From positions 193,378-257,377 of the forward strand of contig JAFUSN010000003.1 in assembly GCA_017467625.1 (NCBI GenBank): a DNA stretch of 64,000 nucleotides, read 5' to 3'. The stretch comes from Clostridia bacterium. Lineage in GTDB: Bacteria > Bacillota > Clostridia > Christensenellales > UBA1242. This document shows positions 1 to 64,000 of this stretch, piece by piece (position 1 is the stretch's first letter; the number at the start of each line of letters is the position of its first letter). The notes beneath the pieces are model-generated. The model saw only the letters and a list, made by a program, of their open reading frames with translations. It was not told the origin of the DNA and did no database searches. Made by a program: the position numbers and the translations under genes.

Positions 1-670
1 TATAAACATATTTAAAAAGTTTGTAGAACAACGCCATGAATTTGAAATTAAATTAGTTTTAGCAGAATTTCCAAATGAAGATGCAAGGGCAGTTCTTTCA
101 TGGATTAAACTTTTAAATGATGATTTTGGATTAAAAGTTTCCGTTGTTGCTGAAATTGATAAATTAAATTTAAAAGATGATTTTGAAAAAGTTTTAAAAA
201 CTTTAAATGAGCAAAATGGAAATAAGGCGAGTGTTGAAATTTATACTGATGGTGCCTGCTCGGGCAATCCTGGTCCTGGTGGATGGGGAGCGGTTTTGTT
301 AAATGGAAAACACAAAAAAGAAATTTCTGGGTTTGACAAATCAACAACAAACAATCAAATGGAACTTTTGGCAGTTATAAAGGCGTTAGAAATGCTTAAA
401 ACTGAATGCACTGTAAACTTATATTCGGATTCGGCATATGTTGTTAATGCTATAAATCAAGGGTGGCTTTCAAATTGGCAGAACAACAATTGGCTTGGAG
501 CAGACAAAAAACCAGTAAAAAATCAAGAACTTTGGGAAAGACTTTCAAATCTTTTAGATCGACATGAAGTAATTTTTCATAAGGTTAAAGGTCATGCAGA
601 TAATGAATTGAACAATCGTTGTGATGAGCTTGCAACTGGTGAAATTGAAAAACATTCAAATCAAATTTAA
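1..670 (+). CDS. rnhA: Ribonuclease HI domain protein, 5' end outside the window
   Basis: The frame of the listed ORF 296..670 stays open back to nt 2. RNase H motifs are present: [55 protein letters not shown]. At least 75 aa of non-RNase-H sequence precede the domain. Confidence 0.8.
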
Positions 671-695
671 AAAGCACACCAAGTGGTGTGCTTTT
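671..695. terminator. Bidirectional intrinsic terminator between rnhA and the PadR-like gene
   Basis: Hairpin aaagcacacc-aagt-ggtgtgcttt flanked by A-run and T-run. Confidence 0.7.
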
Positions 696-696
696 A

Positions 697-3039
697 TTAT
701 ACATTGAAATTCTTTGAATAGAATAATGACATAAAAATTACATTTGAAATAACTGGTGCAAAACTAATAATTGCAGGAATTATCCAATACAAATGGTTAT
801 ATAGGCTTTGTGAAAAGCTATAGAAACCAAGTTGCAGGTTAACGCAATAAGTTATAAGCAAAAGTTGAACCGTAATAATAACTGAAATAAATGTCACAAT
901 TCTTGGTGCAAATTTTGCAGGAATTTTTTTGTATGGATTGATTATATATAAAACTGCATAATATCCAGCATAAATTACAAATGGAATAAATCCAAACAGG
1001 AAAAATTTAATGTGGAATCCAGTCATTTCTCTTGCACCTGTGTTGTTCAAAATTATGTAAAGTGCAGATAGAACAAACACATATCCAAATAGGAGTATCA
1101 AGCTTTTAACTAAATTAAGCTTGTTAATCAAAAGGTAATTCTTTTCAACTTCAAAGCTTGTTGATTTTTGATAGGTTTTAATTTTAATTCCTTCTTGTTC
1201 AAACTCTTTTTTAAGTGTTGCAATATCTTTTGATTTTTTAATTGCTTCAGGTTCTTCTGCGTTTAAATTTTGATTTTTTGAGTATTCAGAAAGATTTGAC
1301 AGTTTCTGTTTATATGTTTCACCAGTATAACTTGGTTTAAATGATTCATAGGTTCTATTTTGATACTCAGTGTTTTCAGTTTTATAGTTTGCAGCACTCT
1401 TTGAAATTATATCATCAAAATTATTTACTTCATTATTTTCAGTTTCTTCAGTGTCATTTTCAATGGTTGTGGTAGGGGAAAGTTCTACATTTTCAACTGT
1501 TTGGACAGTCTTCTCATGCGAATTTTCCTCCTTACTGGGAAATGATTCATCATATCCAACTTCACTGCTATTGAAAAAGCTTGCTGAATTTTCATCATTA
1601 ATATTGTCAAGTTCACTTAAATAATTTTCATCGTCTTCATTTTCAGCCACAAAAGTTTGTTGGTTGAATGTGTCTTCAGCATGTTCTTCATCTGGAACAT
1701 ATTCTTCAAATTCAAGCCCTTGATTGGTTGTTTCGCCCTCACTTGAAAAGTTGTTAAGTTCATCAATTGCATATGAAAATTGATCAATTTTGTCATCAAC
1801 TTCATCTTCACTTTTGCCAAGATCCATGTTTAAAATATTTTGTTGTTCAACATTTTGGTTTCCATAAATGCTTGTGTATGAATCATTTTCTCCAACATAT
1901 TCATTAACTTCTTCATCATGGCGCAACTTTGACAAAATGTTTTTCTCTTGTTCAGAATGATCTTCATTTTGAACAAAAGTTGTTTCAGATGAGTAGTTAT
2001 CATTTTGATTTTCTGTTTCATAATCGCCATAGCTGTATGATGGTGATTCATAACTAAATGCTTCTTGATCTTTAAAATTGTCAGTTTCATTTAGTTCTGT
2101 TGAAGGTTCTTCAGAATCAGCAGTCTCAGTTGAAAATTCTTCTTGAACAACTTCGTAGTCATCATTTTCAACCTCATTAGTTGATTCTTGATTGAGTTCT
2201 TTACTTTCATCTGTTTCATGAAATTCTTCATTTTCAGCATCAGTTTCAGCAACTTCTTCAAGTTCAACTGGTTCATTATTTTCTTCAAGTGGTTCAGTTT
2301 CGTTTAAACTTTGAGCCTCATCATTTTGATTTTCCTCATCGTCCATATCTAAAAAGTATTTTCTATAAGGTTGAGTTTGAGCAGGTGAGTCAGAAATTGT
2401 TTCATTTGATTCTTGAGGTTCATCATCTAAATTTTCTTGATCTTCTTCAACTTCATCTTCAACAATTTCTTGAGTTTCATTATCATCTTGAAGTTCAGAA
2501 AGGGTTGTTTTAAGTGAATTTATTAATTCAACATTTGATTGATAATCCTGATTGTTTTCAGATTCTGTTTCTTCTGTGTTTTCTACATCTGCTTCTGTTG
2601 TTTCGTTTTCATTTGCTGGTTTATATTCAAACTGTTTTCCTTCAATAATCTTGTCATAATCTTCTTTGTTAACCAAGCGGTATTCGTCGTAGTCGTGGTT
2701 TGACAAAAGGTTGTCAATAATAAATTTTGACTTTAGCCATTCTTCCTGTTTCTTTTGAAGGGTTTCACGACCCTTATCTGTAAGTTTGTAGTAGTGTCTT
2801 CTTCCACCAATATCGCTATCAACCCAATATGATGAAATTAGCTCTTGATTTTCAAGACGCTTTAAACAGCTATATAGTGTTGGTTGTTTAAGTTCGTAAG
2901 TTCCATTGCTTTTGGCTTCAACTTCTTTAATAATGTCAAGTCCATACATATCTTGATCAACCATTGTTTTCAAAATAATGGTATCAATGTTGCCACGAAT
3001 TAAATCACTATCAATATTTGGCATACGCTTCATCCCCAT
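697..3039 (-). CDS. PadR-family winged-helix regulator fused to a long acidic linker and a C-terminal polytopic membrane domain
   Basis: The N-terminus (IRGNIDTIILKTM..YGLDIIKEV..LKQPTLYSCLKRLE..YYKLTDKGRE) is a typical PadR wHTH. About 480 aa of D/E/N/S/T-rich low-complexity sequence follow. The last ~170 aa hold 5-6 hydrophobic helices. The start could instead be Met3 or Met6. Confidence 0.7.
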   Translation of the reverse strand: MGMKRMPNIDSDLIRGNIDTIILKTMVDQDMYGLDIIKEVEAKSNGTYELKQPTLYSCLKRLENQELISSYWVDSDIGGRRHYYKLTDKGRETLQKKQEEWLKSKFIIDNLLSNHDYDEYRLVNKEDYDKIIEGKQFEYKPANENETTEADVENTEETESENNQDYQSNVELINSLKTTLSELQDDNETQEIVEDEVEEDQENLDDEPQESNETISDSPAQTQPYRKYFLDMDDEENQNDEAQSLNETEPLEENNEPVELEEVAETDAENEEFHETDESKELNQESTNEVENDDYEVVQEEFSTETADSEEPSTELNETDNFKDQEAFSYESPSYSYGDYETENQNDNYSSETTFVQNEDHSEQEKNILSKLRHDEEVNEYVGENDSYTSIYGNQNVEQQNILNMDLGKSEDEVDDKIDQFSYAIDELNNFSSEGETTNQGLEFEEYVPDEEHAEDTFNQQTFVAENEDDENYLSELDNINDENSASFFNSSEVGYDESFPSKEENSHEKTVQTVENVELSPTTTIENDTEETENNEVNNFDDIISKSAANYKTENTEYQNRTYESFKPSYTGETYKQKLSNLSEYSKNQNLNAEEPEAIKKSKDIATLKKEFEQEGIKIKTYQKSTSFEVEKNYLLINKLNLVKSLILLFGYVFVLSALYIILNNTGAREMTGFHIKFFLFGFIPFVIYAGYYAVLYIINPYKKIPAKFAPRIVTFISVIITVQLLLITYCVNLQLGFYSFSQSLYNHLYWIIPAIISFAPVISNVIFMSLFYSKNFNV

Positions 3040-3083
3040 ACTTATTTTATGTAAGTGTTTATAATTATACTTATTTTAAGTAT
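3040..3083. promoter_or_regulatory. Two palindromic candidate PadR operators
   Basis: ACTTA-ttttatg-TAAGT lies at about 3040-3056 and ATACTTA-ttt-TAAGTAT at 3067-3083. The 12-mer atacttatttta occurs twice (3038-3049 and 3067-3078). The second palindrome overlaps the predicted -10 box. Confidence 0.4.
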
Positions 3084-3107
3084 AACTTTAACTTGGGCGT
3101 TAGTCAA
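3079..3107 (-). promoter_or_regulatory. SigA-type promoter of the PadR-like gene
   Basis: Minus strand reads TTGACT (3102-3107), 17 nt spacer, TATACT (3079-3084). Confidence 0.5.
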
Positions 3108-3248
3108 ACAAAAATCAATGTTTAGACCTTGTTTGAACGACAAATAAGTGTTATATTTTCAAAAAATAGTTAATAATTTCTTTAACATGTGTTATAATTT
3201 CGTTATTGGTTTGAGCAAAAATGTATAAAATTATATGTGGAGGAACAA

Positions 3249-3926
3249 GTGATTACACCTGACTACATTGAACGATCAAACAGAAAAACGCTTTCACTAT
3301 CAATCTTAAAAGATGGTAAAATTGTTGTAAAAGCACCATTAAAAATGAAAGACTCGGTGGTCTATGATTTTGTTTTATCAAAACAAAATTGGATTGAAGA
3401 AAAACTTGAGTTTATTCATGAAAATAGAAAACAATTTGATGATGTTGTTCGCTATGAAAGGTTTTTGCTTTATGGAAACAGATACACACCAATTTATAGT
3501 GATGTGAAAAAAATTGAAACAGATGATAAATTCCAATTGATAATTCCACGAAAAACTGATAAGGCAAAAGTTTTGAAAACAATAAAGTCTTGGTATAAAA
3601 AATGTGCGAAAGAGGTTTTGGGGAAACGTTTAAAATTTATTGAAAACAGAATTAGAATTCAATCAACCGGCCTTCGTATTGGTGACAGCAAGGGAAGATG
3701 GGGAAGTTGTAATAGCCGAGGAGCTATTTGTTTTAATTTTAGAGTTGTTATGCTTCCACCAGATGTTATTGATTATGTTATTGTTCATGAACTATGCCAC
3801 ATTGTTGAGATGAATCACAGTAAAAAATTTTGGGCATTAGTTGAAAAGTTTTTGCCAAGTTATCAAAAACTTAAAAATAAAATTAAAGATTATGGATTTT
3901 TACTTTCACTTTTAAACGAAATTTAA
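3249..3926 (+). CDS. YgjP-like (DUF45 / M48-type) metal-dependent hydrolase
   Basis: HExxH motif in VIVHELCHIVEMNHSKKFW near the C-terminus, with family-typical size. Start moved to the GTG at 3249, which lies 5 nt after a GGAGG; the listed ORF starts at 3237. Confidence 0.7.
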   Translation: MITPDYIERSNRKTLSLSILKDGKIVVKAPLKMKDSVVYDFVLSKQNWIEEKLEFIHENRKQFDDVVRYERFLLYGNRYTPIYSDVKKIETDDKFQLIIPRKTDKAKVLKTIKSWYKKCAKEVLGKRLKFIENRIRIQSTGLRIGDSKGRWGSCNSRGAICFNFRVVMLPPDVIDYVIVHELCHIVEMNHSKKFWALVEKFLPSYQKLKNKIKDYGFLLSLLNEI

Positions 3927-3951
3927 AGGGACCGCATTTTGCAGTCCCTTT

Positions 3952-4455
3952 TTAAAATTCATCATTTTCAATTCGTCCAGTTAATTCACCAAAATTTAAA
4001 AGTCCGTTAAAATTTTGTTGACGTAATGCCTCATAAACAATTATTGCAACAGAATTACTTAAATTTAAACTTCTTGCTTTCTGATCCATTGGAATTCGTA
4101 TACATTTATCATAATTGTGTTTTAAAAGATTTTCACTTAGGCCATAACTTTCTTTTCCAAAAACAATGAAACAGCCATCTGGATATGTTACTTCGGAATA
4201 TATTTTTTGAGATTTTGTGCTGGCATAATAAAAGCAAGCATTTGGATTTTGATTCAAAATTTCTTGAAATGAATCAACCACAGTTACATTAGCAAAATCT
4301 TTATAGTCCATTTCAGCTCGTTTAAAATGCTTATCGTCTAAAATAAATCCAAGGGGCTTAACCATATAAAGCTTTGAACCAGTTGCGGCAGCGGTTCTAA
4401 CAATATTACCGGCATTTTGAGGTATTTCTGGCTCAACTAAAACAATATTAACCAT
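3952..4455 (-). CDS. trmL: tRNA (cytidine/uridine-2'-O)-methyltransferase, SpoU/TrmL family
   Basis: N-terminus IVLVEPEIPQNAGNIVRTAAATG, C-terminal RIPM..ARSLNLSNSVAIIVYEALRQ, 167 aa. Confidence 0.8.
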   Translation of the reverse strand: MVNIVLVEPEIPQNAGNIVRTAAATGSKLYMVKPLGFILDDKHFKRAEMDYKDFANVTVVDSFQEILNQNPNACFYYASTKSQKIYSEVTYPDGCFIVFGKESYGLSENLLKHNYDKCIRIPMDQKARSLNLSNSVAIIVYEALRQQNFNGLLNFGELTGRIENDEF

Positions 4456-4575
4456 AATTTCTCCTAATAAAAAATTATAGTTATAACATGTCTTGTTGTC
4501 AAACTAAAATGAATTTTGGTTTAGGTATTGAATTAAAGCACTTAGTATGATAAAATTGTAAAGATAGGTGAATAA

Positions 4576-5481
4576 ATGAGAAATAATATTTTTGCAAAAG
4601 TGATTAGTGAATGGCCAGAGGCAAGTGAAACAAGGAGAATTGGTTTACTGCAAGAAGTTGAAAATTATTTTGCTAGGGAAGAAGGTAGAAAATCTAGAAG
4701 AGTTGTTTATGCTCCACATTACGCAAATTTAAATATTCAATATGCAAAAGCTTCAGCATTTTATAATAGGGAAGAGCCAGAAACAATCTACATAATTAGA
4801 TTTTTTGAAAATCCAATGGACGCAATTATTCAAATTCATCATGAAGGATATCATGCAAATATCCATGATTATGTTTTAGGTGAGTCTAATTTAGAGGTTT
4901 ACAACGACCTTAACAAATCAAATTTTGTTAAAGAACAAGAAAATTTTGATATTGTTATCTCTGAACTTGTTAATATGTTTGGCAATGATGCGTTTAAATT
5001 TAAAGCATATAGTAGCATTGAAGAAGAAAGTAATGGATATGAAAATGCTATTGTAGGTTTAAAGATTGTATTAGATTTAATTGAAAATGAAGATGATTTA
5101 TTTAAACTTTTGCCCTATGCTGCAACTGCACTGGAAGGGTTGCTTCGAAGGCTTGGCGAAGCAGGTAAGGTGGAAAGAGTTGTTAATTTGAACTATGAAG
5201 CTATGCTAAATTTAATTGATATACAAGTTCCAAATAATGTAAAAACAAAAATAAAACAGAGTGACAAAAAAATCATAACTAAAAAAGATGAGCTCCTGTT
5301 ACATATTTTTAATAAGCTACTAAGTTCATATAAAAAATGTTATGAAAAAAGCGTTGATATGGAAGAACTTGGAATGCCAGGAGAAATTATAGAAAATATA
5401 CTTCAAAAAGATCAAATGTCTTTTATTAATGAATACATGCTGGCAGTTTCAGTGTGGATGAAACAAAAAGTATATTCTTAA
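4576..5481 (+). CDS. Hypothetical protein with an HExxH motif (HEGYH)
   Basis: 301-aa ORF with its own RBS (aggtga) and terminator. The only recognisable feature is IQIHHEGYHANIHDY. Confidence 0.5.
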   Translation: MRNNIFAKVISEWPEASETRRIGLLQEVENYFAREEGRKSRRVVYAPHYANLNIQYAKASAFYNREEPETIYIIRFFENPMDAIIQIHHEGYHANIHDYVLGESNLEVYNDLNKSNFVKEQENFDIVISELVNMFGNDAFKFKAYSSIEEESNGYENAIVGLKIVLDLIENEDDLFKLLPYAATALEGLLRRLGEAGKVERVVNLNYEAMLNLIDIQVPNNVKTKIKQSDKKIITKKDELLLHIFNKLLSSYKKCYEKSVDMEELGMPGEIIENILQKDQMSFINEYMLAVSVWMKQKVYS

Positions 5482-5486
5482 ATTAG

Positions 5487-5518
5487 AGGAATACAAGAAA
5501 AGTATTCCTTTTTATTTT
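5487..5518 (+). terminator. Intrinsic terminator
   Basis: aggaatac-aagaaaa-gtattcct followed by tttttattttt. Confidence 0.75.
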
Positions 5519-5630
5519 TAATTTTAATGGGGAATGAAAGTGAAAACACTGAAATTTCCCGTATTTATGAGAGGTTTTTAGTGATATAAACACTTTAGTT
5601 TTAAACTTAATTGTTAACAACTTTTATGCA

Positions 5631-5664
5631 ATCTATTCGCAAAACGCGTGTTTTGCGAATAGAT
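5631..5664. repeat. Perfect 15-4-15 palindrome (readable as 11-6-11); candidate recombinase or regulator site
   Basis: atctattcgcaaaac-gcgt-gttttgcgaatagat. It is not followed by a T-run and lies in an ORF-free region. Confidence 0.6.
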
Positions 5665-5841
5665 ATGGGGTTTTGGATAGGGGTTTTTGACACTTTTTAA
5701 CAATTGATAAAAACAATACGGAAATTTGATTTGTTTAATTGAGTTGATTTAAAGTTTATGGATATTTTATTTTTAAATCGCTGTAAATGCTTATTTTATC
5801 AAACTCTTATCTCACATAATACCATTTGAATAAATTGGTGC

Positions 5842-5883
5842 TATGTGAATCATAATAGACTGTGTTATGTGCGCCATAATAGA
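5842..5883. repeat. Two 18-bp direct repeats with 24-bp period
   Basis: tatgtgAATcataataga at 5842-5859 and tatgtgCGCcataataga at 5866-5883. A partial copy (ctcacataatacc) lies about 30 nt upstream. Confidence 0.5.
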
Positions 5884-6142
5884 AATGTTTTTATCATATC
5901 ACTTAATTATATTTTAAATTTCTTGATTAACTTTCACTGTATTTAATTTATGAGTTATTTTGCAATTTGAGCAAAGTTTTTGATTTTTAAATTTTTCAAT
6001 ATTAATTTGAATTATGGTGTAATACTCCCCCAAATTTGCTTGTGTGACATAGCACTTTTATCAAATTATTTAAAAAAAATGTTTATTTTGATTTTATTTA
6101 TTTTTAACTTATGTTATAATTCACATATATAGAGGTGAAATT

Positions 6143-6658
6143 ATGGAAAGATTTTTTTTAGCGAGTTCTGGTGCAACAGCTCTTTGGATTGTTGTTGATG
6201 TGCTTTTGATGCTCACTGCAATTGGTTTATTTGTTTGGTTTTATTTTATGTTCATTAGAAAGTCTTCTAGTAAAGTTGAAGATGACTCAGTGAAAAAAAT
6301 TAATTCTGATACCTATGTGATTGAAAAGTCATCAAATGATTCAGATTCAAATCCAGTTGAAATTAAAACAAATCGTGTTGAACATTTCTCATCGCAAATA
6401 AATGAAATTTATGAGCCAGTTAAGGATAAACCCGCAACTGATGTAAAAGTTTCAGATGAGCCAAAGGAAAAGACATTGAAAAAAGAAGAAGTTATTAATT
6501 TTGCTCCTTCTCCACGCAAAACTAAAATTAAGACCACAAAAAAACCAAAGGAACAACCAAAGCAAAAAATTGAAAATCCAACTTATGATGAAGCAAGAAA
6601 TTTTGTTGATGTTATTAAAAGTGAACAAACAACCAAGAGAAAAAGAAAAACAAAATAA
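6143..6658 (+). CDS. Hypothetical membrane-anchored, lysine-rich protein
   Basis: Good RBS (agaggtga) and an extended -10 (tgttataat) upstream. One N-terminal TM helix is followed by a K/E/P-rich tail. A terminator hairpin lies at about 6658-6686. Confidence 0.55.
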   Translation: MERFFLASSGATALWIVVDVLLMLTAIGLFVWFYFMFIRKSSSKVEDDSVKKINSDTYVIEKSSNDSDSNPVEIKTNRVEHFSSQINEIYEPVKDKPATDVKVSDEPKEKTLKKEEVINFAPSPRKTKIKTTKKPKEQPKQKIENPTYDEARNFVDVIKSEQTTKRKRKTK

Positions 6659-6716
6659 AGAGATGCATGTATGCGTCTCTTTTTTCTTCCCTTGATAAGT
6701 TTTAAATTAAATTTAA

Positions 6717-6728
6717 CTATTCGCAAAA
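6717..6728. repeat. Third copy of the palindrome arm ctattcgcaaaa, 39 nt upstream of the recombinase ATG
   Basis: Exact 12-nt match to the arms of the 5631-5664 palindrome. Confidence 0.5.
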
Positions 6729-6766
6729 TATTTGACAATGATGTTTTTTAGAATTAAAATTTAATT

Positions 6767-7813
6767 ATGAAAAATCAAACTTATTATAATGAACAAAAAA
6801 CAAAAAATACTGAAAAACTTAGAAATGTTTTACATGATCTCCCCGATTTTGCATGGGACTTTTTTACTGGAATTGAAAATAAAACAAGTGCTTTAACAAG
6901 GCTAAATTATGCATATGACTTAAGGCTGTTTTTTAAGTGGGCTTTGTCAGAAACTAATTTATTTCCTGGAAAATCCATGCTTGATTTAGAAGTTAAAGAT
7001 CTTGAAAAATTTCATACAACTCACTTTGAGCGCTATATGAGTTATTTGTCATCTTATGTTGATGATAATGGTAACACAATTACTAATGAAGAACGAGGAA
7101 AAGCGCGCAAGATTGCATGTGTTCGTTCATTTTTTAAGTATTATTTTAGGCGTGAAATGATTTCGGTTGACCTTGCAAGTAAAATTGAGATGCCAAAACT
7201 TCACGATAAGCCAATTATTAGATTTGAAGAAAATGAAATGTATAGATTTATGGATACAGTTGATACTGGTTATGGACTTTCTGGTCATGAACAAGGTTTC
7301 CATAAACATACCAAAATTCGTGACGTTGCAATTATAACTCTTCTTCTTGGAACGGGTCTTCGTGTTTCTGAGTGTGTTGGACTTAATGTTACTGATGTTG
7401 ACTTTAATATAAATGGAATTAATGTTACCAGAAAAGGTGGAAATCAGGTTATTTTGTATTTTAGTGATGAAGTTAAAGTTGCCCTTTATGATTGGCTTGA
7501 AGAAAGGGCAAAAAATCCCCTTTTAATTGATGAACCAGCTCTTTTTGTTTCACTTCAAAATAAAAGAATTTCAACCAGGGCTGTTGAAAAATTGGTTAAA
7601 AAATATGCAAGTATTGTTACACCTCTTAAGCATATAACTCCACATAAACTTCGTTCAACATATGGCACAAGGCTTTATGAAGCCACACAAGATATTTATG
7701 TTGTTGCAGACGTTTTAGGACATAAAGATGTTAACACAACTAAAAAACACTATGCGGCAATTTCTGATGGAATTAGACGTGATGCATCAAAAGCAGTTTC
7801 TCTTAGAAAATAA
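6767..7813 (+). CDS. Tyrosine site-specific recombinase, XerS-like architecture
   Basis: C-terminal catalytic signature: GLRVSE, VTRKGG, ITPHKLRSTYGTRLY, LGHKDVNTTKKHYA. The 348-aa length and the N-terminal LP..F....S..T...Y..DL..FF.W pattern resemble streptococcal XerS as I recall it. Confidence 0.75.
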   Translation: MKNQTYYNEQKTKNTEKLRNVLHDLPDFAWDFFTGIENKTSALTRLNYAYDLRLFFKWALSETNLFPGKSMLDLEVKDLEKFHTTHFERYMSYLSSYVDDNGNTITNEERGKARKIACVRSFFKYYFRREMISVDLASKIEMPKLHDKPIIRFEENEMYRFMDTVDTGYGLSGHEQGFHKHTKIRDVAIITLLLGTGLRVSECVGLNVTDVDFNINGINVTRKGGNQVILYFSDEVKVALYDWLEERAKNPLLIDEPALFVSLQNKRISTRAVEKLVKKYASIVTPLKHITPHKLRSTYGTRLYEATQDIYVVADVLGHKDVNTTKKHYAAISDGIRRDASKAVSLRK

Positions 7814-7840
7814 AAAAACCACCAATTTGGTGGTTTTTTA
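7813..7840. terminator. Bidirectional terminator at the convergence of the recombinase gene and proS
   Basis: aaaaaaaccaccaa-ttt-ggtggtttttt. Confidence 0.75.
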
Positions 7841-7843
7841 TTT

Positions 7844-9268
7844 TTAATATTGAATTCCCCAAGTAACTAAATATTTTGCAGGTTTTCCACAAACAACACA
7901 ATTTCCAGTTAGTGGCTTTTCACCTTCCATTATGCATCTTGATTTAGTTCCACGAATTTCTTTTATTCTAAGTTCACAATTTGGATCACCACACCAATCA
8001 GCCTTGATAAATCCAGGAGTTGTGTTCATAATTTTTTCAAACTCTTCAAGATTTTTTGCTTCATAGGTCATGTTATCACGGCGAGTTCTTGCACGTTCAA
8101 GCATTTCTTTTTGGATTTTATCCATAAGTACATTAATTTCAGCAACTATGTCAGCATCTTTTGATATTTGAATTTTTTCTTTAGTGTCACGACGAGTTAA
8201 AGTGATGAGTCCCTTTTCAAGATCACGCTTTCCAATTTCAATTCTTACAGGAATTCCAAGCACTTCAGCTTCTGCAAATTTGAACCCTGGATTGTTTTCG
8301 CTTGCATCAATTTCAACTGCAATTCCAGCATTTTTAAGCCTTTGATAATAGTTTTGTGAAAGTTCGTTAATTTGTTCATCATTTCCAATATTGATTATTC
8401 TAACTTGAGTTGGAGCAATTTTTGGAGGCAAAACCAAGCCGTCATCATCACTATGAACCATGATTAGAGCACCAATCATTCTGCTGGAAACTCCCCATGA
8501 TGTTTGATAAGCATATTCATATTCATTATTTCTGTTTAAAAATTTAATGTCATAAGCTTTACTAAATTTTTGGCCGAAATAATGACTGGTTCCTGATTGA
8601 AGTGAAACACCATTATACATAAGTGCTTCAATTGTTAAAGTGTAGTCAGCGCCAGCAAATTTTTCTTTTTCAGTTTTTCTTCCTGTTATTGGAGGAATTG
8701 CTAGATAGTCTTCAAAAAACTTTTTATATACTTCAAGCATTCCACGTGTTTCTGCTTCTGCTTCTGCGGCGGTTTCATGAACGGTGTGACCTTCTTGCCA
8801 CCAAAATTCGCGAGAACGCAAAAATGGCCTTGTTTCTTTTTCCCAGCGCATTACTGAACACCATTGGTTGTATTTAAGTGGCAAATCACGGTATGAATTT
8901 ACTACATTTGAATAGTAGTCACTAAAAAGCGTTTCACTGGTTGGACGAATACACATTCTTTCATCAAGCGTTTTATTTCCACCAACAGTTACCCAAGCAA
9001 CTTCAGGTGCAAATCCATTTATAAGTTCGCCTTCTTTTTTCATTAAGTTTTCAGGAATAAGCATTGGCATGGCAACATTTTTATGACCTGTTTCTTTAAA
9101 CATGTTGTCAAGATTTTTTTGGATATTTTCCCAAATGGCATAACCATTTGGTTCTAAGATTATGCATCCCTTTACATTGGAATATGATGACAAATGTGCT
9201 GCATTCACAACATCTGTATACCATTTAGCAAAATCAACATCTCTGCTTGTGATTTTTTTATTTGCCAT
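7844..9268 (-). CDS. proS: Proline--tRNA ligase, archaeal/eukaryote-like type
   Basis: 474 aa with class II motifs, a C-terminal Cys-rich domain (CGDPNCE..CVVCGKPA) and a terminal Tyr. Confidence 0.9.
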   Translation of the reverse strand: MANKKITSRDVDFAKWYTDVVNAAHLSSYSNVKGCIILEPNGYAIWENIQKNLDNMFKETGHKNVAMPMLIPENLMKKEGELINGFAPEVAWVTVGGNKTLDERMCIRPTSETLFSDYYSNVVNSYRDLPLKYNQWCSVMRWEKETRPFLRSREFWWQEGHTVHETAAEAEAETRGMLEVYKKFFEDYLAIPPITGRKTEKEKFAGADYTLTIEALMYNGVSLQSGTSHYFGQKFSKAYDIKFLNRNNEYEYAYQTSWGVSSRMIGALIMVHSDDDGLVLPPKIAPTQVRIINIGNDEQINELSQNYYQRLKNAGIAVEIDASENNPGFKFAEAEVLGIPVRIEIGKRDLEKGLITLTRRDTKEKIQISKDADIVAEINVLMDKIQKEMLERARTRRDNMTYEAKNLEEFEKIMNTTPGFIKADWCGDPNCELRIKEIRGTKSRCIMEGEKPLTGNCVVCGKPAKYLVTWGIQY

Positions 9269-9279
9269 AAATTTCTCCT

Positions 9280-11094
9280 TTAGTCTAGTATAGCCTTAAT
9301 TCTTCTAATTCCAGATGAAGAACTTTCTTCTTTAATAATTTTAAAATGATGAAGATCGCCAGTATTTTTGGCATGAGGTCCACCACAAATTTGTTTATCA
9401 ACATCACCAATTGTGTAAACTTTAACTTTTTCACCATACTTGGAATCAAAAATTCCGTATGCGCCTTTTGCTCTTGCTTCATCTAATGTCAGCTCTTCAC
9501 TTGTGACATCAAGTTTGCGCTCAATTGCTCTATTTACAAAATCTTCAATTTCTTTAATTTCTTCAGGCGTCATTTTGTGATCAAGATTAAAGTCAAAACG
9601 GAGCCTTTCAGGAGTGATGTTTGAACCTCTTTGTTCTGTTTGAGTTCCATACTTGTTTCTAAGAGCAGCCAAAAGTAAGTGAGTTGCTGTGTGGAGTTTT
9701 GCGTTTTCATAAGATGAATCTGCAAGGCCGCCCTTGAATGTTCCAGCTGAAGCTGTTCTACTTAGCTCTTGATGGGCTTTAAATGCCTCTTCATATCCAG
9801 CTTTATCTACTGCATATCCACGCTCTTTTGCAATTTCTTCAGTAAGTTCAAGTGGAAAACCAAACGTGTCAAATAATCTAAATGCGGCTTTTCCACTTAT
9901 AATGTTTTCAACAATTTCACCTTCTTTTGCAAATTGCTTATGGCGTTCAATTCCACCAATAACTTTTTCAAACTCTTTAAAACCTTGATCAATTGCCTTA
10001 GAAAATTTTTCAACTTCGGCACCAAGTTCTGTTTTAACAAGTTCTCTATTTTTTACTAAAACATCATAATCATATGAATAGTAATCAATATATAAATCTG
10101 CAACATCAGCAAAGAATTTAGTGTCAAGCCCAATTTTTCTTGCGTGATTAACACTTCTTCTAATGAACCTTCTCAAAATGTATCCCTGCCCAACATTCGA
10201 TGGTTTTACGCCAGTTTCATCACCTAAAATAAACACGCTGCTTCGAAGGTGGTCAGCCAAAATTCTGTATGATTTTACTGTTTCTGGTGAATTTTTAATT
10301 TCAGCTTTTTCATTCATAAAATCAATAACATCTTTAAATATGCCAACATCATAGCTCGATTCAACACCATTTAAAACACAGATTGTTCTTTCAACACCCA
10401 TACCGGTATCAATATTTGGATTTTCCAAAAGTTTTGCCTTTTCGCCTGGATTGTCAATTTTGTATTGCATGAAAACATCATTCCAAATTTCATTGTACTT
10501 TCCACAGTGACATCCAGGTCTACAATTTGGAGAGCATTTTGGTTTTCCTGAATCATAAAACATTTCTGTGTCAGGACCGCATGGACCAACGCCACTTCCA
10601 AGACCCCACCAGTTGTCTTCTTTAGGATTAAAATAGATATGATCTTCAGCAAGGCCACATGCTTTCCATGTGTTTGCAGCAACATCATCACGAGGAGCGG
10701 TTTCATCACCCTCAAAAACAGTTACGGAAAGTCTGTCTACAGGAATTCCCAAATATTCTTTGCTAGTTAAAAATTCAAATGATAGTTTAATCATCTCTTC
10801 TTTTGGACATGATCCCATAAACCAGTTTCCAAGCATTTCAAAAAATGTGTTGTGATTGTAGTCACCAACACTGTCAATGTCTCCGGTTCGGATGCATCTT
10901 TGGGTGTCAAAAAGTTTTCTTCCAGATGGGTGTTTTTCTCCTAATAAATATGGCACAAGTGGATGCATTCCCGCAGTTGTAAACAAAACAGTTGGGTCGT
11001 TTTCAGGAACGACTGAGCTGTTTTTAATTTGAACAAATCCATGTTCACTAAAAAATTTTTTCCATAAAGATTTAAGTTGTTTATCTGTAATCAT
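9280..11094 (-). CDS. alaS: Alanine--tRNA ligase, short form with catalytic and editing domains and no C-Ala domain
   Basis: TAGMHP, QRCIRTGDID, FFEMLGNW, editing HTATHLL and CGGPH. The protein ends right after GIRRIKAILD. Start set to the ATG at 11094, preceded by AAGAGG, giving 604 aa. Confidence 0.85.
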   Translation of the reverse strand: MITDKQLKSLWKKFFSEHGFVQIKNSSVVPENDPTVLFTTAGMHPLVPYLLGEKHPSGRKLFDTQRCIRTGDIDSVGDYNHNTFFEMLGNWFMGSCPKEEMIKLSFEFLTSKEYLGIPVDRLSVTVFEGDETAPRDDVAANTWKACGLAEDHIYFNPKEDNWWGLGSGVGPCGPDTEMFYDSGKPKCSPNCRPGCHCGKYNEIWNDVFMQYKIDNPGEKAKLLENPNIDTGMGVERTICVLNGVESSYDVGIFKDVIDFMNEKAEIKNSPETVKSYRILADHLRSSVFILGDETGVKPSNVGQGYILRRFIRRSVNHARKIGLDTKFFADVADLYIDYYSYDYDVLVKNRELVKTELGAEVEKFSKAIDQGFKEFEKVIGGIERHKQFAKEGEIVENIISGKAAFRLFDTFGFPLELTEEIAKERGYAVDKAGYEEAFKAHQELSRTASAGTFKGGLADSSYENAKLHTATHLLLAALRNKYGTQTEQRGSNITPERLRFDFNLDHKMTPEEIKEIEDFVNRAIERKLDVTSEELTLDEARAKGAYGIFDSKYGEKVKVYTIGDVDKQICGGPHAKNTGDLHHFKIIKEESSSSGIRRIKAILD

Positions 11095-11186
11095 ATTTGC
11101 CTCTTTTTGTTTTACAATGGGAATTATAATATAATTATAAAAAAAAATCAATTAAAACATTATTCTAATTGATTTTAAAGCAAAAG

Positions 11187-11215
11187 AAAAGCACCTAAAA
11201 CTAGGTGCTTTTTTT
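11187..11215. terminator. Bidirectional terminator
   Basis: aaaagcacctaaaactaggtgcttttt. Confidence 0.7.
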
Positions 11216-11219
11216 GGTT

Positions 11220-11441
11220 TTAGACATTAAGCAATCTTAAAATGCTCTTATTCATAATCATGAATACTAAGTCACAAATCCAAACAATTGTGAAACCGAA
11301 GATAAGTCTGATAAGACCAGCAACGATTTTACCTTCTTGGAATCTTGTTACAAATCCGCAAACCCAAGATGTTACTGGGATGATTGCAAGGATTAAACTA
11401 ACAATCCAGCTAAGACCAAAATAATCTGATTTCTTTGCCAT
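11220..11441 (-). CDS. Small two-TM membrane protein, paralog A
   Basis: Start at the ATG 9 nt after AAGGAGA. 73 aa with two hydrophobic helices. Confidence 0.6.
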   Translation of the reverse strand: MAKKSDYFGLSWIVSLILAIIPVTSWVCGFVTRFQEGKIVAGLIRLIFGFTIVWICDLVFMIMNKSILRLLNV

Positions 11442-11616
11442 ATTTTGCACTCTCCTTTGAATTTCTACATTTAGTATAGTTTCATTTTATATTAAAATCA
11501 ACTAAAAAATGTCTTTCTTTTTAAAATTTTGATGTTTTTTTGATAAACAAATTATTATAGGTTTTTATTCTAAATTAACATCAAGCAGAATATGTTTTAT
11601 TAAAAGGAGAACAAAA

Positions 11617-11850
11617 ATGAAAGATATTGTTAAAGCTTTTGATAAAATGCCATGGATTTTAAAACTTGTTTTAGCACTTCCCATTTTGGATATTGTCTGG
11701 GCAATTTATAGAATAGTTAAAGGAGCACAAACAAAAAATACTGGAATGATTGTAGTTGGAGCACTTTGGATTGTGTTTGGTTGTGTAATAACATGGCTTG
11801 TTGATTTTATTTGCATTATTGCATTCAAAAGACCAACAGTTATGGCATAA
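11617..11850 (+). CDS. Small two-TM membrane protein, paralog B
   Basis: RBS aaggaga. Same length class and helix layout as 11220..11441. Terminator hairpin at 11851-11878. Confidence 0.6.
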   Translation: MKDIVKAFDKMPWILKLVLALPILDIVWAIYRIVKGAQTKNTGMIVVGALWIVFGCVITWLVDFICIIAFKRPTVMA

Positions 11851-11876
11851 AGATATGGATTTTCCATATCTTTTTT

Positions 11877-12830
11877 TTAGCAAAATTTTTGAATGAGTTT
11901 ATCATAATTATTAAAAAGAAAGCTTATAGGTATATCTAAACATGTGAATGATCCATACGATTTTGTTTTTGATAATTTTACTATGGCTTGAATATATGCC
12001 GTCATCACACTTGCCGTAAAATCAGGGTTTGATGACATTTTAACACGAAATTCAAGGCTTGATTTTTCGTGATTTGTGTGTATTATGTGTGACATAACTT
12101 CCCCTTTATGCATAAGTTTTTGCTTAATTTTTAAAAGTTCAATCCCACTTACAAAATTAACAATTGTTTTTTCACCTTTAAAATAATTTGGAATATTTTT
12201 TATTGCGTATTCAACTTTTGCCTGATGTTCCTTTTTACAATTTACAAAACATTCTCGAAAATGTAAATTTGATTTTTCAGTCAAATTTGCATTTCTTGCT
12301 TGCTTTACTTTTTCAATGTTTGGAATTGTGAATTCAACTCCGTCATCAACACCTTCAACTTGTCTAATTGCGTCGCTGTGCCCCATGCTTATTCCTTTTC
12401 CCCAAAAGGTTGTTGGTTCATTTTTTGTTATTGCATAAAACATTGCCCTAATTATGCTGAAAATTCCAGGATCCCAGCCACATGACATGATTGAAATGGT
12501 TTTATTTTCCTTGCAAATTTTATTAAGTTTTGAGTGTAATGTTGGGATTTTTGAATGTGTGTCAAAAGAGTTTATTGTGTTGAAATTTTTAGCTATTTCT
12601 GGGGCTTGAATTTCAATATCACTAAATGATCCGCCACACATAAGCATAACATCAATTTTTTTCTTATAAATTAATATGTTTTCCAATGGTTCAATTAAAG
12701 TTTTAAATGGTGAAGTTATTGTTCTTCTGGAAAATATCGCAACAAGATTATAGCTTGGATTTGAAAGAATGATTCGTTCGACTGCCTTTCCTAAATTTCC
12801 ATAGCCGATTATACCTATGTTAATTTTCAT
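11877..12830 (-). CDS. ddh: meso-Diaminopimelate D-dehydrogenase
   Basis: N-terminus MKINIGIIGYGNLGKAVERII....NLVAIFSRR matches the Ddh family N-terminus. 317 aa, located next to dapA. Confidence 0.75.
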   Translation of the reverse strand: MKINIGIIGYGNLGKAVERIILSNPSYNLVAIFSRRTITSPFKTLIEPLENILIYKKKIDVMLMCGGSFSDIEIQAPEIAKNFNTINSFDTHSKIPTLHSKLNKICKENKTISIMSCGWDPGIFSIIRAMFYAITKNEPTTFWGKGISMGHSDAIRQVEGVDDGVEFTIPNIEKVKQARNANLTEKSNLHFRECFVNCKKEHQAKVEYAIKNIPNYFKGEKTIVNFVSGIELLKIKQKLMHKGEVMSHIIHTNHEKSSLEFRVKMSSNPDFTASVMTAYIQAIVKLSKTKSYGSFTCLDIPISFLFNNYDKLIQKFC

Positions 12831-13695
12831 ATTGTTTTTTGATCTCCTTAAGTTTATTTATTACTTTGGCGTTAGGACTTGTTAATGGAAGTCTTGGATT
12901 ACCGACATTTATTCCCATGAGTTGAAGATATTTTTTGACGCATATTGGATTTATGTCTAAAAAAAGGGCCTTATTTATTGGATAAAGAATATTTGATATG
13001 CGACGAGCGTTTTTATAATCAAAATTTAGGGCAAAAAAGCACTCTAAATCAACCAAATCTGGATAACAGTTTCCAGTGACTGAAATAACGCCCTTTCCGC
13101 CTGCCAAAATTGTTTCTAGGGTTAATTCATCATTGCCTGAATAGAGAGCAAAATCACTTTTTGTGTTTAAAATTATGTCTTTAATTTGATTCAAATTTCC
13201 ACTCGCTTCTTTAATTCCAACAATATTTTTAATTCTTGAAAGTTTGATGACGGTTTCCGGAAGTAGATTTACGCCAGTTCTTGACGGAACATTGTAGAGT
13301 ATTATTGGAATTTGAGATTCAGTTGCGATTGTTTTGAAATGTTGGTAAAGTCCATTTTGATTGCATTTATTGTAGTATGGAGTGACAACTAAACAAGCTG
13401 AAGCTCCAAGTGCTTTTGCTTCTTTTGCAAACGATACAGCTATTTTTGTGCTATTTGAACCAGTACCAACAATTATTGGAATTTTTGAAGCAGTGATTGT
13501 TACTACAAATGAAATGATTTTCTTTCGTTCTTCTGGTGTTATTGTTGCAGCCTCGCCAGTTGTTCCAAGAATTACTAGTGCTTTTGTTCCAGAAACAATT
13601 TGACGGTCAACAAGTTGCTTTAAAACCTGATAGTTTACATTTCCGCTTTTATCAAAAGGTGTAATGAGTGCAGTGCATGAACCCTCAAAAATCAT
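12820..13695 (-). CDS. dapA: 4-hydroxy-tetrahydrodipicolinate synthase
   Basis: TALITPF, GTTGEA, YNVPSRTG, IVGIKEASG. Start set to the ATG at 13695, behind GAGGAG. Confidence 0.9.
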   Translation of the reverse strand: MIFEGSCTALITPFDKSGNVNYQVLKQLVDRQIVSGTKALVILGTTGEAATITPEERKKIISFVVTITASKIPIIVGTGSNSTKIAVSFAKEAKALGASACLVVTPYYNKCNQNGLYQHFKTIATESQIPIILYNVPSRTGVNLLPETVIKLSRIKNIVGIKEASGNLNQIKDIILNTKSDFALYSGNDELTLETILAGGKGVISVTGNCYPDLVDLECFFALNFDYKNARRISNILYPINKALFLDINPICVKKYLQLMGINVGNPRLPLTSPNAKVINKLKEIKKQYEN

Positions 13696-13808
13696 AGTTA
13701 TCTCCTCTAACAAGTTATTCAAATAACAAAAATTATGTTTACAAAATGCTTAAATGAAATTTACAAAGGATTAATAATTGAGTATAATTTTTTTTAGTGA
13801 GGTAAATT

Positions 13809-14345
13809 ATGGAAAAAACAAATGTAGAAAAATTAAAAACATATTCCCTATTTATTTTGAAACCAGGATTTTTGTTTCACAAAGAAGGACTTGATGATGT
13901 TTTAACACAAAATGGAATTGTGATTATTGATCAAGTTGCTGGCGCAATTGACAGAAAAGAAATTGAAGTTCACTATGAAGAGCACAAAGGCAAATCTTTT
14001 TATGACGGACTTGTAAATTATATGGCTGAAGGTGAAGTTATTGGCCTACCACTTTTTGATAATAAAGTTATCACAATGCTTATTTCAAGTTCAAATGCAG
14101 ATGAGCTTGAACCAGATTTTATTTTGAGAACTAGAAAACTCGTTAAAGAAGTTTTAAGACCAATGTTTGAACTTCAAAATGATGATCCAAGATTTGAAAG
14201 TTTAAAACTTAATGCTGAAGAAATTAAAGAAATTAAGATGACGGCAAATGGAATTCATGCATCTGATGGTCCTGAATCAGCTTATAGAGAAGTTATTCAT
14301 TTCTTCCCTAACTATGCAGAATTGTTAGAGAAACCACAAAATTAA
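13809..14345 (+). CDS. ndk: Nucleoside diphosphate kinase-like protein (divergent, elongated)
   Basis: LFILKPG, YEEHKGKSFYDGLVNYM and NGIHASDGPESAYREVIHFF correspond to NDK motifs, including the NxxH(G/A)SD active-site region. 178 aa. Confidence 0.6.
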   Translation: MEKTNVEKLKTYSLFILKPGFLFHKEGLDDVLTQNGIVIIDQVAGAIDRKEIEVHYEEHKGKSFYDGLVNYMAEGEVIGLPLFDNKVITMLISSSNADELEPDFILRTRKLVKEVLRPMFELQNDDPRFESLKLNAEEIKEIKMTANGIHASDGPESAYREVIHFFPNYAELLEKPQN

Positions 14346-14391
14346 ATTTATCAAAAAATACAACTTAAATGTGTTAACGATTAACTAAAAT

Positions 14392-14419
14392 AAAAAGCAC
14401 CAAGTAATTGGTGCTTTTT
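14392..14419 (+). terminator. Terminator of the ndk-like gene
   Basis: aaaaagcaccaagtaattggtgcttttt. Confidence 0.75.
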
Positions 14420-14445
14420 ATTATTTAATTTAGCTAATTAAAAAT

Positions 14446-14472
14446 AAAAAGCCTAAATAATTAGGCTTTTTT
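14446..14472 (-). terminator. Terminator of the tRNA operon
   Basis: aaaaagcctaaataattaggctttttt, with a T-run on both strands. Confidence 0.7.
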
Positions 14473-14560
14473 GGTGCTGATGGCCGGACTTGAACCGGCA
14501 CGGATATTTCTACCCGAGGGATTTTAAGTCCCTTGCGTCTACCTGTTTCGCCACATCAGC
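14472..14560 (-). tRNA. tRNA-Leu(UAA), CCA encoded
   Basis: Manual fold: acceptor GCTGATG/CATCAGC, anticodon loop CTTAAAA, long variable arm, T-loop GGTTCAAGTCC. Confidence 0.9.
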
Positions 14561-14568
14561 ATATATTT

Positions 14569-14643
14569 TGGAGGCGACACTCGGAATCGAACCGAGGAAT
14601 GGAGGTTTTGCAGACCTGTGCCTTACCGCTTGGCTATGTCGCC
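14569..14643 (-). tRNA. tRNA-Cys(GCA), CCA encoded
   Basis: Acceptor GGCGACA/TGTCGCC, anticodon loop CTGCAAA, T-loop GGTTCGATTCC. Confidence 0.9.
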
Positions 14644-14694
14644 GTAAAAGTGCAAACGGCAAGTTTTTCAACCCGCCGCTCTCACCTTCTTCTT

Positions 14695-14769
14695 TGGAGC
14701 GGGAAACGAGATTCGAACTCGCGACATCTGCCTTGGCAAGGCAGCGCTCTACCACTGAGCCATTCCCGC
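14695..14769 (-). tRNA. tRNA-Gly(GCC), CCA encoded
   Basis: Acceptor GCGGGAA/TTCCCGC, anticodon stem-loop CTGCC-TTGCCAA-GGCAG, T-loop AGTTCGAATCT. Confidence 0.9.
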
Positions 14770-14815
14770 ATAAAATAAAATTACTCGCCCGCACCGATAA
14801 GTGCAGTGCGAGTAA
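14770..14815 (-). terminator. Terminator-like hairpin plus U-run between tRNA-Val and tRNA-Gly
   Basis: Minus strand forms a hairpin ttactcgc(actgcac-ttatc-ggtgcgg)gcgagtaa followed by ttttatttta, 1-2 nt before tRNA-Gly. Confidence 0.45.
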
Positions 14816-14821
14816 TAAAGC

Positions 14822-14897
14822 TGGTGGGGGCTATAGGGCTCGAACCTATGACCGCCTGCTTGTAAGGCAGGTGCTCTCCCAGCTGCGCTAAACCCCC
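14822..14897 (-). tRNA. tRNA-Val(UAC), CCA encoded
   Basis: Acceptor GGGGGTT/AGCCCCC, anticodon stem-loop CCTGC-CTTACAA-GCAGG, T-loop GGTTCGAGCCC. Confidence 0.9.
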
Positions 14898-14918
14898 ACG
14901 TTCTTGACGAACAATAGT

Positions 14919-14947
14919 AATATATCAAATATTTAATTTAATTGCAA
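14919..14947 (-). promoter_or_regulatory. SigA-type promoter of the tRNA operon
   Basis: Minus strand reads TTGCAA, 17 nt spacer, TATATT, about 20 nt upstream of tRNA-Val. Confidence 0.55.
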
Positions 14948-14971
14948 GCATTTTTATAAAAAAATTAAAAT

Positions 14972-16993
14972 TTAATTTAAAATTATTTTAGATAATGAGT
15001 GGCTATTTGATATTTTTGCCCCTTTTTCAAGAACTTTTGTGAATAATGGAACATCTTTTTTAATTTGTTCAAGAATCTCCCGTGCCAATGAATAGTTTTC
15101 TGACATAAGCCGCATTATTAGCCCATTATCGTCACCATGTTGATTGGTTCCAAGAACACTTCCTGCCCCACGAGTTTTTAAGTCAAATTCAGCTATGTCA
15201 AATCCATCTGTGTGATCCTTGAAATATGCAATTCGCGCAAAAGATTTTTCATTAAGATTATCAGCAAGACAAAAACAATTAGATTCCTTTCCATCTCGCC
15301 CAATTCGTCCACGGAGTTGGTGAAGCGTTGCAAGACCAAAGCGCTCAGGTGATGCAATTACTAAAATGTCGCTTCCTTCAATATCAACACCAACTTCAAT
15401 AATTGTGGTTGAAACTAAAATCTTTATGCTTCCATTTTTAAATGATTCAATTACTTTATTTTGATTTTCCTTTGACAGTTTTCCATGAATTAATCCAACT
15501 TGAGTTTTATCAAATTTTTTGCATAAAAATGTGTACATATTTTTTGCGGATAGTGCAATTTCTGAATCATCATCATTTTCTTCATCAATTTTTGCACAAA
15601 CAACAAAAACCTTGGAATTTTGTTCAATCTTTTTTTGAATGTAATTCCACATGTCATTTTGTTTTGATTTTATAACTATATTAGTTTGAATATTAACGCG
15701 ATGTGGGCGTGAGAGCAATTTAGATATATCTAAATCGCCATAAAAAACAAGTGAAAGTGAACGAGGTATTGGGGTTGCACTCATAACAAGAATATCAGTT
15801 GTAATTCCTTTATTTTTCAGCATTTTACGCTCTTCAACTCCAAAGCGATGTTGTTCATCAATTACAGCAAAAGATAAATTTTTGAAATTTATATTTTGTG
15901 AAAGCAGTGCGTGAGTTCCAATTATTAAATTTGCCTCCCCTCTTTCAATTTTTGATAAAATTTCATTTTTTTGTTGCGCAGATTGTGAGCCTGTTAAACA
16001 CACTATTGAAAATCCAAGATTATTAAAAATTTTTTGTGCGGTGTTAAAGTGTTGAGAAGCTAAAATTTCAGTTGGCGCAATAATTGCCGACTGAAAGCCA
16101 TTTTTTAGTGCAATAAACGCACCAAATAATGCTACCATAGTTTTTCCAGATCCAACATCACCCTGAAGAAGTCTGTTCATTGAAAATTTTGACAAAAAGT
16201 CATTTTCAATATCATGACATGCTTTAATTTGATCATAAGTAAGTTTAAATGGGATAAGTTTTTCAAATTCTTCTAAAAGACCAAAAATTTTTGTGTAACT
16301 TGATTTTCTGGTTTCACGAAGCATCATTTTATTATAGTCGTTGATTGCAAGAATTGGGATTAAGCTTTCAAGCTCAATTCTACTTTTGCAACGGCTCAAT
16401 ATTTCGTCATCATTTTGAGTTGGATTATGGATGATTTTGTAAGCATCACGAATGTTCATTAAATTATATTTTGATAACAATTTATTTGGCACAAATGTTG
16501 GAATTTCCAGCATTTCAAGTGATTCATTGATTGCATCATGAATAATTTTTTGACCAATTTTTTCAATTGAATGATAGACTGGAAGAAAGTTTTCACCATT
16601 AAGTTTTTCAATAAATTTTGAAAGATTTACATTAAATGTGTTCTTTTTTGTTTTACTGTTTTTACCAAATAAAAAAAGTTCTGCACCAAGATACAGAGTT
16701 GATTTTAGATATGTTTGATTAAACCATACAGCGTTGAATTTATGCCCAACCTCATCAGCCATTTTGCAGGTTATAAATGACATTTTTCCACGCACATGAA
16801 CAATTGAAGGATTGTCAATTACAGTTGATTTAATAATTCTGGCTTTTCCGTCATCTGAATATGGTTCGGTTTTTGAAAAATCATAATACTTATATGGATA
16901 GTAATTTATTAAATCATATGGAGAAAAAATGCCATTTTCATTAAATGACTTTTCCCTCGCCGGACCAATTCCTGATAAATCCTTCAATTCCAT
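14972..16993 (-). CDS. recG: ATP-dependent DNA helicase RecG
   Basis: GDVGSGKT, DEQHRFG, TATPIPRS-like MSATPIPRS, QLRGRIGR. The listed ORF starts at a TTG two codons upstream (16999); the first ATG is at 16993. Confidence 0.9.
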   Translation of the reverse strand: MELKDLSGIGPAREKSFNENGIFSPYDLINYYPYKYYDFSKTEPYSDDGKARIIKSTVIDNPSIVHVRGKMSFITCKMADEVGHKFNAVWFNQTYLKSTLYLGAELFLFGKNSKTKKNTFNVNLSKFIEKLNGENFLPVYHSIEKIGQKIIHDAINESLEMLEIPTFVPNKLLSKYNLMNIRDAYKIIHNPTQNDDEILSRCKSRIELESLIPILAINDYNKMMLRETRKSSYTKIFGLLEEFEKLIPFKLTYDQIKACHDIENDFLSKFSMNRLLQGDVGSGKTMVALFGAFIALKNGFQSAIIAPTEILASQHFNTAQKIFNNLGFSIVCLTGSQSAQQKNEILSKIERGEANLIIGTHALLSQNINFKNLSFAVIDEQHRFGVEERKMLKNKGITTDILVMSATPIPRSLSLVFYGDLDISKLLSRPHRVNIQTNIVIKSKQNDMWNYIQKKIEQNSKVFVVCAKIDEENDDDSEIALSAKNMYTFLCKKFDKTQVGLIHGKLSKENQNKVIESFKNGSIKILVSTTIIEVGVDIEGSDILVIASPERFGLATLHQLRGRIGRDGKESNCFCLADNLNEKSFARIAYFKDHTDGFDIAEFDLKTRGAGSVLGTNQHGDDNGLIMRLMSENYSLAREILEQIKKDVPLFTKVLEKGAKISNSHSLSKIILN

Positions 16994-17030
16994 ATGCAAA
17001 TTATATCATAATTATAAAAATTTTCACAAC

Positions 17031-17058
17031 AAAAAAGGAATGACAAAGTGTCATTCCT
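17031..17058 (-). terminator. Terminator after yloV
   Basis: aggaatgaca-aag-tgtcattcct with a T-run on the minus strand. Confidence 0.7.
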
Positions 17059-17064
17059 GAATAA

Positions 17065-18711
17065 TTATTCAAGTGAAATAAGATAGTAATAAATTGGTTG
17101 ATTTCCTTCATGGCAATCAATTTCAAGATCTGGATACTTTTCCTGAAGGGTTTCAACAAGTTTTCCAGCATCTGCAGGGTTAACATCATTTCCATAGAAA
17201 AGTGAAACAGTTGAAACTTCGTCAGTCATAAGTTTTTCAATTGTGTCTTCAGTAACTTTGCTTACATCATTTCCCTTTGTTACAATTTTCTTTTCGCCCA
17301 AACCAATGATGTCATTTTCTTTAAGTTTAAATCCATCAATTGAAGTTGAACGAACAGCGTATGTAACTTGACCTGAAATTACGCCCTTAATTGTTTCTTC
17401 AACATTTGCTTTATTTTCCTCAATTGAAAGTTCTGGATCAATTCTAATTGCTGCAGAAATTCCTTGAGGAATTGAAGTTGTTGGAAGAACAAAAATGTTA
17501 CGTTTTGAAAGATCATTTGCAAGTTCTGCTGCTAAAATGATATTTTTGTTATTTGGAAGAACAAAGATATTCTCTGCTGCAACGCTGTCAGCGGCTTTTG
17601 CAATGTCATCGGCGCTTGGGTTCATTGTTTGTCCACCCTCAATTACATAGTCAACATTGAGATCTTTAAATAGATTTGAAAGACCTTCACCAGCGCAAAC
17701 TGCAATAACACCAAGTTTTTTGAGTTCTTTTTGCTCTTGTTTAACTTTAAGTGCTCTGTTTTGTTCAAGCATATTTTCAATTTTAACACCATTAAGCTCA
17801 CCAAGTTTGAGGGCGTTTGTGAGAGCAACTCCTGGTTGATTTGTGTGAACATGGACCTTAACAAGACTTAAATCACCAATGCAGATGACGGAATCACCAA
17901 TGCTCATAAGTGTTTCACGAAGTTTGTCAATATCTGCAATGGTTGTTTTTTTGTTGATATTGATTACAAAGAATTCAGTGCAATATGCAAATTCAATGTC
18001 TGCCAAGCTATTGTAGTCAACCATTTCAGTTGCAAAATCATGACCAGGGGTTCCTTCAACTTTATCAGTGTCTGCTGAAAGTTTAAGTTCACTTTCATCA
18101 CCTGAAACAATTTTATAGAATCCGTTAAAAACAACAAGAAGGCCTCTACCACCAGAGTCAACAACACCAGCCTTTTTAAGAACTGGGAGAAGTTCAGGAG
18201 TCATTGCCAAAGCTTCTTCACCAACATCCAAAACTTGTTTCATGAAATCTTTGATTTCAGTGGTTTTCTTAGCAATTTTTGTTGATGCTTCAGCCATCAT
18301 TCTAATAACAGTTAAAATTGTTCCTTCTTTTGGTTTTGTAACTGCTTTATAAGCAATGTTAGCACCTTCAACAAGCGCATTGGCAAAATCCATAGCTTTA
18401 ATTTCTTTAAGGTTAACAAGTGATGATGTCATTCCCTTCAAAATTTGAGAGAGAATAACACCAGAGTTTCCTCTTGCACCTTTAAGTGCACCCTTGCTGA
18501 TTGCATCACAAATTGACTCCATGTCATTATTTGCGCACATGTTGAGTTCTTTAACAGCTGACTTCATTGTGAGAGTCATATTTGTTCCAGTGTCCCCATC
18601 AGGAACTGGGAAAACGTTTAATGAGTTTACATATTCTTTATTTTCATCGAGGTAGTTTGCACCTGAAACCACCATTTTACGGAGCATTGCTCCAGTGATA
18701 ACTTTATCCAT
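17065..18711 (-). CDS. yloV: DAK2 domain fusion protein YloV
   Basis: N-terminal Dak2-type domain (DGDTGTNM, GARGNSGVILSQ), 548 aa, conserved position after asp23. Confidence 0.85.
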   Translation of the reverse strand: MDKVITGAMLRKMVVSGANYLDENKEYVNSLNVFPVPDGDTGTNMTLTMKSAVKELNMCANNDMESICDAISKGALKGARGNSGVILSQILKGMTSSLVNLKEIKAMDFANALVEGANIAYKAVTKPKEGTILTVIRMMAEASTKIAKKTTEIKDFMKQVLDVGEEALAMTPELLPVLKKAGVVDSGGRGLLVVFNGFYKIVSGDESELKLSADTDKVEGTPGHDFATEMVDYNSLADIEFAYCTEFFVININKKTTIADIDKLRETLMSIGDSVICIGDLSLVKVHVHTNQPGVALTNALKLGELNGVKIENMLEQNRALKVKQEQKELKKLGVIAVCAGEGLSNLFKDLNVDYVIEGGQTMNPSADDIAKAADSVAAENIFVLPNNKNIILAAELANDLSKRNIFVLPTTSIPQGISAAIRIDPELSIEENKANVEETIKGVISGQVTYAVRSTSIDGFKLKENDIIGLGEKKIVTKGNDVSKVTEDTIEKLMTDEVSTVSLFYGNDVNPADAGKLVETLQEKYPDLEIDCHEGNQPIYYYLISLE

Positions 18712-18770
18712 CTTATCTCCTAGTTTATTGTTTTGGACAGCAAAACATAAGGCCCATTTCGCCCCTCTGT

Positions 18771-19121
18771 TTAAACTTTAACTCCAACAACATTAATATT
18801 TATTGAATCAACAATCATGCCGGTGAATTGTTCAACATTGTATTTTACAAGGCGTCTAACAGATTCAGCGACAGCGTTTATACTTACACCATATTTAAGG
18901 ATGATGTCAAGATCTATGTTTATTCTGTCATTGATTGTTGTTACTTTAATTCCGCGTGGTCTATATTTTTTTCTAAAGAGCTCACGGATTGAATCAGCAA
19001 ATTTATTTGTTACAAGATCAACAACACCATATACATCAAGTGCAGAATGTGCAACAATCAAAGCGACTGACTCGTCTGTAACAGAAATCTTTCCATAGGA
19101 ATTGACTGTATTAACTGACAT
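18771..19121 (-). CDS. Asp23/Gls24 family envelope stress protein
   Basis: 116 aa. The sequence GKISVTDESVALIVAHSALDVYGV is typical of Asp23/YloU, and the gene is syntenic with yloV-recG. Confidence 0.8.
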   Translation of the reverse strand: MSVNTVNSYGKISVTDESVALIVAHSALDVYGVVDLVTNKFADSIRELFRKKYRPRGIKVTTINDRINIDLDIILKYGVSINAVAESVRRLVKYNVEQFTGMIVDSININVVGVKV

Positions 19122-19340
19122 AACTTTCTCCTTAATTCAATTTGTGGGCACCAAAAAGCTGGTTTTACCCAACAAACCTATAACTATGATAAATCATTCT
19201 AGAAAAAAAATCAACAATTTATTTGATTTAAAGTAGTTATTTGTTAAATTTTTTAAATAATTTTAATATTTACTTGCAAATTCAACTTTCCTATGTTATT
19301 ATATACAAGGTTATTCAATACGCCTAGGAGGTAGAACTTA

Positions 19341-19526
19341 ATGAGCAGAGTATGTAGTATTTGTGGAAAAGGCCCAAGCGCGGGAAATTCTCGTAGCCAC
19401 GCTTTAAATATATCTAAAAGAGTATATAGACCAAATCTTCATAAGCAAACAATTGAAGTTGACGGAAAAGTTCAAACAGTTTATGTTTGCACAAAGTGTA
19501 TGAAGGGTTCAAAAAAAGATAAATAA
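19341..19526 (+). CDS. rpmB: 50S ribosomal protein L28
   Basis: MSRVCSICGKGPSAGNSRSHALNISKRVYRPNL matches the L28 family. Good RBS (aggagg). Confidence 0.95.
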   Translation: MSRVCSICGKGPSAGNSRSHALNISKRVYRPNLHKQTIEVDGKVQTVYVCTKCMKGSKKDK

Positions 19527-19532
19527 AAAAAT

Positions 19533-19556
19533 ACCAGCAGATTGCTGGTTTTTTTA
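19533..19556 (+). terminator. rpmB terminator
   Basis: accagcag-a-ttgctggt followed by ttttttt. Confidence 0.75.
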
Positions 19557-19564
19557 TTCAAAAT

Positions 19565-19589
19565 AAGGAGTGGGATTCCCCCACTCCTT
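19565..19589 (-). terminator. spoVM terminator
   Basis: aaggagtggg-attcc-cccactcctt overlapping the spoVM stop codon. A U-rich tract follows on the minus strand. Confidence 0.6.
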
Positions 19590-19662
19590 ATTTTTGTTTT
19601 CTCACAAACAATTTTAGTATACCAGATAAAAATTTTGGTGCTTTAATGCACATTATGGTCAT
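19588..19662 (-). CDS. spoVM: Stage V sporulation protein M (24-aa amphipathic peptide); not in the ORF track
   Basis: AGGAGGG lies 6 nt before the ATG. The peptide is MTIMCIKAPKFLSGILKLFVRKQK, compared with B. subtilis SpoVM MKFYTIKLPKFLGGIVRAMLGSFRKD (from memory). The position is the same as in B. subtilis: downstream of rpe and convergent with rpmB. A CATATAAT box, similar to a SigE -10 element, lies about 15 nt upstream of the RBS. Confidence 0.8.
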   Translation of the reverse strand: MTIMCIKAPKFLSGILKLFVRKQK

Positions 19663-19711
19663 AGACTTCCCTCCTAATTACTTCCATTATATGAAAGTGA
19701 AGTTTATGATG

Positions 19712-20407
19712 TTAATTTTTAAAAAATTTAGAAATATTTCCAAGAATATCTTTACCTTTTAGTTGTTTAATTGTTTTTCTCATGTTTTTAGATTCAAACA
19801 CGGTTTTTCCACTGACAATGATATTTGCTCCCATCTTTCTTAAAATTTTGGAGTTCTTAACTGTTACGCCACCATCAATTTCAATTAACACATGCTTATC
19901 TAAATCACGAATTTCAGCAATTTTTTCAGCCATTCCAGGAATAAATTCTTGGCCGCAAGCCCCAGGTTTAACACCCATAACAAGAACAATATCAACAAGT
20001 TTTTGCTCCAATATGTCTTTAATTTTTAAGGCTGGAGTTTTTGGGTTAATGGCAATTCCTGTAACAACATTACTTTCCTTAATTTTTTTAAGGGTTTGAG
20101 TCAAGTTTTTTGTTGCTTCATAATGAATTGTTAAAATGTCGGCACCGGCGTCAATATACTTATCAATAACTTCATCAGGATTTTCCACCATCAAGTGAAC
20201 ATCAAGCATTAAATTTGTTTTATCTCTGATTTTATCAACCAAAGTGTAGTCAAAAGTTTTATTTTTAACAAAAACACCATCCATAACATCAAGGTGAACA
20301 AAGTTTGCACCTGCTTTTTCAATGTTAACAAGTGCTTTATCTAGCACCTCATCATTTTTATAATCAATTGCAATGATTGATGGTGAAACACGAATTAATT
20401 TTGGCAT
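19712..20407 (-). CDS. rpe: Ribulose-phosphate 3-epimerase
   Basis: SPSIIA, HLDVMDG.FV, VHLMV, VMGVKPG..GQ.F, IEIDGG. Confidence 0.9.
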   Translation of the reverse strand: MPKLIRVSPSIIAIDYKNDEVLDKALVNIEKAGANFVHLDVMDGVFVKNKTFDYTLVDKIRDKTNLMLDVHLMVENPDEVIDKYIDAGADILTIHYEATKNLTQTLKKIKESNVVTGIAINPKTPALKIKDILEQKLVDIVLVMGVKPGACGQEFIPGMAEKIAEIRDLDKHVLIEIDGGVTVKNSKILRKMGANIIVSGKTVFESKNMRKTIKQLKGKDILGNISKFFKN

Positions 20408-21469
20408 CTATTTACCCTCCTTTAATTTTGATCTACGAAGTTGTCCACATGCACCAGATATATCGCTTCCAAGCGTTCTTCTGGTTGTTGCTGAGACTCC
20501 AAGTTTTTTAAGTTCTTCCCAAAACTCTGCTTGTTTTTGTTTACTTGCAGGTTTAAGAGCAGGGTTTTCTTCAACTGAGTGAGGAGTTGTGTTGATTGGA
20601 ATTAAGTTAAAATGAGAAGAAATCCCCTTTGAAAGTTCTTTAAGCCTTTCGGCGTCTTCTTTATTTGTGTTCATATCAAGAGTGATATATTCAAAAACTA
20701 TTCTTCGTTTAGTTTTTTCAAAGTAATAGCGAATTGCAAAAAACAGCTCTTTTAATGAAATTCCACGAGCCACTGGCATAATTTTTTTACGCTCTTCTTC
20801 AGTTGATGCATGAAGTGAAATTGTTAATGTTATTCCAAGATCTTCATCCGCAAGAGCCTTTATTTTTTCAGCCAGTCCACAAGTTGAAAGTGAAATGTTA
20901 CGTTGTGATAAGTTGAAGTTTTCTTTGCTTGAAATGAGCTTGATGAATTTTACAACATTATCATAGTTGTCAAGAGGTTCGCCACATCCCATTAAAACAA
21001 TGTTTGTAATTTTTCTATCTGATTTGCTTCCACCAATATGGCGATTAACAGCAAGAACTTGACCAAGCATTTCTGCAGGAGTTAAGTTGCGAACTAAACC
21101 ATCAATGCCAGTTGCACAAAATGCACAACCCATCCTGCACCCAACTTGTGTTGAAATGCAAATTGTGTTGCCATATTTATAATTCATCAAAACACCTTCA
21201 ACAATGTTTCCATCTGCAAGTGACAAAAGATATTTTTTTGTTCCATCACGGCTTATAAGTTCCCTTTCAATTTTAACAGGTTCATCATCATAAACCTCTA
21301 AAAGTTTGTTTCGAAGTTCCTGAGGAATGTTTGTCATTTCACTTATACGCTTATAGTCACCGAGCCAAGCATAAATTTGTTCGGCGCGGTATCGTGGCAT
21401 TTTTTCAACAATTGCAGAAAGTTCTTCTTTTAATTCCGAAAGTGAAAGGTTGTAAATGTTTTTTTTCAT
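20408..21469 (-). CDS. rlmN: 23S rRNA/tRNA (adenine-C2)-methyltransferase RlmN (radical SAM)
   Basis: CRMGCAFCATG, MGCGEPLDNY, SLHA, and C-terminal ACGQL. Confidence 0.9.
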   Translation of the reverse strand: MKKNIYNLSLSELKEELSAIVEKMPRYRAEQIYAWLGDYKRISEMTNIPQELRNKLLEVYDDEPVKIERELISRDGTKKYLLSLADGNIVEGVLMNYKYGNTICISTQVGCRMGCAFCATGIDGLVRNLTPAEMLGQVLAVNRHIGGSKSDRKITNIVLMGCGEPLDNYDNVVKFIKLISSKENFNLSQRNISLSTCGLAEKIKALADEDLGITLTISLHASTEEERKKIMPVARGISLKELFFAIRYYFEKTKRRIVFEYITLDMNTNKEDAERLKELSKGISSHFNLIPINTTPHSVEENPALKPASKQKQAEFWEELKKLGVSATTRRTLGSDISGACGQLRRSKLKEGK

Positions 21470-22437
21470 TACCCACCTCTAACTTCTAAATTTTTAAATA
21501 CATCAAAATGAGAGACTTTTCTTCCATTAAGAACATCTTTTCCTGAAAGGATTTTTGTTCCTGGAAGTTGAATTTCAAGAATTTCAATTGCACCATCAGC
21601 AGTTTTTACAAAAAGACCACGTTTTGGTGAACTTTCTGGAAGGACGGTTCCAACTGCAAGTGCCATTGATTCTGGAGAAATATCAATATCTGCAACTTTC
21701 GCTCTATAAACTTTGACAAGCATGTTGTTAAGATATGTTCGTGAAATTGGATTTGGATTTGTTCCAAGAATTAAACACTTGATTTCTCTTGAAGATTTTT
21801 CCCAGTTGATGACGGCATCTTCTTTATCAATTTTTTTTGTGATTGTTGCGTAAACATGTTCTTGTTTTACAAAAGTTGCACTTCCATCTTCAAGCCTATC
21901 AATTACATCCAAAAGTAAGTTTCCGCCAATGATTGAAAGTTTGTTTGTAAGTTCACCAGCTGTTTCATTTTCACCAATTTTTGTTTTTGCAATTGCAATG
22001 ATGTCGCCAGTGTCTAGGCCAATTTCTGTTTTCATTACAGTTACACCAGTTTCAGTGTCGCCATGAATTATTGCGGATTGAATTGGCGAAGCTCCACGAT
22101 ATTTTGGAAGAATTGATGCATGAACATTAATTGTTCCAAATTTGGCAATATCAAGCACTTGTTGGCTTAAAATTTGTCCATAGGCTGCAGTTATCATTAA
22201 ATCAGGAGAAAGTGCCTTTAAATCAACAATTCCATCTCGTGAGATTTTTGGAAATTGAAAGAGAGGAATTCCATTTTTAAGAGCATATTCTTTAACTGGA
22301 GAAAACACAACCTTATTTCCTCTTTCACTAGGTTTATCAGGTTGAGTTACAACTGCAACAACTTCATGTTTTGATTTTATAAGCATATCTAAGCAATTTA
22401 CTGCAAATTCAGGCGTTCCTAAAAAAATTATTCTCAT
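21469..22437 (-). CDS. fmt: Methionyl-tRNA formyltransferase
   Basis: MRIIFLGTPEFAV, NVHASILPKYRGASPIQ.AI, 322 aa, downstream of def. Confidence 0.9.
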   Translation of the reverse strand: MRIIFLGTPEFAVNCLDMLIKSKHEVVAVVTQPDKPSERGNKVVFSPVKEYALKNGIPLFQFPKISRDGIVDLKALSPDLMITAAYGQILSQQVLDIAKFGTINVHASILPKYRGASPIQSAIIHGDTETGVTVMKTEIGLDTGDIIAIAKTKIGENETAGELTNKLSIIGGNLLLDVIDRLEDGSATFVKQEHVYATITKKIDKEDAVINWEKSSREIKCLILGTNPNPISRTYLNNMLVKVYRAKVADIDISPESMALAVGTVLPESSPKRGLFVKTADGAIEILEIQLPGTKILSGKDVLNGRKVSHFDVFKNLEVRGG

Positions 22438-22940
22438 TTAATCGTTTCCTTTTGTTGCTTTTTCTTGCGATTGTATTCATCGCGATCATTAAACATTTCT
22501 ATTGCTTTATCAATATATAAAATTCCATTTAAGTGATCAAGTTCATGGCAGAAGCATTTTGCCTCAAATCCAGTAAATTTTTTTGAGATTTTTTTGCCAG
22601 TTCTGTCTTGATATTCAACCCAAACCTTTTCAGGTCTTTCAACAATTCCACACTTTCCTGGAACTGATAAGCATCCTTCAATTTTAATTTTGTTTTCACC
22701 CTCTTGTTTAATGATTGAAGGATTGATGCATTCTCTGATGAATTTTGGATTTGCATGCATAACAAAAACTCTTTTCAAAACTCCAACTTGAACAGCTGAA
22801 AGTCCCGCACCGTCATTGGCATGCATGGTGTCAATCATGTCATCAATCAGTTCACCGAGCCTAGTATCAAAATTTAATACTGGCTTTGAGATTTTTCGGA
22901 GGGTTTCATCACCTTCGTGTATAATTTTTCGTATTGCCAT
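22434..22940 (-). CDS. def: Peptide deformylase
   Basis: GAGLSAVQVG, EGCLSVPG, HELDHLNG. Confidence 0.95.
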   Translation of the reverse strand: MAIRKIIHEGDETLRKISKPVLNFDTRLGELIDDMIDTMHANDGAGLSAVQVGVLKRVFVMHANPKFIRECINPSIIKQEGENKIKIEGCLSVPGKCGIVERPEKVWVEYQDRTGKKISKKFTGFEAKCFCHELDHLNGILYIDKAIEMFNDRDEYNRKKKQQKETIK

Positions 22941-22949
22941 AAGTTCTCC

Positions 22950-25154
22950 TTAACTTAAATTTTGAGGGTTTATTTCAACAAAAACGCTAGTTCCATTTTT
23001 GTTTAATTTATCTGCTAGATCAAATAATTTGTTTGTTATTTCATCCGCCTTTTCAGTTTTGAGCCTCATTAAAATTTGAATCCTAAACTTGTTTTGAATT
23101 TTTCCTATTGGCGATTTCATTACGCCTAAATAAACAAATTCATTGCTATAGTCTTGTTGGATTTTTCTTACTTCATCATAATACACCTTTGCAGTGGTTT
23201 TTGCAATATTTTCTTCAGTGTGAGTGAAAAGAATCCTTAAAATGCGTGTGAATGGCGGATACATTGTAACTTGACGAAGATTAATTTCTTTTTTATAGAA
23301 TGCTGGATAATCATAACTGCTTGCAAGACGATAGGTGTAATGCCTTGGAACATATGTTTGAAGATAAATTTCTCCAGGCTTATCTGCCCTTCCAGCTCGC
23401 CCAGCCACTTGCGTAATTAATTCAAAAGTTTGTTCGCTTGCTGTGTATGATGACTGATATAAACTTACATCTGCATCAATAATTCCAACAAGTGTTACGC
23501 TTGGAAAATCGTGACCTTTTGCAATCATTTGTGTTCCAACTAACACTTGAGTTTTTCCACTTCTAAAATCAGACAAGATTTTAAGATGAGAGTCCTTGGT
23601 TTTTGTTGTGTCATTATCCATTCTTGAAACTGATACACCAGGAATCAGTTGCTGCAATTCGTGAACAACTCTTTCTGTCCCAATTGACCCACGCGAAAGC
23701 TCTGTGTTTCCACATTCTGGGCACTCAGTAAACACTTTATATCGATTTCCACAATAGTGACATTTTAAAACATTTTCTTGTTTGTGCAAAACAAGTGAAA
23801 CATCACAGTCTTGGCACTTTGCAACAAAACCACATTTTTTACACATTAAAAATGATGCGAAGCCACGGCGATTTATAAACAGCATTGCCTGATTTTTTTC
23901 AGCAATGGTCCTTTTTAGTGCATCTTCAAGTTCGTGTGAAAATATGCTGGTGTTTCCAGTTTTTACTTCATTTCCCATATCAATAATTTTGAGTGGCGGA
24001 AGTTCACGCTTGTTTATGCGCTCTTTCATTTCCAGAAGTTGATATTCATGAAGCATTGCATGGTGATAGCTAATTAAACTTGGGGTTGCACTTCCAAGTA
24101 CAAGTGAACAATTTGAAAGTTTTGCTCGTTGTTTCGCAATTTCAATTGTGTTATACCTAGGATTTGATTCACTGTTATATGAATTGTCATGCTCTTCATC
24201 AATAACAATGAGACCAATGTTTTTTAATGGGGCAAAAATTGCGGATCTTGCACCAATAACAATTTTAGCTTCACCGAGCAGAATTCTTTCCCATTCATCA
24301 AAACGCTCGCCTGCTGAAAGTCCAGAGTGCAAAATTGCAACTTCATTTCCAAAACGAGAACGGAAATTCATTAAAACTTGAGGAGTTAATGAAATTTCAG
24401 GAACAAGCATTATTCCGGTTTTATTATTTTTTAACACCTCTTGCATGCAGTGCATATAAACTTCTGTTTTTCCACTTCCGGTTACACCATGAAGAAGATA
24501 TATGTTATTTTCAGTTGTAATTCGTTTAACAATTTGGGATTGAAGACTTGTTAAAGTTATGTTAGATTTATTTTCAATTTCAATTGATGTGTAAGGAGTT
24601 CGCCTTACAATCATGTCGCTTGTTGAAATTATGCCAAGGTCAATGAGTTTTTTAACTGATGCTTGATTAAATTTTTTGTTAAGATCAGTTTGATAGGCAG
24701 AGCCTTTTTCAAGTAAATAGTTAATCAGGCCGATGACGGCAGTTGCGTTTGACCTTATTTTTGAAAGATATTCTTTTGCCAATTGTTCATTTGCAATAAA
24801 ACAGTTTGTTTTAACAAGTTCTTTAACGCGTCCATTTCGTAGTTCACTTGGTAAAAACAATCTTAGCGAATCACACATTCCAATATGGAATTTTTCACGC
24901 ATAAATTTAGCAAGTTCAAGTTGGTCGGCTGTGATGATGGGAAATTTATCAATTGCAGAAATTATTTTTTTTAGTTTCGTTTCTTCTAAATCAGTTTCAT
25001 TTGAAATGTTAATTAAATAACCTTCTTTAATGATTTTGCCAAAAGGAACATAAACCCTTGAGCCGACTTCAATTTTTTCGTCAGGTAAAATGTAGTCGAA
25101 AACCTTGTCAACCAAACTGCTTGCAATATCAACTATAACCTTCCCAATTAGCAT
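22950..25154 (-). CDS. priA: Primosomal protein N' (replication restart helicase PriA)
   Basis: GVTGSGKTEVY, DEEHD, zinc-binding CxxC clusters (CKKCG..CQDCD..CHYCG..CPECG), 734 aa. Confidence 0.9.
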   Translation of the reverse strand: MLIGKVIVDIASSLVDKVFDYILPDEKIEVGSRVYVPFGKIIKEGYLINISNETDLEETKLKKIISAIDKFPIITADQLELAKFMREKFHIGMCDSLRLFLPSELRNGRVKELVKTNCFIANEQLAKEYLSKIRSNATAVIGLINYLLEKGSAYQTDLNKKFNQASVKKLIDLGIISTSDMIVRRTPYTSIEIENKSNITLTSLQSQIVKRITTENNIYLLHGVTGSGKTEVYMHCMQEVLKNNKTGIMLVPEISLTPQVLMNFRSRFGNEVAILHSGLSAGERFDEWERILLGEAKIVIGARSAIFAPLKNIGLIVIDEEHDNSYNSESNPRYNTIEIAKQRAKLSNCSLVLGSATPSLISYHHAMLHEYQLLEMKERINKRELPPLKIIDMGNEVKTGNTSIFSHELEDALKRTIAEKNQAMLFINRRGFASFLMCKKCGFVAKCQDCDVSLVLHKQENVLKCHYCGNRYKVFTECPECGNTELSRGSIGTERVVHELQQLIPGVSVSRMDNDTTKTKDSHLKILSDFRSGKTQVLVGTQMIAKGHDFPSVTLVGIIDADVSLYQSSYTASEQTFELITQVAGRAGRADKPGEIYLQTYVPRHYTYRLASSYDYPAFYKKEINLRQVTMYPPFTRILRILFTHTEENIAKTTAKVYYDEVRKIQQDYSNEFVYLGVMKSPIGKIQNKFRIQILMRLKTEKADEITNKLFDLADKLNKNGTSVFVEINPQNLS

Positions 25155-25228
25155 AATTTCTCCATAAAAAAAGTTAGTATATGTTAATTATATACTAACT
25201 TTAAACTCTTGTCTAACAAAAACAAAAC

Positions 25229-25438
25229 CTAGTTTTCTTGTTTCTTTGCAATTGTGTAAAGACCCTCATAAAATTCTTTACTTGCAAATTCAATTGGTTT
25301 AACTCTTTGATGGTTTTTGAAATACTCTGGTTTATTGAGCAAAAGTTCCTTTGCTCTTTTTGATACAAGTGAGCATAAAACATATTTGTTTCCCGCTTTT
25401 TCAATTACTGTTTCAATTGGTGGATAGAGCCATGACAT
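25229..25438 (-). CDS. rpoZ: DNA-directed RNA polymerase subunit omega
   Basis: 69 aa. NKYVLCSLVSKRAKEL matches the omega motif, and the gene lies in the conserved position upstream of priA. Confidence 0.8.
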   Translation of the reverse strand: MSWLYPPIETVIEKAGNKYVLCSLVSKRAKELLLNKPEYFKNHQRVKPIEFASKEFYEGLYTIAKKQEN

Positions 25439-25532
25439 AACTTTAATCTCCTTGCATTTTTATTTACTGACCTATTATAACACATTTTATATGTAAAATT
25501 GCAATAGTTTTTAATAAAAATTTATCAAAATT

Positions 25533-27497
25533 TTAAATTAGTGATTTAAATTCATCTTCAAACATTATTCTTATGCCAAGTTTCTTGGCTTTATCAAACT
25601 TACTTCCGGGGTTTTCTCCAACCAAAACAATATCCGTTGAGGCTGAAACACTTCCAATTGTTTTGCCCCCTTGCGATTCAATTATTTCAGATGCTTTGTC
25701 CCTTGAGAAACTTGCTAGGGTTCCCGTTAAAACGACCTTTTTGCCAGCAAAAAAGCCATTTGCATTCACTTCTTGTTCCGGTTCAATTGTTATAAATTTT
25801 AGTAGTTCATCAATTTCAACTCTGTTAAATTCTTCAGTGAAATAATGATGAATTTCAGTTGCTGTTATTTCGGCAATATCATCAAGTTCAATTAGTTCAT
25901 CAATTTGTGATTTTGAAAGATTTTGAATTGACTTATAATGTTTTGCAAGTTGTTTGGCTGTTTTTATGCCAATATTTCCAATTCCAAGCGCAAAAATAAA
26001 GTTTGAGAGTTTTACATTTTTACTTTTTTCAATACTTGATAAAACATTATTAATTTTTTTATCCTTAAAGCCCTCAAGCGTTGAAAGTTCATGTGTTGTA
26101 AGTTTGTAGATATCACTGAAGGTTTTTGTTTGAAAAGTGTCGTATAAGGCTTCAAATGTTTTGATTGAAAGTCCATCAATGTTCATTGCGTTTCTGCTTG
26201 CAAATTGAGTCAGTTTTAAGACAATTTGAGCTTTGCAACCTAGGTGATTTGGACAGTAAAGTTCTGTTTCAGTATCTTCTAAAATTGCACCACAACAAGG
26301 ACAAGTTTTTGGCTTTTCAATTGGAGTTGATGTTTCAAATGATTCTGCAACTGAAAGAATTTCAGGAATAACATCATTGCTTCTTCGAATGAAAACTCTG
26401 TCACCAATTTTAACACCTTTTCTGTTAATGTCATTAAAGTTGTTTAATGTTGCTCTTTTTATTGTTACGCCACAAAGTTCAACTGGTTCAAGTTCGGCAA
26501 CGGGTGTTATTTTTCCAGTTCTTCCAACTTGCCAGGTTATTGAGTTTAATATTGTTGAAGTTTCTTCTGCTTCAAACTTATATGCTATTGCCCAACGAGG
26601 GACTTTTTCAGTGAAACCAAGACGATCACGGATTGATTCATTGTTAATTTTTATTACCAATCCATCAATTAAAAAATCAAGTTTGTTTCGTGATTTATTA
26701 ACTTCGTTAATAATTTTTTCAATTTCTTCTATTGAATTTACTTTTTTAAAGAAATTTCCAACTAAAAATCCTTGTTCTTTTAAAAATTTACAAATTTCTT
26801 CTTGAGAAGCAAAGCTTTTATTTGGAGAGAAATTTATGTTATATGCAAAAAAGTCTAAATTTCTTTTTGCTGTTTCTTTTGGATCAAGATTTCTAATTGC
26901 ACCAGCAACGGCATTTCTTGCATTTTTTAATTTTTCATCAGTTTTTGAGTTGTATTTTTCCAGTTCTGAAAGTTTTATAATTCCCTCACCCTGAATGTCA
27001 ATTCTTCCAAGATATGGGATTGTTAGAGGAACTGTTCTAATGGTTTTTACTTGTTCAGTTACATCTTCGCCAATTTCACCATTTCCACGAGTTGCAGCTT
27101 GAATAAGTGAACCTTTGTTATAAGAAAGAGAAAGTGAAAGTCCGTCAAATTTGTATTCTACGGAAAATTCCGGATTAAACGAAAAGATGTTTTGATTTCT
27201 TATATTCCAATCTTCAATTTCGGTGATGGTTTGGGCCTTTCCAAGGCTATACAGTTTTCTTTCATGAGTTATTTTTTTAAAACCATCTAAAACTTCTCCA
27301 CCCACTTTTTTTGATGGAGAATTTTCAAGGACAATGCCAGTTTCTTTTTCAAGATCTAACAACTTGTAATAAAGAGAATCCCACTCCTTATCAGAAATTG
27401 TTGGATTGTCAAGAACATAATAGTCATAACTTGCCTTATTTATTTTTTCAATTAGTTGTTTCATTTCAACTATTTGTGATTGGTTGTCTTTATTCAT
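25533..27497 (-). CDS. ligA: NAD-dependent DNA ligase
   Basis: KxDG adenylation motif (EYKFDGLS), Zn finger CPCCG..CPN..C, HhH and BRCT regions, 654 aa. Confidence 0.9.
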   Translation of the reverse strand: MNKDNQSQIVEMKQLIEKINKASYDYYVLDNPTISDKEWDSLYYKLLDLEKETGIVLENSPSKKVGGEVLDGFKKITHERKLYSLGKAQTITEIEDWNIRNQNIFSFNPEFSVEYKFDGLSLSLSYNKGSLIQAATRGNGEIGEDVTEQVKTIRTVPLTIPYLGRIDIQGEGIIKLSELEKYNSKTDEKLKNARNAVAGAIRNLDPKETAKRNLDFFAYNINFSPNKSFASQEEICKFLKEQGFLVGNFFKKVNSIEEIEKIINEVNKSRNKLDFLIDGLVIKINNESIRDRLGFTEKVPRWAIAYKFEAEETSTILNSITWQVGRTGKITPVAELEPVELCGVTIKRATLNNFNDINRKGVKIGDRVFIRRSNDVIPEILSVAESFETSTPIEKPKTCPCCGAILEDTETELYCPNHLGCKAQIVLKLTQFASRNAMNIDGLSIKTFEALYDTFQTKTFSDIYKLTTHELSTLEGFKDKKINNVLSSIEKSKNVKLSNFIFALGIGNIGIKTAKQLAKHYKSIQNLSKSQIDELIELDDIAEITATEIHHYFTEEFNRVEIDELLKFITIEPEQEVNANGFFAGKKVVLTGTLASFSRDKASEIIESQGGKTIGSVSASTDIVLVGENPGSKFDKAKKLGIRIMFEDEFKSLI

Positions 27498-27505
27498 AAA
27501 TCACC

Positions 27506-29785
27506 TTAATTATCAATTATTTCAAGCTTTGCATACTTAAGTGAAAGAGTTTTAATTCCAACGCTATCAAAGCGAATTGTTACAAATGCACTTGCAAAAT
27601 CTGTTACACCAAGAGTTACGGTTCCGTCTCCAAAGTGAGCATGATGAACTCTTGTTCCATTTTTGAATTTTGCATAGTCAGCGGCGGTTAATTTTGGAGA
27701 ATTATTAACTGCTGAAGTTTCGGGCTTTTTGTTTGAAACATCAACAATGTTTACATGGCTTGACATTCTTGAGTCAAGTGACTCTCTTTTTGATGATGAG
27801 TTTAAATAATCTCCAAAGCCAGATTCTTCCAAATTTGTTTTTGAGATAATTGAGTTGTTTGATTGAGTTTTTTTGAAGTCATCAAACATTTCAGGAAGAA
27901 ATCTTGATGGCATTGTGTATTCAGTGCGTTTTGTTTCAAAACTAAATTTAACTTTACTTCGTGTTAAATAAACCTTATTTTTTGCTCGGGTCACTGCAAC
28001 ATACATAAGTCGCCTTTCTTCTTCAAGATCATTTGGATCGGTGCTGTTTATTGCTCTTGAAAGAGGAAATAATCCATCATTAAGTCCAATAATAAAAACT
28101 GTGTTAAATTCAAGACCTTTTGCAGAGTGGATAGTCATTAACGAAACAAAGTCATCGCTGTCGTTCATTGAATCAATATCTCTCATTAATGTTATTGATT
28201 GCAAAAAATCTTCAATTGAAGATCCTTCATTGCTTGAAGCATATTCATTAACCGATTTTAAAAAGTCATCAACATTCAAGCATTTGTTAAGATCATCTTC
28301 TGTTTTTGTTCCAATGGCTTCTTTAATGCCAACCTTTTTAACTAAATATGATGCAAAATCCTCAAGGTTCATTCCCTCTTTTTTTTCATTTAAATCTAAA
28401 AATAAATCACGGATAGAATTTAATTTATTTAAAAGAGACCCTTTAATTCCGTAGTTTGATGCATTGCAAATAACCTCCATCATACTCACATCATTTGTTC
28501 CTGCAATATCTAAAATTTCAGCTATGCTTACATCTCCAATTCCCTTTTTTGGAAATGAAAGCATTCTCATTGTTGCCTCTGTGTCATTAGGATTTGCAAT
28601 TAAGTAAAGATATGATGTTGTGTCTTTAATTTCCTTGCGTTCAAAGAACTTGTAGCCGCCATATACTTTATATGGAATGTTATATGTTAAAAGTTTTTCT
28701 TCAACAACGCGTGAAAGTGAGTTAACTCTCATCAAAATTGCAAAATCGGAATATTTTGCACCCAAATTTCTAACCCTTGATTCAATTGTTTCAGCAACAA
28801 ATTCTGCCTCTTCAATATCATTGTAAGTTTGTTTGACTTCAGGAATTTCGCCATCATTATTTTCAGTCCAAAGATTTTTTTCAATTCTAATTGTGTTGTT
28901 TTTGATGACTTTGTTTGCAATTTCAACAATCTTTTTTGTTGAACGATAGTTTTGCTCAAGTTTAAATACTTTGCAGTTTGGAAAGTCTTTTGTAAAACTT
29001 TTAACATTTCCAACTTGGGCTCCACGCCATGAATAGATACATTGATCTTCATCACCAACAGCCAAAATGTTGTTGTATTTATTAGCGAGAAGTTTAACAA
29101 GGTCATATTGGGCACCATTGGTGTCCTGAAATTCGTCAACATAAATGTATTTAAATTTGTTTTGATACATATCAAGCAGGTCTGGAAATTTAACAAAAAG
29201 TTGATAAGTTTTTAAAAGAAGATCATCAAAATCAAGTGCGTTAGCCTTAAAAAGTTCCTGTTCATAATCTTTAAAAACGCCGGTTATAATTTCGCATTTT
29301 TTCTTATCGCGGATATATTTTGAATAATCATCTGGAGAAAGAAGGTTGTTTTTTGCATTTGAAATATGCCAAGCAAATGTTTCAACATTTATGTCGGTGC
29401 TTCTATTTTCCAAAACACGTTTAATTACCCTTTCTTTTTCCGTGTCGCCATAAATTGAAAAATTTTTTGAATAGCCAAGAAGATCAATGTTTCTTCTTAA
29501 AATTTTTGAACACATTGCGTGAAAAGTGCAAACCCACATGTCGCCAAGATTATCAATCATTTTTTCAAGACGCTCTTTCATTTCATTTGCTGATTTATTT
29601 GTGAAAGTGATTGCAAGAATGTGACTGGGGTTTATGCCTTCATCTTTAACCATGTGAGCAATTCGGTGGGTTAACATTCGAGTTTTTCCACTCCCAGCCC
29701 CTGCTGTAACTAAAATTGCCCCATCAATGATTGATGCAGGAATGCGCTGTTCTTCATTTAAGTTTTCTAAAATCTCGCTATTCAT
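27506..29785 (-). CDS. pcrA: ATP-dependent DNA helicase PcrA (UvrD family)
   Basis: AGAGSGKT, DEFQDTN, YRS, TIHSAKGLEF, VAVTRA. Start set to the ATG at 29785, behind AGGAGA. Confidence 0.9.
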   Translation of the reverse strand: MNSEILENLNEEQRIPASIIDGAILVTAGAGSGKTRMLTHRIAHMVKDEGINPSHILAITFTNKSANEMKERLEKMIDNLGDMWVCTFHAMCSKILRRNIDLLGYSKNFSIYGDTEKERVIKRVLENRSTDINVETFAWHISNAKNNLLSPDDYSKYIRDKKKCEIITGVFKDYEQELFKANALDFDDLLLKTYQLFVKFPDLLDMYQNKFKYIYVDEFQDTNGAQYDLVKLLANKYNNILAVGDEDQCIYSWRGAQVGNVKSFTKDFPNCKVFKLEQNYRSTKKIVEIANKVIKNNTIRIEKNLWTENNDGEIPEVKQTYNDIEEAEFVAETIESRVRNLGAKYSDFAILMRVNSLSRVVEEKLLTYNIPYKVYGGYKFFERKEIKDTTSYLYLIANPNDTEATMRMLSFPKKGIGDVSIAEILDIAGTNDVSMMEVICNASNYGIKGSLLNKLNSIRDLFLDLNEKKEGMNLEDFASYLVKKVGIKEAIGTKTEDDLNKCLNVDDFLKSVNEYASSNEGSSIEDFLQSITLMRDIDSMNDSDDFVSLMTIHSAKGLEFNTVFIIGLNDGLFPLSRAINSTDPNDLEEERRLMYVAVTRAKNKVYLTRSKVKFSFETKRTEYTMPSRFLPEMFDDFKKTQSNNSIISKTNLEESGFGDYLNSSSKRESLDSRMSSHVNIVDVSNKKPETSAVNNSPKLTAADYAKFKNGTRVHHAHFGDGTVTLGVTDFASAFVTIRFDSVGIKTLSLKYAKLEIIDN

Positions 29786-29857
29786 ATTTTCTCCTAATAA
29801 AAATATTTTAACACAAAACAAAAATTTCGTAAATAAAAAATAGCGCTGAACGCTATT

Positions 29858-30205
29858 TTAACCATCAAGTTTATTTGATAAGTAATATTCACGAATTCTG
29901 TTGTATCGCTTAGAAATGTCAATGATATACATTTCTTTTTCAGTTTGAGTTAGCGAGTCAAAAAATTTTTTATCTGTTAAATCATGAAGCGGATTAATTT
30001 TATCAGGATTTGTGTCAAGAATTTTTTTTACTTTGTCATATAGTGGATCATCTTCAATTTTTTGTTTTCCAGCAACAATTTTATATGTTGTTGGTGAAAG
30101 ATATGCATGTGTTTGTTTTTCTTCAATTTGTTCATTTGTTTTTCCAGCAGACGCAAGTCTTTTTTTAGCCTTTTGTGCAAGTAACTTTAAAGCACTTGAT
30201 TTCAT
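29858..30205 (-). CDS. Hypothetical small basic protein
   Basis: The ATG at 30205 lies 7 nt after AAGGAG. 115 aa, with a terminator hairpin overlapping the stop. It occupies the slot after rpsU but does not resemble YqeY. Confidence 0.5.
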   Translation of the reverse strand: MKSSALKLLAQKAKKRLASAGKTNEQIEEKQTHAYLSPTTYKIVAGKQKIEDDPLYDKVKKILDTNPDKINPLHDLTDKKFFDSLTQTEKEMYIIDISKRYNRIREYYLSNKLDG

Positions 30206-30337
30206 AAACATACTCCTTGAAATAAAATACAGACAGAATTTTATCACAAGAAAATCCAATATTTTTTCATTCGCAATAAAAGACATTTTTTTACAAAAAA
30301 AGGCAAAAGAAAAGCAGGTATAAAACCTGCCTCAAAA

Positions 30338-30517
30338 TTAACCTTTTCTTGCTCTCTTTCTTGCATTTTCGCTTTTAAGCTTTTTTGCAACAGAAGGTTT
30401 TACATAAGCCTCCTTTTTTCTGATGTCGCCGATGATACCATCTTTTTGACATTTTCTTTTCCATCTTTTAAGTGCGCTGTCAAGGCTTTCGTTTTCTCCA
30501 ACTTTAACGGTTGTCAT
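30338..30517 (-). CDS. rpsU: 30S ribosomal protein S21
   Basis: [22 protein letters not shown]...[16 protein letters not shown] lies 9 nt upstream of the ATG at 30517. Confidence 0.9.
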
Positions 30518-30703
30518 TATGTATTTCACCTCCTCTTGCTTGAACTAGAAAACATTATAACACACATTACTATTAATGTCAAATGTAAAATTTTTCTTTT
30601 AAAATTGCAAAATGCAAAATTTGTTTTTTTGCAAATTTTTCTAAAAAACACTAAAAATTAAAGCGATTTTCAAGAAAATATTGATTAAATTGCGTTTTTT
30701 AAT

Positions 30704-31948
30704 TTAATTAACAATTTCAGCAAGTGCCCCATCATTGTAAATTTCTTTTATTAAAACTTGCTTAATTTCATTTGATTTTAATTTTTCATTTGATGGGATG
30801 TAGCATAATATAAAATTTTTAGTGTGTGCTAAATAATAACCATTTTTTTCATTTTCAATTATAACCTCATGAATTTTACCAATATTTTTAGTTATAAATT
30901 CATTACGGTTTTGTGTGGCAAGTTCAGTCATTTTCTTTACTCTATCATCAACATTTTTTGCAACCATTTTAAATTTTTCTGCTGCTGTTCCCGACCGTAT
31001 TGAATATGGGAAGATGTGCATATCACTAAATTTAACATCACGAACAAAGTTTAAACTTTCTTCAAAATCCTCTTCTGTTTCAGTTGCAAAACCAATAATT
31101 ATGTCAGTTGTGATTCCTGCATTTGGAAAATATTTTCTGATAAGGTCAACCTTGGTTTTAAAATCTTCTTTTGTGTAGTGTCGATTCATATGTTTAAGTG
31201 TGTTATTTGAACCACTTTGAAGGCTTAAATGAAATTGATCACAAAAGTTTTTATATGTTGAAAGTTCTTTCAAAAATTCATCAGTAATTACATTCACTTC
31301 AAGTGATGAAAATCTAAATCTATTTTCTTTATTTTTGAAAAGTCTAGCAATTTCAATAAGGCCATCACTACCAGGAATATCCTTACCATATGCAGATAGA
31401 TTGATACCAGTAATTACAATTTCTTTTGCAATTTTACAAATTTTTTCAAGCTCATCTTTAATTTCTTCAAGTGGAAAGCTTACTTCCCGTCCACGAAGAT
31501 ATGGAATTATGCAGTATGTGCAAAAATTATTGCAGCCGTTTTGAACCCAAAGATCAGCTCTTGTTCTTGTTGTAATTCGATATACTTTGTTATTAGCTGA
31601 TTTGAAATTGTCATTTTGCAAAATTTTATCTGCAAGCCTGATTTTGTTTTCGGTTCCAATAACATATTTAACATTTTGTTTTGTAGTGAAATTTTCTGGG
31701 CCCTTTTGACTCGAGCATCCGCATACATATATTTCAGCATTTTTGTTTAGTTTCAAAATTTTTGAAATGTAATTTCTTGATTTTCTTTCAGCTTCATTTG
31801 TAACTGCACAAGTATTAATTACATATATATCACTTGTTCCTAGCCCCATAGAAACATCATATCCAAAAGATTCAAGTTTTTCGCCAATTGATTCACTTTC
31901 AACTTGGTTAACTTTACAACCAAGCGTGATTATTGATATTTTTTTCAT
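30704..31948 (-). CDS. mtaB: tRNA t6A37 methylthiotransferase MtaB (radical SAM)
   Basis: MKKISIITLGCKVNQ.ES, CNNFCTYCIIP, C-terminal TRAM-like region. Start set to Met37 of the listed ORF, which removes the overlap with rsmE. Confidence 0.8.
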   Translation of the reverse strand: MKKISIITLGCKVNQVESESIGEKLESFGYDVSMGLGTSDIYVINTCAVTNEAERKSRNYISKILKLNKNAEIYVCGCSSQKGPENFTTKQNVKYVIGTENKIRLADKILQNDNFKSANNKVYRITTRTRADLWVQNGCNNFCTYCIIPYLRGREVSFPLEEIKDELEKICKIAKEIVITGINLSAYGKDIPGSDGLIEIARLFKNKENRFRFSSLEVNVITDEFLKELSTYKNFCDQFHLSLQSGSNNTLKHMNRHYTKEDFKTKVDLIRKYFPNAGITTDIIIGFATETEEDFEESLNFVRDVKFSDMHIFPYSIRSGTAAEKFKMVAKNVDDRVKKMTELATQNRNEFITKNIGKIHEVIIENEKNGYYLAHTKNFILCYIPSNEKLKSNEIKQVLIKEIYNDGALAEIVN

Positions 31949-31956
31949 CTCTTCCT

Positions 31957-32688
31957 CTAATTTTCTAAAATTTGCATTGCAAGTGCTGTGCAGGCAATTG
32001 CAGCTGTTTCTGTTCTTAAAATTCTTTTCCCAAGTGAAACAATTATTGCTCCACAATTCTTTAATAATTCAATTTCATTTTTAGAAAAGCCACCTTCTGC
32101 ACCAATCATTATTGCAATATTTTTTAGTTTGTTTTTACCTTTAGTAAGTTCATCAACAAGAGTTCTTCCATCTTCAGCTTCATATGCAACAAAAAAGGCA
32201 TCAAAATCAGAAATTTTATTTTTTAATTCGGTTAATTTAACCGTATTTTCAATTTTTAATATGGTTGCTCGTCCACATTGTTTTGATGCTGAAATTGCTA
32301 TTGAGTAAAGGCGTTCAGCTTTAGTTGAATTTCCTTTAACATCACAAAATTCACTTTCAAATAATGCTAATGTTGTGGCGCCAAGTTCAGTGATTTTTTG
32401 AGTGATTAAGCTTAATTTGTCGCCTTTTGCAAGTGCTTGAAAAATTGTTAAATTAATTGATGGTTCAGCAGAAGAATTTTCTTCTTTTTCAATAAAAATT
32501 TCAGCTTGCTTTTTTGAAATGTTTTTAACAATTCCAAAATAAAATTTACCATTTCCATTGAAAAGACAAATTGAATCTCCAACTCTAGTGCGCATTACAT
32601 TTGCAAGATGATGAAATTCTTCGCCTTCAAGAGTTATATTTTGACCAATAGTTAAATTTGAATTTACATAATATCTTTTTTCTTTCAT
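31957..32688 (-). CDS. rsmE: 16S rRNA (uracil1498-N3)-methyltransferase
   Basis: RYYV..., HHLANVMR, C-terminal IGAEGGFS..E, LG.RILRTETA. Confidence 0.85.
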   Translation of the reverse strand: MKEKRYYVNSNLTIGQNITLEGEEFHHLANVMRTRVGDSICLFNGNGKFYFGIVKNISKKQAEIFIEKEENSSAEPSINLTIFQALAKGDKLSLITQKITELGATTLALFESEFCDVKGNSTKAERLYSIAISASKQCGRATILKIENTVKLTELKNKISDFDAFFVAYEAEDGRTLVDELTKGKNKLKNIAIMIGAEGGFSKNEIELLKNCGAIIVSLGKRILRTETAAIACTALAMQILEN

Positions 32689-32765
32689 AAGGTAATTATA
32701 ATACTTATAGTAAAAAAAATCAATGCAAAAAAGAAGAACCCTAAAAGTTCTTCTTAGTTATGATT

Positions 32766-33902
32766 TTATAATTTATCTATAAATGCTTTTCGTTTGCTAT
32801 ATTCTTTTTCTGAAATTGATTTTTGAAGTTCTTCAACAAGTTTCTTTTCAGATTTTCCAAGAGTTTTTGGGAGCTCCACAATAATTTTTACATAAAGTGA
32901 ACCAAAACCATTTTTGTTTAGCATTTTGATGCCCTTGCCTTTAACCGTTAAAACAGTTCCAGTTTGAGTGAGTTCAGGAACAGTAATTTCAAGTGTTTCA
33001 TTTATTCCTGCGACTTTAATTTTTGAACCAAGTAACGCATCTGTAAATGATATTGGAACTTCTTCATAAACATCATAACCGTCGCGCTTTAAAATTTTAT
33101 GTGGTTCAACTTGAATTAAAATTTGCATATCACCTGCTGGGCCTCCGTTTCTTCCAGCTTCACCCTGTCCGCGAAGTGTTAAAACCTGATCTGTGTCAAC
33201 ACCGCCTGGAATATTTAGTTCAATTGTTCTATTTTCACGGGTAGTTCCTGCACCATTACAGTGTTCACACTTAATCTTAATTTTCTTTCCTGTTCCACCA
33301 CAATCAGGACAAATTCCTTCTGAAACAACTTGGCCAAAAGGTGTGCTTTGAGCCTGTCTTACTGTTCCGTTTCCATTACATTTTGAACAAGTTGTATATT
33401 CCGTTCCATTTTTTGCACCAGTTCCCTTACAATACGGACATGTTTCATGTCTATATAAGTTTACACTCTTTTTTGCACCAAAAGCCGCTTCAACAAATGA
33501 GAGTTTCATTTTAACTTGAATATCTTGACCTTGTTCAGGACCAGATCGTGATCTTCTTCTGCTTCCTCCGCCAAAAGCCCCGCCAAAAATATTGCTGAAA
33601 ATATCACCAAAATCACCAAAGTCGCCAGATGAAAATCCACCAAAATCGCCGGCTCCGCCTCCAAAGCCACTAAATCCTTGAGGACCATTTTCATTGCCAT
33701 AGGTGTCATAGTTTTGTCTTTTTGTTTTATCAGATAAAACACTAAAGGCTTCATTAACTTCTTTAAGTTTTTCAGCAGCTTCTGCATTTCCTGGATTTAA
33801 ATCTGGATGATATTTTTTTGCAAGAGATCTATAAGCTTTTTTAATTTCATCATCAGAAGCGTTTTTGTTTACGCCTAAAATGTCATAATAATTTTTTGCC
33901 AT
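32766..33902 (-). CDS. dnaJ: Molecular chaperone DnaJ
   Basis: J domain with HPD (KYHPDLNP), G/F-rich region and four CxxCxGxG repeats. Confidence 0.95.
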
Positions 33903-33996
33903 AATTTTCCTTTTTTAAAAACTTTCAGACAGCTACTAATAGCTGCCTGAAAATAAATAAAAGTGCATTTTTTAATATAAAATCATCAAAAAAGTA

Positions 33997-35829
33997 CTAT
34001 TTTGTAGTAAAATCACCAAAATTATTTGGATCAGTTGAACCATTTCCTTCTGTTTGGCCTGCACCATTTGCGCCAGCATTAGGATTTGCATTTTGATAAA
34101 GTTTTGTGAAAATTTCATTTGAAACTTTTGAAAGTGTATCAAGTTCACCTTTAAGTGTTTCAGCATCGTTAGCTGTTTTCATTGTTTCTTTTGCGTGGTT
34201 AACTGCTTCATCAAGTTTCGTTTTATCTTCTTCACTAACTTTATCACCACTTTCACGAAGAACTTTTTCAATACTGCTTACAAGTTGATCAAGATTGTTT
34301 CTGCTGTCTACAACTTCCTTGCGTTTTTTATCTTCTTCAGCATACATTTCAGCTTCTTTAATTGCTTTGTCAATGTCTGCATCTGTTAAGTTTGATGAGG
34401 CTGTAATTGTGATGTCTTGAGATTTTCCAGTTCCAAGATCTTTAGCTGAAACATGAACAATTCCGTTTGCATCAATATCAAATTTAACCTCAATTTGTGG
34501 AACTCCACGAGGAGCTGGAGCAATTCCTGTCAGTTCAAATCTTCCAAGAGTTTTGTTGTCTGCTGCAAACTCTCTTTCACCCTGCAAAACATGAATGTCA
34601 ACTGCAGGTTGATTGTCTGCTGCTGTTGAGAAAATTTGTGTTTTTGTTGTTGGAATTGTTGTATTTTTTTCAATAAGTTTTGTGAATACACCACCCATTG
34701 TTTCAATTCCAAGTGAAAGTGGGGTTACATCAAGCAAAAGGACATCTTTAACATCACCAGCTAAAACACCGCCTTGAATTGCTGCACCAATAGCGACGCA
34801 TTCGTCTGGGTTGATTCCTGTAAATGGTTGCTTGCCAACATATTCCTGAACTTTGTTAATTACCATTGGGATTCTTGTTGAGCCACCAACCATAATTATT
34901 TTAGCAATATCTTTTGTTGAAAGTTTTGCATCAGCAAGAGCTTTTTTTGTTAAATCAATTGTTTCATTGATATAATCTTCAATCATACTTTCAAATTTTG
35001 CACGAGTGAGATTAATTTCCATGTGTTTTGGACCATTGCTGTCGGCTGAAATAAATGGAAGTGAAATTGTGCTTTGTGTGAGTGATGAAAGCTCAATTTT
35101 TGATTTTTCAGCTGCTTCTTTAAGTCTTTGCATTGCCATTTTGTCTTTTGAAAGGTCAATACCATCACTCTTTTTAAATTCCTCAACTAAATAGTTTATG
35201 ATCATTTCATCAAAGTTATCACCACCAAGGTGTGTGTTTCCACCAGTTGCAAGAACTTGGAAAACTCCGTCTGCTATTTCAAGGACTGAAATATCAAATG
35301 TTCCACCACCAAGGTCATAAACCAAAATCTTTTGGCCATTTTGATCTTTAACTTTATCAAGTCCATAAGCAAGAGCTGCTGCAGTTGGCTCGTTTATAAT
35401 TCTTTTTACATCAAGACCAGCAATTTTTCCAGCATCTTTAGTTGCTTGACGTTGTGAATCATTAAAGTATGCTGGAACAGTGATAACAGCTTCACTTACT
35501 GTTTCACCTAAATATTTTTCTGCGTCAGCTTTAAGTTTTGAAAGAATCATAGCTGAAATTTCAGGTGGAGTGTATGATTTTCCGCCAGCCTGAACTTTTG
35601 TATTCTCTCCCATTTTACTTTTAATTGAACGAATTGTGTTGTCAGGATTTGCAACAGCTTGACGCTTTGCAACTTGACCAACAAGTCTTTCGCCATCTTT
35701 TGTGAATCCAACAACAGATGGAGTTGTTCTGCTTCCTTCTGCATTTGTTATAACTGTTGGTTCACCGCCTTCCATGATTGCCACACATGAGTTTGTGGTT
35801 CCAAGGTCAATTCCTATAATTTTTCCCAT
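33997..35829 (-). CDS. dnaK: Molecular chaperone DnaK
   Basis: [25 protein letters not shown], 610 aa. Confidence 0.97.
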
Positions 35830-35919
35830 ATTTTTATTCTCCTTTATCTATTCAGCATTTTGCTGTTAATTTTATTTTCCACAAAGGTTAGCCTTTTGCA
35901 CTAAAACTAGATTTATTGT

Positions 35920-36531
35920 CTATAATTTATAGACGCTTACAGTTGCTGGTCTAATAACTTCATTAGACTCAGAAAACTTATAGCCTTTTTGATATACTGT
36001 TGCAATTACATCTTCTTTTGACTCATCATCAGTTTTTTCAGTGTTTATGCAATTATGAAATTCTGGATTAAGTTTTTCATTTTTACATGCAATTTCAACA
36101 ACACCAAGCTCTGTTATGGTTTGAGTTAATGAGTTGTAAATCATTGCAAATCCCTGCATCACAGATGAATCAACCTGACGCATTGCTTGGTCAAAATTGT
36201 CTAGCACTGGAAGAAGTTTTTTTGCAACTGATTCATTTGCTTTTTTTGATGCCTGTGTTTCAATATCTTTATTTCTTTCTTTATACCGTTCAAAATCTTT
36301 TTTGTTTGTTTCTGCTTCAGTTTTATAATAAGAAGCAGTATTTAGATATTGACTTGCCTGCTTTTTTGCAACTTCAAGCTCAGATTTTGTGTTTTTTAAT
36401 TCCTCATCAAGTTCTTTAATTTTTTTATTTAACTCATCAAATTTTTGTGAAATATGATTTTCATGATGATGTTTTTTAAAGTTCTGATTTTTATCATGAG
36501 GAACATTTTGTTGTTCTTCTGGTTCTGTCAT
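35920..36531 (-). CDS. grpE: Nucleotide exchange factor GrpE
   Basis: Coiled-coil N-terminal half, C-terminal FHNCI..GYKF...VIRPA.V, operon position. Confidence 0.9.
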   Translation of the reverse strand: MTEPEEQQNVPHDKNQNFKKHHHENHISQKFDELNKKIKELDEELKNTKSELEVAKKQASQYLNTASYYKTEAETNKKDFERYKERNKDIETQASKKANESVAKKLLPVLDNFDQAMRQVDSSVMQGFAMIYNSLTQTITELGVVEIACKNEKLNPEFHNCINTEKTDDESKEDVIATVYQKGYKFSESNEVIRPATVSVYKL

Positions 36532-37563
36532 TTAATCATCCCCTTTATTTAAATTGTCTTCAATTGTTTTTGCAACTTCCTTTAAAACTGAAATTGCTTT
36601 TGAATAGTCCATTCTCATTGGTCCAATTACGCCAGCTGTGATTTTTGTGTCATTCACATTGTAGCTCATTGTGATAACTGAACAATCTTCAAGTGCTTCA
36701 TTGGTTCCAACATTAACAGAAATTTCAAGACCATCATTGTTTTCAAAAAGCGGCACAACACTGTCAGTATCTTCAAAAATTGATATTGCTTTTTTAAATT
36801 TTTCAACATTATTAAATTCGGGATATTCAATTAGTTTGTCTTTTCCAGCAATACTTATGTTTCTGTCAGCACCTGAATTTGATTCAATAACATCCAAAAC
36901 TCTATCAAACACAAATTTATATTTTTGAAGTTCTTTTGTTACAACTTGATTTCTAAAGTTTTTGTTTTTAATTGCTTGTAAAGGTTTTCCAACAAAAAGC
37001 TCTCTTAAAACATCTGCTGCAGATTTAAGTTCGTCTTCGTTGTTTGTTCCAAGATTTGCAAGTTCATTTATAACTTTTTCATTTGTAACAACAACAACAA
37101 GTTGAGTTGTTTTGCTTACAGGATAAAGTTTAATATCTTTTATTATTGCCCTATTTGTTGATCCGGTGTAAACAACAGAGGTGTAGTTGGTTGCTTTTGA
37201 AATAGTTTTTGCAGAACGTTCAATAATTTCACGAATGTTTACAAGTTTGTTAGCAAAATTTGATTTTATTGCAGCTTTTTCTTTTGGAGTGAGTTTTCTT
37301 TCCTGCATAAGTTCAGTTATATATTTTTCATAACCTTCCTTTGTTGGAACTCTTCCAGATGATGTGTGAAGATGAGTGAGATAACCCATTTCTTCAAGCG
37401 CATTAAGTTCATTTCTAATTGTTGCAGAACTTAACTTTGGCAAATACTCCTCTTGAAGTTGTTTGCTTGAAACTGCATCTGCATTTTTGCTTTTTACATT
37501 TGTTTCAATTACGGCACTTAGAATTTTTTTCTTTCTTTCACTTAAATCCATTAGCCACCTCAT
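36532..37563 (-). CDS. hrcA: Heat-inducible transcription repressor HrcA
   Basis: SSATIRNELNALEEMGYL.H.HTSSGRVPT..GY. The start may instead be the second ATG at 37551. Confidence 0.9.
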   Translation of the reverse strand: MRWLMDLSERKKKILSAVIETNVKSKNADAVSSKQLQEEYLPKLSSATIRNELNALEEMGYLTHLHTSSGRVPTKEGYEKYITELMQERKLTPKEKAAIKSNFANKLVNIREIIERSAKTISKATNYTSVVYTGSTNRAIIKDIKLYPVSKTTQLVVVVTNEKVINELANLGTNNEDELKSAADVLRELFVGKPLQAIKNKNFRNQVVTKELQKYKFVFDRVLDVIESNSGADRNISIAGKDKLIEYPEFNNVEKFKKAISIFEDTDSVVPLFENNDGLEISVNVGTNEALEDCSVITMSYNVNDTKITAGVIGPMRMDYSKAISVLKEVAKTIEDNLNKGDD

Positions 37564-37603
37564 TTGTAATTATATTATTATTTACAAATTTTATGCATTG
37601 TTT

Positions 37604-37630
37604 TTAGCAATCAATACTTTTGAGTGCTAA
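37604..37630. promoter_or_regulatory. CIRCE operator (HrcA binding site)
   Basis: TTAGCAATC-N9-GAGTGCTAA, one mismatch to the consensus TTAGCACTC-N9-GAGTGCTAA. It lies between the promoter and hrcA. Confidence 0.85.
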
Positions 37631-37638
37631 CACTGTAT

Positions 37639-37667
37639 ATAATATTACTGCTAAAACCATTTGTCAA
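37639..37667 (-). promoter_or_regulatory. SigA promoter of the hrcA-grpE-dnaK-dnaJ operon
   Basis: Minus strand reads TTGACA, 17 nt spacer, TATTAT, immediately upstream of CIRCE. Confidence 0.7.
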
Positions 37668-37698
37668 CTGATTGTGCCAAAAAATTTAATTATTTTTA

Positions 37699-37731
37699 CA
37701 AAAAAAAACAGCAGTCAATTTTTGCTGCTGT
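37699..37731 (-). terminator. Terminator after hemW
   Basis: acagcag-caaaaattga-ctgctgt followed by nine T on the minus strand. Confidence 0.75.
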
Positions 37732-37735
37732 TTGT

Positions 37736-38926
37736 TTAATCTGTTGTGAGTTCTAAAACAATTTTATTTAAAACTAAAAAACCTTTATTTGAACAAATTA
37801 GCTTGTTTGTTGGGGTTAAAATTAAAACTCCTGCACGAATGAGTGCTGCAATTTTTTCTTTGCGTTTTGTTAAAAAGTTTTCACCAAACTCATTTTTATA
37901 ACTTTCTAAATCCATTCCTTCACTAGTTCTAAGTGAAAGCATAATCATTTCTTCTTCTTTTTCTTCTTTAGTTAATTCTTTTGAATATTTAGTTGGTGGA
38001 ACTCCTTGTTCTTCAAGATAAGCGTAATATTCATTCATATCACCAGTGTTTGCAAATCTTGTTCCATCAATGTAAGAGTGAGCTGCTAGTCCTAAACCAA
38101 GATAATCTCCTCTATTCCAGTAAACTTTGTTGTGAGATGATTCAAATGTAGGTTTTGAAAAGTTTGAAATTTCGTATCGCCCATATCCAGATTCTGTCAA
38201 TCTTTTATAAATGTATTCATACATTTCAATTGTTTCATCTTCATCAGGAAGCCCAAGTGAACCATTGTCAACCAAGGCTTTGAGTTTTGTTCCAGTTTCA
38301 ACTTGAAGCATATATGTTGAAATATGAGGAATATCTTGTTTGATTAAGTAGTTGATTGTGTCTTTAACATCTGATAGTTTTTGACCAGGATAACCAATAA
38401 TTATGTCGGTGCTTATGTTTCGTATTCCAAACTCTCTAATGGTTTCAATTGTTTTTTCATAATCATTTGCAGTGTGAGTTCTCCCCATTCCTTTAAGAAT
38501 TTTTGGAGAAATGGTTTGAAGTCCAATGCTAAACCTATTGACTCCAGATAAAACATATTCACGAATTTTTGTTTTATCAACTGCATTTGGATTTATTTCA
38601 ATGGTAATTTCTGCTGTGTTTTTCACTGCAAAGTTTTTATATATGCATGAAAGTAAATCACGAATATAATAATAATCTAAACTTGATGGTGTTCCACCAC
38701 CAATGTATATGCTTGAAACATTATAAAATTCACGATAATTTTTAGATTGAATTTTTATTTCTTTTATAAGTGAATCAAAGTATCTCTTTTTCTCTATATC
38801 TGTTCCAACAGATGAAACAAATGAACAATACATACATTTTGAGTTGCAAAAAGGAATATGAACATAAATGCTCAATGGTTTTTTAACAGATTCTTTATCG
38901 CTTAAATTCAATTGGTTTATACTCAT
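37736..38926 (-). CDS. hemW: Radical SAM heme chaperone HemW (HemN-like)
   Basis: YVHIPFCNSKCMYCSF, GGGTPS, 396 aa, conserved lepA-hemW-hrcA position. Confidence 0.85.
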   Translation of the reverse strand: MSINQLNLSDKESVKKPLSIYVHIPFCNSKCMYCSFVSSVGTDIEKKRYFDSLIKEIKIQSKNYREFYNVSSIYIGGGTPSSLDYYYIRDLLSCIYKNFAVKNTAEITIEINPNAVDKTKIREYVLSGVNRFSIGLQTISPKILKGMGRTHTANDYEKTIETIREFGIRNISTDIIIGYPGQKLSDVKDTINYLIKQDIPHISTYMLQVETGTKLKALVDNGSLGLPDEDETIEMYEYIYKRLTESGYGRYEISNFSKPTFESSHNKVYWNRGDYLGLGLAAHSYIDGTRFANTGDMNEYYAYLEEQGVPPTKYSKELTKEEKEEEMIMLSLRTSEGMDLESYKNEFGENFLTKRKEKIAALIRAGVLILTPTNKLICSNKGFLVLNKIVLELTTD

Positions 38927-38976
38927 CTTTGCCTCTAAAATAATTTTATTGAAAAATTACATTTTGTCAATATTTA

Positions 38977-40776
38977 CTATGATTCAATTTTTAAAATACT
39001 TAAAAATGCTTCACTTGGAAGTTCAACACTTCCCAGTTTTTTCATTTTCTTTTTGCCTTCTTTTTGTTTTTCAAGAAGCTTTCTCTTTCTGGTGACATCA
39101 CCACCATAACATTTTGCAATAACATCTTTTCGCAAAGCTTTAACAGTTTCCCTTGCAATAATTTTCCCACCAATAGCTGCTTGAATAGGAATTTCAAAAA
39201 GTTGCCTTGGAACAACTTCTTTTAATTTTTCGGTTATTGCCCTTGCCCTATCATAACTTTTTGATCGATGAACAATCATTGAAAGAGCATCGCAAGGTTC
39301 ACCGTTTAAAAGCATATCAACTTTTACCATGTCACTCTTTTTAAAATCTGCAATTTCATAGTCAAAACTTGCATATCCATGTGTTGCAGATTTAAGTTTG
39401 TCAAAAAAGTCGTAAACAACTTCACATAATGGTAAATCAAAATCAAGGCGAACTCTTGATTCTGATAAATATTGCATATCTTTATAAATTCCCCTTTTAT
39501 TTATTCCAAGATCCATAATTGCTCCCACATATTCTGGAGGAGAAAAAATTTCTGCTTTAATAAAAGGTTCTTCAATATAAGAAATTTCATCACCGCTTGG
39601 CATGTCTGTTGGATTTGAAATTAATTCCATTTCGCCGTTTCGTTTATACACTTTATATGTTACACTTGGCATTGTGGTGATTATGTCTAAATTAAACTCT
39701 CGTTCAAGTCTTTCGCTAATAATTTCAAGGTGCAAAAGCCCCAAAAAGCCACATCTAAAACCATATCCAAGTGCTGTTGAAGTTTCAGGTGTATAAACAA
39801 GTGATGCATCTGAAAGTTTGATTTTTTCAAGCGCATCTTTAAGTAAATTATATTTATCACCTTCAATTGGAAAAATTCCAGAATAAACAACTGGTTGAAT
39901 GTTTCTGTAACCTGGAAGTGGTTGAGATTGCCTTTCAAGCTCAGTGATTGTGTCACCAACTTTAATATCAGAAACGGTTTTTATGCTGGCTGCAATATAT
40001 CCAACATCTCCAGCCGAAAGAATATCAGTTCTTTCAATTTTTGGTTTGAAAACGCCTACTTCAACAACATCAAATTCTTTTCCTGTTTGAAGCATTTTTA
40101 TTTTTGTGCCAGTTTTAACCTGTCCGTTTTTAATTCTAACAAGACAAACAGCACCCTTATAATTATCATAATAACTATCAAAAATAAGTGCTTGAAGTGC
40201 CGCGGTGTCGTCACCAACCGGAGCTGGGATTTTATCTACAATTTGATCAAGAACATCTTTAATATTTAGTCCAGTTTTTGCAGAAATACAAGGTGCATCA
40301 TCAGCTGGAATTCCAATTATATTCTCAATGTCTGCTTTTGTTTCTTCGGGCCTTGCAGATGGCAGATCCATTTTGTTAATCACTGGCAAAACTTCCAAAT
40401 TATTTTCAAATGCAAGGTAAAAATTTGCAAGAGTTTGCGCTTGAACACCTTGAGTTGCATCAACAATTAAAAGAGCGCCTTCACACGCAGCAAGAGATCG
40501 TGAAACTTCATATGTAAAGTCAACGTGCCCTGGAGTGTCAATTAAATTTAAAGTGTATTCAACACCATCTTTAACATACTTCATTGTTACTGGAGCAAGT
40601 TTGATTGTTATTCCTCTTTCTCGCTCAATATCCATTGAGTCTAAAAGTTGTTCTTTGCTGTCACGCTTGGCAACAGTTCCAGTAAATTCCATAAGCCTAT
40701 CTGCCAAAGTGCTCTTTCCATGGTCAATGTGGGCAATAATTGAAAAGTTACGAATATTTTGCAATGATTTTTCCAT
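38977..40776 (-). CDS. lepA: Translation elongation factor 4
   Basis: [33 protein letters not shown], 599 aa. Confidence 0.95.
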
Positions 40777-40882
40777 AAGAATAGTTTAAACTAAACATGT
40801 AATAAAATCAATCATAATGAATATTTTTTACTCATAAAATGTATTAAATTTATAAAAAACGATTACTAAATGGTTTAAAATA

Positions 40883-40912
40883 TTGACATTAATTAAACAA
40901 GTATTGTATAAT
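40883..40912 (+). promoter_or_regulatory. SigA-type promoter of the phosphodiesterase gene
   Basis: TTGACA (40883-40888), 18 nt spacer, TATAAT (40907-40912). Confidence 0.6.
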
Positions 40913-40957
40913 TTATTAGTAAAAATAAACAATGGCGTTTTGCCAACTGGAGTTAGT

Positions 40958-41704
40958 ATGAATATCTACGATTCGTGGCTTGTAAAATCACCAATTGCAC
41001 ACAGAGGGCTTTGGAATGAAACAATTCCTGAAAATTCAATTGCAGCATTTAAAAATGCAATTAAACACAAATTACCAATTCAATTTGAAGTTACCTATTT
41101 AACTGATGGAACAACAGTTGTTTTTCATGATGAAAGACTTGCAAGAATGACAGGAAAAGATGGCTATATTTCAAGTTGCAGTTATCACGATATTTCTAAA
41201 CTTAATTTGGCAGGAACAAAGGAAAAAATCCCAACTTTAAAAGAAGTTCTTGAACTTGTTGATGGAAAGGTTCCCCTTTTAATAGAAATAAAAAATTGGG
41301 GCAAAGTTGGCGATGTTGAAAAGGCTGTTTGGAAAGCACTTCAGGGCTATAATGGAGAATATACAATAATTTCATTTAACCCATACACTCTTGAATGGTT
41401 TAAAAATAATGATCCACAGGTTAAAAGAGGTCAAATTTCAAGTTTCTTTAAAGATAAAGAAATTACTGGGATTAAAAAGTTCTCTCTCAAAAGAATGCTT
41501 TTAAATAAAAAAATAAGCGAGCCAAACTTTATTGCGTATAGTGCAAGTGACATGCCAAACCGTTTTGTTAAAAAGTATTTTGGAAAAATTCCAGTTATTG
41601 CATATACAATTAAAAATGAAGAAGAAGAAAAAAGAGTTTTAAACTTTGCTGATAACATTATTTTTGACACATACACCCCATCTTCTTTAAAAGAAAAGAA
41701 ATAA
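40958..41704 (+). CDS. Glycerophosphodiester phosphodiesterase family protein
   Basis: IAHRGLW....PENSIAAF, FEVT...DG..VVFHD, PTLKEVLELV, LLIEIK. Start set to the ATG at 40958, downstream of the promoter. Confidence 0.75.
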   Translation: MNIYDSWLVKSPIAHRGLWNETIPENSIAAFKNAIKHKLPIQFEVTYLTDGTTVVFHDERLARMTGKDGYISSCSYHDISKLNLAGTKEKIPTLKEVLELVDGKVPLLIEIKNWGKVGDVEKAVWKALQGYNGEYTIISFNPYTLEWFKNNDPQVKRGQISSFFKDKEITGIKKFSLKRMLLNKKISEPNFIAYSASDMPNRFVKKYFGKIPVIAYTIKNEEEEKRVLNFADNIIFDTYTPSSLKEKK

Positions 41705-41731
41705 AAACACACCAAATGGTGTGTTTTTTTT
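41705..41731. terminator. Bidirectional terminator
   Basis: aacacaccaaatggtgtgtt followed by a T-run. Confidence 0.7.
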
Positions 41732-41740
41732 GTGCTTTAT

Positions 41741-42727
41741 TTAAGAATTTTTTGTTTCGTCAACTTCTCTATCCCAAGTTAAACTTGTAAATTGATGTTT
41801 TAACTTTTTAATTCGTGTTATGTTAAGTTCTCTTCTTGCAAGCAAGAAACCTGTTCCGTCAATTGAAACTTTTCTATACATGTCTTTCCATAAAACATAA
41901 GCATAAACGTCCATTGAAACACACGATAGCATGTAAATTATCATTGAAAAGTCGTTCATTGTGAATTCTGGGGCTGTAATTAATGTTTGCACCCACATTG
42001 CCATCATAAGTGTGTCGCCAATAATATAGAGTAAATATGAGTCCATATATTTTTTTGAAATTAAAATTTTTCCAATAATTGAAGCGCCGAGTGTCATTGA
42101 GCCAAAAATAAGCGAAGTTGTTTGACCGAGAACAAATCTAAGCAGACAATAAGATGCACCTGTAACCACAACCCACAGGCTTATGAAGAACATAAATTGC
42201 TTTTTTGTAAGCTTTTTTACTTCAATTTGAGAATCATCATTTGAGTCAGAATACTTTTTGCTAGTTTTTTTCTTTTTGTTAAGTCTTATCCAGCTTATAA
42301 GTGAAATTGTGTTTAAAGGAATTGAAATACAGAACATTTTTACAATTTCACCGTATAACTGCGTTTTATAACAAATGAAAGCATAGAGCAAACATTCAAT
42401 AATACCAATAACAATTCCAACAAGTTTCCCTCTTGCAACAAGATCAATGTTCACCATCAAAATATACATATCTAAAACATTAAACCAGCAAGATGGATCA
42501 ATTATAATGCAAATAATTCCCAAAATTATAAAAATTGGATACCACGCCAAAGTAAATTTTGATTGTTGCTTTAATCTGCGCAAAACTTCAGTTCCGGCAG
42601 CGTCAGCACCATAAGCTTTGACAAGTTTATCTCTATTGTTTATTCCAACATTTCCAGTTACTGTTGCCCTAATTAAATTGCGTTGATAATTTTGATAAAA
42701 CAATTCATCTCTATTAGGCTTTTTCAT
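41741..42727 (-). CDS. pnuC: PnuC-like nicotinamide riboside transporter with a long N-terminal extension
   Basis: LVARGKLVGIVIGIIECLLYAFICYKTQLYGEI resembles the PnuC signature. Multiple TM helices. The start overlaps the helD stop by 14 nt. Confidence 0.5.
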   Translation of the reverse strand: MKKPNRDELFYQNYQRNLIRATVTGNVGINNRDKLVKAYGADAAGTEVLRRLKQQSKFTLAWYPIFIILGIICIIIDPSCWFNVLDMYILMVNIDLVARGKLVGIVIGIIECLLYAFICYKTQLYGEIVKMFCISIPLNTISLISWIRLNKKKKTSKKYSDSNDDSQIEVKKLTKKQFMFFISLWVVVTGASYCLLRFVLGQTTSLIFGSMTLGASIIGKILISKKYMDSYLLYIIGDTLMMAMWVQTLITAPEFTMNDFSMIIYMLSCVSMDVYAYVLWKDMYRKVSIDGTGFLLARRELNITRIKKLKHQFTSLTWDREVDETKNS

Positions 42728-44888
42728 CTGATCCCTCTAAAATTTTTGTTAAGTTTTTTGTGTAATAAACTTCTAATTTGTGAAGCGCACGCGTTAAAAC
42801 AACATATAAAAGTTGACTTTCATTTTCAGAATATTTCTCGCTTGAAGCATCACTTACAATAACTGCATCAAACTCAAGTCCTTTTGCTAGGTATGATGGA
42901 ATTATCATAATTTTTTCACCAACAAAAACATTGTCATTTTTTGTTACAATTCTAAATTTTGTGCGATCTTCCAAATTTCTTACTAACTGATTATATAATA
43001 ATGTTTCTTCAATATTTTTGCAAACAATTGCAACGGTATTATATGATTTTTTAAGTTCCATACTGCGTTTTAGTATTGAAATTGGATCAAAACAATCCTG
43101 CTTAGTAATTAAAACATTTTCACCATGTCTGTCAATTTGGGTAAAATGTTTTCCAAATTTAACTAAATGCTTTGCAAATTCATTAATTTCATATGTTGAT
43201 CTATATGTTTTTTCAAGTTCGCATAATTCTGAAGTGACATTTGGTTTATACGATTTTATTGTTGAAATGATTTCATCATAGTTTGTGTGATTGTTAAATG
43301 GTAAAATTGATTGATTTAAGTCACCAAGAAGTGTGATATTTGAATTTCTAAACAGCATCGATAAAATTCTGTATTGCATTATGGAATAATCTTGAGCTTC
43401 ATCAATTAAAACATATTTAATGCTCTTGTTTGCAGAAATTCCAATAATTTTAGATTTTAAGTACATAAATGGTGTTACATCTTGAAACTCAATTGAGTCA
43501 TTCATTAAAACGGGATTTGTTAAATCAAAAATTTGTGAAAGATTAAATTTGGAAACATCTTCCCCATATTTATTAAATTCACTTGTCACGAAAGAAATGA
43601 AATCATCTTTGTTGCTGTAAAGTTTCTTATATAAAGCAGATATTTTTATTTTTACCTTCATGAGATTTTCAATTGCTTGTTTTTTAAGTTTTTCAAGGGT
43701 GAGTTGTTTTTGAGTTTTTTGACTTGCAGCCAAAAATACCCTTTCAACGATTTTCTTTCCAAGTAAGAATAAGCTTTCACCTTCGCTTTTAACATTTGAA
43801 GCAATTTTTTGAATTTCGTCATATCCCAAAATTTCTTCATCTGCAATTTCAATTTTTTCAAGGCCTAAAAGCTCGAGTTTATTTTCTTCAATGTAGTCAT
43901 CAAGAATTTTTGCGTAAATTGGATGAGATTTGAATTTCAGTTCGTTAAATTTGGCTGAATTAGCATTATCGGCATAAATAACTTCATACATATCTTCAAG
44001 CTTTGAAACAATTTTAAGTTCAGTTATATAGTTTTTTGCAAATTCATAAAAAGTTGATTGAGCAACATTATCTTCGCCAATTTCTGGAAGAACATCAGCA
44101 ATGTAATTGTTAAAAATTTCATTTGGAGAAATTATCATAACATTTGAGTTGTTAATTTTATCTCTCTCGGCATATAAAAGATATGCAATTTTATGCATTG
44201 CAATACTTGTTTTTCCGCTTCCCGCTGGTCCTTGAACAACCAGTAAGTCAACATTATTTTTTCGTATAATTTCATTTTGCTCTTTTTGAATTGTGTTGAC
44301 AATATTTCGCATTTTTGTTGATGCGTTTGCTGATAAAATATTTTTCAAAATGCTGTCAATAATTTGCATATCAGTATCAAAAATTTCTTTAATTTCCCTG
44401 CCATCAATTTTATATTGACGCTTTAAGTTTATTTTTCCAGTAATTTTATCACCACCTGCAGTGAAATATGATGCAGGACCAATTTCGTTGCCATAAAACA
44501 TGCTTGAAATTGGAGCCCTCCAGTCGTAGACTAAAAAATCCGAATCATTTTCAAGTGAGGCAATTCCAATGTAAATTGGGAGCACTCCATATTCATCTTC
44601 AAAATCAATCCTTGCAAAATATGCGCTTTTAAGCATTTTTTTATAACTTAAAGCCTTTCTATTTGCATTTTGTGCATAAATACTTCTCTTTTGAATATTG
44701 GCAACTGCATAAACAAATTCGGTATCTGAAAGTCGATTTGTTTTGTCCCAGGCGTATGTCATTTGTTCTTGAATATTATTTGATAAATTTTTAACTTGTG
44801 ATTCATATGATTCAACTTCATTTTCTAATACGGAAACAACTTTATCAAGATATTGTTTTTCTTTTTCTAGTTCTTCTGATGTAATCAT
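42714..44888 (-). CDS. helD: HelD-type UvrD-like helicase (helicase IV / RNAP recycling factor)
   Basis: N-terminal coiled coil, YFARIDF, VVQGPAGSGKTSIAMH, DEAQD, C-terminal KGLEFD..YVVLTRA, 724 aa. Confidence 0.75.
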   Translation of the reverse strand: MITSEELEKEKQYLDKVVSVLENEVESYESQVKNLSNNIQEQMTYAWDKTNRLSDTEFVYAVANIQKRSIYAQNANRKALSYKKMLKSAYFARIDFEDEYGVLPIYIGIASLENDSDFLVYDWRAPISSMFYGNEIGPASYFTAGGDKITGKINLKRQYKIDGREIKEIFDTDMQIIDSILKNILSANASTKMRNIVNTIQKEQNEIIRKNNVDLLVVQGPAGSGKTSIAMHKIAYLLYAERDKINNSNVMIISPNEIFNNYIADVLPEIGEDNVAQSTFYEFAKNYITELKIVSKLEDMYEVIYADNANSAKFNELKFKSHPIYAKILDDYIEENKLELLGLEKIEIADEEILGYDEIQKIASNVKSEGESLFLLGKKIVERVFLAASQKTQKQLTLEKLKKQAIENLMKVKIKISALYKKLYSNKDDFISFVTSEFNKYGEDVSKFNLSQIFDLTNPVLMNDSIEFQDVTPFMYLKSKIIGISANKSIKYVLIDEAQDYSIMQYRILSMLFRNSNITLLGDLNQSILPFNNHTNYDEIISTIKSYKPNVTSELCELEKTYRSTYEINEFAKHLVKFGKHFTQIDRHGENVLITKQDCFDPISILKRSMELKKSYNTVAIVCKNIEETLLYNQLVRNLEDRTKFRIVTKNDNVFVGEKIMIIPSYLAKGLEFDAVIVSDASSEKYSENESQLLYVVLTRALHKLEVYYTKNLTKILEGSDEKA

Positions 44889-44896
44889 GAGTTCTC

Positions 44897-46192
44897 CTAC
44901 TTTTTAGTGATGTTTTTTAATTTGCTTTCAGGAAGTTTAATTGAAGCTTCACTTCCATTTTTGCTTGGAACATAATAAACATGATCCTTAATTTCATCTG
45001 GTAAATATTGCTGTTCAACATACCCACCATAATCATGTGGATATTTATAAGCTTCGCGTTTTTCTTTTATATAATTATAGTTTTTCAAATGTGCAGGAAC
45101 GCTTACTGTGTATGTTTTTTCAACGTCAGCTTTTGCATTTGCTTTTGCAACAACAACAGAGTTTGACTTTGGACTCATACAAACGTAAATAATTGCATGA
45201 CTCATTGGAATTAAGCCTTCAGGTGCGCCCATTTGAAGATAAGCTTGCATAGCACTATTTGCAACAACTAATGCATTTGAATTTGCAAGACCAACATCTT
45301 CACTTGCATGAGCAAGAAGTCTTCTGAAAATTAAAAGTGGATCACACCCAGAGTGAATTAACCTTTCCGACCAGTAAACAGCCGCATCTGCATCACTCCC
45401 TCTTAAACTTTTGCAGAATGCTGAAAGCATATCATAATATAGGTCTTCATCAATGCTTCGATTTCCTTGTGTGCAAACTTCTTTAACTGTTTCCAATGAA
45501 ACAACAACTTTATTTTCCGAAGTTTTTGATGAAAGTACTGCAATTTCTAAATTTCCAAGTGCAACTCGTGCGTCACCACCAGAGCTTGTTACTAAGTAAT
45601 CTTTGGCATCGTTTTCAATTGATACATTTAAATTTCCAAAGCCATTAACTTTGTCAGTAAGTGCATGGTTGATGGCTTTTTCAATGTCGGCTTTTGTGAG
45701 TGGTTTAAATTCAAAAACTTTGCATCGTGAAATAATTGCCCGAGTCATTGATATAAAAGGATTTTCAGTTGTTGCACCAATAAAAATTATATAGCCTTTT
45801 TCAATGGCTTCAAGCATACAATCTGATTGTGCCTTGCTCCACCTGTGACATTCATCTAAGAGTAAATATGTCTTTTTACCATAAAGCTCTAAATTTGATT
45901 TTGCATCACTAATAACTTGTTTAACATCTGAAACGCCAGATGAAACAGCATTTAATGCCACAAAATTACTTCCAGTTAAATTTGCTAAAATATGTGCGAG
46001 AGTTGTTTTCCCAGTTCCTGGTGGACCAAAGAAAATGCAACTTCCAAGTCGGTCAGTTCCTGCTGCTCTTCGCAAAAATGAACCTGGTTTTACGAGATGC
46101 TCTTGCCCAAAAAAGTCATCAAATGATTTTGGACGCATACGCTCTGCAAGTGGTGCAAGTTTTTTTGAATTTTCTGAAAAAAGATTTTCCAT
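44897..46192 (-). CDS. rarA: Replication-associated recombination protein A (AAA+ ATPase)
   Basis: LAERMRP.SFDDF.GQEHL, GPPGTGKTTLA, LLDECHRWSKAQ, GATTENP. Start set to the ATG behind GGGGGAG. Confidence 0.9.
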   Translation of the reverse strand: MENLFSENSKKLAPLAERMRPKSFDDFFGQEHLVKPGSFLRRAAGTDRLGSCIFFGPPGTGKTTLAHILANLTGSNFVALNAVSSGVSDVKQVISDAKSNLELYGKKTYLLLDECHRWSKAQSDCMLEAIEKGYIIFIGATTENPFISMTRAIISRCKVFEFKPLTKADIEKAINHALTDKVNGFGNLNVSIENDAKDYLVTSSGGDARVALGNLEIAVLSSKTSENKVVVSLETVKEVCTQGNRSIDEDLYYDMLSAFCKSLRGSDADAAVYWSERLIHSGCDPLLIFRRLLAHASEDVGLANSNALVVANSAMQAYLQMGAPEGLIPMSHAIIYVCMSPKSNSVVVAKANAKADVEKTYTVSVPAHLKNYNYIKEKREAYKYPHDYGGYVEQQYLPDEIKDHVYYVPSKNGSEASIKLPESKLKNITKK

Positions 46193-46253
46193 ACACTCCC
46201 CCATATACATTTAAATATGATATCATATTTAATACCAAATGTAAAGGAATTTG

Positions 46254-47012
46254 TTATTTAAAAATTGAAAGCAAATAAAGCACGATTGTATTCAATTTAG
46301 ATTGTAATTCTTGAAGTTCACAAAAAGCCTTTAAAACAGAATTTTTATAACTGACAAAAGGATTTAAAATTTTATTTGCATTCGGATTAAAATTAAAAAT
46401 TGAATAAATTTCAAAACAGTTATATAACTGATTTTTTAATAATTTGAATTTTTTTATTTTGGCTGATTTAGTTATAATTTTTGAAATTTTATTAAGCTCA
46501 TTATTTATTTCGCACATCAAAAATAATAATCTTTCTCCTAGCAAAAATTTAAAGATAGAAGTTTTTTCTTCATGAAAAAATTTTCTATTAAAATTTGCTT
46601 TTACAAATTTAAAAACGACCGGTTTGTTTGAATAATAAATTTGCATAGCTGATAAGTTTGCAAGTTCATATAAGTAAATGTGAGATCCAATTGATTTATA
46701 ATGATGGGTGTTGGAGTTAATTTCATCTTCAATTTTTTTTGAAATTTCAATTAAAAATTTTTTATTTTTCAATACAAATTTTTGTGATGTTAATGGAGTG
46801 ATTTTGGCATGCAAACTTGAATAAACATGAGTTGAAATTATTGTTTTTTGGATTTTAATTTTATTAATTTTTAACTTTTTACGCAGGTTAAAAGTTTCTT
46901 TAAAAAGTGCAAAATTACTTATAAAAATATGCTTTTTTTGATAAAATAAGCACATAAATAAACAAATTATTGTAAATATCAATATAAAAATATAAATAGT
47001 TTTTGTTATCAC
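46254..47012 (-). CDS. Hypothetical very AT-rich membrane-anchored protein
   Basis: 252-aa ORF with an N-terminal TM helix and a K/N/I/F-rich body. No recognisable motif. Confidence 0.4.
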   Translation of the reverse strand: MITKTIYIFILIFTIICLFMCLFYQKKHIFISNFALFKETFNLRKKLKINKIKIQKTIISTHVYSSLHAKITPLTSQKFVLKNKKFLIEISKKIEDEINSNTHHYKSIGSHIYLYELANLSAMQIYYSNKPVVFKFVKANFNRKFFHEEKTSIFKFLLGERLLFLMCEINNELNKISKIITKSAKIKKFKLLKNQLYNCFEIYSIFNFNPNANKILNPFVSYKNSVLKAFCELQELQSKLNTIVLYLLSIFK

Positions 47013-47047
47013 AATATAATTATTTCATTATAATAAATTAACAAACA

Positions 47048-47074
47048 AAAAGCGCATAACAATTGTTATGCGCT
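47048..47074 (-). terminator. rnpB terminator
   Basis: agcgcataac-aatt-gttatgcgct followed by ttttgtttgt on the minus strand. Confidence 0.75.
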
Positions 47075-47396
47075 AGCCTGCCTGTAAGCCGAGTTCTGTC
47101 ATTTAAGGCAATCATCAATCTAGGCTTATTATTGCTAATAAGCTCATGCGATCACGGGAACGGACGAGCAGCCCATTTGTTCCACATCTTGCACCTCACG
47201 GAGTTTACAGCGGATTATTGTCACCAATATTCCGAGTGAGCTCTTACCTCACTTTTTCACCATTGCCACGAGTGGCTGTATATTTCTGTTGCACTTGTCC
47301 TCAAATTACTTTGGCTTGACGTTATCAAGCGTGATTGCTCTGCGGTGCTCGGACTTTCCTCACTGAAATTCAGCGTAATTGCCCAGCGGACTGTAA
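47072..47396 (-). ncRNA. rnpB: RNase P RNA
   Basis: ORF-free, GC-enriched stretch. The minus strand carries the universal blocks GAGGAAAGTCCGAGC, AGTGCAACAGAAA, GGTAAGAGCTCAC and ACAGAACTCGGCTTACAG. The 5' AGTCCGCT can pair with the 3' GGCAGGCT to form P1. Ends are approximate. Confidence 0.88.
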
Positions 47397-47398
47397 CT

Positions 47399-47427
47399 AT
47401 TATACTATAAATTTAATTTTTAGTCAA
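47399..47427 (-). promoter_or_regulatory. SigA promoter of rnpB
   Basis: Minus strand reads TTGACT, 17 nt spacer, TATAAT, ending about 7 nt before the predicted 5' end. Confidence 0.65.
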
Positions 47428-47453
47428 TAGATAAATTTAGTTATTAAAATATA

Positions 47454-48149
47454 TCAATTGATAGCATAAAAACATTTAATTTCATCTATAGCTTTTTTCT
47501 CTAAACGCGAAATATATGATCTTGAAATTTTAAGTTCGTCAGCAAGCTCAATTTGTGTTCTTGGACGCTCTCCGCAAAGTCCATATCGCTTTACAATAAT
47601 TTCTTGTTCTCTATTTGATAATTTTGTTTTAATTATATGTTCAATTTTTTTGTATATAATTTGGTTTTCAACTTGCAAATCAACACTTTCACTGTCATCA
47701 TTTAAAATTTCACCAATTGACAAATTATTACCATCTTTATCAGTTGAAATGATGTCGTCAAGATATACAGATTGAGCGTTTTTTTTATTTGAACGAAATG
47801 ACATTAAAATTTCATTTTCAATACACCTAGAAGCATACGTTGAAAAGCTATTTCCCTTTTCATAGCTAAATGTTTTTATTGATTTCATAAGTCCAATTGA
47901 CCCAATTGAAATTAAATCTTCTTGATCAATTGAAGAGTTTTTATATTTTTTGGCAATATGTGCAACTAACCTTAGGTTTCGGCGAATTAAAGTTTCCTCT
48001 GCGAGTTTGTCACCTTTTTTCATTTGAATGAAATATTCTTTTTCTTCTGCGGCTGATAATGGTTTTTCAAAAGTATTTTTATTCTCTATTCGGCCAGTTA
48101 AAAGAAAAATTTTGGCTAAAAGTGAAAAAAATTTTGTTAAAAAAAACAT
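47454..48149 (-). CDS. sigK: Sporulation sigma factor, pro-sigma-K type
   Basis: Hydrophobic about 20-aa pro-sequence, then NKNTFEKPLSAAEEKEY..GD....LIRRNLRLVAHIAKKY, which matches B. subtilis SigK better than SigE. Also YASRCIENEILM and SRSYISRLEKKA. The gene is uninterrupted. Confidence 0.75.
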   Translation of the reverse strand: MFFLTKFFSLLAKIFLLTGRIENKNTFEKPLSAAEEKEYFIQMKKGDKLAEETLIRRNLRLVAHIAKKYKNSSIDQEDLISIGSIGLMKSIKTFSYEKGNSFSTYASRCIENEILMSFRSNKKNAQSVYLDDIISTDKDGNNLSIGEILNDDSESVDLQVENQIIYKKIEHIIKTKLSNREQEIIVKRYGLCGERPRTQIELADELKISRSYISRLEKKAIDEIKCFYAIN

Positions 48150-48209
48150 AATGCCTCCACTGTAATGTTATGAAACATTTAGTCGCATTATGTTTAATTT
48201 TAATTATTT

Positions 48210-50111
48210 TTAAATTCTAAATATAATTGGAAGAATCATTGGGTTTCTCATTGTGCGCTTAAAGAAGAAGTTTCGTAGAGGTTTTCTAATTTGATTTCTA
48301 ATTTCATTCCAATCTCTGTTTTCGCGAATATTAAGTGTTTCAATTGTGTCATGCAAAACTTGCTTTGCCTCTTCTCCAAGCGATTCAGCTTCGCCGTTAT
48401 AAACAAATCCACGAGTGATTAAATATGGCTCATTAACAAGTTCACCAGTTGCATCTGAAACACCTAAAACAACAATAACAAGTCCATCTTCGGATAAAAG
48501 CTTTCTATCACGTAAAACAACGCTTCCAACATCTCCAATTCCAAGTCCGTCAACAAGTTGGTCACCTGCTTGAACATTTCCTGCTAAAGCCATTGAATTT
48601 TTTGTTAATTCAATAACATTTCCTGTTTCTGGAATTAAACAATTTGCCCTTGGCATTCCAAGTTTAACGGCTAAATTGATATGTTCTTTTAAGTGGCGAT
48701 ATTCACCATGAATTGGAATGAAAAATTTTGGTTTTAAAAGTGTATGAATTGTTTTTAACTCTTCCTGGCAAGCATGTCCTGATGCATGAACATTTTCAGT
48801 AACAACCACTGCACCCTTTTTGTAAAGATTATTGATAACTTCATTTATACTACTTTCATTTCCAGGTATTGGTGAAGATGAGAAAATTACAGTGTCGTTT
48901 GAGCCAATTTCAACTCGACTAAATTCACCATTTGCAAGTCTTGAAAGGGCACTTCTTGGCTCACCCTGGCTTCCTGTTGAAAGAACTAAAACATTTTTAT
49001 CATCAAGTGAAGCAATTTTTTCAATATCAATAAACACATTTTTATCAAATTTAAATGCACCAATTTTCATTCCTGCATCAATATTATTGATCATGCTTCT
49101 TCCAACAACAGCGACGCGTCGTTTATACTTTATTGCAAGATCAATAATTTGTTCAACACGATAAATATTACTTGAGAATGTTGCAACAAAAATTCTTCTT
49201 TCTGCATTATCAATAAACACGCGCTCCAAATTTTCTCCAACATGTTTTTCAGAAATTGTGTAACCTGGTCTTTCAACATTTGTGCTTTCACCAAGCATAA
49301 GTGTTACACCCTTGCGTCCAATTTCGGCAAATCTTGCCAAATCAATAACTTCGCCATCAATTGGTTCAAAGTCAATTTTAAAGTCACCAGTGTGGAAAAT
49401 TAAGCCTGCTGGAGTGTCAATTGCAAGCGCAAAAGCACCAGGAATTGAGTGATTCACTTTAACAAATTCAACGGTAAAGCAGCCAATTTTAACGCTATAT
49501 CCTGAATTTACGCAAATTCCCTTAACGCCTGTAATTTTGTGTTCACGGAGTTTATTATCAAGTAATGTAAGTGTCATTTTGCTTCCATAAATTGGAGCTT
49601 TGACATCTTTTAAAAGATATGGAAGGCTTCCGATATGGTCTTCATGGCCATGTGTTATAACAATTCCCTTAAGTTTCTGCGCATTTTCTTTAACATAAGT
49701 GAAGTCTGGAATAACAAGGTCAACGCCTGGCATGTCATCACTTGGGAAAGCAAGTCCGCAATCAACAATAATCATGTCGTCGTTGTATTCAATAGCTGTC
49801 ATATTTTTTCCGATTTCACCAAGACCACCAAGGAATATAACTTTAACTTTGCCATTTGATTTATTTTGATGAGTTAACCTCCCAGCGTTCTTTGTTAAAA
49901 GTTGTTCTTGTTCAAGTGTATCGAGATTGAGAGTTGGATTAATTGAATTGATCTTGTTTAAAACATTTTTACGCATATCTTTTGAAATTTGTGTCTTTTG
50001 TTTCTTTATTCCAACATTATAAGTTCCTGAGTTTTGTTCGGTTTCAGTAAAAGTTCTCTTCTTTACTGGCTGTTGTGTTTGTTCTGTATTTTTTGTATTA
50101 TTTTCGTTCAT
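48210..50111 (-). CDS. rnj: Ribonuclease J with an about 75-aa N-terminal extension
   Basis: Metallo-beta-lactamase HGHEDHIG, beta-CASP region, HASGHA, 633 aa. Confidence 0.9.
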   Translation of the reverse strand: MNENNTKNTEQTQQPVKKRTFTETEQNSGTYNVGIKKQKTQISKDMRKNVLNKINSINPTLNLDTLEQEQLLTKNAGRLTHQNKSNGKVKVIFLGGLGEIGKNMTAIEYNDDMIIVDCGLAFPSDDMPGVDLVIPDFTYVKENAQKLKGIVITHGHEDHIGSLPYLLKDVKAPIYGSKMTLTLLDNKLREHKITGVKGICVNSGYSVKIGCFTVEFVKVNHSIPGAFALAIDTPAGLIFHTGDFKIDFEPIDGEVIDLARFAEIGRKGVTLMLGESTNVERPGYTISEKHVGENLERVFIDNAERRIFVATFSSNIYRVEQIIDLAIKYKRRVAVVGRSMINNIDAGMKIGAFKFDKNVFIDIEKIASLDDKNVLVLSTGSQGEPRSALSRLANGEFSRVEIGSNDTVIFSSSPIPGNESSINEVINNLYKKGAVVVTENVHASGHACQEELKTIHTLLKPKFFIPIHGEYRHLKEHINLAVKLGMPRANCLIPETGNVIELTKNSMALAGNVQAGDQLVDGLGIGDVGSVVLRDRKLLSEDGLVIVVLGVSDATGELVNEPYLITRGFVYNGEAESLGEEAKQVLHDTIETLNIRENRDWNEIRNQIRKPLRNFFFKRTMRNPMILPIIFRI

Positions 50112-50136
50112 AAAATTTCCTTTTTAAAATTAAAAT

Positions 50137-51147
50137 TTAATCATTGTTTTTAGGCTTTCTTCCACTGCGCTTAATTGGAGTTGTTGTAATTTTAACTTCC
50201 CTAATTTCTGGAATATTCATTTGCGTGTAGTCTTCTTGCTTTATAACATATTTTACCGGATTGTAGATATAGTTATCATCGAGATAATATCTTTCACCTT
50301 TTGATGTTAAATATGTAACAACATAGAATATTGCAATAAAGAGATATGTTGATGGAATTGTTATTGCGAGGCCTGAGAAGAATGTAAATAATGCAATAAT
50401 TCCATTAACAAAAATTATTGTCAAACGAACTGCAAGGCTCATTGAGAATATCAACCAAAAATGTTTGATAGTTGAAACAAAACTTTTTCCAAATGCAGTG
50501 AATGGATTCATATTTGACGCAATCATATTAGGCGCAATTCCCGTGAAAATAGCTAACTTAAATGAACCAAGAATTAACAAAAGCGCTGATAAAATGATTA
50601 AGCCAAGTAATGATGAGATTACAGTTTTAGCGGTATTTATAAAAACTATTATAAATGCAAATTGTAAGATGGTGAATGGCAGTGTAAAAAGAATGTTTGA
50701 AAGCGCATACTTAATTGATGGAATTAAATTTTGGATTCCGTTTTGGATATATTTAACATTCATGTTCATTGTTATTTTTTGATATGTAATTGATGCCAGG
50801 TTATAAAATGACATTTGAATCAAAATGTTAGGAAGAATAATTCCAAGTAAAATAAGGCCAAGATAACTTCCCCAAAGCGAACCAAAACTTGATGATAAAA
50901 CGCTTCCTAATGTTGACATTGTTTCATTGAAAGTTACAACAACTTCACTTGGGGCTGTGTAAACAGTTTGAAGCAAATTTGAAATTTTATCAAAAATACC
51001 ATTTGAATTTAAAAGATTGATTATTGGAGTTGAAGCTAAATATGTAAATAATCCACATATAATAACAATGATTAATGAATAAAGAAGTTGCTTCCAAACA
51101 AGCGCAAAGTTTGAAACAAAAAGTTTCAATGAATTTTTATAAGACAT
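50137..51147 (-). CDS. Hypothetical polytopic membrane protein
   Basis: 336 aa with about 7 hydrophobic helices. It has its own promoter on the minus strand: TTGATT (51234-51239), 17 nt spacer, TATAAT (51211-51216). Confidence 0.5.
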   Translation of the reverse strand: MSYKNSLKLFVSNFALVWKQLLYSLIIVIICGLFTYLASTPIINLLNSNGIFDKISNLLQTVYTAPSEVVVTFNETMSTLGSVLSSSFGSLWGSYLGLILLGIILPNILIQMSFYNLASITYQKITMNMNVKYIQNGIQNLIPSIKYALSNILFTLPFTILQFAFIIVFINTAKTVISSLLGLIILSALLLILGSFKLAIFTGIAPNMIASNMNPFTAFGKSFVSTIKHFWLIFSMSLAVRLTIIFVNGIIALFTFFSGLAITIPSTYLFIAIFYVVTYLTSKGERYYLDDNYIYNPVKYVIKQEDYTQMNIPEIREVKITTTPIKRSGRKPKNND

Positions 51148-51269
51148 AAAATTCCCACCTTAAAAAATTGCAAATTAAAATATTCTAAAAAAAACTTTAA
51201 TCTTGACATCATTATAATACCTAAAATTGAATAAATCAAGCATTTTGAATAATCATAGAAATTTTATGA

Positions 51270-51299
51270 AAAAAGGAGAAATAATATAATTATTTCCCC
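51270..51299 (-). terminator. Terminator closing the phage-derived operon
   Basis: ggggaaataat-tat-attatttctcc followed by ttttt on the minus strand, 12 nt after the holin-like stop. Confidence 0.7.
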
Positions 51300-51310
51300 T
51301 TAGTTTTTAT

Positions 51311-51832
51311 TTATTCAACATGTTCACTAACAAGTAAGTCAATTTCTTCACGAAGAAGTCTTAAATAATCTTCCTTTTTGTCTTTAAAGTTGTCTTTTTG
51401 TTTTAAGAATAAATTAATAAATTCAACTTTTTGATTTTCAAGTTCAGTTGTTTCCTTATTGTTAGTTAAATTTTCAACATGTAAGTTTTCTTCTTCATTT
51501 GCACTGTCAATGATAACATTTTCAACTGGTTGTTCCACAGTTAAAAGAATTTCTGAATTTTCAGGTTCATTGATTTCATTTTCAAAATCATTTGAGTTTT
51601 GGATGTCATCAGTTTCAGTTACAATTTTTTCTTCTGGTTCTTGTTTTTTATTTGGTGGTGCAATAATTCCAAGTAGAACTAAAATTCCACAAAGTGAAGT
51701 TACAACATCACTGAAAATTCCTTCATCAACATTAAAATTAAATTTTTGACCAAGAACTTTCACAATAAGAAAAATAGCACTTGACAGGCTCACCCAGAAG
51801 TTATAGGTTTTTATTCTGTCTTTAAGTTTCAT
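51311..51832 (-). CDS. Holin-like protein (phiLC3/phi11-type layout) with an acidic C-terminal tail
   Basis: N-terminus KLKDRIKTYNFWVSLSSAIFLIVKVLG...SLCGILVLLGIIAPPNKK has the two-TM layout and motif spacing of PF04531-type holins as I recall them. RBS aggaga. Confidence 0.55.
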   Translation of the reverse strand: MKLKDRIKTYNFWVSLSSAIFLIVKVLGQKFNFNVDEGIFSDVVTSLCGILVLLGIIAPPNKKQEPEEKIVTETDDIQNSNDFENEINEPENSEILLTVEQPVENVIIDSANEEENLHVENLTNNKETTELENQKVEFINLFLKQKDNFKDKKEDYLRLLREEIDLLVSEHVE

Positions 51833-51897
51833 TTTTTCTCCTAAATAAAGTTTTTTCTAATTTATTGAGTATAAATAATTCATAAATATATTGAGAT

Positions 51898-52143
51898 TTA
51901 AAGAGTTTCATTTTTCACCATCACATTATCATCGTAGCACATAGCTAAATAATTATCATTTATTGGTAAAACCGCATTATAGTTAAGCGATTTATCATAT
52001 GTGCATCGCATATTTGTTTTATCAATAGTGTAAATTTTCAATGCTGAATTAAAAATAAATAAATGTGATTTTGTTGTTGAAATTGGTTTAAGAGCAATGT
52101 TTGTTCCTGAAACAATTTTGTATAGCGTATTTTTAAAAATCAT
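51898..52143 (-). CDS. Orphan beta-rich protein, 81 aa (candidate tail-associated)
   Basis: ATGA overlap with the upstream 661-aa ORF. Same strand-turn-strand pattern as its neighbours. Confidence 0.45.
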   Translation of the reverse strand: MIFKNTLYKIVSGTNIALKPISTTKSHLFIFNSALKIYTIDKTNMRCTYDKSLNYNAVLPINDNYLAMCYDDNVMVKNETL

Positions 52144-54125
52144 AAATCAAATTGCAAAGTAAATTTTGCACTTACTCCCTTATTATTCATTCCAAGCGGA
52201 ACGTATTTAACTTGATTAACTAAATAAGAGTCTTCATTACTCGAAATGTTTTCTATTAATGTTTGATCAAGAATAAGATTATACCCTAAAATTGGTTCAG
52301 ATTTATTATTTGTAAAAATTAAAAGAATGTCATTTAAAAATTCAAAATCTACAATTGAACTTTTCTCAATAGAAGTTGGAATTCCTGAAATGAATTGATT
52401 TGGAGTATCATAACCAACAAGATTGTAAATTTTAAAATCATTGTTTTGAGATTTTTGTATTAGATACAATAAATTTGTTGATAAATAATTTTCAGATTCA
52501 TTTTCAAACAAGCTTAATGTGTACCTATACATTTGTGGATAGTAATATAGCCACAACTTTGGACTTGTGCTTTTTTCAACAATAACAGCCCTACCCTTGG
52601 AATATGTTTTAATTGCATCATGGGTGTAATAATATGCAAGAATAGAATATAAGTCAGTTTTTTGTTTATTTTGATCAAATGTAACAATTCTGCAATATGC
52701 AGCTCTCTCGTCTCCCTTTAAAAATATAACTGATGAGTCAGTGAAATTATTTTTAAACATTGAAATAACTGTATCAAATTCATAGTCATTAGATTCAGAA
52801 TTTGAGTTATAAATAAATAACTCATTTTGGCTATCATAATCTAAATATAATACATTCGCAAAATGGTTAGATTTTGTAATAACACCAATCATTAGCATAT
52901 TATTTTTTGTGTATGTTATTTCAACATCAAAAATATTATTAAGCAAAGATTCGGCGTCAAATGCTCCAAAATTTAATTCAATTGGACTTAAAATGCGGTT
53001 TTTTATAAGAAATGCAGATATAAATGGTTGTGTTTTTGAAACAACAAAAACAAAGGAGTCAAATGAAATAATTTTTGTAATATTTGCAATTGATAAATTA
53101 TTTGCATGTAAATCATAGATTGAATAATTCTCATTTTGATAGCCATATATAGTATTATTGCAAATAAAGAAAATTTTGTCGCCATCACGAGATAAAAATC
53201 TTGGTGTGTTTTTATTAAATAAATTGTAGAATGGTAAGTAGACTTTATCTCCAAGTTTATTGGAATATTTTATTTCAGTCCATGATGCTTCAAGTTCAGA
53301 ATTTGATTGTTTGGTTATTGAAACACAATTTTTTATATCTTCTCCCAAATCTATAACATGATTTCGTTTTGGCTCACTGACTGATAAATATGTAACTGGA
53401 GTATGATACTCTGTGCATACAGTTCGCGCAAAAGGTTTTTCGCCAATTGAAAAAACAATTTCATTAGTTTTTCCCTCGCCAAGATCCCCTTGTATTTCTA
53501 TTGAAAAGTTTTCTTCATTAAATATTAATGAGCAAGGAAATTTTTCTGTGGTTGTTTGACATCTTTCAATTTGGTTTTTGCTTGTAATATAACCACGCGA
53601 AATATTAATTGAGTCACTCAATCCTAAGCCGAGTAAAAATTTTAAAAAATCATTATTACCAAGTGTTAAAATTAAATCATTATCAGTTATATTTAAATAA
53701 ATATAAATCGATAAAACTAAACTTTTATTTTCCTCCTTTAAAATCCCATCTGGCGTTTCTTCAGTTATTAGTGAAAAGTAATTTATTAAAGTTAGATCAT
53801 CTTTTGTATTACATAGTCCAATTTCTTTAATATATTTATTATTTAATTCAAAATCATCAATTATTACGGTTTTTTTAATGAAAATATCACTAAATTTTGG
53901 ATTAGTTTGCAGATTTGTTGTTTCAAGCCTATATGCCTTGATTGGTGTTGTTAATTTAAATTCAGTTTGTTTTAAAGAAGGTTCACCAATTCCAATTGCA
54001 ATAAATTCGCCGTATGATTTCTGACTTATTAACCTATCAAATACTGTCTTATAAAATGAGTTAAAATAAGTTGTTTTTTTGCCACAAAATTCAACTTCTA
54101 ACTTGTTATGAAAAGAAAACTTCAT
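52140..54125 (-). CDS. Orphan structural protein, 661 aa (candidate tail, nozzle or fibre)
   Basis: Translationally coupled. Repeated hydrophobic beta-strand pairs such as GDKIFFICNNTIYGY, DSSVIFLKGDERAAYCRIVTF and NDILLIFTNNKSEPILGY. Confidence 0.6.
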   Translation of the reverse strand: MKFSFHNKLEVEFCGKKTTYFNSFYKTVFDRLISQKSYGEFIAIGIGEPSLKQTEFKLTTPIKAYRLETTNLQTNPKFSDIFIKKTVIIDDFELNNKYIKEIGLCNTKDDLTLINYFSLITEETPDGILKEENKSLVLSIYIYLNITDNDLILTLGNNDFLKFLLGLGLSDSINISRGYITSKNQIERCQTTTEKFPCSLIFNEENFSIEIQGDLGEGKTNEIVFSIGEKPFARTVCTEYHTPVTYLSVSEPKRNHVIDLGEDIKNCVSITKQSNSELEASWTEIKYSNKLGDKVYLPFYNLFNKNTPRFLSRDGDKIFFICNNTIYGYQNENYSIYDLHANNLSIANITKIISFDSFVFVVSKTQPFISAFLIKNRILSPIELNFGAFDAESLLNNIFDVEITYTKNNMLMIGVITKSNHFANVLYLDYDSQNELFIYNSNSESNDYEFDTVISMFKNNFTDSSVIFLKGDERAAYCRIVTFDQNKQKTDLYSILAYYYTHDAIKTYSKGRAVIVEKSTSPKLWLYYYPQMYRYTLSLFENESENYLSTNLLYLIQKSQNNDFKIYNLVGYDTPNQFISGIPTSIEKSSIVDFEFLNDILLIFTNNKSEPILGYNLILDQTLIENISSNEDSYLVNQVKYVPLGMNNKGVSAKFTLQFDL

Positions 54126-55135
54126 AAATTCACCTCATAATCACTTATTTCGATTGAACATGACACTGACAAATTTGAATTTAAAATTTCATTTTCATCA
54201 ACTGATTCAACAATATAATTAGAATTAAATTTATCTGTTAAAATCAAGAAAAATTTTTCTTTTAAATCATCATAAAATGAAGAAACATTATTGATTGGAT
54301 TTGTAAAATTAATTTTAGTTGGAAAACTTAGTCCATTTGAAATCATTTCCATGTGATAGCAAATTCCACTCTTTACATAAGAAAGTAAAATTTTTTCACC
54401 ATCACTTGAAGATGATACAGATGTTACTTCTTTTTCTATAAAAATATCATTTGTGTCATTAAATTCTCGATAAAACAAATTTCCACTTGTGTCAACTCTA
54501 AATAAATAAATTTTATTGCCAAGTTTTGCAAAAGAATAATCAGTAGTTGATTGAATTGAGTTAAAATCTTCAGTTGAATATAATGAATTTTCCTTCGGTG
54601 AGTTTAAATAATATAATGTATTTTTATCACACATTGAAATTAAAAAATAATTTTCCAAAACCAATGTTTCATATTTGTGTATTTGATGATTTTCGTCTAA
54701 ACCAAAACAAGTTAATGTTATTCCATTGATGATAAATGATGTATCTTGTTTAGAAGATATTTCAAATTGCAAATTGACCGTATCACTAAATAATGGCAAA
54801 TAATTTTTTGTTAAATTAATTTGTTGTGTGCCAGGATTTACGTTGCGTGTGGTTTTATATATTGGCGTATCATCAATAAAAATTTTTATTGAAATAGTTG
54901 TATTTTCTGTAAAAAATAAATCTACAATTCCATTTAGATAAATATTTTGATTTTTAGTGATATTGATTTTAGCTATTGATGTTTGAAAATTTTTTACAAT
55001 ACTTTGCCCATTGAAGTATTTGCTGAATATTGCTGGAAAAATTATATTATTTTGAACTAAATTCTTGTTTGCAACTTGTGATTTATTATCTAAATTTTCA
55101 GTAAGCTGAAGGATAGTTTTTATTGGATTAATCAT
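54122..55135 (-). CDS. Orphan structural protein, 337 aa
   Basis: An N-terminal beta-sandwich-like segment (IYLNGIV..KIF..LQFEIS..INGITL) is followed by blade-like repeats such as GNKIYLFRVDTSGNLFY. Confidence 0.6.
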   Translation of the reverse strand: MINPIKTILQLTENLDNKSQVANKNLVQNNIIFPAIFSKYFNGQSIVKNFQTSIAKINITKNQNIYLNGIVDLFFTENTTISIKIFIDDTPIYKTTRNVNPGTQQINLTKNYLPLFSDTVNLQFEISSKQDTSFIINGITLTCFGLDENHQIHKYETLVLENYFLISMCDKNTLYYLNSPKENSLYSTEDFNSIQSTTDYSFAKLGNKIYLFRVDTSGNLFYREFNDTNDIFIEKEVTSVSSSSDGEKILLSYVKSGICYHMEMISNGLSFPTKINFTNPINNVSSFYDDLKEKFFLILTDKFNSNYIVESVDENEILNSNLSVSCSIEISDYEVNL

Positions 55136-56511
55136 TTTTCACCAATCGTTTTAATATTGAATTCAAGAGATTCTATTTTAAAATAATCTTCCCCTTCAAA
55201 TTGAAATTGAAAATAATTACCAACTACACCTAATCCATTCATATTTATTATTCCAGAAATAGAATTATATTCATATTCAGCGATATTTGTAAAAATTTTA
55301 AGTTTATATGATCCAGTTCCATTAATATAAATCGATGTAAGCGTTTTATATTTGCATTCATCAAAATAAAGTTTTGCAAACTTAATAAATTTATATTCGG
55401 ATGTCATAATATTTTTATTTAAAGCTAAAATTTCATTTTTATTATCAGTATCATTAGTTAATAAAACTAATAGATAATAGTTTATTGTTTTAATTAAATA
55501 AATTGATTTTAAATTTTTTATATAATGGATAGTTGTATTATTATTTTGAATATCTAGTTCAATTAGCATTGTTTTATATTCCAACTCGGAAAAATATTCG
55601 CAACAAATATAGTAATGATTATTAAAAACTAAACTTGATAATTTTTCTATTTTTAATTTTTCAAAAACTTCAGAAAACAACTCTTTTATATTATTACCAT
55701 CAAATATAAATATTCCACCACTTGTAACAAAAATGATATTATCATCAATAATTTCAATTGAATTTGCAATAATTTGCGAATTTATTTTAAATAGTGAATT
55801 TAAATACGTTTCATTTGAATTATATTGAAGTTTTGAAATTGCATATTGTTGAACAACATACAAATTGTTCATATGAGTAATTATTTTTAATATCTTACCA
55901 TGTGCAGAGTTTAGCGGAATTGAATTAATTAAATCAAAATTTGTATCAATATTTTCTAATTCACTTTCTATATAAAACAAGTTAGAATTTGAGTTGTTTA
56001 CAGTAAAATATAAATTGTTTTTAAAAAATTCAACACAACCAATCATTGGCATATTTGGGAGGATAATTAAAGGTTCATTTTTTTCTATTAAAACAAATAA
56101 CGAATCATTATCATAGCAATAAAATTTTTCATTGTTGAGAAAAAATTTAGGATTTGTATTAAATTTTATTTCTGTTGATACAAATTTATATGTAGTTAAA
56201 TTTAGTTCAAATAAAGTAAAGGTTTCACTCACACCAAAAATTCTTTTTTGAGTTTCACCAGCTATGTCTAAATATTCGTAAAATTGTATGTTTATAAATT
56301 TTGAAAGCTCAGAAGCATTTTCCGTTATAAAGTTTTCATATTCATTAGCTGGTATAATAAATTTAAATAAATTTGAATATCCAATTGTTGGTTGAATATT
56401 TCCTAAAGATGTACTTATGTTGTTTAAGTCTGAAATTAAAAGCAAATCTTTTTGTAGTAATTGTAGAGTGTGTTTAGTATTAAAATTATTAAAAGTATAA
56501 TTTTTATTCAT
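55132..56511 (-). CDS. Orphan structural protein, 459 aa
   Basis: Blade-like repeats (NNLYFTVNNSNSNLFY, DDNIIFVTSGGIFIFDG). The C-terminal segment IYINGTG..KIF..FQFEGE..IESLEF resembles the N-terminus of the next protein. Confidence 0.6.
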   Translation of the reverse strand: MNKNYTFNNFNTKHTLQLLQKDLLLISDLNNISTSLGNIQPTIGYSNLFKFIIPANEYENFITENASELSKFINIQFYEYLDIAGETQKRIFGVSETFTLFELNLTTYKFVSTEIKFNTNPKFFLNNEKFYCYDNDSLFVLIEKNEPLIILPNMPMIGCVEFFKNNLYFTVNNSNSNLFYIESELENIDTNFDLINSIPLNSAHGKILKIITHMNNLYVVQQYAISKLQYNSNETYLNSLFKINSQIIANSIEIIDDNIIFVTSGGIFIFDGNNIKELFSEVFEKLKIEKLSSLVFNNHYYICCEYFSELEYKTMLIELDIQNNNTTIHYIKNLKSIYLIKTINYYLLVLLTNDTDNKNEILALNKNIMTSEYKFIKFAKLYFDECKYKTLTSIYINGTGSYKLKIFTNIAEYEYNSISGIINMNGLGVVGNYFQFQFEGEDYFKIESLEFNIKTIGEK

Positions 56512-57095
56512 CTTATAAATGTTGACTTTAAAAGTCTTTCCTTTTTGGTTTTATATTTAAAAATTTCATATAAAAATTTATTTTTCCAAAACTCACTTGC
56601 TTCAAATTCGTTTTTTGATGCAAAAAACTCACTTACAACGCCATAAGCAATAATTTTTTTGCTGATGTTTTTAGGTAGTAGCATATCATCACTGATATCT
56701 TTTATTACTTTTGGAATATATTTATATGTAACCAAATATTCCCTATATGGTGCTTCAACAATAATATAGTTTGGCGTTAGATCAAAATTTACTTTTTTAT
56801 TTAGTGGGTTTTTTACATCAAGAATTTTAATTGCTCTATTTACTAATGTATAATATGGAATTTGAGAATCAATGTTTGATGTTATCAATTCAGTTGTAAT
56901 AAAATCAAAATAATGCTCTGCAGTTGCTTCCATTGTAAAATTATAAAAACTAATTAGTCTCAATAAATCATTTCTAATTTGGGTATCTTCAATATCAATA
57001 AGATGATTGTAATTTTCGACAGCATCAAGTAAATCGCTTCGATTTAATATTAAAATGCATCTTTTTAAAAAGTTTTTAAACATAGTATTATCCAA
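56508..57095 (-). CDS. Candidate head-to-tail adaptor (about 190 aa)
   Basis: The call rests on size and on position two genes after the capsid gene, as for T7 gp11-type adaptors. The start is uncertain: TTG at 57095 or ATG at 57083. Confidence 0.4.
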   Translation of the reverse strand: MDNTMFKNFLKRCILILNRSDLLDAVENYNHLIDIEDTQIRNDLLRLISFYNFTMEATAEHYFDFITTELITSNIDSQIPYYTLVNRAIKILDVKNPLNKKVNFDLTPNYIIVEAPYREYLVTYKYIPKVIKDISDDMLLPKNISKKIIAYGVVSEFFASKNEFEASEFWKNKFLYEIFKYKTKKERLLKSTFIR

Positions 57096-57106
57096 GATAA
57101 ATAAAA

Positions 57107-57448
57107 CTAAATCCGTGAAGATGTCTTGTATAAATCATTTAGTTTATCTTTAATAGATAAAGTATTATTTTTAATATTTTTTTCAATAACTAAATTATTG
57201 ATATTTTCTATTTCGTCAAAAATTTTAGTGGAATGTTCCACCCTTGTTTTTTGGAGAATATTAATTAAATTAACTTTAAAATTGCTAAAAGTATAACAAA
57301 TTTCATTGTTATTTGCAGAATTTAATATCATGAATAATTTTTTCTTATAATTAAATACTAGCTTATAATTTTTATCAATTAAAGTTATTAAATTATAATA
57401 ATTAAATTGATCATTATACTCGACAAATTCATTCGAATTTAGTTTCAT
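57107..57448 (-). CDS. Hypothetical phage protein, 113 aa
   Basis: RBS aaggaa. Located between the capsid gene and the adaptor-sized gene. Confidence 0.5.
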   Translation of the reverse strand: MKLNSNEFVEYNDQFNYYNLITLIDKNYKLVFNYKKKLFMILNSANNNEICYTFSNFKVNLINILQKTRVEHSTKIFDEIENINNLVIEKNIKNNTLSIKDKLNDLYKTSSRI

Positions 57449-57459
57449 TTATTTTTTCC

Positions 57460-58647
57460 TTAAGATTCTTTTATGCCTGTAATTTTTGCTTGACCACTTG
57501 GTTTGTTGCAAATTAAATCAGCATATTTTACAAGTGTGGCTTGATATGTTGGTTTTCCTGGGGTTTGCCTAATTACTCTTCCGTCTTCACCCTCAAGCCA
57601 TTTCCAATCACAAAGTTGGTGTAAATTAAATTCAGATGTATTTAATAAATACATTGTGTTGGCAGGAACAAATTTATCAGAAACAACAGGAATGCCGTTG
57701 TAAGAAATCGCTTTAAAACCACCTTCCAAATTTAAAATATCAATGTTGCTTCTGTATGATGCAAGATATGATTGATAATTTCTTTTAACTCCTGCTGAAC
57801 ATACAATAAAGTCAACTTTACTGTCTGCATTTTCATCAAGTTCATCAATAGCTTTTTGCATGGCTACTTCTGTTATATCTGCATTTGTTCCACCTGTTGA
57901 AATATCTTTCATATATGGAACCATCCAACTGTATGTTGATCTGTCAAGTCCATAGAGACTTCCAGTTGTTTGGAAAATTGCACCAAGTCCTGTAATTTCA
58001 TTGTTATATGATCCTTGAACACAGAGTTTATAACCTGTTTGATAAGCATTTGCAGTGAATGAAGCGGATGTGAAATATACTTTTTTATTGATTCTATCAA
58101 TTGATTTGATTCTAAGTGACGATGCACCGGTTGCTACCACTCCTGAGGTGGAAACAATATCAACAACCATTCCTTCAATTAAATTTTTAACTGAATCAAC
58201 AGTTACATTGTTTGTTCCATTTGCTGAAATTGATGCCAAAAAACCTGTTCCATCACCATATAACATTCTTCCAAAGTTAAATGTGCTTGCTTTAACAAGT
58301 CCGTCCATTTCTGCATTCAAAAGGTTAACAAATGCACCGGCAGAATTTTCTGAAGCACGAATTGCTTTGTCACTAATTTCAAGTTTTCCATAAAGGTTTT
58401 TAAGTGTTAAGACAAATTGAGCATAGTTATTGCTTGCTGATTCAGGAAGTTCGCCGTCTTCTGTTCCCGCTCCAATTCCTCCATTAATTCCATATGGAGC
58501 AAATTTTCTAATTTCCTTTCCCCAAACATCAGCTGTTGTTTGATTGATTCTTGCAAGTAATGGATTGATGTTTGTGTTTAATTGATTTGCGACAACGCCA
58601 AGATACACTTCTTTTAATGCGCTGTCGGCTGTTTGTAAAGTTACCAT
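57460..58647 (-). CDS. Major capsid protein (probable HK97 fold)
   Basis: 395 aa, directly after the scaffold gene, strong RBS (aggaga), Gly/Ala/Thr-rich composition typical of capsid proteins. It is the most GC-rich ORF in the cluster. Confidence 0.65.
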   Translation of the reverse strand: MVTLQTADSALKEVYLGVVANQLNTNINPLLARINQTTADVWGKEIRKFAPYGINGGIGAGTEDGELPESASNNYAQFVLTLKNLYGKLEISDKAIRASENSAGAFVNLLNAEMDGLVKASTFNFGRMLYGDGTGFLASISANGTNNVTVDSVKNLIEGMVVDIVSTSGVVATGASSLRIKSIDRINKKVYFTSASFTANAYQTGYKLCVQGSYNNEITGLGAIFQTTGSLYGLDRSTYSWMVPYMKDISTGGTNADITEVAMQKAIDELDENADSKVDFIVCSAGVKRNYQSYLASYRSNIDILNLEGGFKAISYNGIPVVSDKFVPANTMYLLNTSEFNLHQLCDWKWLEGEDGRVIRQTPGKPTYQATLVKYADLICNKPSGQAKITGIKES

Positions 58648-58655
58648 AAAATCTC

Positions 58656-59237
58656 CTATTTAAGCATTTTTGAAAATATTTCCCCTGCCTCTTTAATCGT
58701 TTTTGGTTTTTCAGATTCAACAATATAAACATTAGTTGAATTTCCTGAAATTAATTTTGGCGTTTGAGGAATATTGTTGATTTTTGATAAATATTCAGCA
58801 ATAATTTTTGTTTTTAGAGCTTCATTGTTGCTTAAGTATTCATCAATAAATTTTGAATCATTTAAAATATTTGCAGACCTTTCATTTGCTTGATTAATTA
58901 CAGCTAATCCAATGTCAAACTTATTTGGTAAATTTTGAAAAAGTTCATTATTTACAATTTGTAATATTTCTTCTTTCTTATCTTCTGAGTTTGTTCGTTT
59001 TAAAAAATCATCAATATTTTCTTCTTTATTAAAAAGTGCATTTTCATTAAATTCTTTTTCAATTTCAGCCAATTTTTGACTTTTTCTAGTAAATTCTGCT
59101 TCTAAATTTGTGTAAGCATCTAAAAGGTTTTTTACATTTTTAAACTTTCCAAATGTAGAGCCATTATTGCTTTCTAATTCATTTTGTGCACTGTTTTGAT
59201 TAGAAATATTTTCTGGTTGTTCTACTAATTCTTCCAT
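58656..59237 (-). CDS. Capsid scaffolding protein
   Basis: 193 aa, acidic with coiled-coil character (LLDAYTNLEAEFTRKSQKLAEIEKEF), positioned between portal and capsid. Confidence 0.55.
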   Translation of the reverse strand: MEELVEQPENISNQNSAQNELESNNGSTFGKFKNVKNLLDAYTNLEAEFTRKSQKLAEIEKEFNENALFNKEENIDDFLKRTNSEDKKEEILQIVNNELFQNLPNKFDIGLAVINQANERSANILNDSKFIDEYLSNNEALKTKIIAEYLSKINNIPQTPKLISGNSTNVYIVESEKPKTIKEAGEIFSKMLK

Positions 59238-59238
59238 A

Positions 59239-61107
59239 TTATTCTCCTAAAAATTTTTTATGTTCATTGATATGTTGTAAGAGTTTTTTCTCAAAATTCG
59301 TATCAAAGTCCTCATCTTTTAATGTAATTAAAAATTTAATATGTTCATTAATGTGAATTTTGTGATCATCAATTTCAAGTGGTGAATTTAGTTTAATTAG
59401 TTTTAAATTTTCTTTCTGGGCTCTTTCTTTTTGACATTCATCAATGCTTTTTTCAGTTACCCAATCTTTAAATCCGAAAAGATCTAAAAGTTTTGATTTG
59501 TTAGTTTCTAAAATTTTTCCATTTGAATCATTAAACAATCCTTTTTCAAGAAGTTTAATGGCGAGTTCCTCTTTTGTGGATGCATCATCAAGTAGTTCAT
59601 TTTTAGTTTCAAAAATCACATCGTCACTTGTTATGTTACTATTGTTCCAATAATATATTTTTATTTTTCCATTTTTATCAGTAATAGAATCAAGACGGTT
59701 TTGTGTTGTGAACTGTTTATAAAGCTTAATTAAGAAAACGCCCACTTTTTTAATTGAATCGCGAATATATTCCGCAGTTAGTGATAAACGAGATTCGTCT
59801 TGTTTAATTAGCATAGATAGAGCCGAACCGCTATTTATTCCAGATGGAATGCTTGAATTTGTTGTTACATCGCTTATGCAGCTTAGATTGTTTATTTCAT
59901 TCAAAAGATTTTTTTCTTCATCTTCGAGTTCATTTGGAACAGTTCCTGGTTGAATGAATTCAGGTGGATGTGATCCGTTTCTATAAATCAAAATTTTGCC
60001 AGGAGCTAGACCCTCATCTTCTAAATTATTGACATCTACTGAACCATCTTCAACACTTAAAACACCACTTGCAAGTCTTGCAATAAATTCATGTTTTTTA
60101 TTTTTTATCGCATTGTATGTTCGTTGCAATGGAATACATCTTTCAATAACACTGATACCCCAAAAACATGAAAGTTGTTTTGTTGAAACTTGCTTAACAA
60201 AAGGATATGAATATGAATTGTTTTTTCCAATTTTATATGGCAAATCACCATCATATAACAGGATATTTTTTGCAGTTATTGTTAATCTTCCATTTGGTCT
60301 TTTCTGTGTTGGTTTTTCATATTTTTCAACAACTAAAATATGATTGTGTTTTGGTGAGTGAATTAATTTTGAAATATTACTTCTCCCAGAAAAACCAGAA
60401 ATTAATGTATTGGTTGCAATTTCAAATGTATCAACATCTTCTCCAGTTAACTTAACTCCCCAAGTTTCGTTAACAATATCAACGGGATATGCCCTTGCTT
60501 CAATTATTGATGCGCAGTCATCAATTTCAATAGAACTATTTGAATCTGGATATATTTCAAATGGTGAGCATACAGAAATTACAGCATCTCCAGATTTTAT
60601 GTAATTATTTGAATTTTGATCATTTGCGATTATTGGGCCAATTTCATTATCCCATGAGACCTTATAAAAACTTGTTCCAGTAATTTCACTCCATGCTGTG
60701 GCTGATGAAATTAATGTATCAAAATTATTGCTATCTAAGGCATAATTTAAAATTGATTTTGTTAGTTCTGCAGCTGCAACATCATTTTCAGATGAACTTG
60801 ATGGCCTAACTGTTAAATTGGGCTTAATTTTTGATAGTTTTGCAAGTCTAGTTTCAATGACTGGTGCAATGTGATTAAAAACTTCTCGGTTTTCCCAATA
60901 ATAATTTTTTTCAATATCTAAAATTTCTCCCGTTGAAGAAATATAGCTAAACTGATTACCAATATAGTAATTCATATTTAAGCCCCATGTTAGCTCATAA
61001 ACTCTTCTTTCTTCTTGTCTTCTTTTTAAGTCTTCATTAATTGCACTGACAATAACTTCGTCTTCCTCTTTAGAATAAAAAAATTTTTGATTACTCTTTT
61101 GTTTCAT
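59239..61107 (-). CDS. Portal protein
   Basis: 622 aa, in the position between terminase and scaffold. No other candidate of portal size is present. Confidence 0.6.
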   Translation of the reverse strand: MKQKSNQKFFYSKEEDEVIVSAINEDLKRRQEERRVYELTWGLNMNYYIGNQFSYISSTGEILDIEKNYYWENREVFNHIAPVIETRLAKLSKIKPNLTVRPSSSSENDVAAAELTKSILNYALDSNNFDTLISSATAWSEITGTSFYKVSWDNEIGPIIANDQNSNNYIKSGDAVISVCSPFEIYPDSNSSIEIDDCASIIEARAYPVDIVNETWGVKLTGEDVDTFEIATNTLISGFSGRSNISKLIHSPKHNHILVVEKYEKPTQKRPNGRLTITAKNILLYDGDLPYKIGKNNSYSYPFVKQVSTKQLSCFWGISVIERCIPLQRTYNAIKNKKHEFIARLASGVLSVEDGSVDVNNLEDEGLAPGKILIYRNGSHPPEFIQPGTVPNELEDEEKNLLNEINNLSCISDVTTNSSIPSGINSGSALSMLIKQDESRLSLTAEYIRDSIKKVGVFLIKLYKQFTTQNRLDSITDKNGKIKIYYWNNSNITSDDVIFETKNELLDDASTKEELAIKLLEKGLFNDSNGKILETNKSKLLDLFGFKDWVTEKSIDECQKERAQKENLKLIKLNSPLEIDDHKIHINEHIKFLITLKDEDFDTNFEKKLLQHINEHKKFLGE

Positions 61108-61270
61108 TTTTATAACTATTCCTTTTAAATAAACTTGTTAATTCTTTAAAACAATTTTCACATAGATATATGTTTCCTTTGTAACTATTTGTAACTAATT
61201 CATATGTGCATGTTTGGTTGCATAAAACAGTGTCACATTTTGCAAATGAATTAATTTTATTAAGAATCAT
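61091..61270 (-). CDS. Unlisted 59-aa Cys-rich (zinc-ribbon-like) protein
   Basis: The ATG lies 7 nt after GAGGAGA. The peptide is MILNKINSFAKCDTVLCNQTCTYELVTNSYKGNIYLCENCFKELTSLFKRNSYKNETKE, with Cx4Cx3C and CxxC motifs. It overlaps the stop of the upstream gene and the start of the portal gene, and is just under the 60-aa cutoff of the ORF track. Confidence 0.55.
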   Translation of the reverse strand: MILNKINSFAKCDTVLCNQTCTYELVTNSYKGNIYLCENCFKELTSLFKRNSYKNETKE

Positions 61271-61691
61271 TTTTAATCTCCTCTAATAATTTGCTTTTTA
61301 GTTCAATAAGTTCATTGTTGCTAAGTTGTTTTATCTCATCACCTTCTACCTCCTTCGCAAAAATTTCAAGAAGAGTTTTAATAGCGAGCATGTCAGGCGG
61401 AATATAATGCGTGGTAATTTTTTTCTTAGATAAAGTAAGCGAGCTAGAGATTTCATTTCTTGTTTTTTCTGTTTCATTTTCTATTTTAATTTTATCACAT
61501 AAACCCATAGAATTTTGAGCACTCGTGCCATCAAAATCAAAAAATGACATGTTTTTAATGTTTTTAAAGTCATTTTTTGCGTTTTTATTAAAATTTTCAT
61601 ATTCAAGCTGTTCTTCAGTATATGAAAATCCTTTTGCACGTTTTATTAAGAGTTCTATTAAGTCTTTATTAGTAAATTTTTTGTTTTTCAT
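61260..61691 (-). CDS. Terminase small subunit-like protein
   Basis: LIKRAKGFSYTEEQ and KKITTHYIPPDMLAIKTLLE resemble the G.Y.E...K..K..PPD..A..F.LKN pattern of some Firmicute phage TerS proteins, recalled from memory. The gene overlaps the TerL stop. Confidence 0.4.
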   Translation of the reverse strand: MKNKKFTNKDLIELLIKRAKGFSYTEEQLEYENFNKNAKNDFKNIKNMSFFDFDGTSAQNSMGLCDKIKIENETEKTRNEISSSLTLSKKKITTHYIPPDMLAIKTLLEIFAKEVEGDEIKQLSNNELIELKSKLLEEIKNDS

Positions 61692-63111
61692 TTCGTTTTA
61701 GTGACCTTACTAATTTTTCTTTATCACGTTGAATTTCAGTTAAATATCTTTTTTCTAAATTCTGCGCTGGCAGATTCATGATGTAGTAGCGAAGTTCGTC
61801 AAGAGAGTGGTCATCAATTTTGATTGGATTGTCACCGCCACCCCATCTATATGTTTTAAATTCACGAATTAAATTTTTACATGATGAAAAAATAAACAAT
61901 TTTGTTTTGCCGTCAATGCTTTTTAAAAATGTCTTAACTTTTGATATTCCAGCAAGTAAATTTTTATTTACATTTGTATTACATAAAATTCCATTTTCAT
62001 AAAATAATTCTGCAACGCTTTTTGGGCTGGATAATGTTTTTTGATTTGCTGCTGAATCAATTAAGCATTCAATCATGCCGTTTCTAGCTTTTTTCCATGA
62101 AAGTGATGCTGAAATTTCCTTTATCCTATTTGAATGATATTCAATGGTTTGATTTGATTCGTAATGTTCTGCAATTACATATACATTATTATCATAATCT
62201 TTTGCGTACCAATGGCATGAAAGCGGGTTTGATAGTCCTGGGTCAATCGAAATAATATCTTGCCAATCTGCTGGAATTTCAAATGGTTCAATAACATGTG
62301 TTTCAATTTCAAATTCTGAATAAACCAAACCACAGTCTTTTAAGTAAAATTTACCATCTTTTCTTGTTGCTAGTTCATCAGCTGAAAGTGATGCGGATAG
62401 TCTTTTTATTTCAGCTTTGTTTAAATACGGATTATCTTCCCAAGACATAAACTGAAAATATACTTCAGGATCATTATTTTTATTTAGGTAAATTTCATTA
62501 TAAATGAATGACAAACCTTTAAGAGGTGTCATTGTTCCAAAAATTTCACCACTTCTATCCATGATGCGCATTTTGCATTCATTATAAATATCTTCAGGTG
62601 GTTCTTCATCAAACCAGACAAAATCCAGACTTGCTCCTTGAAATTTTTCCCTGCCTTCCTCACATGACTTAAACCAAATTTTACTTATATTTCCGAATGA
62701 GTTTATTACACTAATAGATTCAATTACTCCAAATTCAGGTGCTTCACGTTTTCCGGATATCATCGTTATGTTTTTAATTGTATTTTTAGGTAGATATTTT
62801 AAAATCTTGGCTTGTGCAACTTCTTTTTGAACTCTTGTGGATAAACTTACAACCCAACATTCAGTTTGAGGCTTGTTTTTTCTAAAGGGGTGGATTCCAA
62901 GTGAAAGCCAAATTGTTTCAACTGCCCCGCATTCGGTTTTTCCGGTTCTATTTCCACCAAACACCCACCTATTTCTTTTTTGTGATTGATGAAACATAAG
63001 TTGCTTTTGATGAATAATTTTCCCTGTGTTGTATCTTGAAAGGTTTAATAAATTTCTAACGTTAATTTCTTTTTGAATTTTTAATAATTTAATTATTTTT
63101 ATTTTATCCAT
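61669..63111 (-). CDS. Terminase large subunit
   Basis: Walker A FGGNRTGKTECG, Walker B LDFVWFDEEPP, C-terminal nuclease-type acidic residues (ISIDPG, DDHSLDELRY), 480 aa. Confidence 0.85.
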   Translation of the reverse strand: MDKIKIIKLLKIQKEINVRNLLNLSRYNTGKIIHQKQLMFHQSQKRNRWVFGGNRTGKTECGAVETIWLSLGIHPFRKNKPQTECWVVSLSTRVQKEVAQAKILKYLPKNTIKNITMISGKREAPEFGVIESISVINSFGNISKIWFKSCEEGREKFQGASLDFVWFDEEPPEDIYNECKMRIMDRSGEIFGTMTPLKGLSFIYNEIYLNKNNDPEVYFQFMSWEDNPYLNKAEIKRLSASLSADELATRKDGKFYLKDCGLVYSEFEIETHVIEPFEIPADWQDIISIDPGLSNPLSCHWYAKDYDNNVYVIAEHYESNQTIEYHSNRIKEISASLSWKKARNGMIECLIDSAANQKTLSSPKSVAELFYENGILCNTNVNKNLLAGISKVKTFLKSIDGKTKLFIFSSCKNLIREFKTYRWGGGDNPIKIDDHSLDELRYYIMNLPAQNLEKRYLTEIQRDKEKLVRSLKRNEKQKIY

Positions 63112-63132
63112 AAATATATAAAAAAGATTTAT

Positions 63133-63162
63133 TATTATACAAAAATCGCATTTTACATTACA
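63133..63162 (-). promoter_or_regulatory. Possible SigA-type promoter in front of TerL
   Basis: Minus strand reads TTGTAA, 18 nt spacer, TATAAT, 22 nt before the ATG. No Shine-Dalgarno sequence is visible before TerL. Confidence 0.35.
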
Positions 63163-63185
63163 ATTTTATAAAATATAATCCAAGT

Positions 63186-64000
63186 ATGAAGAAATTGATA
63201 ATATTTTTGAATTTTTTAATAGTGATAAATTTTGTAAATTATCCTATAAAAAATACTAATGCAGAATCTCTAACATATGCAAAAGCTTTAAATAATTGTA
63301 CACTTTATAAAACAGTAAATTTATCAAACGACCTCACTGATATTTATTTTGTTATTCCTGAAACTTATTTTGTCGTTATTATAGAAAATGTTTCAGATGA
63401 AGTGATAAAGGTTCAGTATGATAAATTTATTGGTTATGTTCGTGCTGAATCGGTTGTTGTTGCTACATTTATACCAAATGTTAAAACACTACTAGGTGTA
63501 ACATTTGATATTAAAGAAACCTCTGGAACTCAAATTTGGTCATATCCATCATCTGTGTCAGGAACTATTTTAACAACATTATCTGCATCAACAAAAAAAA
63601 TAAATTATATTGCCTATGCATATGGATCAGTGCCAAATGGTGGTGAATCAAATTTATGGTATTTTGTAAGTTACACCCCTGAATTTAATTCAACAAATTA
63701 TTATGAGGGTTATATTTATAGTGAAAATGTTACAAACTTATCACCTATTATTCCTAATGTTGAAAGTAACCCAATTAATGAAACTTTAATTCAAAATATT
63801 ACAAGTGATGACAATGTTCAAAAGCAACCATCTCAGACATTTCAAACATTATTAATTATAGTTATAGCTGTACCAATTATTTTGTTAATTGCGGTTATTT
63901 TGTTGAAAATAACAAAAAAAATTAAAGAAAATGCAGTTTTTAAGCAAAATAATAAAATTGAAAATAAATACAATTCATCAAAGCCTTTGGCTAATAATAT
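63186..64000 (+). CDS. Secreted/membrane-anchored protein with SH3b-like repeats, 3' end outside the window
   Basis: The ATG at 63186 is open to the window end, so the ORF is not in the track. It has a signal-peptide-like N-terminus, two segments of the type I.V.Y....GYV, and a TM helix near residue 225. Confidence 0.6.
   Translation, partial: MKKLIIFLNFLIVINFVNYPIKNTNAESLTYAKALNNCTLYKTVNLSNDLTDIYFVIPETYFVVIIENVSDEVIKVQYDKFIGYVRAESVVVATFIPNVKTLLGVTFDIKETSGTQIWSYPSSVSGTILTTLSASTKKINYIAYAYGSVPNGGESNLWYFVSYTPEFNSTNYYEGYIYSENVTNLSPIIPNVESNPINETLIQNITSDDNVQKQPSQTFQTLLIIVIAVPIILLIAVILLKITKKIKENAVFKQNNKIENKYNSSKPLANN

Follow-up and report, generated by a model that had tools for sequence, protein, structure and literature searches.

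The Christensenellales, a widespread group of gut bacteria, have almost no cultured members, and we know of no route by which genes move between their cells. The window analysed here, a stretch of 64,000 nucleotides from a Clostridia bacterium, carries at positions 51311-63111 on the minus strand an 11.8-kb operon for a phage-type head and short tail, and the question is whether such an operon belongs to a phage or to its host. A preliminary description of the same DNA had offered both answers, the late region of a podovirus-like prophage whose early genes lie beyond nt 64000, or a domesticated operon resembling a gene transfer agent (GTA). The analysis presented here favours the second: the locus is probably a vertically inherited, chromosomally fixed, domesticated podovirus-derived particle operon, most likely GTA-like, and as such, with its place in the genomes of hundreds of uncultured Christensenellales and related gut Clostridia, it is a strong candidate for an undescribed GTA.

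Gene content of the operon

The ORF calls agree with the thirteen minus-strand ORFs described previously, which are tightly packed and co-directional and run from the terminase gene to a holin gene; all coordinates of operon genes given below refer to that strand. The four 4-nt overlaps reported at 52140/52143, 54122/54125, 55132/55135 and 56508/56511 are all present, each reading ATGA, and the TGA stops in the operon are only those of these overlaps. Longer overlaps of 23, 11 and 17 nt connect the genes for TerL, a 143-aa protein, a 59-aa protein and the portal. The element measures ∼9.7 kb in Christensenellaceae-labelled loci versus 11.8 kb in the window. Family scans bear out the reported absence of integrase, repressor, replication, tape-measure, sheath/tube, prohead protease and endolysin genes, with 13 of 13 proteins lacking any such match, and the operon is without means of its own for excision, replication or maintenance of lysogeny.

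The first gene (61669..63111) encodes a large terminase, TerL, of 480 aa (Terminase_6N, 1.5e-12; Terminase_6C, 2.9e-4; phrog_2, 1.4e-30), in which the Walker A motif GGNRTGKT52, the Walker B motif FVWFDE164 and the nuclease residues DPG290/DDH433 are intact. It is followed by a 143-aa protein (61260..61691), kept in 38 loci with two conserved motifs in the alignment, which has no match in the PDB. It may be a truncated protein of the small-terminase type: 3 of 12 members match phrog_309 (terminase small subunit) weakly, at E 0.017-0.042, over the C-terminal portion of that profile. The next product, a 59-aa Cys-rich protein (61091..61270) that looks zinc-ribbon-like from the Cys pattern read in its sequence, is conserved in the window's clade only (9 loci) and has no family match above the curated cut-off. 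The portal of 622 aa (59239..61107) matches P22_portal (5.1e-18) and phrog_156 (4.8e-32), and the major capsid protein (MCP) of 395 aa (57460..58647) matches NCBIfam NF033394 capsid_maj_Podo (8.2e-87) and phrog_14242 (1e-58) and has more than 6500 homologs, the best 120 of which are 76-100% identical. Between them lies an acidic helical protein of 193 aa (58656..59237) that retains this place in 69-76 loci and finds no match in the family scans, Prp included; on position and composition only, it is a putative scaffold. The 113-aa protein after the MCP (57107..57448), conserved in 20-26 loci and likewise unmatched in family scans, might serve in head completion or as a connector.

The short-tail genes begin with a 195-aa protein (56508..57095; 191 aa if the start is the ATG at 57083) that has no match in Pfam, PHROG or the PDB. 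In 56-65 loci, drawn from all clades, its gene immediately precedes that for the nozzle, and this place, which matches that of T7 gp11 and P22 gp4, makes it a putative head-to-tail adaptor. The following protein of 459 aa (55132..56511) is predicted to fold like a podovirus tail nozzle: its AlphaFold model (pLDDT 73) was compared with the PDB in Foldseek, and each of the best 15 matches is to a tail or nozzle chain of a podovirus, among them Pa223 (1.9e-14), SU10, VP1, Pan3, GP4, T7 gp12, PhiM1, HRP29 and crAss001. A P22-type portal together with this nozzle-like fold upholds the parallel with T7/P22-type podoviruses drawn in the preliminary description, and the operon has the composition of a podovirus morphogenesis module, with the portal assigned by P22_portal, the MCP by capsid_maj_Podo and the nozzle by fold, and with no protease match.

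The distal genes are more variable, with products 22-46% identical between species versus 61-81% for the MCP. They comprise a fast-evolving 337-aa tail protein (54122..55135) that is unmatched in family scans and has a counterpart of ∼800 aa in the sister clade; a 661-aa protein (52140..54125); and an 81-aa protein (51898..52143) that the window's clade keeps in 7 loci and whose gene shares an ATGA overlap with that for the 661-aa protein. One species (locus L014) lacks all three. The AlphaFold model of the 661-aa protein (pLDDT 90) is a beta-propeller whose PDB matches are generic beta-propellers only, and its matches in a viral library include WD40-like phage proteins as well as some proteins annotated as tail fibres; it is a putative tail fibre or receptor-binding protein. 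The last gene (51311..51832) encodes a holin of 173 aa (Phage_holin_1, 1.1e-4; phrog_297, 1.1e-9; phrog_962, 1.9e-6) that begins with a pair of membrane helices and ends in an acidic tail. The clade of Christensenellaceae-labelled loci is without this gene.

Transcription signals and neighbouring genes

The intrinsic terminator announced for the end of the operon is found on the minus strand at 51273..51301, 8 nt past the holin stop, with a 13-bp stem, a 3-nt loop and a T-run. The promoter region in front of TerL (63134..63163, minus strand) does contain the SigA-like match noticed earlier, TTGTAA-18-TATAAT, but such matches occur at chance density in this AT-rich window (103 observed versus 92 ± 11 expected by chance). 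What is conserved between species is the motif AATGCG-N5-TGTC at 63139-63152, the intergenic DNA around it being different. Each locus in 8 related species has a single copy of the motif, shortly before the TerL start codon, and the whole window holds 2 occurrences versus 0.41 expected.

The contig extension, locus L001, is 100% identical to the window over 12.3 kb and continues ∼9 kb past its end. Across the window end lies a divergent gene on the plus strand (63186..64000, ending at 64142) that always accompanies the operon and encodes a 318-aa membrane protein; this carries a signal peptide, is anchored in the membrane at its C-terminus and has a weak SH3b-like region. This is the gene previously called SH3-like; the gene itself is present and 8 of 17 orthologs match SH3_3 weakly (best E 0.0011), but the window's own copy has no SH3 match. 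In clades A and B its orthologs are located and oriented alike; in clade C a gene has the equivalent place and orientation, but it falls in a separate cluster, c10. Just outside the window, at about 64115-64753 on the minus strand, follows a conserved 212-aa regulator that is sigma-70-region-4-like: Sigma70_r4_2 is matched by 10 of 20 orthologs (best 3.8e-5) and Sigma70_ECF by 8 of 20, with further matches to a PDB sigma factor (0.005) and to phrog_79 (Q-like, 1.2e-4). The earlier term self-contained goes a little too far, given this conserved regulator outside the window and the absence of an endolysin. Beyond the regulator is a giant gene (at least 2660 codons without a stop, called as 9755 aa), and this arrangement recurs in many species. 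The proposal that early prophage genes lie just past nt 64000 is contradicted by both the extension, which carries the membrane protein, the regulator and the giant gene instead, and the recurrence of the arrangement.

On the holin side the housekeeping flank rnj, sigK and rnpB is as described (RNase J1, 4e-202; SigK, 4e-79; RNase P RNA, 236 bits). The conserved neighbour here is mem336, a 336-aa multi-pass membrane protein (50137..51147, minus strand) that follows the element in loci of the window's clade, Christensenellaceae and Borkfalkia alike; in the window the terminator stands between it and the operon, and its distance from rnj is 25 nt.

Distribution, synteny and selection

Relatives of the MCP occur in at least 362 species-representative genomes, and most of the carriers to which a taxon is assigned belong to Christensenellaceae or Ca. 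Borkfalkia; the window's clade bears only the NCBI label Clostridia bacterium. In the 80 species loci compared for synteny the genes follow one another in a constant order, from the regulator and the divergent membrane gene through TerL, portal, scaffold and MCP to the adaptor candidate, nozzle, variable distal tail genes and mem336. The downstream flanks are housekeeping genes specific to each clade (rnj; YqfD-PhoH-7TM_HD; ROK/cytidylate kinase; phosphoglucomutase), and no recombinase or integrase is found among the annotated recurring flank gene clusters. Clusters of the MCP agree with flank type, all being pure at a distance of 0.12 except for one pair of types, which may be an ORF-calling artefact in high-GC loci. 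Synteny persists even where the RNase J sequences of two species share no more than 61-85% identity.

The core ORFs are full-length in nearly all testable loci (TerL 53/53, portal 61/62, MCP 79/79). Values of dN/dS, taken from close pairs with unsaturated dS, are 0.01-0.04 for the MCP, 0.02-0.07 for TerL and 0.03-0.09 for the portal, and 0.07-0.23 for the tail genes, with 0.067 for the 661-aa gene in the pair L024/L025. In the window's clade the MCP distance is 0.24 versus 0.21 for RNase J; over nine taxa, distances correlate with those of RNase J for the portal (r = 0.95) and TerL (r = 0.77), and weakly for the MCP (r = 0.38, p = 0.09). The GC content of the head module ranges from 28 to 65% and follows that of the flanking chromosome (r = 0.955, n = 36). 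Conservation and synteny in relatives, suggested earlier as a check, take the form of a locus fixed in each clade, intact core ORFs and low dN/dS. Because synteny is fixed, ORFs are intact, dN/dS is low and GC matches the host, the domesticated, GTA-like alternative of the preliminary description is supported. Two features expected of a GTA, as the term is applied to RcGTA, BaGTA, VSH-1 and FpGTA, are found, namely a structural cluster without integration, replication or lysogeny genes, as judged from family scans and the contig extension, and inheritance by vertical descent, with a conserved location and purifying selection.

Alternative explanations

The same evidence of domestication (synteny, dN/dS, intact ORFs and GC) would also suit a particle that serves its host otherwise than by gene transfer, as a PBSX-like killer or bacteriocin, in lysis and eDNA release, or in another host function, any packaged DNA being incidental and without delivery. 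PBSX is a precedent, a Firmicute element that packages host DNA yet kills (PMC12946183), and fast-evolving distal tail genes suit the recognition of a competitor's surface no less than that of a recipient's. This explanation is nevertheless judged unlikely: purifying selection on TerL and the portal is as strong as on the capsid, which argues that DNA packaging itself is selected, and the podovirus nozzle is a DNA-ejection device.

A phage satellite or mobile island resembling capsid-forming PICIs, with a helper phage supplying the missing functions, would account for the small size (∼12 kb), for the operon's own TerL, portal, scaffold and MCP, and for the phage-type late regulator nearby. It is very improbable, since att repeats and genes for integrase, primase or replication are all absent, and since the element keeps the same locus and flanks across many species and has a host-like GC content. 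Nor does it show the integrase and the regulatory and replication module of a capsid-forming PICI; such PICIs are described as lacking tail genes, and here a nozzle and fibre-like genes are present.

That the operon represents the late genes of an ordinary temperate prophage of podovirus type, its early genes lying elsewhere or its position reflecting hot-spot integration, is scarcely credible, although the order TerL, two small ORFs, portal, scaffold and MCP is that of Microbacterium phage Shocker and 17 fragments of this family are labelled viral in IMG/VR. Those fragments carry the same host flanks, the synteny spans the RNase J divergence given above, and no integrase appears among the annotated recurring flank clusters. 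Early phage genes are absent from more than 9 kb past the window end and from more than 15 kb to the left, no att-like repeats were found around the element, and the integrase or recombinase, repressor, replication genes and flanking att repeats of a temperate prophage are thus all missing. A decaying remnant without function, to which the missing lysogeny, replication and endolysin genes and the losses in L014 might point, can be dismissed almost entirely in view of full-length core ORFs with dN/dS of 0.01-0.1, intact TerL catalytic motifs, a conserved promoter motif and a terminator.

Proposed mechanism and significance

If the operon is a GTA, its sigma-region-4-like, phage-late-regulator-like neighbour would activate the promoter carrying AATGCG-N5-TGTC. 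Judging from the gene identities, scaffold, capsid and portal would assemble into a procapsid, and TerL, with at most a truncated small-terminase partner, would fill the heads by a headful-type mechanism, the cargo most probably being pieces of host chromosome and not the element. The putative adaptor, the nozzle, whose fold is recognized in the model, and the beta-propeller fibre proteins would seal the head and build the short tail, and particles would leave a lysing subpopulation through the joint action of the holin and a wall hydrolase whose gene lies elsewhere.

GTA-like packaging of random host DNA of ∼4.1 kb and ∼6.3 kb has been reported for the Christensenellaceae MAGs HGM11616 and QANA01, without an assigned gene cluster (PMC12946183). 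The present operon is a concrete candidate for the genes behind such particles, the link between the two being circumstantial. In a GTA the packaged DNA is expected to be shorter than the cluster that codes for the particle; should the published particles stem from such an operon, the lengths to be set against each other would be these two fragment sizes and a cluster of 11.8 kb, or ∼9.7 kb in Christensenellaceae-labelled loci. The fuller proposition, that it is an ancient single-locus podovirus-derived GTA, fixed before the Christensenellales families diverged, independent of the FpGTA of Faecalibacterium prausnitzii, activated by a sigma-like protein of its own through AATGCG-N5-TGTC and the source of the 4-6-kb host-DNA particles published for Christensenellaceae from human gut viromes, is offered tentatively, with chances that we place slightly below even. 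Proteomics, read mapping or genetics could take the named parts of the system as targets: terminase, portal, capsid, nozzle, regulator and promoter motif. Should the GTA reading hold, gut Firmicutes would have a second podovirus-type GTA that is, to all appearances, independent of FpGTA; the operon would then support GTA-mediated exchange as a general feature of the gut microbiome, and it would call for caution in virome studies, the loci flagged viral in IMG/VR being host genes.

Comparison with known systems

Podoviruses with a P22-type portal and a T7/SU10/Pa223-type nozzle share with the operon the head-module order, the TerL, portal and MCP families and the nozzle fold. The nearest cultured phages (Microbacterium phage Shocker, Cellulosimicrobium phage DS1 and the Arthrobacter phage Jasmine group) are, however, autonomous, with genomes of 42-47 kb and MCPs 25-30% identical, whereas the element consists of ∼12 kb of morphogenesis genes only; since these phages have genomes of ∼45 kb, a small capsid is not to be assumed. 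Capsid-forming PICIs are likewise small chromosomal elements with their own terminase, portal and capsid, but as described they are mobile (integrase, replication module, att sites) and borrow helper tails, whereas here those functions are absent and a nozzle is present.

PBSX, with the PBSX-like defective prophages of Bacillus, is similar as a Firmicute chromosomal phage-like element that forms particles, as the present operon would, without replicating itself, and that has its own sigma-like or late regulator. It differs in being contractile-tailed, ∼28 kb long and equipped with the repressor Xre, in packaging 13-kb fragments and in killing rather than transferring, and it has no gene similarity to the operon beyond generic terminase and capsid folds. 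RcGTA of Alphaproteobacteria is likewise a domesticated head-tail cluster with order-wide vertical inheritance, purifying selection, no integrase or replication genes, and lysis and some accessory genes located elsewhere. It is, however, siphovirus-like, with a tape measure, tube, prohead protease and different MCP lineage, and is under the host CtrA/GafA network, whereas the present operon is podovirus-like, with a scaffold, no protease and an adjacent sigma-region-4-like regulator.

The closest described system is FpGTA, published in Nat Commun in 2026 (PMC12946183), which overtakes the earlier remark that no such example was known in Firmicutes, although a literature description of the present gene cluster was not found. 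Both are host-encoded operons of ∼10 kb in the chromosomes of gut Clostridia, near-ubiquitous in their own host lineages, with TerL, portal, MCP and a podovirus-type tail nozzle and no lysogeny or replication genes, and the possible small terminase of FpGTA has no obvious DNA-binding domain. The capsid family appears to differ: compared by family name, the FpGTA MCP (RCH50849.1) is assigned by NCBI to the N4-gp56 family, whereas the window MCP has no N4-gp56-family match at E <= 0.1 (NCBIfam) and matches capsid_maj_Podo instead. Between portal and MCP, FpGTA has a Prp-like protein (RCH50850.1, named Prp) where the present operon has the 193-aa scaffold-like protein, and the hosts belong to different orders. 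By family names and window content, neither the N4-gp56 MCP with Prp nor the two-locus split of FpGTA is seen in the window, though its genome may have a further locus elsewhere: FpGTA keeps its fibres, holin and endolysin in a second locus ∼125 kb away, whereas the present operon holds the nozzle, fibre-like genes and holin together.

Gene content of the operon

The operon at 51311-63111 most likely makes particles that would package host DNA and then transfer it to other cells; the main rival explanation is a domesticated particle with a role other than transfer. Thirteen co-directional ORFs on the minus strand occupy the region from TerL to the holin, as the preliminary description had stated, and neighbouring ORFs overlap or nearly abut. 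Family scans name four of the 13 products: TerL (Terminase_6N, 1.5e-12; phrog_2, 1.4e-30), portal (P22_portal, 5e-18), major capsid protein (MCP; NCBIfam capsid_maj_Podo, 8e-87; phrog_14242, 1e-58), and holin (Phage_holin_1, 1e-4; phrog_297, 1e-9). TerL keeps its Walker A (GGNRTGKT) and Walker B (FVWFDE) motifs and the nuclease residues DPG/DDH. The same scans gave no match to integrase, repressor, replication, tape measure, tube, sheath, protease or endolysin families in any of the 13 proteins, in agreement with the absences reported earlier, and the intrinsic terminator described after the last gene is present as a 13-bp stem directly 3' of the holin stop. PDB searches returned no significant match, either for sequence profiles of the 195-aa, 459-aa, 661-aa and 143-aa families or for the single sequences of MCP and portal. 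The GC content is 22-25% over positions 51000-57000, which hold the tail genes, compared with ∼30% in the head genes and 32% elsewhere in the window; in other genomes the 4 kb following the MCP gene average slightly below the GC of the flanks.

The ENA/Logan gene calls for the contig (loci L001 and L002; window 52140-57095) give tail genes of 215, 441, 345 and 721 aa with TGA read through, whereas under table 11 the same region encodes tail proteins of 195, 459, 337, 661 and 81 aa. The four start/stop overlaps have the sequence ATGA and supply the sole TGA stops within the operon, and TGA ends only 2 of 37 host genes. This scarcity of TGA stops probably led the gene caller to adopt genetic code 4. 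An alternative genetic code was rejected, since table 11 leaves the ORFs intact, TGA is just an uncommon stop in this genome, and read-through occurs exactly at the ATGA overlaps; the read-through calls are an annotation artefact in which overlapping tail genes are fused or shifted.

Tail and accessory proteins

The structural model of the 459-aa protein has a pLDDT of 73 and is based on a shallow alignment (the protein search gave only five proteins). According to this model the protein is a tail nozzle, because the top 15 Foldseek hits in the PDB all come from podovirus tails or nozzles (Pa223, SU10, VP1, Pan3, GP4, T7 gp12, PhiM1, HRP29, and crAss001). The nozzle gene is always preceded by the gene of the 195-aa protein, which is by position a candidate adaptor. 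The 661-aa protein yields a confident beta-propeller model (pLDDT 90) that matches only generic beta-propellers in the PDB, so that its putative assignment as tail fibre continues to be drawn from gene position; some phage tail fibres are among its viral matches.

The distal tail genes are fast-evolving and modular. The 337-aa gene has a counterpart of ∼800 aa in a sister clade, and in loci labelled Christensenellaceae the distal tail position is taken by a 301-aa gene together with one for a DUF7934 protein. The DUF7934 protein (Pfam 3.7e-32; ORF cluster c8; for example L023:17079-18050) is the product of the final or penultimate gene of the element in loci L017-L026 and L028-L081, and its gene is found in the sister clades and is absent from the clade of the window. 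The distal tail module is dispensable or encoded elsewhere, because in one species of the window's clade (L014:12185-14340) the nozzle gene is followed directly by the holin gene, without the 337-aa, 661-aa and 81-aa genes.

Two motifs are conserved in the 143-aa protein, which also matches the C-terminal region of a small-terminase family weakly (E 0.017-0.042). If this match is correct, the protein might be a small terminase without the DNA-binding domain, which we take only as a lead from sequence. Small terminases of this kind have been described for other gene transfer agents (GTAs).

Surroundings of the operon

An exact-protein look-up with TerL led to the 432-kb scaffold of the contig (ENA ERZ28655269). 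Locus L001, which lies on this contig, is 100% identical to window positions 51669-64000 and extends to about nt 73100. To the right of TerL lies a divergent gene on the plus strand (63186 to beyond 64000) encoding a 318-aa protein with a signal peptide and a C-terminal membrane anchor, for which a weak SH3_3 match is found in 8 of 17 orthologs. Beyond it follow a 212-aa regulator gene on the strand of the operon and, just past the regulator, a giant plus-strand gene (L001:1-7981, about window 65131-73111), called as 9755 aa in ENA and having at least 2660 stop-free codons under table 11. No significant Pfam match was obtained for its first 2660 residues, and its N-terminal part (cluster c19) is kept at the same position in the window's clade. 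On the left are genes for a 336-aa membrane protein, RNase J1, SigK, RNase P RNA, and MgsA. The multi-pass 336-aa protein (50137-51147, minus strand) has no family match. Its gene follows the element in each of the three clades, with different genes beyond it; it may have a functional link to the element, or it may mark the site of the original insertion.

The preliminary description had put forward two readings, along with a search for att direct repeats and an examination of synteny, dN/dS and ORF integrity in related genomes. The first reading, the late region of a podovirus-like prophage with early genes beyond nt 64000, is ruled out because no early phage module is present on either side, in the left part of the window or in the contig extension to about nt 73100, and because the att search produced only AT-rich repeats at chance level and no att-like repeats. 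A cluster of four tRNA genes (Leu-TAA, Cys, Gly, Val; 14472-14897, minus strand) and the class A RNase P RNA (47069-47394, minus strand) lie away from the element and, since neither adjoins it, are not candidate integration sites.

Distribution, synteny and descent

The metagenome protein collection contains more than 6500 MCP homologs, of which the top 120 are 76-100% identical, many of them on contigs of 0.2-0.9 Mb. The closest capsids of cultured phages, from actinobacteriophages of 42-47 kb, have 25-30% identity. When a single genome per GTDB species was scanned, at least 362 genomes proved to have an MCP relative, and among the best 80 of these the taxon-named ones are mostly 'Christensenellaceae bacterium' or Ca. 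Borkfalkia, while the window's own clade bears only the label 'Clostridia bacterium'.

The loci fetched from these best 80 genomes, compared by tblastn and ORF clustering, have a single architecture: large upstream gene, 212-aa regulator, divergent membrane gene, TerL, 143-aa gene, portal, scaffold-like gene, MCP, 113-aa gene (in some loci), 195-aa gene, nozzle, a variable distal tail set, holin (in some loci), and a homolog of the 336-aa membrane protein gene. The downstream neighbours are clade-specific and all housekeeping genes (rnj; YqfD-PhoH-7TM_HD; DUF4364, ROK, ferredoxin and cytidylate kinase; or phosphoglucomutase), no recombinase occurs among the annotated recurring flank gene clusters, and MCP sequence clusters match the downstream flank types. 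The 17 contigs of this family that IMG/VR lists as 'viral' are short pieces carrying the same host flanks. Four species (L023, L026, L027, L081) have 2-4 kb of extra ORFs between the TerL and portal genes, with the core genes intact.

An MCP relative with 40% identity (P0158; P0278-P0291) recurs on contigs of ∼15.8-16.6 kb in many samples, and these contigs could be the complete genome of a small phage akin to the ancestor. They were not recovered by the IMG/VR viral scan, and the JGI metagenome scan for them returned only another chromosomal copy of the operon's own family.

Among loci not cut by a contig end, ORFs are full-length in 53 of 53 cases for TerL, 61 of 62 for portal, and 79 of 79 for MCP. 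Nei-Gojobori dN/dS values, restricted to pairs with unsaturated dS, are 0.01-0.04 for MCP, 0.02-0.07 for TerL, and 0.03-0.09 for portal; for the adaptor candidate, nozzle and distal tail genes they are 0.07-0.23. Divergence within the window's clade is 0.24 for MCP compared with 0.21 for RNase J. Distances correlate with those of RNase J for portal (r = 0.95) and TerL (r = 0.77); for MCP the correlation is weak (r = 0.38) and not significant in a Mantel test with nine taxa. Across genomes, the GC content of the head module spans 28-65% and tracks that of the flanking chromosome (r = 0.955, n = 36). Intact ORFs, low dN/dS, divergence similar to RNase J and host-tracking GC together show long residence, vertical descent and maintained function, and they rule out both a decaying remnant and a recently mobile island. 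The second reading of the preliminary description, a domesticated particle-forming operon, is thus supported by these data and by the synteny; at the level of sequence comparison, domestication and vertical inheritance are well established.

Putative regulation

The conserved 212-aa upstream protein contains a helix-turn-helix of the sigma-70 region-4 type. Sigma70_r4_2 is matched in 10 of 20 orthologs (best E 3.8e-5) and Sigma70_ECF in 8 of 20; the best PDB profile match is a sigma factor (E 0.005), and the protein also matches the 'Q-like' transcription regulator phrog_79 (E 1.2e-4). In eight species of the window's clade the motif AATGCG-N5-TGTC occurs exactly once per locus before TerL, just 5' of the start codon, and related GTCG-containing sequences are seen by eye at the same place in Christensenellaceae-labelled loci. 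We infer that the 212-aa protein would be a dedicated late-type activator whose target is a promoter with this motif. The SigA-like promoter described earlier before TerL does correspond to a consensus match (63163-63134); such matches are no commoner than in shuffled sequence, and the DNA around the motif, including the proposed -10 hexamer, is not conserved between species, so that a sigma-A promoter was rejected as a distinctive signal.

Comparison with known systems

The 10.5-kb operon of the Faecalibacterium gene transfer agent FpGTA codes for TerL, portal, a Prp-like protein, an 'N4-gp56 family' MCP and a nozzle, and the fibres, holin and endolysin are encoded at a second locus; the 40-nm FpGTA particles contain random host DNA of about 8.4-8.9 kb (PMC12946183, Nat Commun 2026). 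The gene-cluster search in that study covered only Onthomonas, Gemmiger and Faecalibacterium MAGs. By an indirect comparison of family names and gene layout, we regard the operon described here as probably a separate GTA-like member and not an ortholog of FpGTA, because its MCP belongs to a different NCBIfam family (capsid_maj_Podo), a scaffold-like protein replaces the Prp-like protein between portal and MCP, and tail genes and holin reside in the same operon instead of a second locus. The gene order of the head module is the same as in the 45-kb Microbacterium phage Shocker, which suggests descent from a podovirus of ordinary size.

Follow-up and report, generated by a model that had tools for sequence, protein, structure and literature searches.

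A podovirus-type tail module in a vertically inherited, probably GTA-like cassette of Christensenellales

Four overlapping genes at positions 51898-56511 of the window (the whole stretch of 64,000 nucleotides analysed here) probably encode the distal half of a podovirus-type tail module, and the operon to which they belong is probably a domesticated GTA-like cassette and not an active prophage. This reading draws on the gene content of the operon, on the folds of the 459-aa and 661-aa proteins (p459 and p661), and on the conservation, the fixed location and the co-divergence with the host that the cassette displays. The operon is 11.8 kb long, within an element of about 12-14 kb, and its genes follow the order terL, p143, p59, portal, scaffold, capsid, p113, p195, p459, p337, p661, p81 and holin. 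These genes and their neighbours are listed here in the order of the operon.

63186-64000 (cut by the window end), plus strand: up318, secreted, membrane-anchored protein, divergent from and adjoining terL
61669-63111, minus strand: large terminase (terL), with Pfam Terminase_6N (E 1.5e-12) and an RNaseH-like C-terminal domain
61260-61691, minus strand: p143, adjoining terL, small-terminase candidate by inferred function, family in 69 loci
61091-61270, minus strand: p59, small conserved ORF, called in locus L005, family in 51 loci
59239-61107, minus strand: P22-like portal protein (Pfam P22_portal, E 5e-18; phrog_156, E 5e-32)
58656-59237, minus strand: candidate scaffolding protein by its position between portal and capsid, family in 84 loci
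57460-58647, minus strand: major capsid protein (MCP) of HK97 type (phrog_14242, E 1e-58)
57107-57448, minus strand: p113, small conserved protein encoded between capsid and adaptor, 40 loci
56508-57095, minus strand: p195, head-to-tail adaptor candidate, in 84 of 87 loci, in each of them located between capsid and nozzle genes
55132-56511, minus strand: p459, 459 aa, predicted tail nozzle
54122-55135, minus strand: p337, 337 aa
52140-54125, minus strand: p661, 661 aa
51898-52143, minus strand: p81, 81 aa
51311-51832, minus strand: holin, last gene of the operon (phrog_297, E 1e-9; Pfam Phage_holin_1)
51273-51301, minus strand: intrinsic-terminator-like hairpin with a 13-bp stem and a T run, 10 nt past the holin stop
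50137-51147, minus strand: mem336, multi-pass membrane protein adjoining the cassette

The coordinates and junctions confirm that the four open reading frames of the initial annotation are real and overlapping, since p459, p337, p661 and p81 are joined in each case by a 4-nt ATGA overlap. The same 4-nt ATGA overlap joins p195 to p459, so that the proposed translational coupling of four genes stands as regards the overlaps but has to be extended to five genes by the upstream 195-aa gene. By coupling translation, such overlaps would allow the subunits of a single assembly to be produced together. Among 45 long ORFs, TAA is used as stop 32 times, TAG 7 times and TGA 6 times, and in-frame TGA is absent from conserved genes of this genome; TGA is therefore a true stop in this genome.

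The AlphaFold2 model of p459 (pLDDT 95.2, pTM 0.92) is almost all-beta; residues ~72-382 (nt 55366-56298) form a seven-bladed beta-propeller, 28 strands being predicted between residues 72 and 382, whereas the N- and C-terminal parts of the protein form a platform beta-sandwich. The study of phage SU10 (PMC9509320) defines this combination of platform and seven-bladed propeller. Foldseek searches of the PDB with p459 gave the tail of Pa223 as best match (9nwi_Y; E 2e-19, TMq 0.75), together with VP1 (8zkk_O; TM 0.71), P22 gp10 (8eap_D; TM 0.62), SU10 gp17 (7z47_G) and T7 gp12 (7boy_s); over these five chains E values ranged from 2e-19 to 1e-8, TM-scores to solved podovirus nozzle or tail-hub proteins were 0.6 to 0.75, and the best 24 matches were podovirus nozzle or tail-hub chains nearly throughout. 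At the sequence level, 45 of 56 members of the p459 family match phrog_3287 ('virion structural protein') with a best E of 1e-16, the p459 of the window itself reaching only E 0.037. At the level of its predicted fold, p459 thus belongs to the podovirus tail nozzles or tail hubs of the P22 gp10, T7 gp12 and SU10 gp17 class. With P22 gp10, Pa223, VP1, SU10 gp17 and T7 gp12 it shares the predicted fold and the gene position after the adaptor, and with 459 aa it is similar in size to P22 gp10 (471 aa). However, podovirus nozzle proteins are only 8-12% identical to p459 in sequence, and p459 has neither the additional Ig-like domains of the SU10 gp17 nozzle nor the long tip of the T7 gp12 nozzle.

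The initial annotation had described the four products as orphans and as propeller-like tail or nozzle components of a lineage without characterised relatives. The propeller part of that proposal holds for p459, by comparison with solved nozzles, and for p661 at the fold level only. Because the p459 model confidently matches ordinary, well-characterised tail proteins, this part of the proposal is not novel by the annotation's own criterion, and the supposed lack of characterised relatives does not apply to it. Orphan status is likewise confined to curated libraries, as p459 has homologues in 1780 cluster representatives (E <= 1e-3) and 27 full-length proteins are homologous to p661 (35-46% identity). 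For annotation, 'tail nozzle/tail hub' can replace 'hypothetical protein' as the name of p459-family members.

The AlphaFold2 model of p661 (pLDDT 90.2, pTM 0.86) is also almost all-beta, with an N-terminal beta-sandwich region (residues ~1-290) and a C-terminal seven-bladed beta-propeller (residues ~309-660; nt 52146-53201). Foldseek retrieved only generic propellers for it, of which some carry a phage tail fibre annotation; no structure matched p661 over its full length. Among the loci compared, p661 is confined to a low-GC clade, and we regard it as a candidate receptor-binding or distal tail component. The p337 family occurs in 46 of the 87 related loci, in the same position directly after the nozzle; p337 has no sequence match in Pfam, PHROG, NCBIfam or PDB and no detectable similarity to the needles P22 gp26 and SU10 gp18, and its position makes it a candidate tail needle/plug or proximal fibre. 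The p81 gene, present in 17 loci and directly following p661 every time, gave no database matches; its position suggests a structural role, and it might be an accessory or assembly factor. Since all three occupy this position, the modelled folds are all-beta and replacement is clade-specific, p337, p661 and p81 may be assigned a role in the distal tail.

The MCP shares 25-30% identity with its counterparts in podophages Jasmine and Shocker, and 60-81% with those in GTDB representatives of at least 542 species. For p195 there was no direct sequence or structure match, and the equivalent gene in FpGTA, the system of Faecalibacterium, is annotated as adaptor, just as FpGTA carries a small 'unknown' protein at the position of p113 (PMC12946183 supplement). 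No endolysin and no ejection or internal virion proteins were recognised within the cassette. On its downstream side, mem336 lies beside the cassette in 24 of the 41 loci whose sequence extends far enough downstream, even where the genes beyond differ, and is possibly part of the system. On the upstream side, up318 was present in all 37 loci with enough sequence, and up203, just past the window end, in 36 of them; members of the up203 family match Sigma70_r4_2 and are sigma-region-4-like.

Within Christensenellales, the cassette is present in GTDB genomes representing at least 542 species, and we compared 87 related loci for gene families and 40 long loci for gene order. Beside the RNase J gene, gene order is identical in loci L004 and L006-L009, the 40 long loci agree, and chromosomal position and neighbours are the same even where p661 is only 35-46% identical. 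MCP, p113, p195 and p459 keep their order in 43 of 43 loci, and the core genes are intact in all 43 loci covering the span. Of the Pfam families in 105 proteins flanking 20 loci, the 25 most frequent are housekeeping families and the cassette's own DUF7934, with no integrase among them. In the cassette loci examined there are no genes for replication, integration or lysogeny (integrase, repressor), and neither att-like repeats nor a tRNA were found at the cassette ends. The GC content of the cassette follows that of its flanks (r = 0.967) across 26-68% GC, and distances between RNase J proteins correlate with those between MCPs (Mantel r = 0.79, p = 5e-4) and between p459 proteins (Mantel r = 0.83); the mean distance is smaller for MCP (0.34) than for RNase J (0.42). 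The cassette is thus inherited vertically at one chromosomal spot, and its genes are kept intact by selection. Metagenome contigs with the cassette show the integrated state only, and the capsid gene was absent from the RNA runs searched. In some genomes prophages have inserted within the cassette, so that interruption is possible, at least transiently.

The cassette is most likely GTA-like, an element of the FpGTA type. The operon would build small capsids that form particles, package pieces of host DNA at random and transfer them. In such a particle the p195 adaptor may dock on the portal, p459 as nozzle or tail hub would form the tail channel, and p337, p661 and p81 would act as lineage-specific distal tail proteins that plug the channel and/or bind the surface of the target cell; release would occur via holin-dependent lysis.

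A particle of PBSX type, containing DNA but transferring no genes and serving as a bacteriocin-like weapon or in the release of DNA and cell contents, is an unlikely alternative, though a vertically inherited, integrase-less capsid-tail cassette is equally compatible with it. The holin lies within the operon and the sigma-region-4-like up203 adjoins it, as xpf, a sigma-like positive regulator, adjoins the PBSX late operon. However, the short, podovirus-type tail and its predicted DNA channel, along with the retained terminase and portal, fit DNA delivery better, and the killer particles of the PBSX kind known to us rely on contractile or long tails. The authors of the FpGTA study voice the same caveat for their own system (PMC12946183).

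The main reading of the initial annotation, namely that these are tail genes of an integrated, potentially inducible prophage from an uncharacterised lineage of ordinary temperate podophages, is improbable. The recognisable genes are indeed all phage head, tail and lysis genes, and IMG/VR classes fragments of the cassette as viral, but IMG/VR contigs above 30 kb reach this length through other prophages that inserted beside or into the cassette. An ordinary prophage is also hard to reconcile with an element of only ~12-14 kb that lacks integrase, repressor, replication genes, att repeats and a tRNA target, or with its presence in at least 542 species representatives at a fixed position whose neighbours persist despite the divergence of p661. 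The same holds for a GC content ameliorated to that of each host and for a capsid protein that has diverged less than the neighbouring RNase J. The prophage view missed that the cassette is without integrase, vertically inherited and of GTA-like type.

It had further been proposed that the four proteins are paralogs that arose by duplication of one beta-sandwich or strand-turn-strand module, which we consider very improbable. All-versus-all BLASTP of the four gave best E values of 0.7-2, equal to control pairs, and hhalign between family profiles yielded probabilities of 0.6%, 2.2% and 1.8%, so that no pair is significant by either method. The reported likeness between the C-terminus of p459 and the N-terminus of p337 scores like shuffled sequence (z = 0.29; 35% of shuffles score as high), although a sub-profile hhalign of these two regions reached 8% probability. 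A seven-bladed propeller appears in both the p459 and the p661 model, and one blade-to-blade hhalign match, between p459 187-222 and p661 331-364, is weak (2.2% probability); the propeller, however, is a common convergent fold. As to the strand-turn-strand units, the quoted motifs do fall on predicted beta-hairpins (the motif at p459 165-180 covers predicted strands 166-171 and 177-181, that at p661 315-329 predicted strands 317-322 and 325-332), but a shared module is not supported. In the p459 family the fraction of F, Y, N, I and K falls from 0.44 in genomes below 32% GC to 0.18 above 50% GC (Spearman -0.94). The common style, which vanishes in GC-rich orthologues, is due to beta-hairpins and AT-rich composition, and is largely composition.

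That the four are non-structural cargo (moron) genes appended to a phage operon is scarcely credible: p337, p661 and p81 do lack annotated relatives and the distal genes vary between clades, but such variation is typical of the receptor-binding parts of tail modules, p459 is a predicted nozzle to which the others are translationally coupled, all lie between the adaptor-like gene and the holin in a head-tail order conserved across hundreds of genomes, and their absence would leave the cassette with neither a distal tail nor a receptor-binding component.

In the human gut microbiota, Christensenellaceae rank with the most heritable and most health-associated members. One conserved 12-kb cassette in hundreds of species, cultured relatives of Christensenella included, is a concrete candidate for the GTA-type packaging of 4.1-7.1 kb observed, with no locus named, for the Christensenellaceae MAGs HGM11616 and QANA01 (PMC12946183 supplement); these packaged pieces are shorter than the 11.8-kb operon. 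If confirmed, the cassette would be the second known GTA-like system of podovirus type, order-wide in this case, and its defined tail module of adaptor, nozzle and three uncharacterised distal proteins would be open to structural and host-range work. Tentatively, and with somewhat less than even confidence, we propose that it is an ancient order-wide GTA of podovirus origin behind the 4-7 kb packaging in Christensenellaceae of the human gut, regulated by the sigma-like up203, with recipient range set by clade through p337 and either p661/p81 or DUF7934, and that temperate phages with tandem serine recombinases have repeatedly used it as an integration target and thereby switched it off.

Among known systems, FpGTA of Faecalibacterium prausnitzii is the closest in a comparison that rests on gene order and annotation. 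FpGTA operon I (~10-12 kb) reads TerL, portal, unknown, MCP, unknown, adaptor (7sp4) and nozzle (8eap) (PMC12946183), so that, with a protein at the scaffold position and a small protein after the MCP, it has the order of the cassette, and its nozzle is annotated by a PDB entry that is also a leading match of p459. The FpGTA I proteins (RCH50846-RCH50852) dominate purified ~40-nm particles that carry ~9-kb DNA (PMC12946183). Like the cassette, FpGTA is near-ubiquitous in its host taxon and has no replication or integration genes. In contrast, its host belongs to Oscillospirales and not to Christensenellales, its TerS-like gene precedes terL whereas that of the cassette follows it, and its fibre, RBP and lysis genes occupy a second locus ~125 kb away, whereas the distal tail genes and holin of the cassette are in the same operon. 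PBSX of Bacillus subtilis is likewise a phage-derived chromosomal cassette of a Firmicute that packages host DNA (fragments of 13.4 kb; PMC12946183) and has a sigma-like regulator comparable to up203, but it is myovirus-like with a contractile tail, ~28 kb long and found in few Bacillus species, whereas the cassette is of podovirus type, ~12 kb long and spread over a whole order. RcGTA of Alphaproteobacteria is siphovirus-like, belongs to a different phylum, has no homologous tail genes and has its lysis and attachment genes at other sites; like the cassette, it is a head-tail cluster passed on vertically that has no replication or integration genes and evolves with its host, and it packages DNA shorter than the cluster itself, a relation that probably also holds for Christensenellaceae.

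The four open reading frames under study are named here by the lengths of their products.

56511-51898, minus strand: ORFs of 459, 337, 661 and 81 amino acids (p459, p337, p661 and p81)

The initial annotation had described them as translationally coupled genes for beta-rich proteins at exactly these coordinates, and this was confirmed. At each junction of the four genes, start and stop codons overlap in an ATGA tetranucleotide, and the 195-aa gene upstream (p195) is joined in the same way, which gives a chain of five genes. As read from the junction sequences, p337 (GGTGA) and p661 (GAGGTGA) have good Shine-Dalgarno-like sequences in front of them, and p459 and p81 have none. TGA is a genuine stop codon in this genome, as 45 long ORFs end in TAA (32), TAG (7) or TGA (6), tryptophan is encoded normally, and in-frame TGA is absent from conserved genes; a TGA-recoded genome was therefore rejected on the basis of stop-codon usage and of the intact conserved genes. 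This point matters because the ENA annotation of the identical contig (ena:ERZ28655269 scaffold_9), made with a code-4-type model that reads through TGA, gives wrong products of 215, 441, 345 and 721 aa for window positions 51898-57095 instead of 195, 459, 337, 661 and 81 aa, and the 81-aa gene is missing entirely.

A second claim, that the four proteins are paralogs with a shared module, did not hold in any of the comparisons made. In an all-against-all BLASTP of the cassette proteins the best pairs reached only E ~0.5-2, and pairs among the four were no better than controls. When family alignments from related loci were compared profile to profile (hhalign), as the initial annotation had proposed, probabilities of 0.6% for p459/p337, 2.2% for p459/p661 and 1.8% for p337/p661 were obtained. 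For the supposed resemblance between the C-terminus of p459 (394-451) and the N-terminus of p337 (65-141), the Smith-Waterman score was 29, compared to 27.5 ± 5.1 for shuffled sequences (z = 0.29), and the corresponding sub-profiles gave a probability of 8%. The common style has two sources, beta-hairpins and the AT-rich genome: the motifs quoted for it are beta-hairpins in the predicted models, and the F+Y+N+I+K fraction of the p459 family amounts to 0.44 below 32% GC versus 0.18 above 50% GC (Spearman -0.94), with similar trends in the p195, p337 and p661 families. The genes are real, coupled and beta-rich, but the paralogy has to be given up.

When searched singly against Pfam, PHROG and NCBIfam, none of the four proteins found a match, and tblastn of p459 and p661 against 50,697 GenBank phages returned nothing. 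Profile searches of PDB sequences with the families of p459, p337, p661, p195 and the major capsid protein (MCP) led to sub-threshold matches only, one of which, SU10 chain 7z47_G (E 0.066), later turned out to be meaningful. A word-indexed homologue search saturates on the low-complexity, AT-rich p459 and yielded 3-5 matches versus 1780 by HMMER; in the full HMMER scan the p459 family comprised 1780 cluster representatives (50% identity) at E <= 1e-3 and 514 at E <= 1e-30. An AlphaFold2 model built from an alignment of 143 of these representatives (pLDDT 95.2, pTM 0.92) consists of short N-terminal strands, two helices, 28 strands (72-382) and a C-terminal four-strand sandwich, and by our count from the DSSP string the 28 strands form seven four-stranded blades. 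The Foldseek comparison suggested by the initial annotation returned as top PDB matches almost only nozzle or tail-hub chains of podoviruses, namely the tail of Pseudomonas phage Pa223 (9nwi_Y, E 2e-19, TM 0.75/0.68), Vibrio phage VP1 (8zkk_O, TM 0.71) and P22 gp10 (8eap_D, TM 0.62/0.60), together with GP4, Pan3, SU10 gp17, the PhiM1 nozzle, the crAss001 muzzle and T7 gp12. The same architecture, in which the two ends of the chain form a platform sandwich and the segment joining them a seven-bladed propeller, was described for SU10 (PMC9509320). In sequence, 45 of 56 p459 family members match PHROG 3287 ("virion structural protein"), where p459 itself reaches only E 0.037. Model, structural matches and the SU10 architecture therefore indicate that p459 is, by its predicted structure, an ordinary nozzle/tail-hub protein. 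The earlier interpretation as a tail or nozzle component thus stands, but that of a lineage without characterized relatives does not apply to p459.

In the p661 model, based on 27 homologues (pLDDT 90.2, pTM 0.86), beta-sandwich-like domains take up about the first 290 residues, and a seven-bladed propeller comes after them (~309-660). For this model Foldseek found only generic propellers in the PDB, with a TM of about 0.5 on the target side, and propeller proteins in BFVD, some of them annotated as phage tail fibres; no full-length match was found in either database. For p337 and p81 database searches gave no match, nor did they for p195, which occupies the adaptor position. The distal end differs by clade: p459 is followed by p337, of about 300 aa or, in some clades, about 800 aa, then by p661 and p81 (low-GC clade) and/or a ~310-aa DUF7934 protein, and at the end sometimes by the holin and then the membrane protein. 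Such clade-wise variation is the pattern expected of the receptor-binding end of a tail. The longer p337 homologues (~785-805 aa; L018, L023, L030, L099-L102) exceed twice the length of p337, indicating a gain of extra domains, and in L003 the homologue is split into ORFs of 191 and 127 aa, perhaps because of a frameshift or a misassembly. The clade-specific DUF7934 gene showed no homology to p337, p661 or p81 and is the last tail gene in most Christensenellaceae (for example L035:14390-15277, L057:14364-15338 and L004:7143-7829); with 15 of 105 scanned flanking proteins (best E 2e-37), this ties a Pfam domain of unknown function to the distal tail of the cassette.

The genes belong to an 11.8-kb operon in the order terL (61669-63111), p143, p59, a P22-like portal, scaffold, an HK97-type capsid protein, p113, p195, p459, p337, p661, p81 and holin (51311-51832), and a strong terminator-like hairpin follows directly after the holin gene. 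Downstream lie a membrane protein, RNase J, RNase P RNA and a sigma factor; upstream, and partly past the window, lie a divergent gene for a secreted protein (up318), a small sigma-region-4-like gene (up203) and a giant ORF. Three neighbours stay with the cassette.

L005:1720-2331 (public record of the identical contig), just beyond window position 64000, plus strand: up203, sigma-70 region-4/ECF-like helix-turn-helix protein
63186-64000, plus strand, continuing as L005:2304-3260, minus strand in that record: up318, divergent from terL
50137-51147, minus strand: mem336, 336-aa multi-pass membrane protein, adjoining the cassette even where genes farther downstream differ

Where enough upstream sequence was available, up203 was kept beside the cassette in 36 of 37 loci and up318 in all 37. 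One member of the up203 family passes the Pfam threshold, and the copy of this genome matches TIGR02937 at E 9e-4; up203 is a candidate for a dedicated operon regulator that recalls Xpf of PBSX, the defective prophage of Bacillus subtilis. In the family alignment up318 displays, by eye, a signal peptide, two SH3b-like repeats and a C-terminal membrane anchor. mem336 has no family match; it may be part of the system, with a role in lysis, release or immunity, for instance. A promoter scan gave 127 sites versus 112 expected.

Some further features were seen in the neighbourhood. The class A RNase P RNA (236 bits; 47069-47394, minus strand) adjoins a 231-aa sigma factor (47454-48149, minus strand) whose N-terminus resembles, by eye, a pro-sigma-E/K leader. 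Between host genes lies an ORF of 252 aa (233 aa from the first ATG; 46254-47012, minus strand) with a GC content of 0.21 and an F+Y+N+I+K fraction of 0.50, the maximum in the window, and four tRNA genes are found at 14472-14897. The giant ORF upstream of up203 (L005:1-1315, beyond the window) has 9755 aa in the public record, a length to be taken with caution, since the gene calls there treat TGA as a sense codon; related genomes carry ORFs of at least ~900-1200 aa at this position, ended by the locus edge.

A search for the cassette in other genomes, as had been recommended, showed that the same gene order recurs beside the same host genes, and a look-up of p459 and p661 homologues found cassette, order and host neighbours in genomes where p661 is only 35-46% and MCP 49-80% identical. 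With one genome scanned per GTDB species, MCP relatives occur in at least 542 species; the best 80 of these matches are all from Clostridia MAGs, with Christensenellaceae, Christensenella, Catabacter, Borkfalkia and Heteroclostridium as common labels. Conservation was measured over 87 loci, and each of the 43 that cover the span has intact copies of terL, p143, portal, scaffold, MCP, p195 and p459. Cassette GC follows flank GC (r = 0.967 across 26-68%), and the pairwise protein distances of MCP (Mantel r = 0.79) and of p459 (r = 0.83; p = 5e-4) are correlated with those of the adjacent RNase J, the capsid protein diverging less on average than RNase J (0.34 versus 0.42). When 105 proteins that flank the cassette in 20 loci were compared to Pfam, the 25 most frequent families were DUF7934, which belongs to the cassette itself, and otherwise housekeeping families (PhoH, YbeY, GTPases, YqfD, tRNA synthetases), with no recombinase among them.

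The cassette most likely represents a domesticated GTA-like particle system of Christensenellales. As judged from its genes, p195 and p459 would form a channel of adaptor and nozzle at the portal of a small capsid, and p337, p661 and p81 might finish the short tail, act as its plug and attach to the recipient surface. A PBSX-like particle system is less likely. An ordinary prophage is very unlikely: the cassette lacks an integrase, a repressor, replication genes, a tRNA target and att-like repeats, direct repeats of the att type are short chance matches only, and the neighbours are the same across diverged genomes. Logan contigs on the region display contiguous integration only, plus spurious 20-nt "joints" in AT-rich sequence. 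A non-structural cargo module, the alternative of the initial annotation, is not supported, the genes lying within a head-tail operon.

Temperate prophages were encountered within the cassette at different points (L091/L135, which are one 67.7-kb IMG/VR contig; L124; L127; L090/L130; L106; L123). One of ~58 kb lies between MCP and p113, one in terL leaves a 176-aa remnant and one in MCP a 296-aa remnant; in all three inserts two large serine recombinases lie in tandem beside the junction, and these pairs are orthologous (29-42% identity). Another prophage, with a Hoc-like protein and an endolysin, lies directly against a truncated terL. Prophages thus seem to integrate recurrently into the conserved cassette, and insertion would switch it off in lysogens.

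The literature searched contained no description of the Christensenellales cassette itself. GTA-type packaging has been reported for Christensenellaceae MAGs (HGM11616, 4.07 and 7.07 kb; QANA01, 6.3 kb) with no gene cluster named for it (PMC12946183). The GTA-like cassette is a concrete candidate locus for this packaging and also offers three structurally uncharacterized distal tail proteins. As the reported 4.07-7.07 kb are smaller than the 11.8-kb operon, such particles, if the sizes apply across species, would be unable to carry their own genes, as is expected of a GTA. The closest known system is the GTA-like element of Faecalibacterium prausnitzii (FpGTA). This chromosomal operon of 10.5 kb encodes the predominant proteins of ~40-nm particles that look tail-less and contain ~9 kb of random host DNA, and it was termed the first podovirus-like GTA-like element (PMC12946183, 2026). 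In contrast to FpGTA, the cassette has its TerS-like gene after terL, no recognized endolysin, and distal tail genes and holin within one operon, which FpGTA keeps in a second locus. In the proteomics table for FpGTA the genes run TerL, portal, unknown, MCP, unknown, adaptor (7sp4) and tail nozzle (8eap) (PMC12946183); the latter part is the same as MCP, p113, p195 and p459, and 8eap is also a top structural match of p459.
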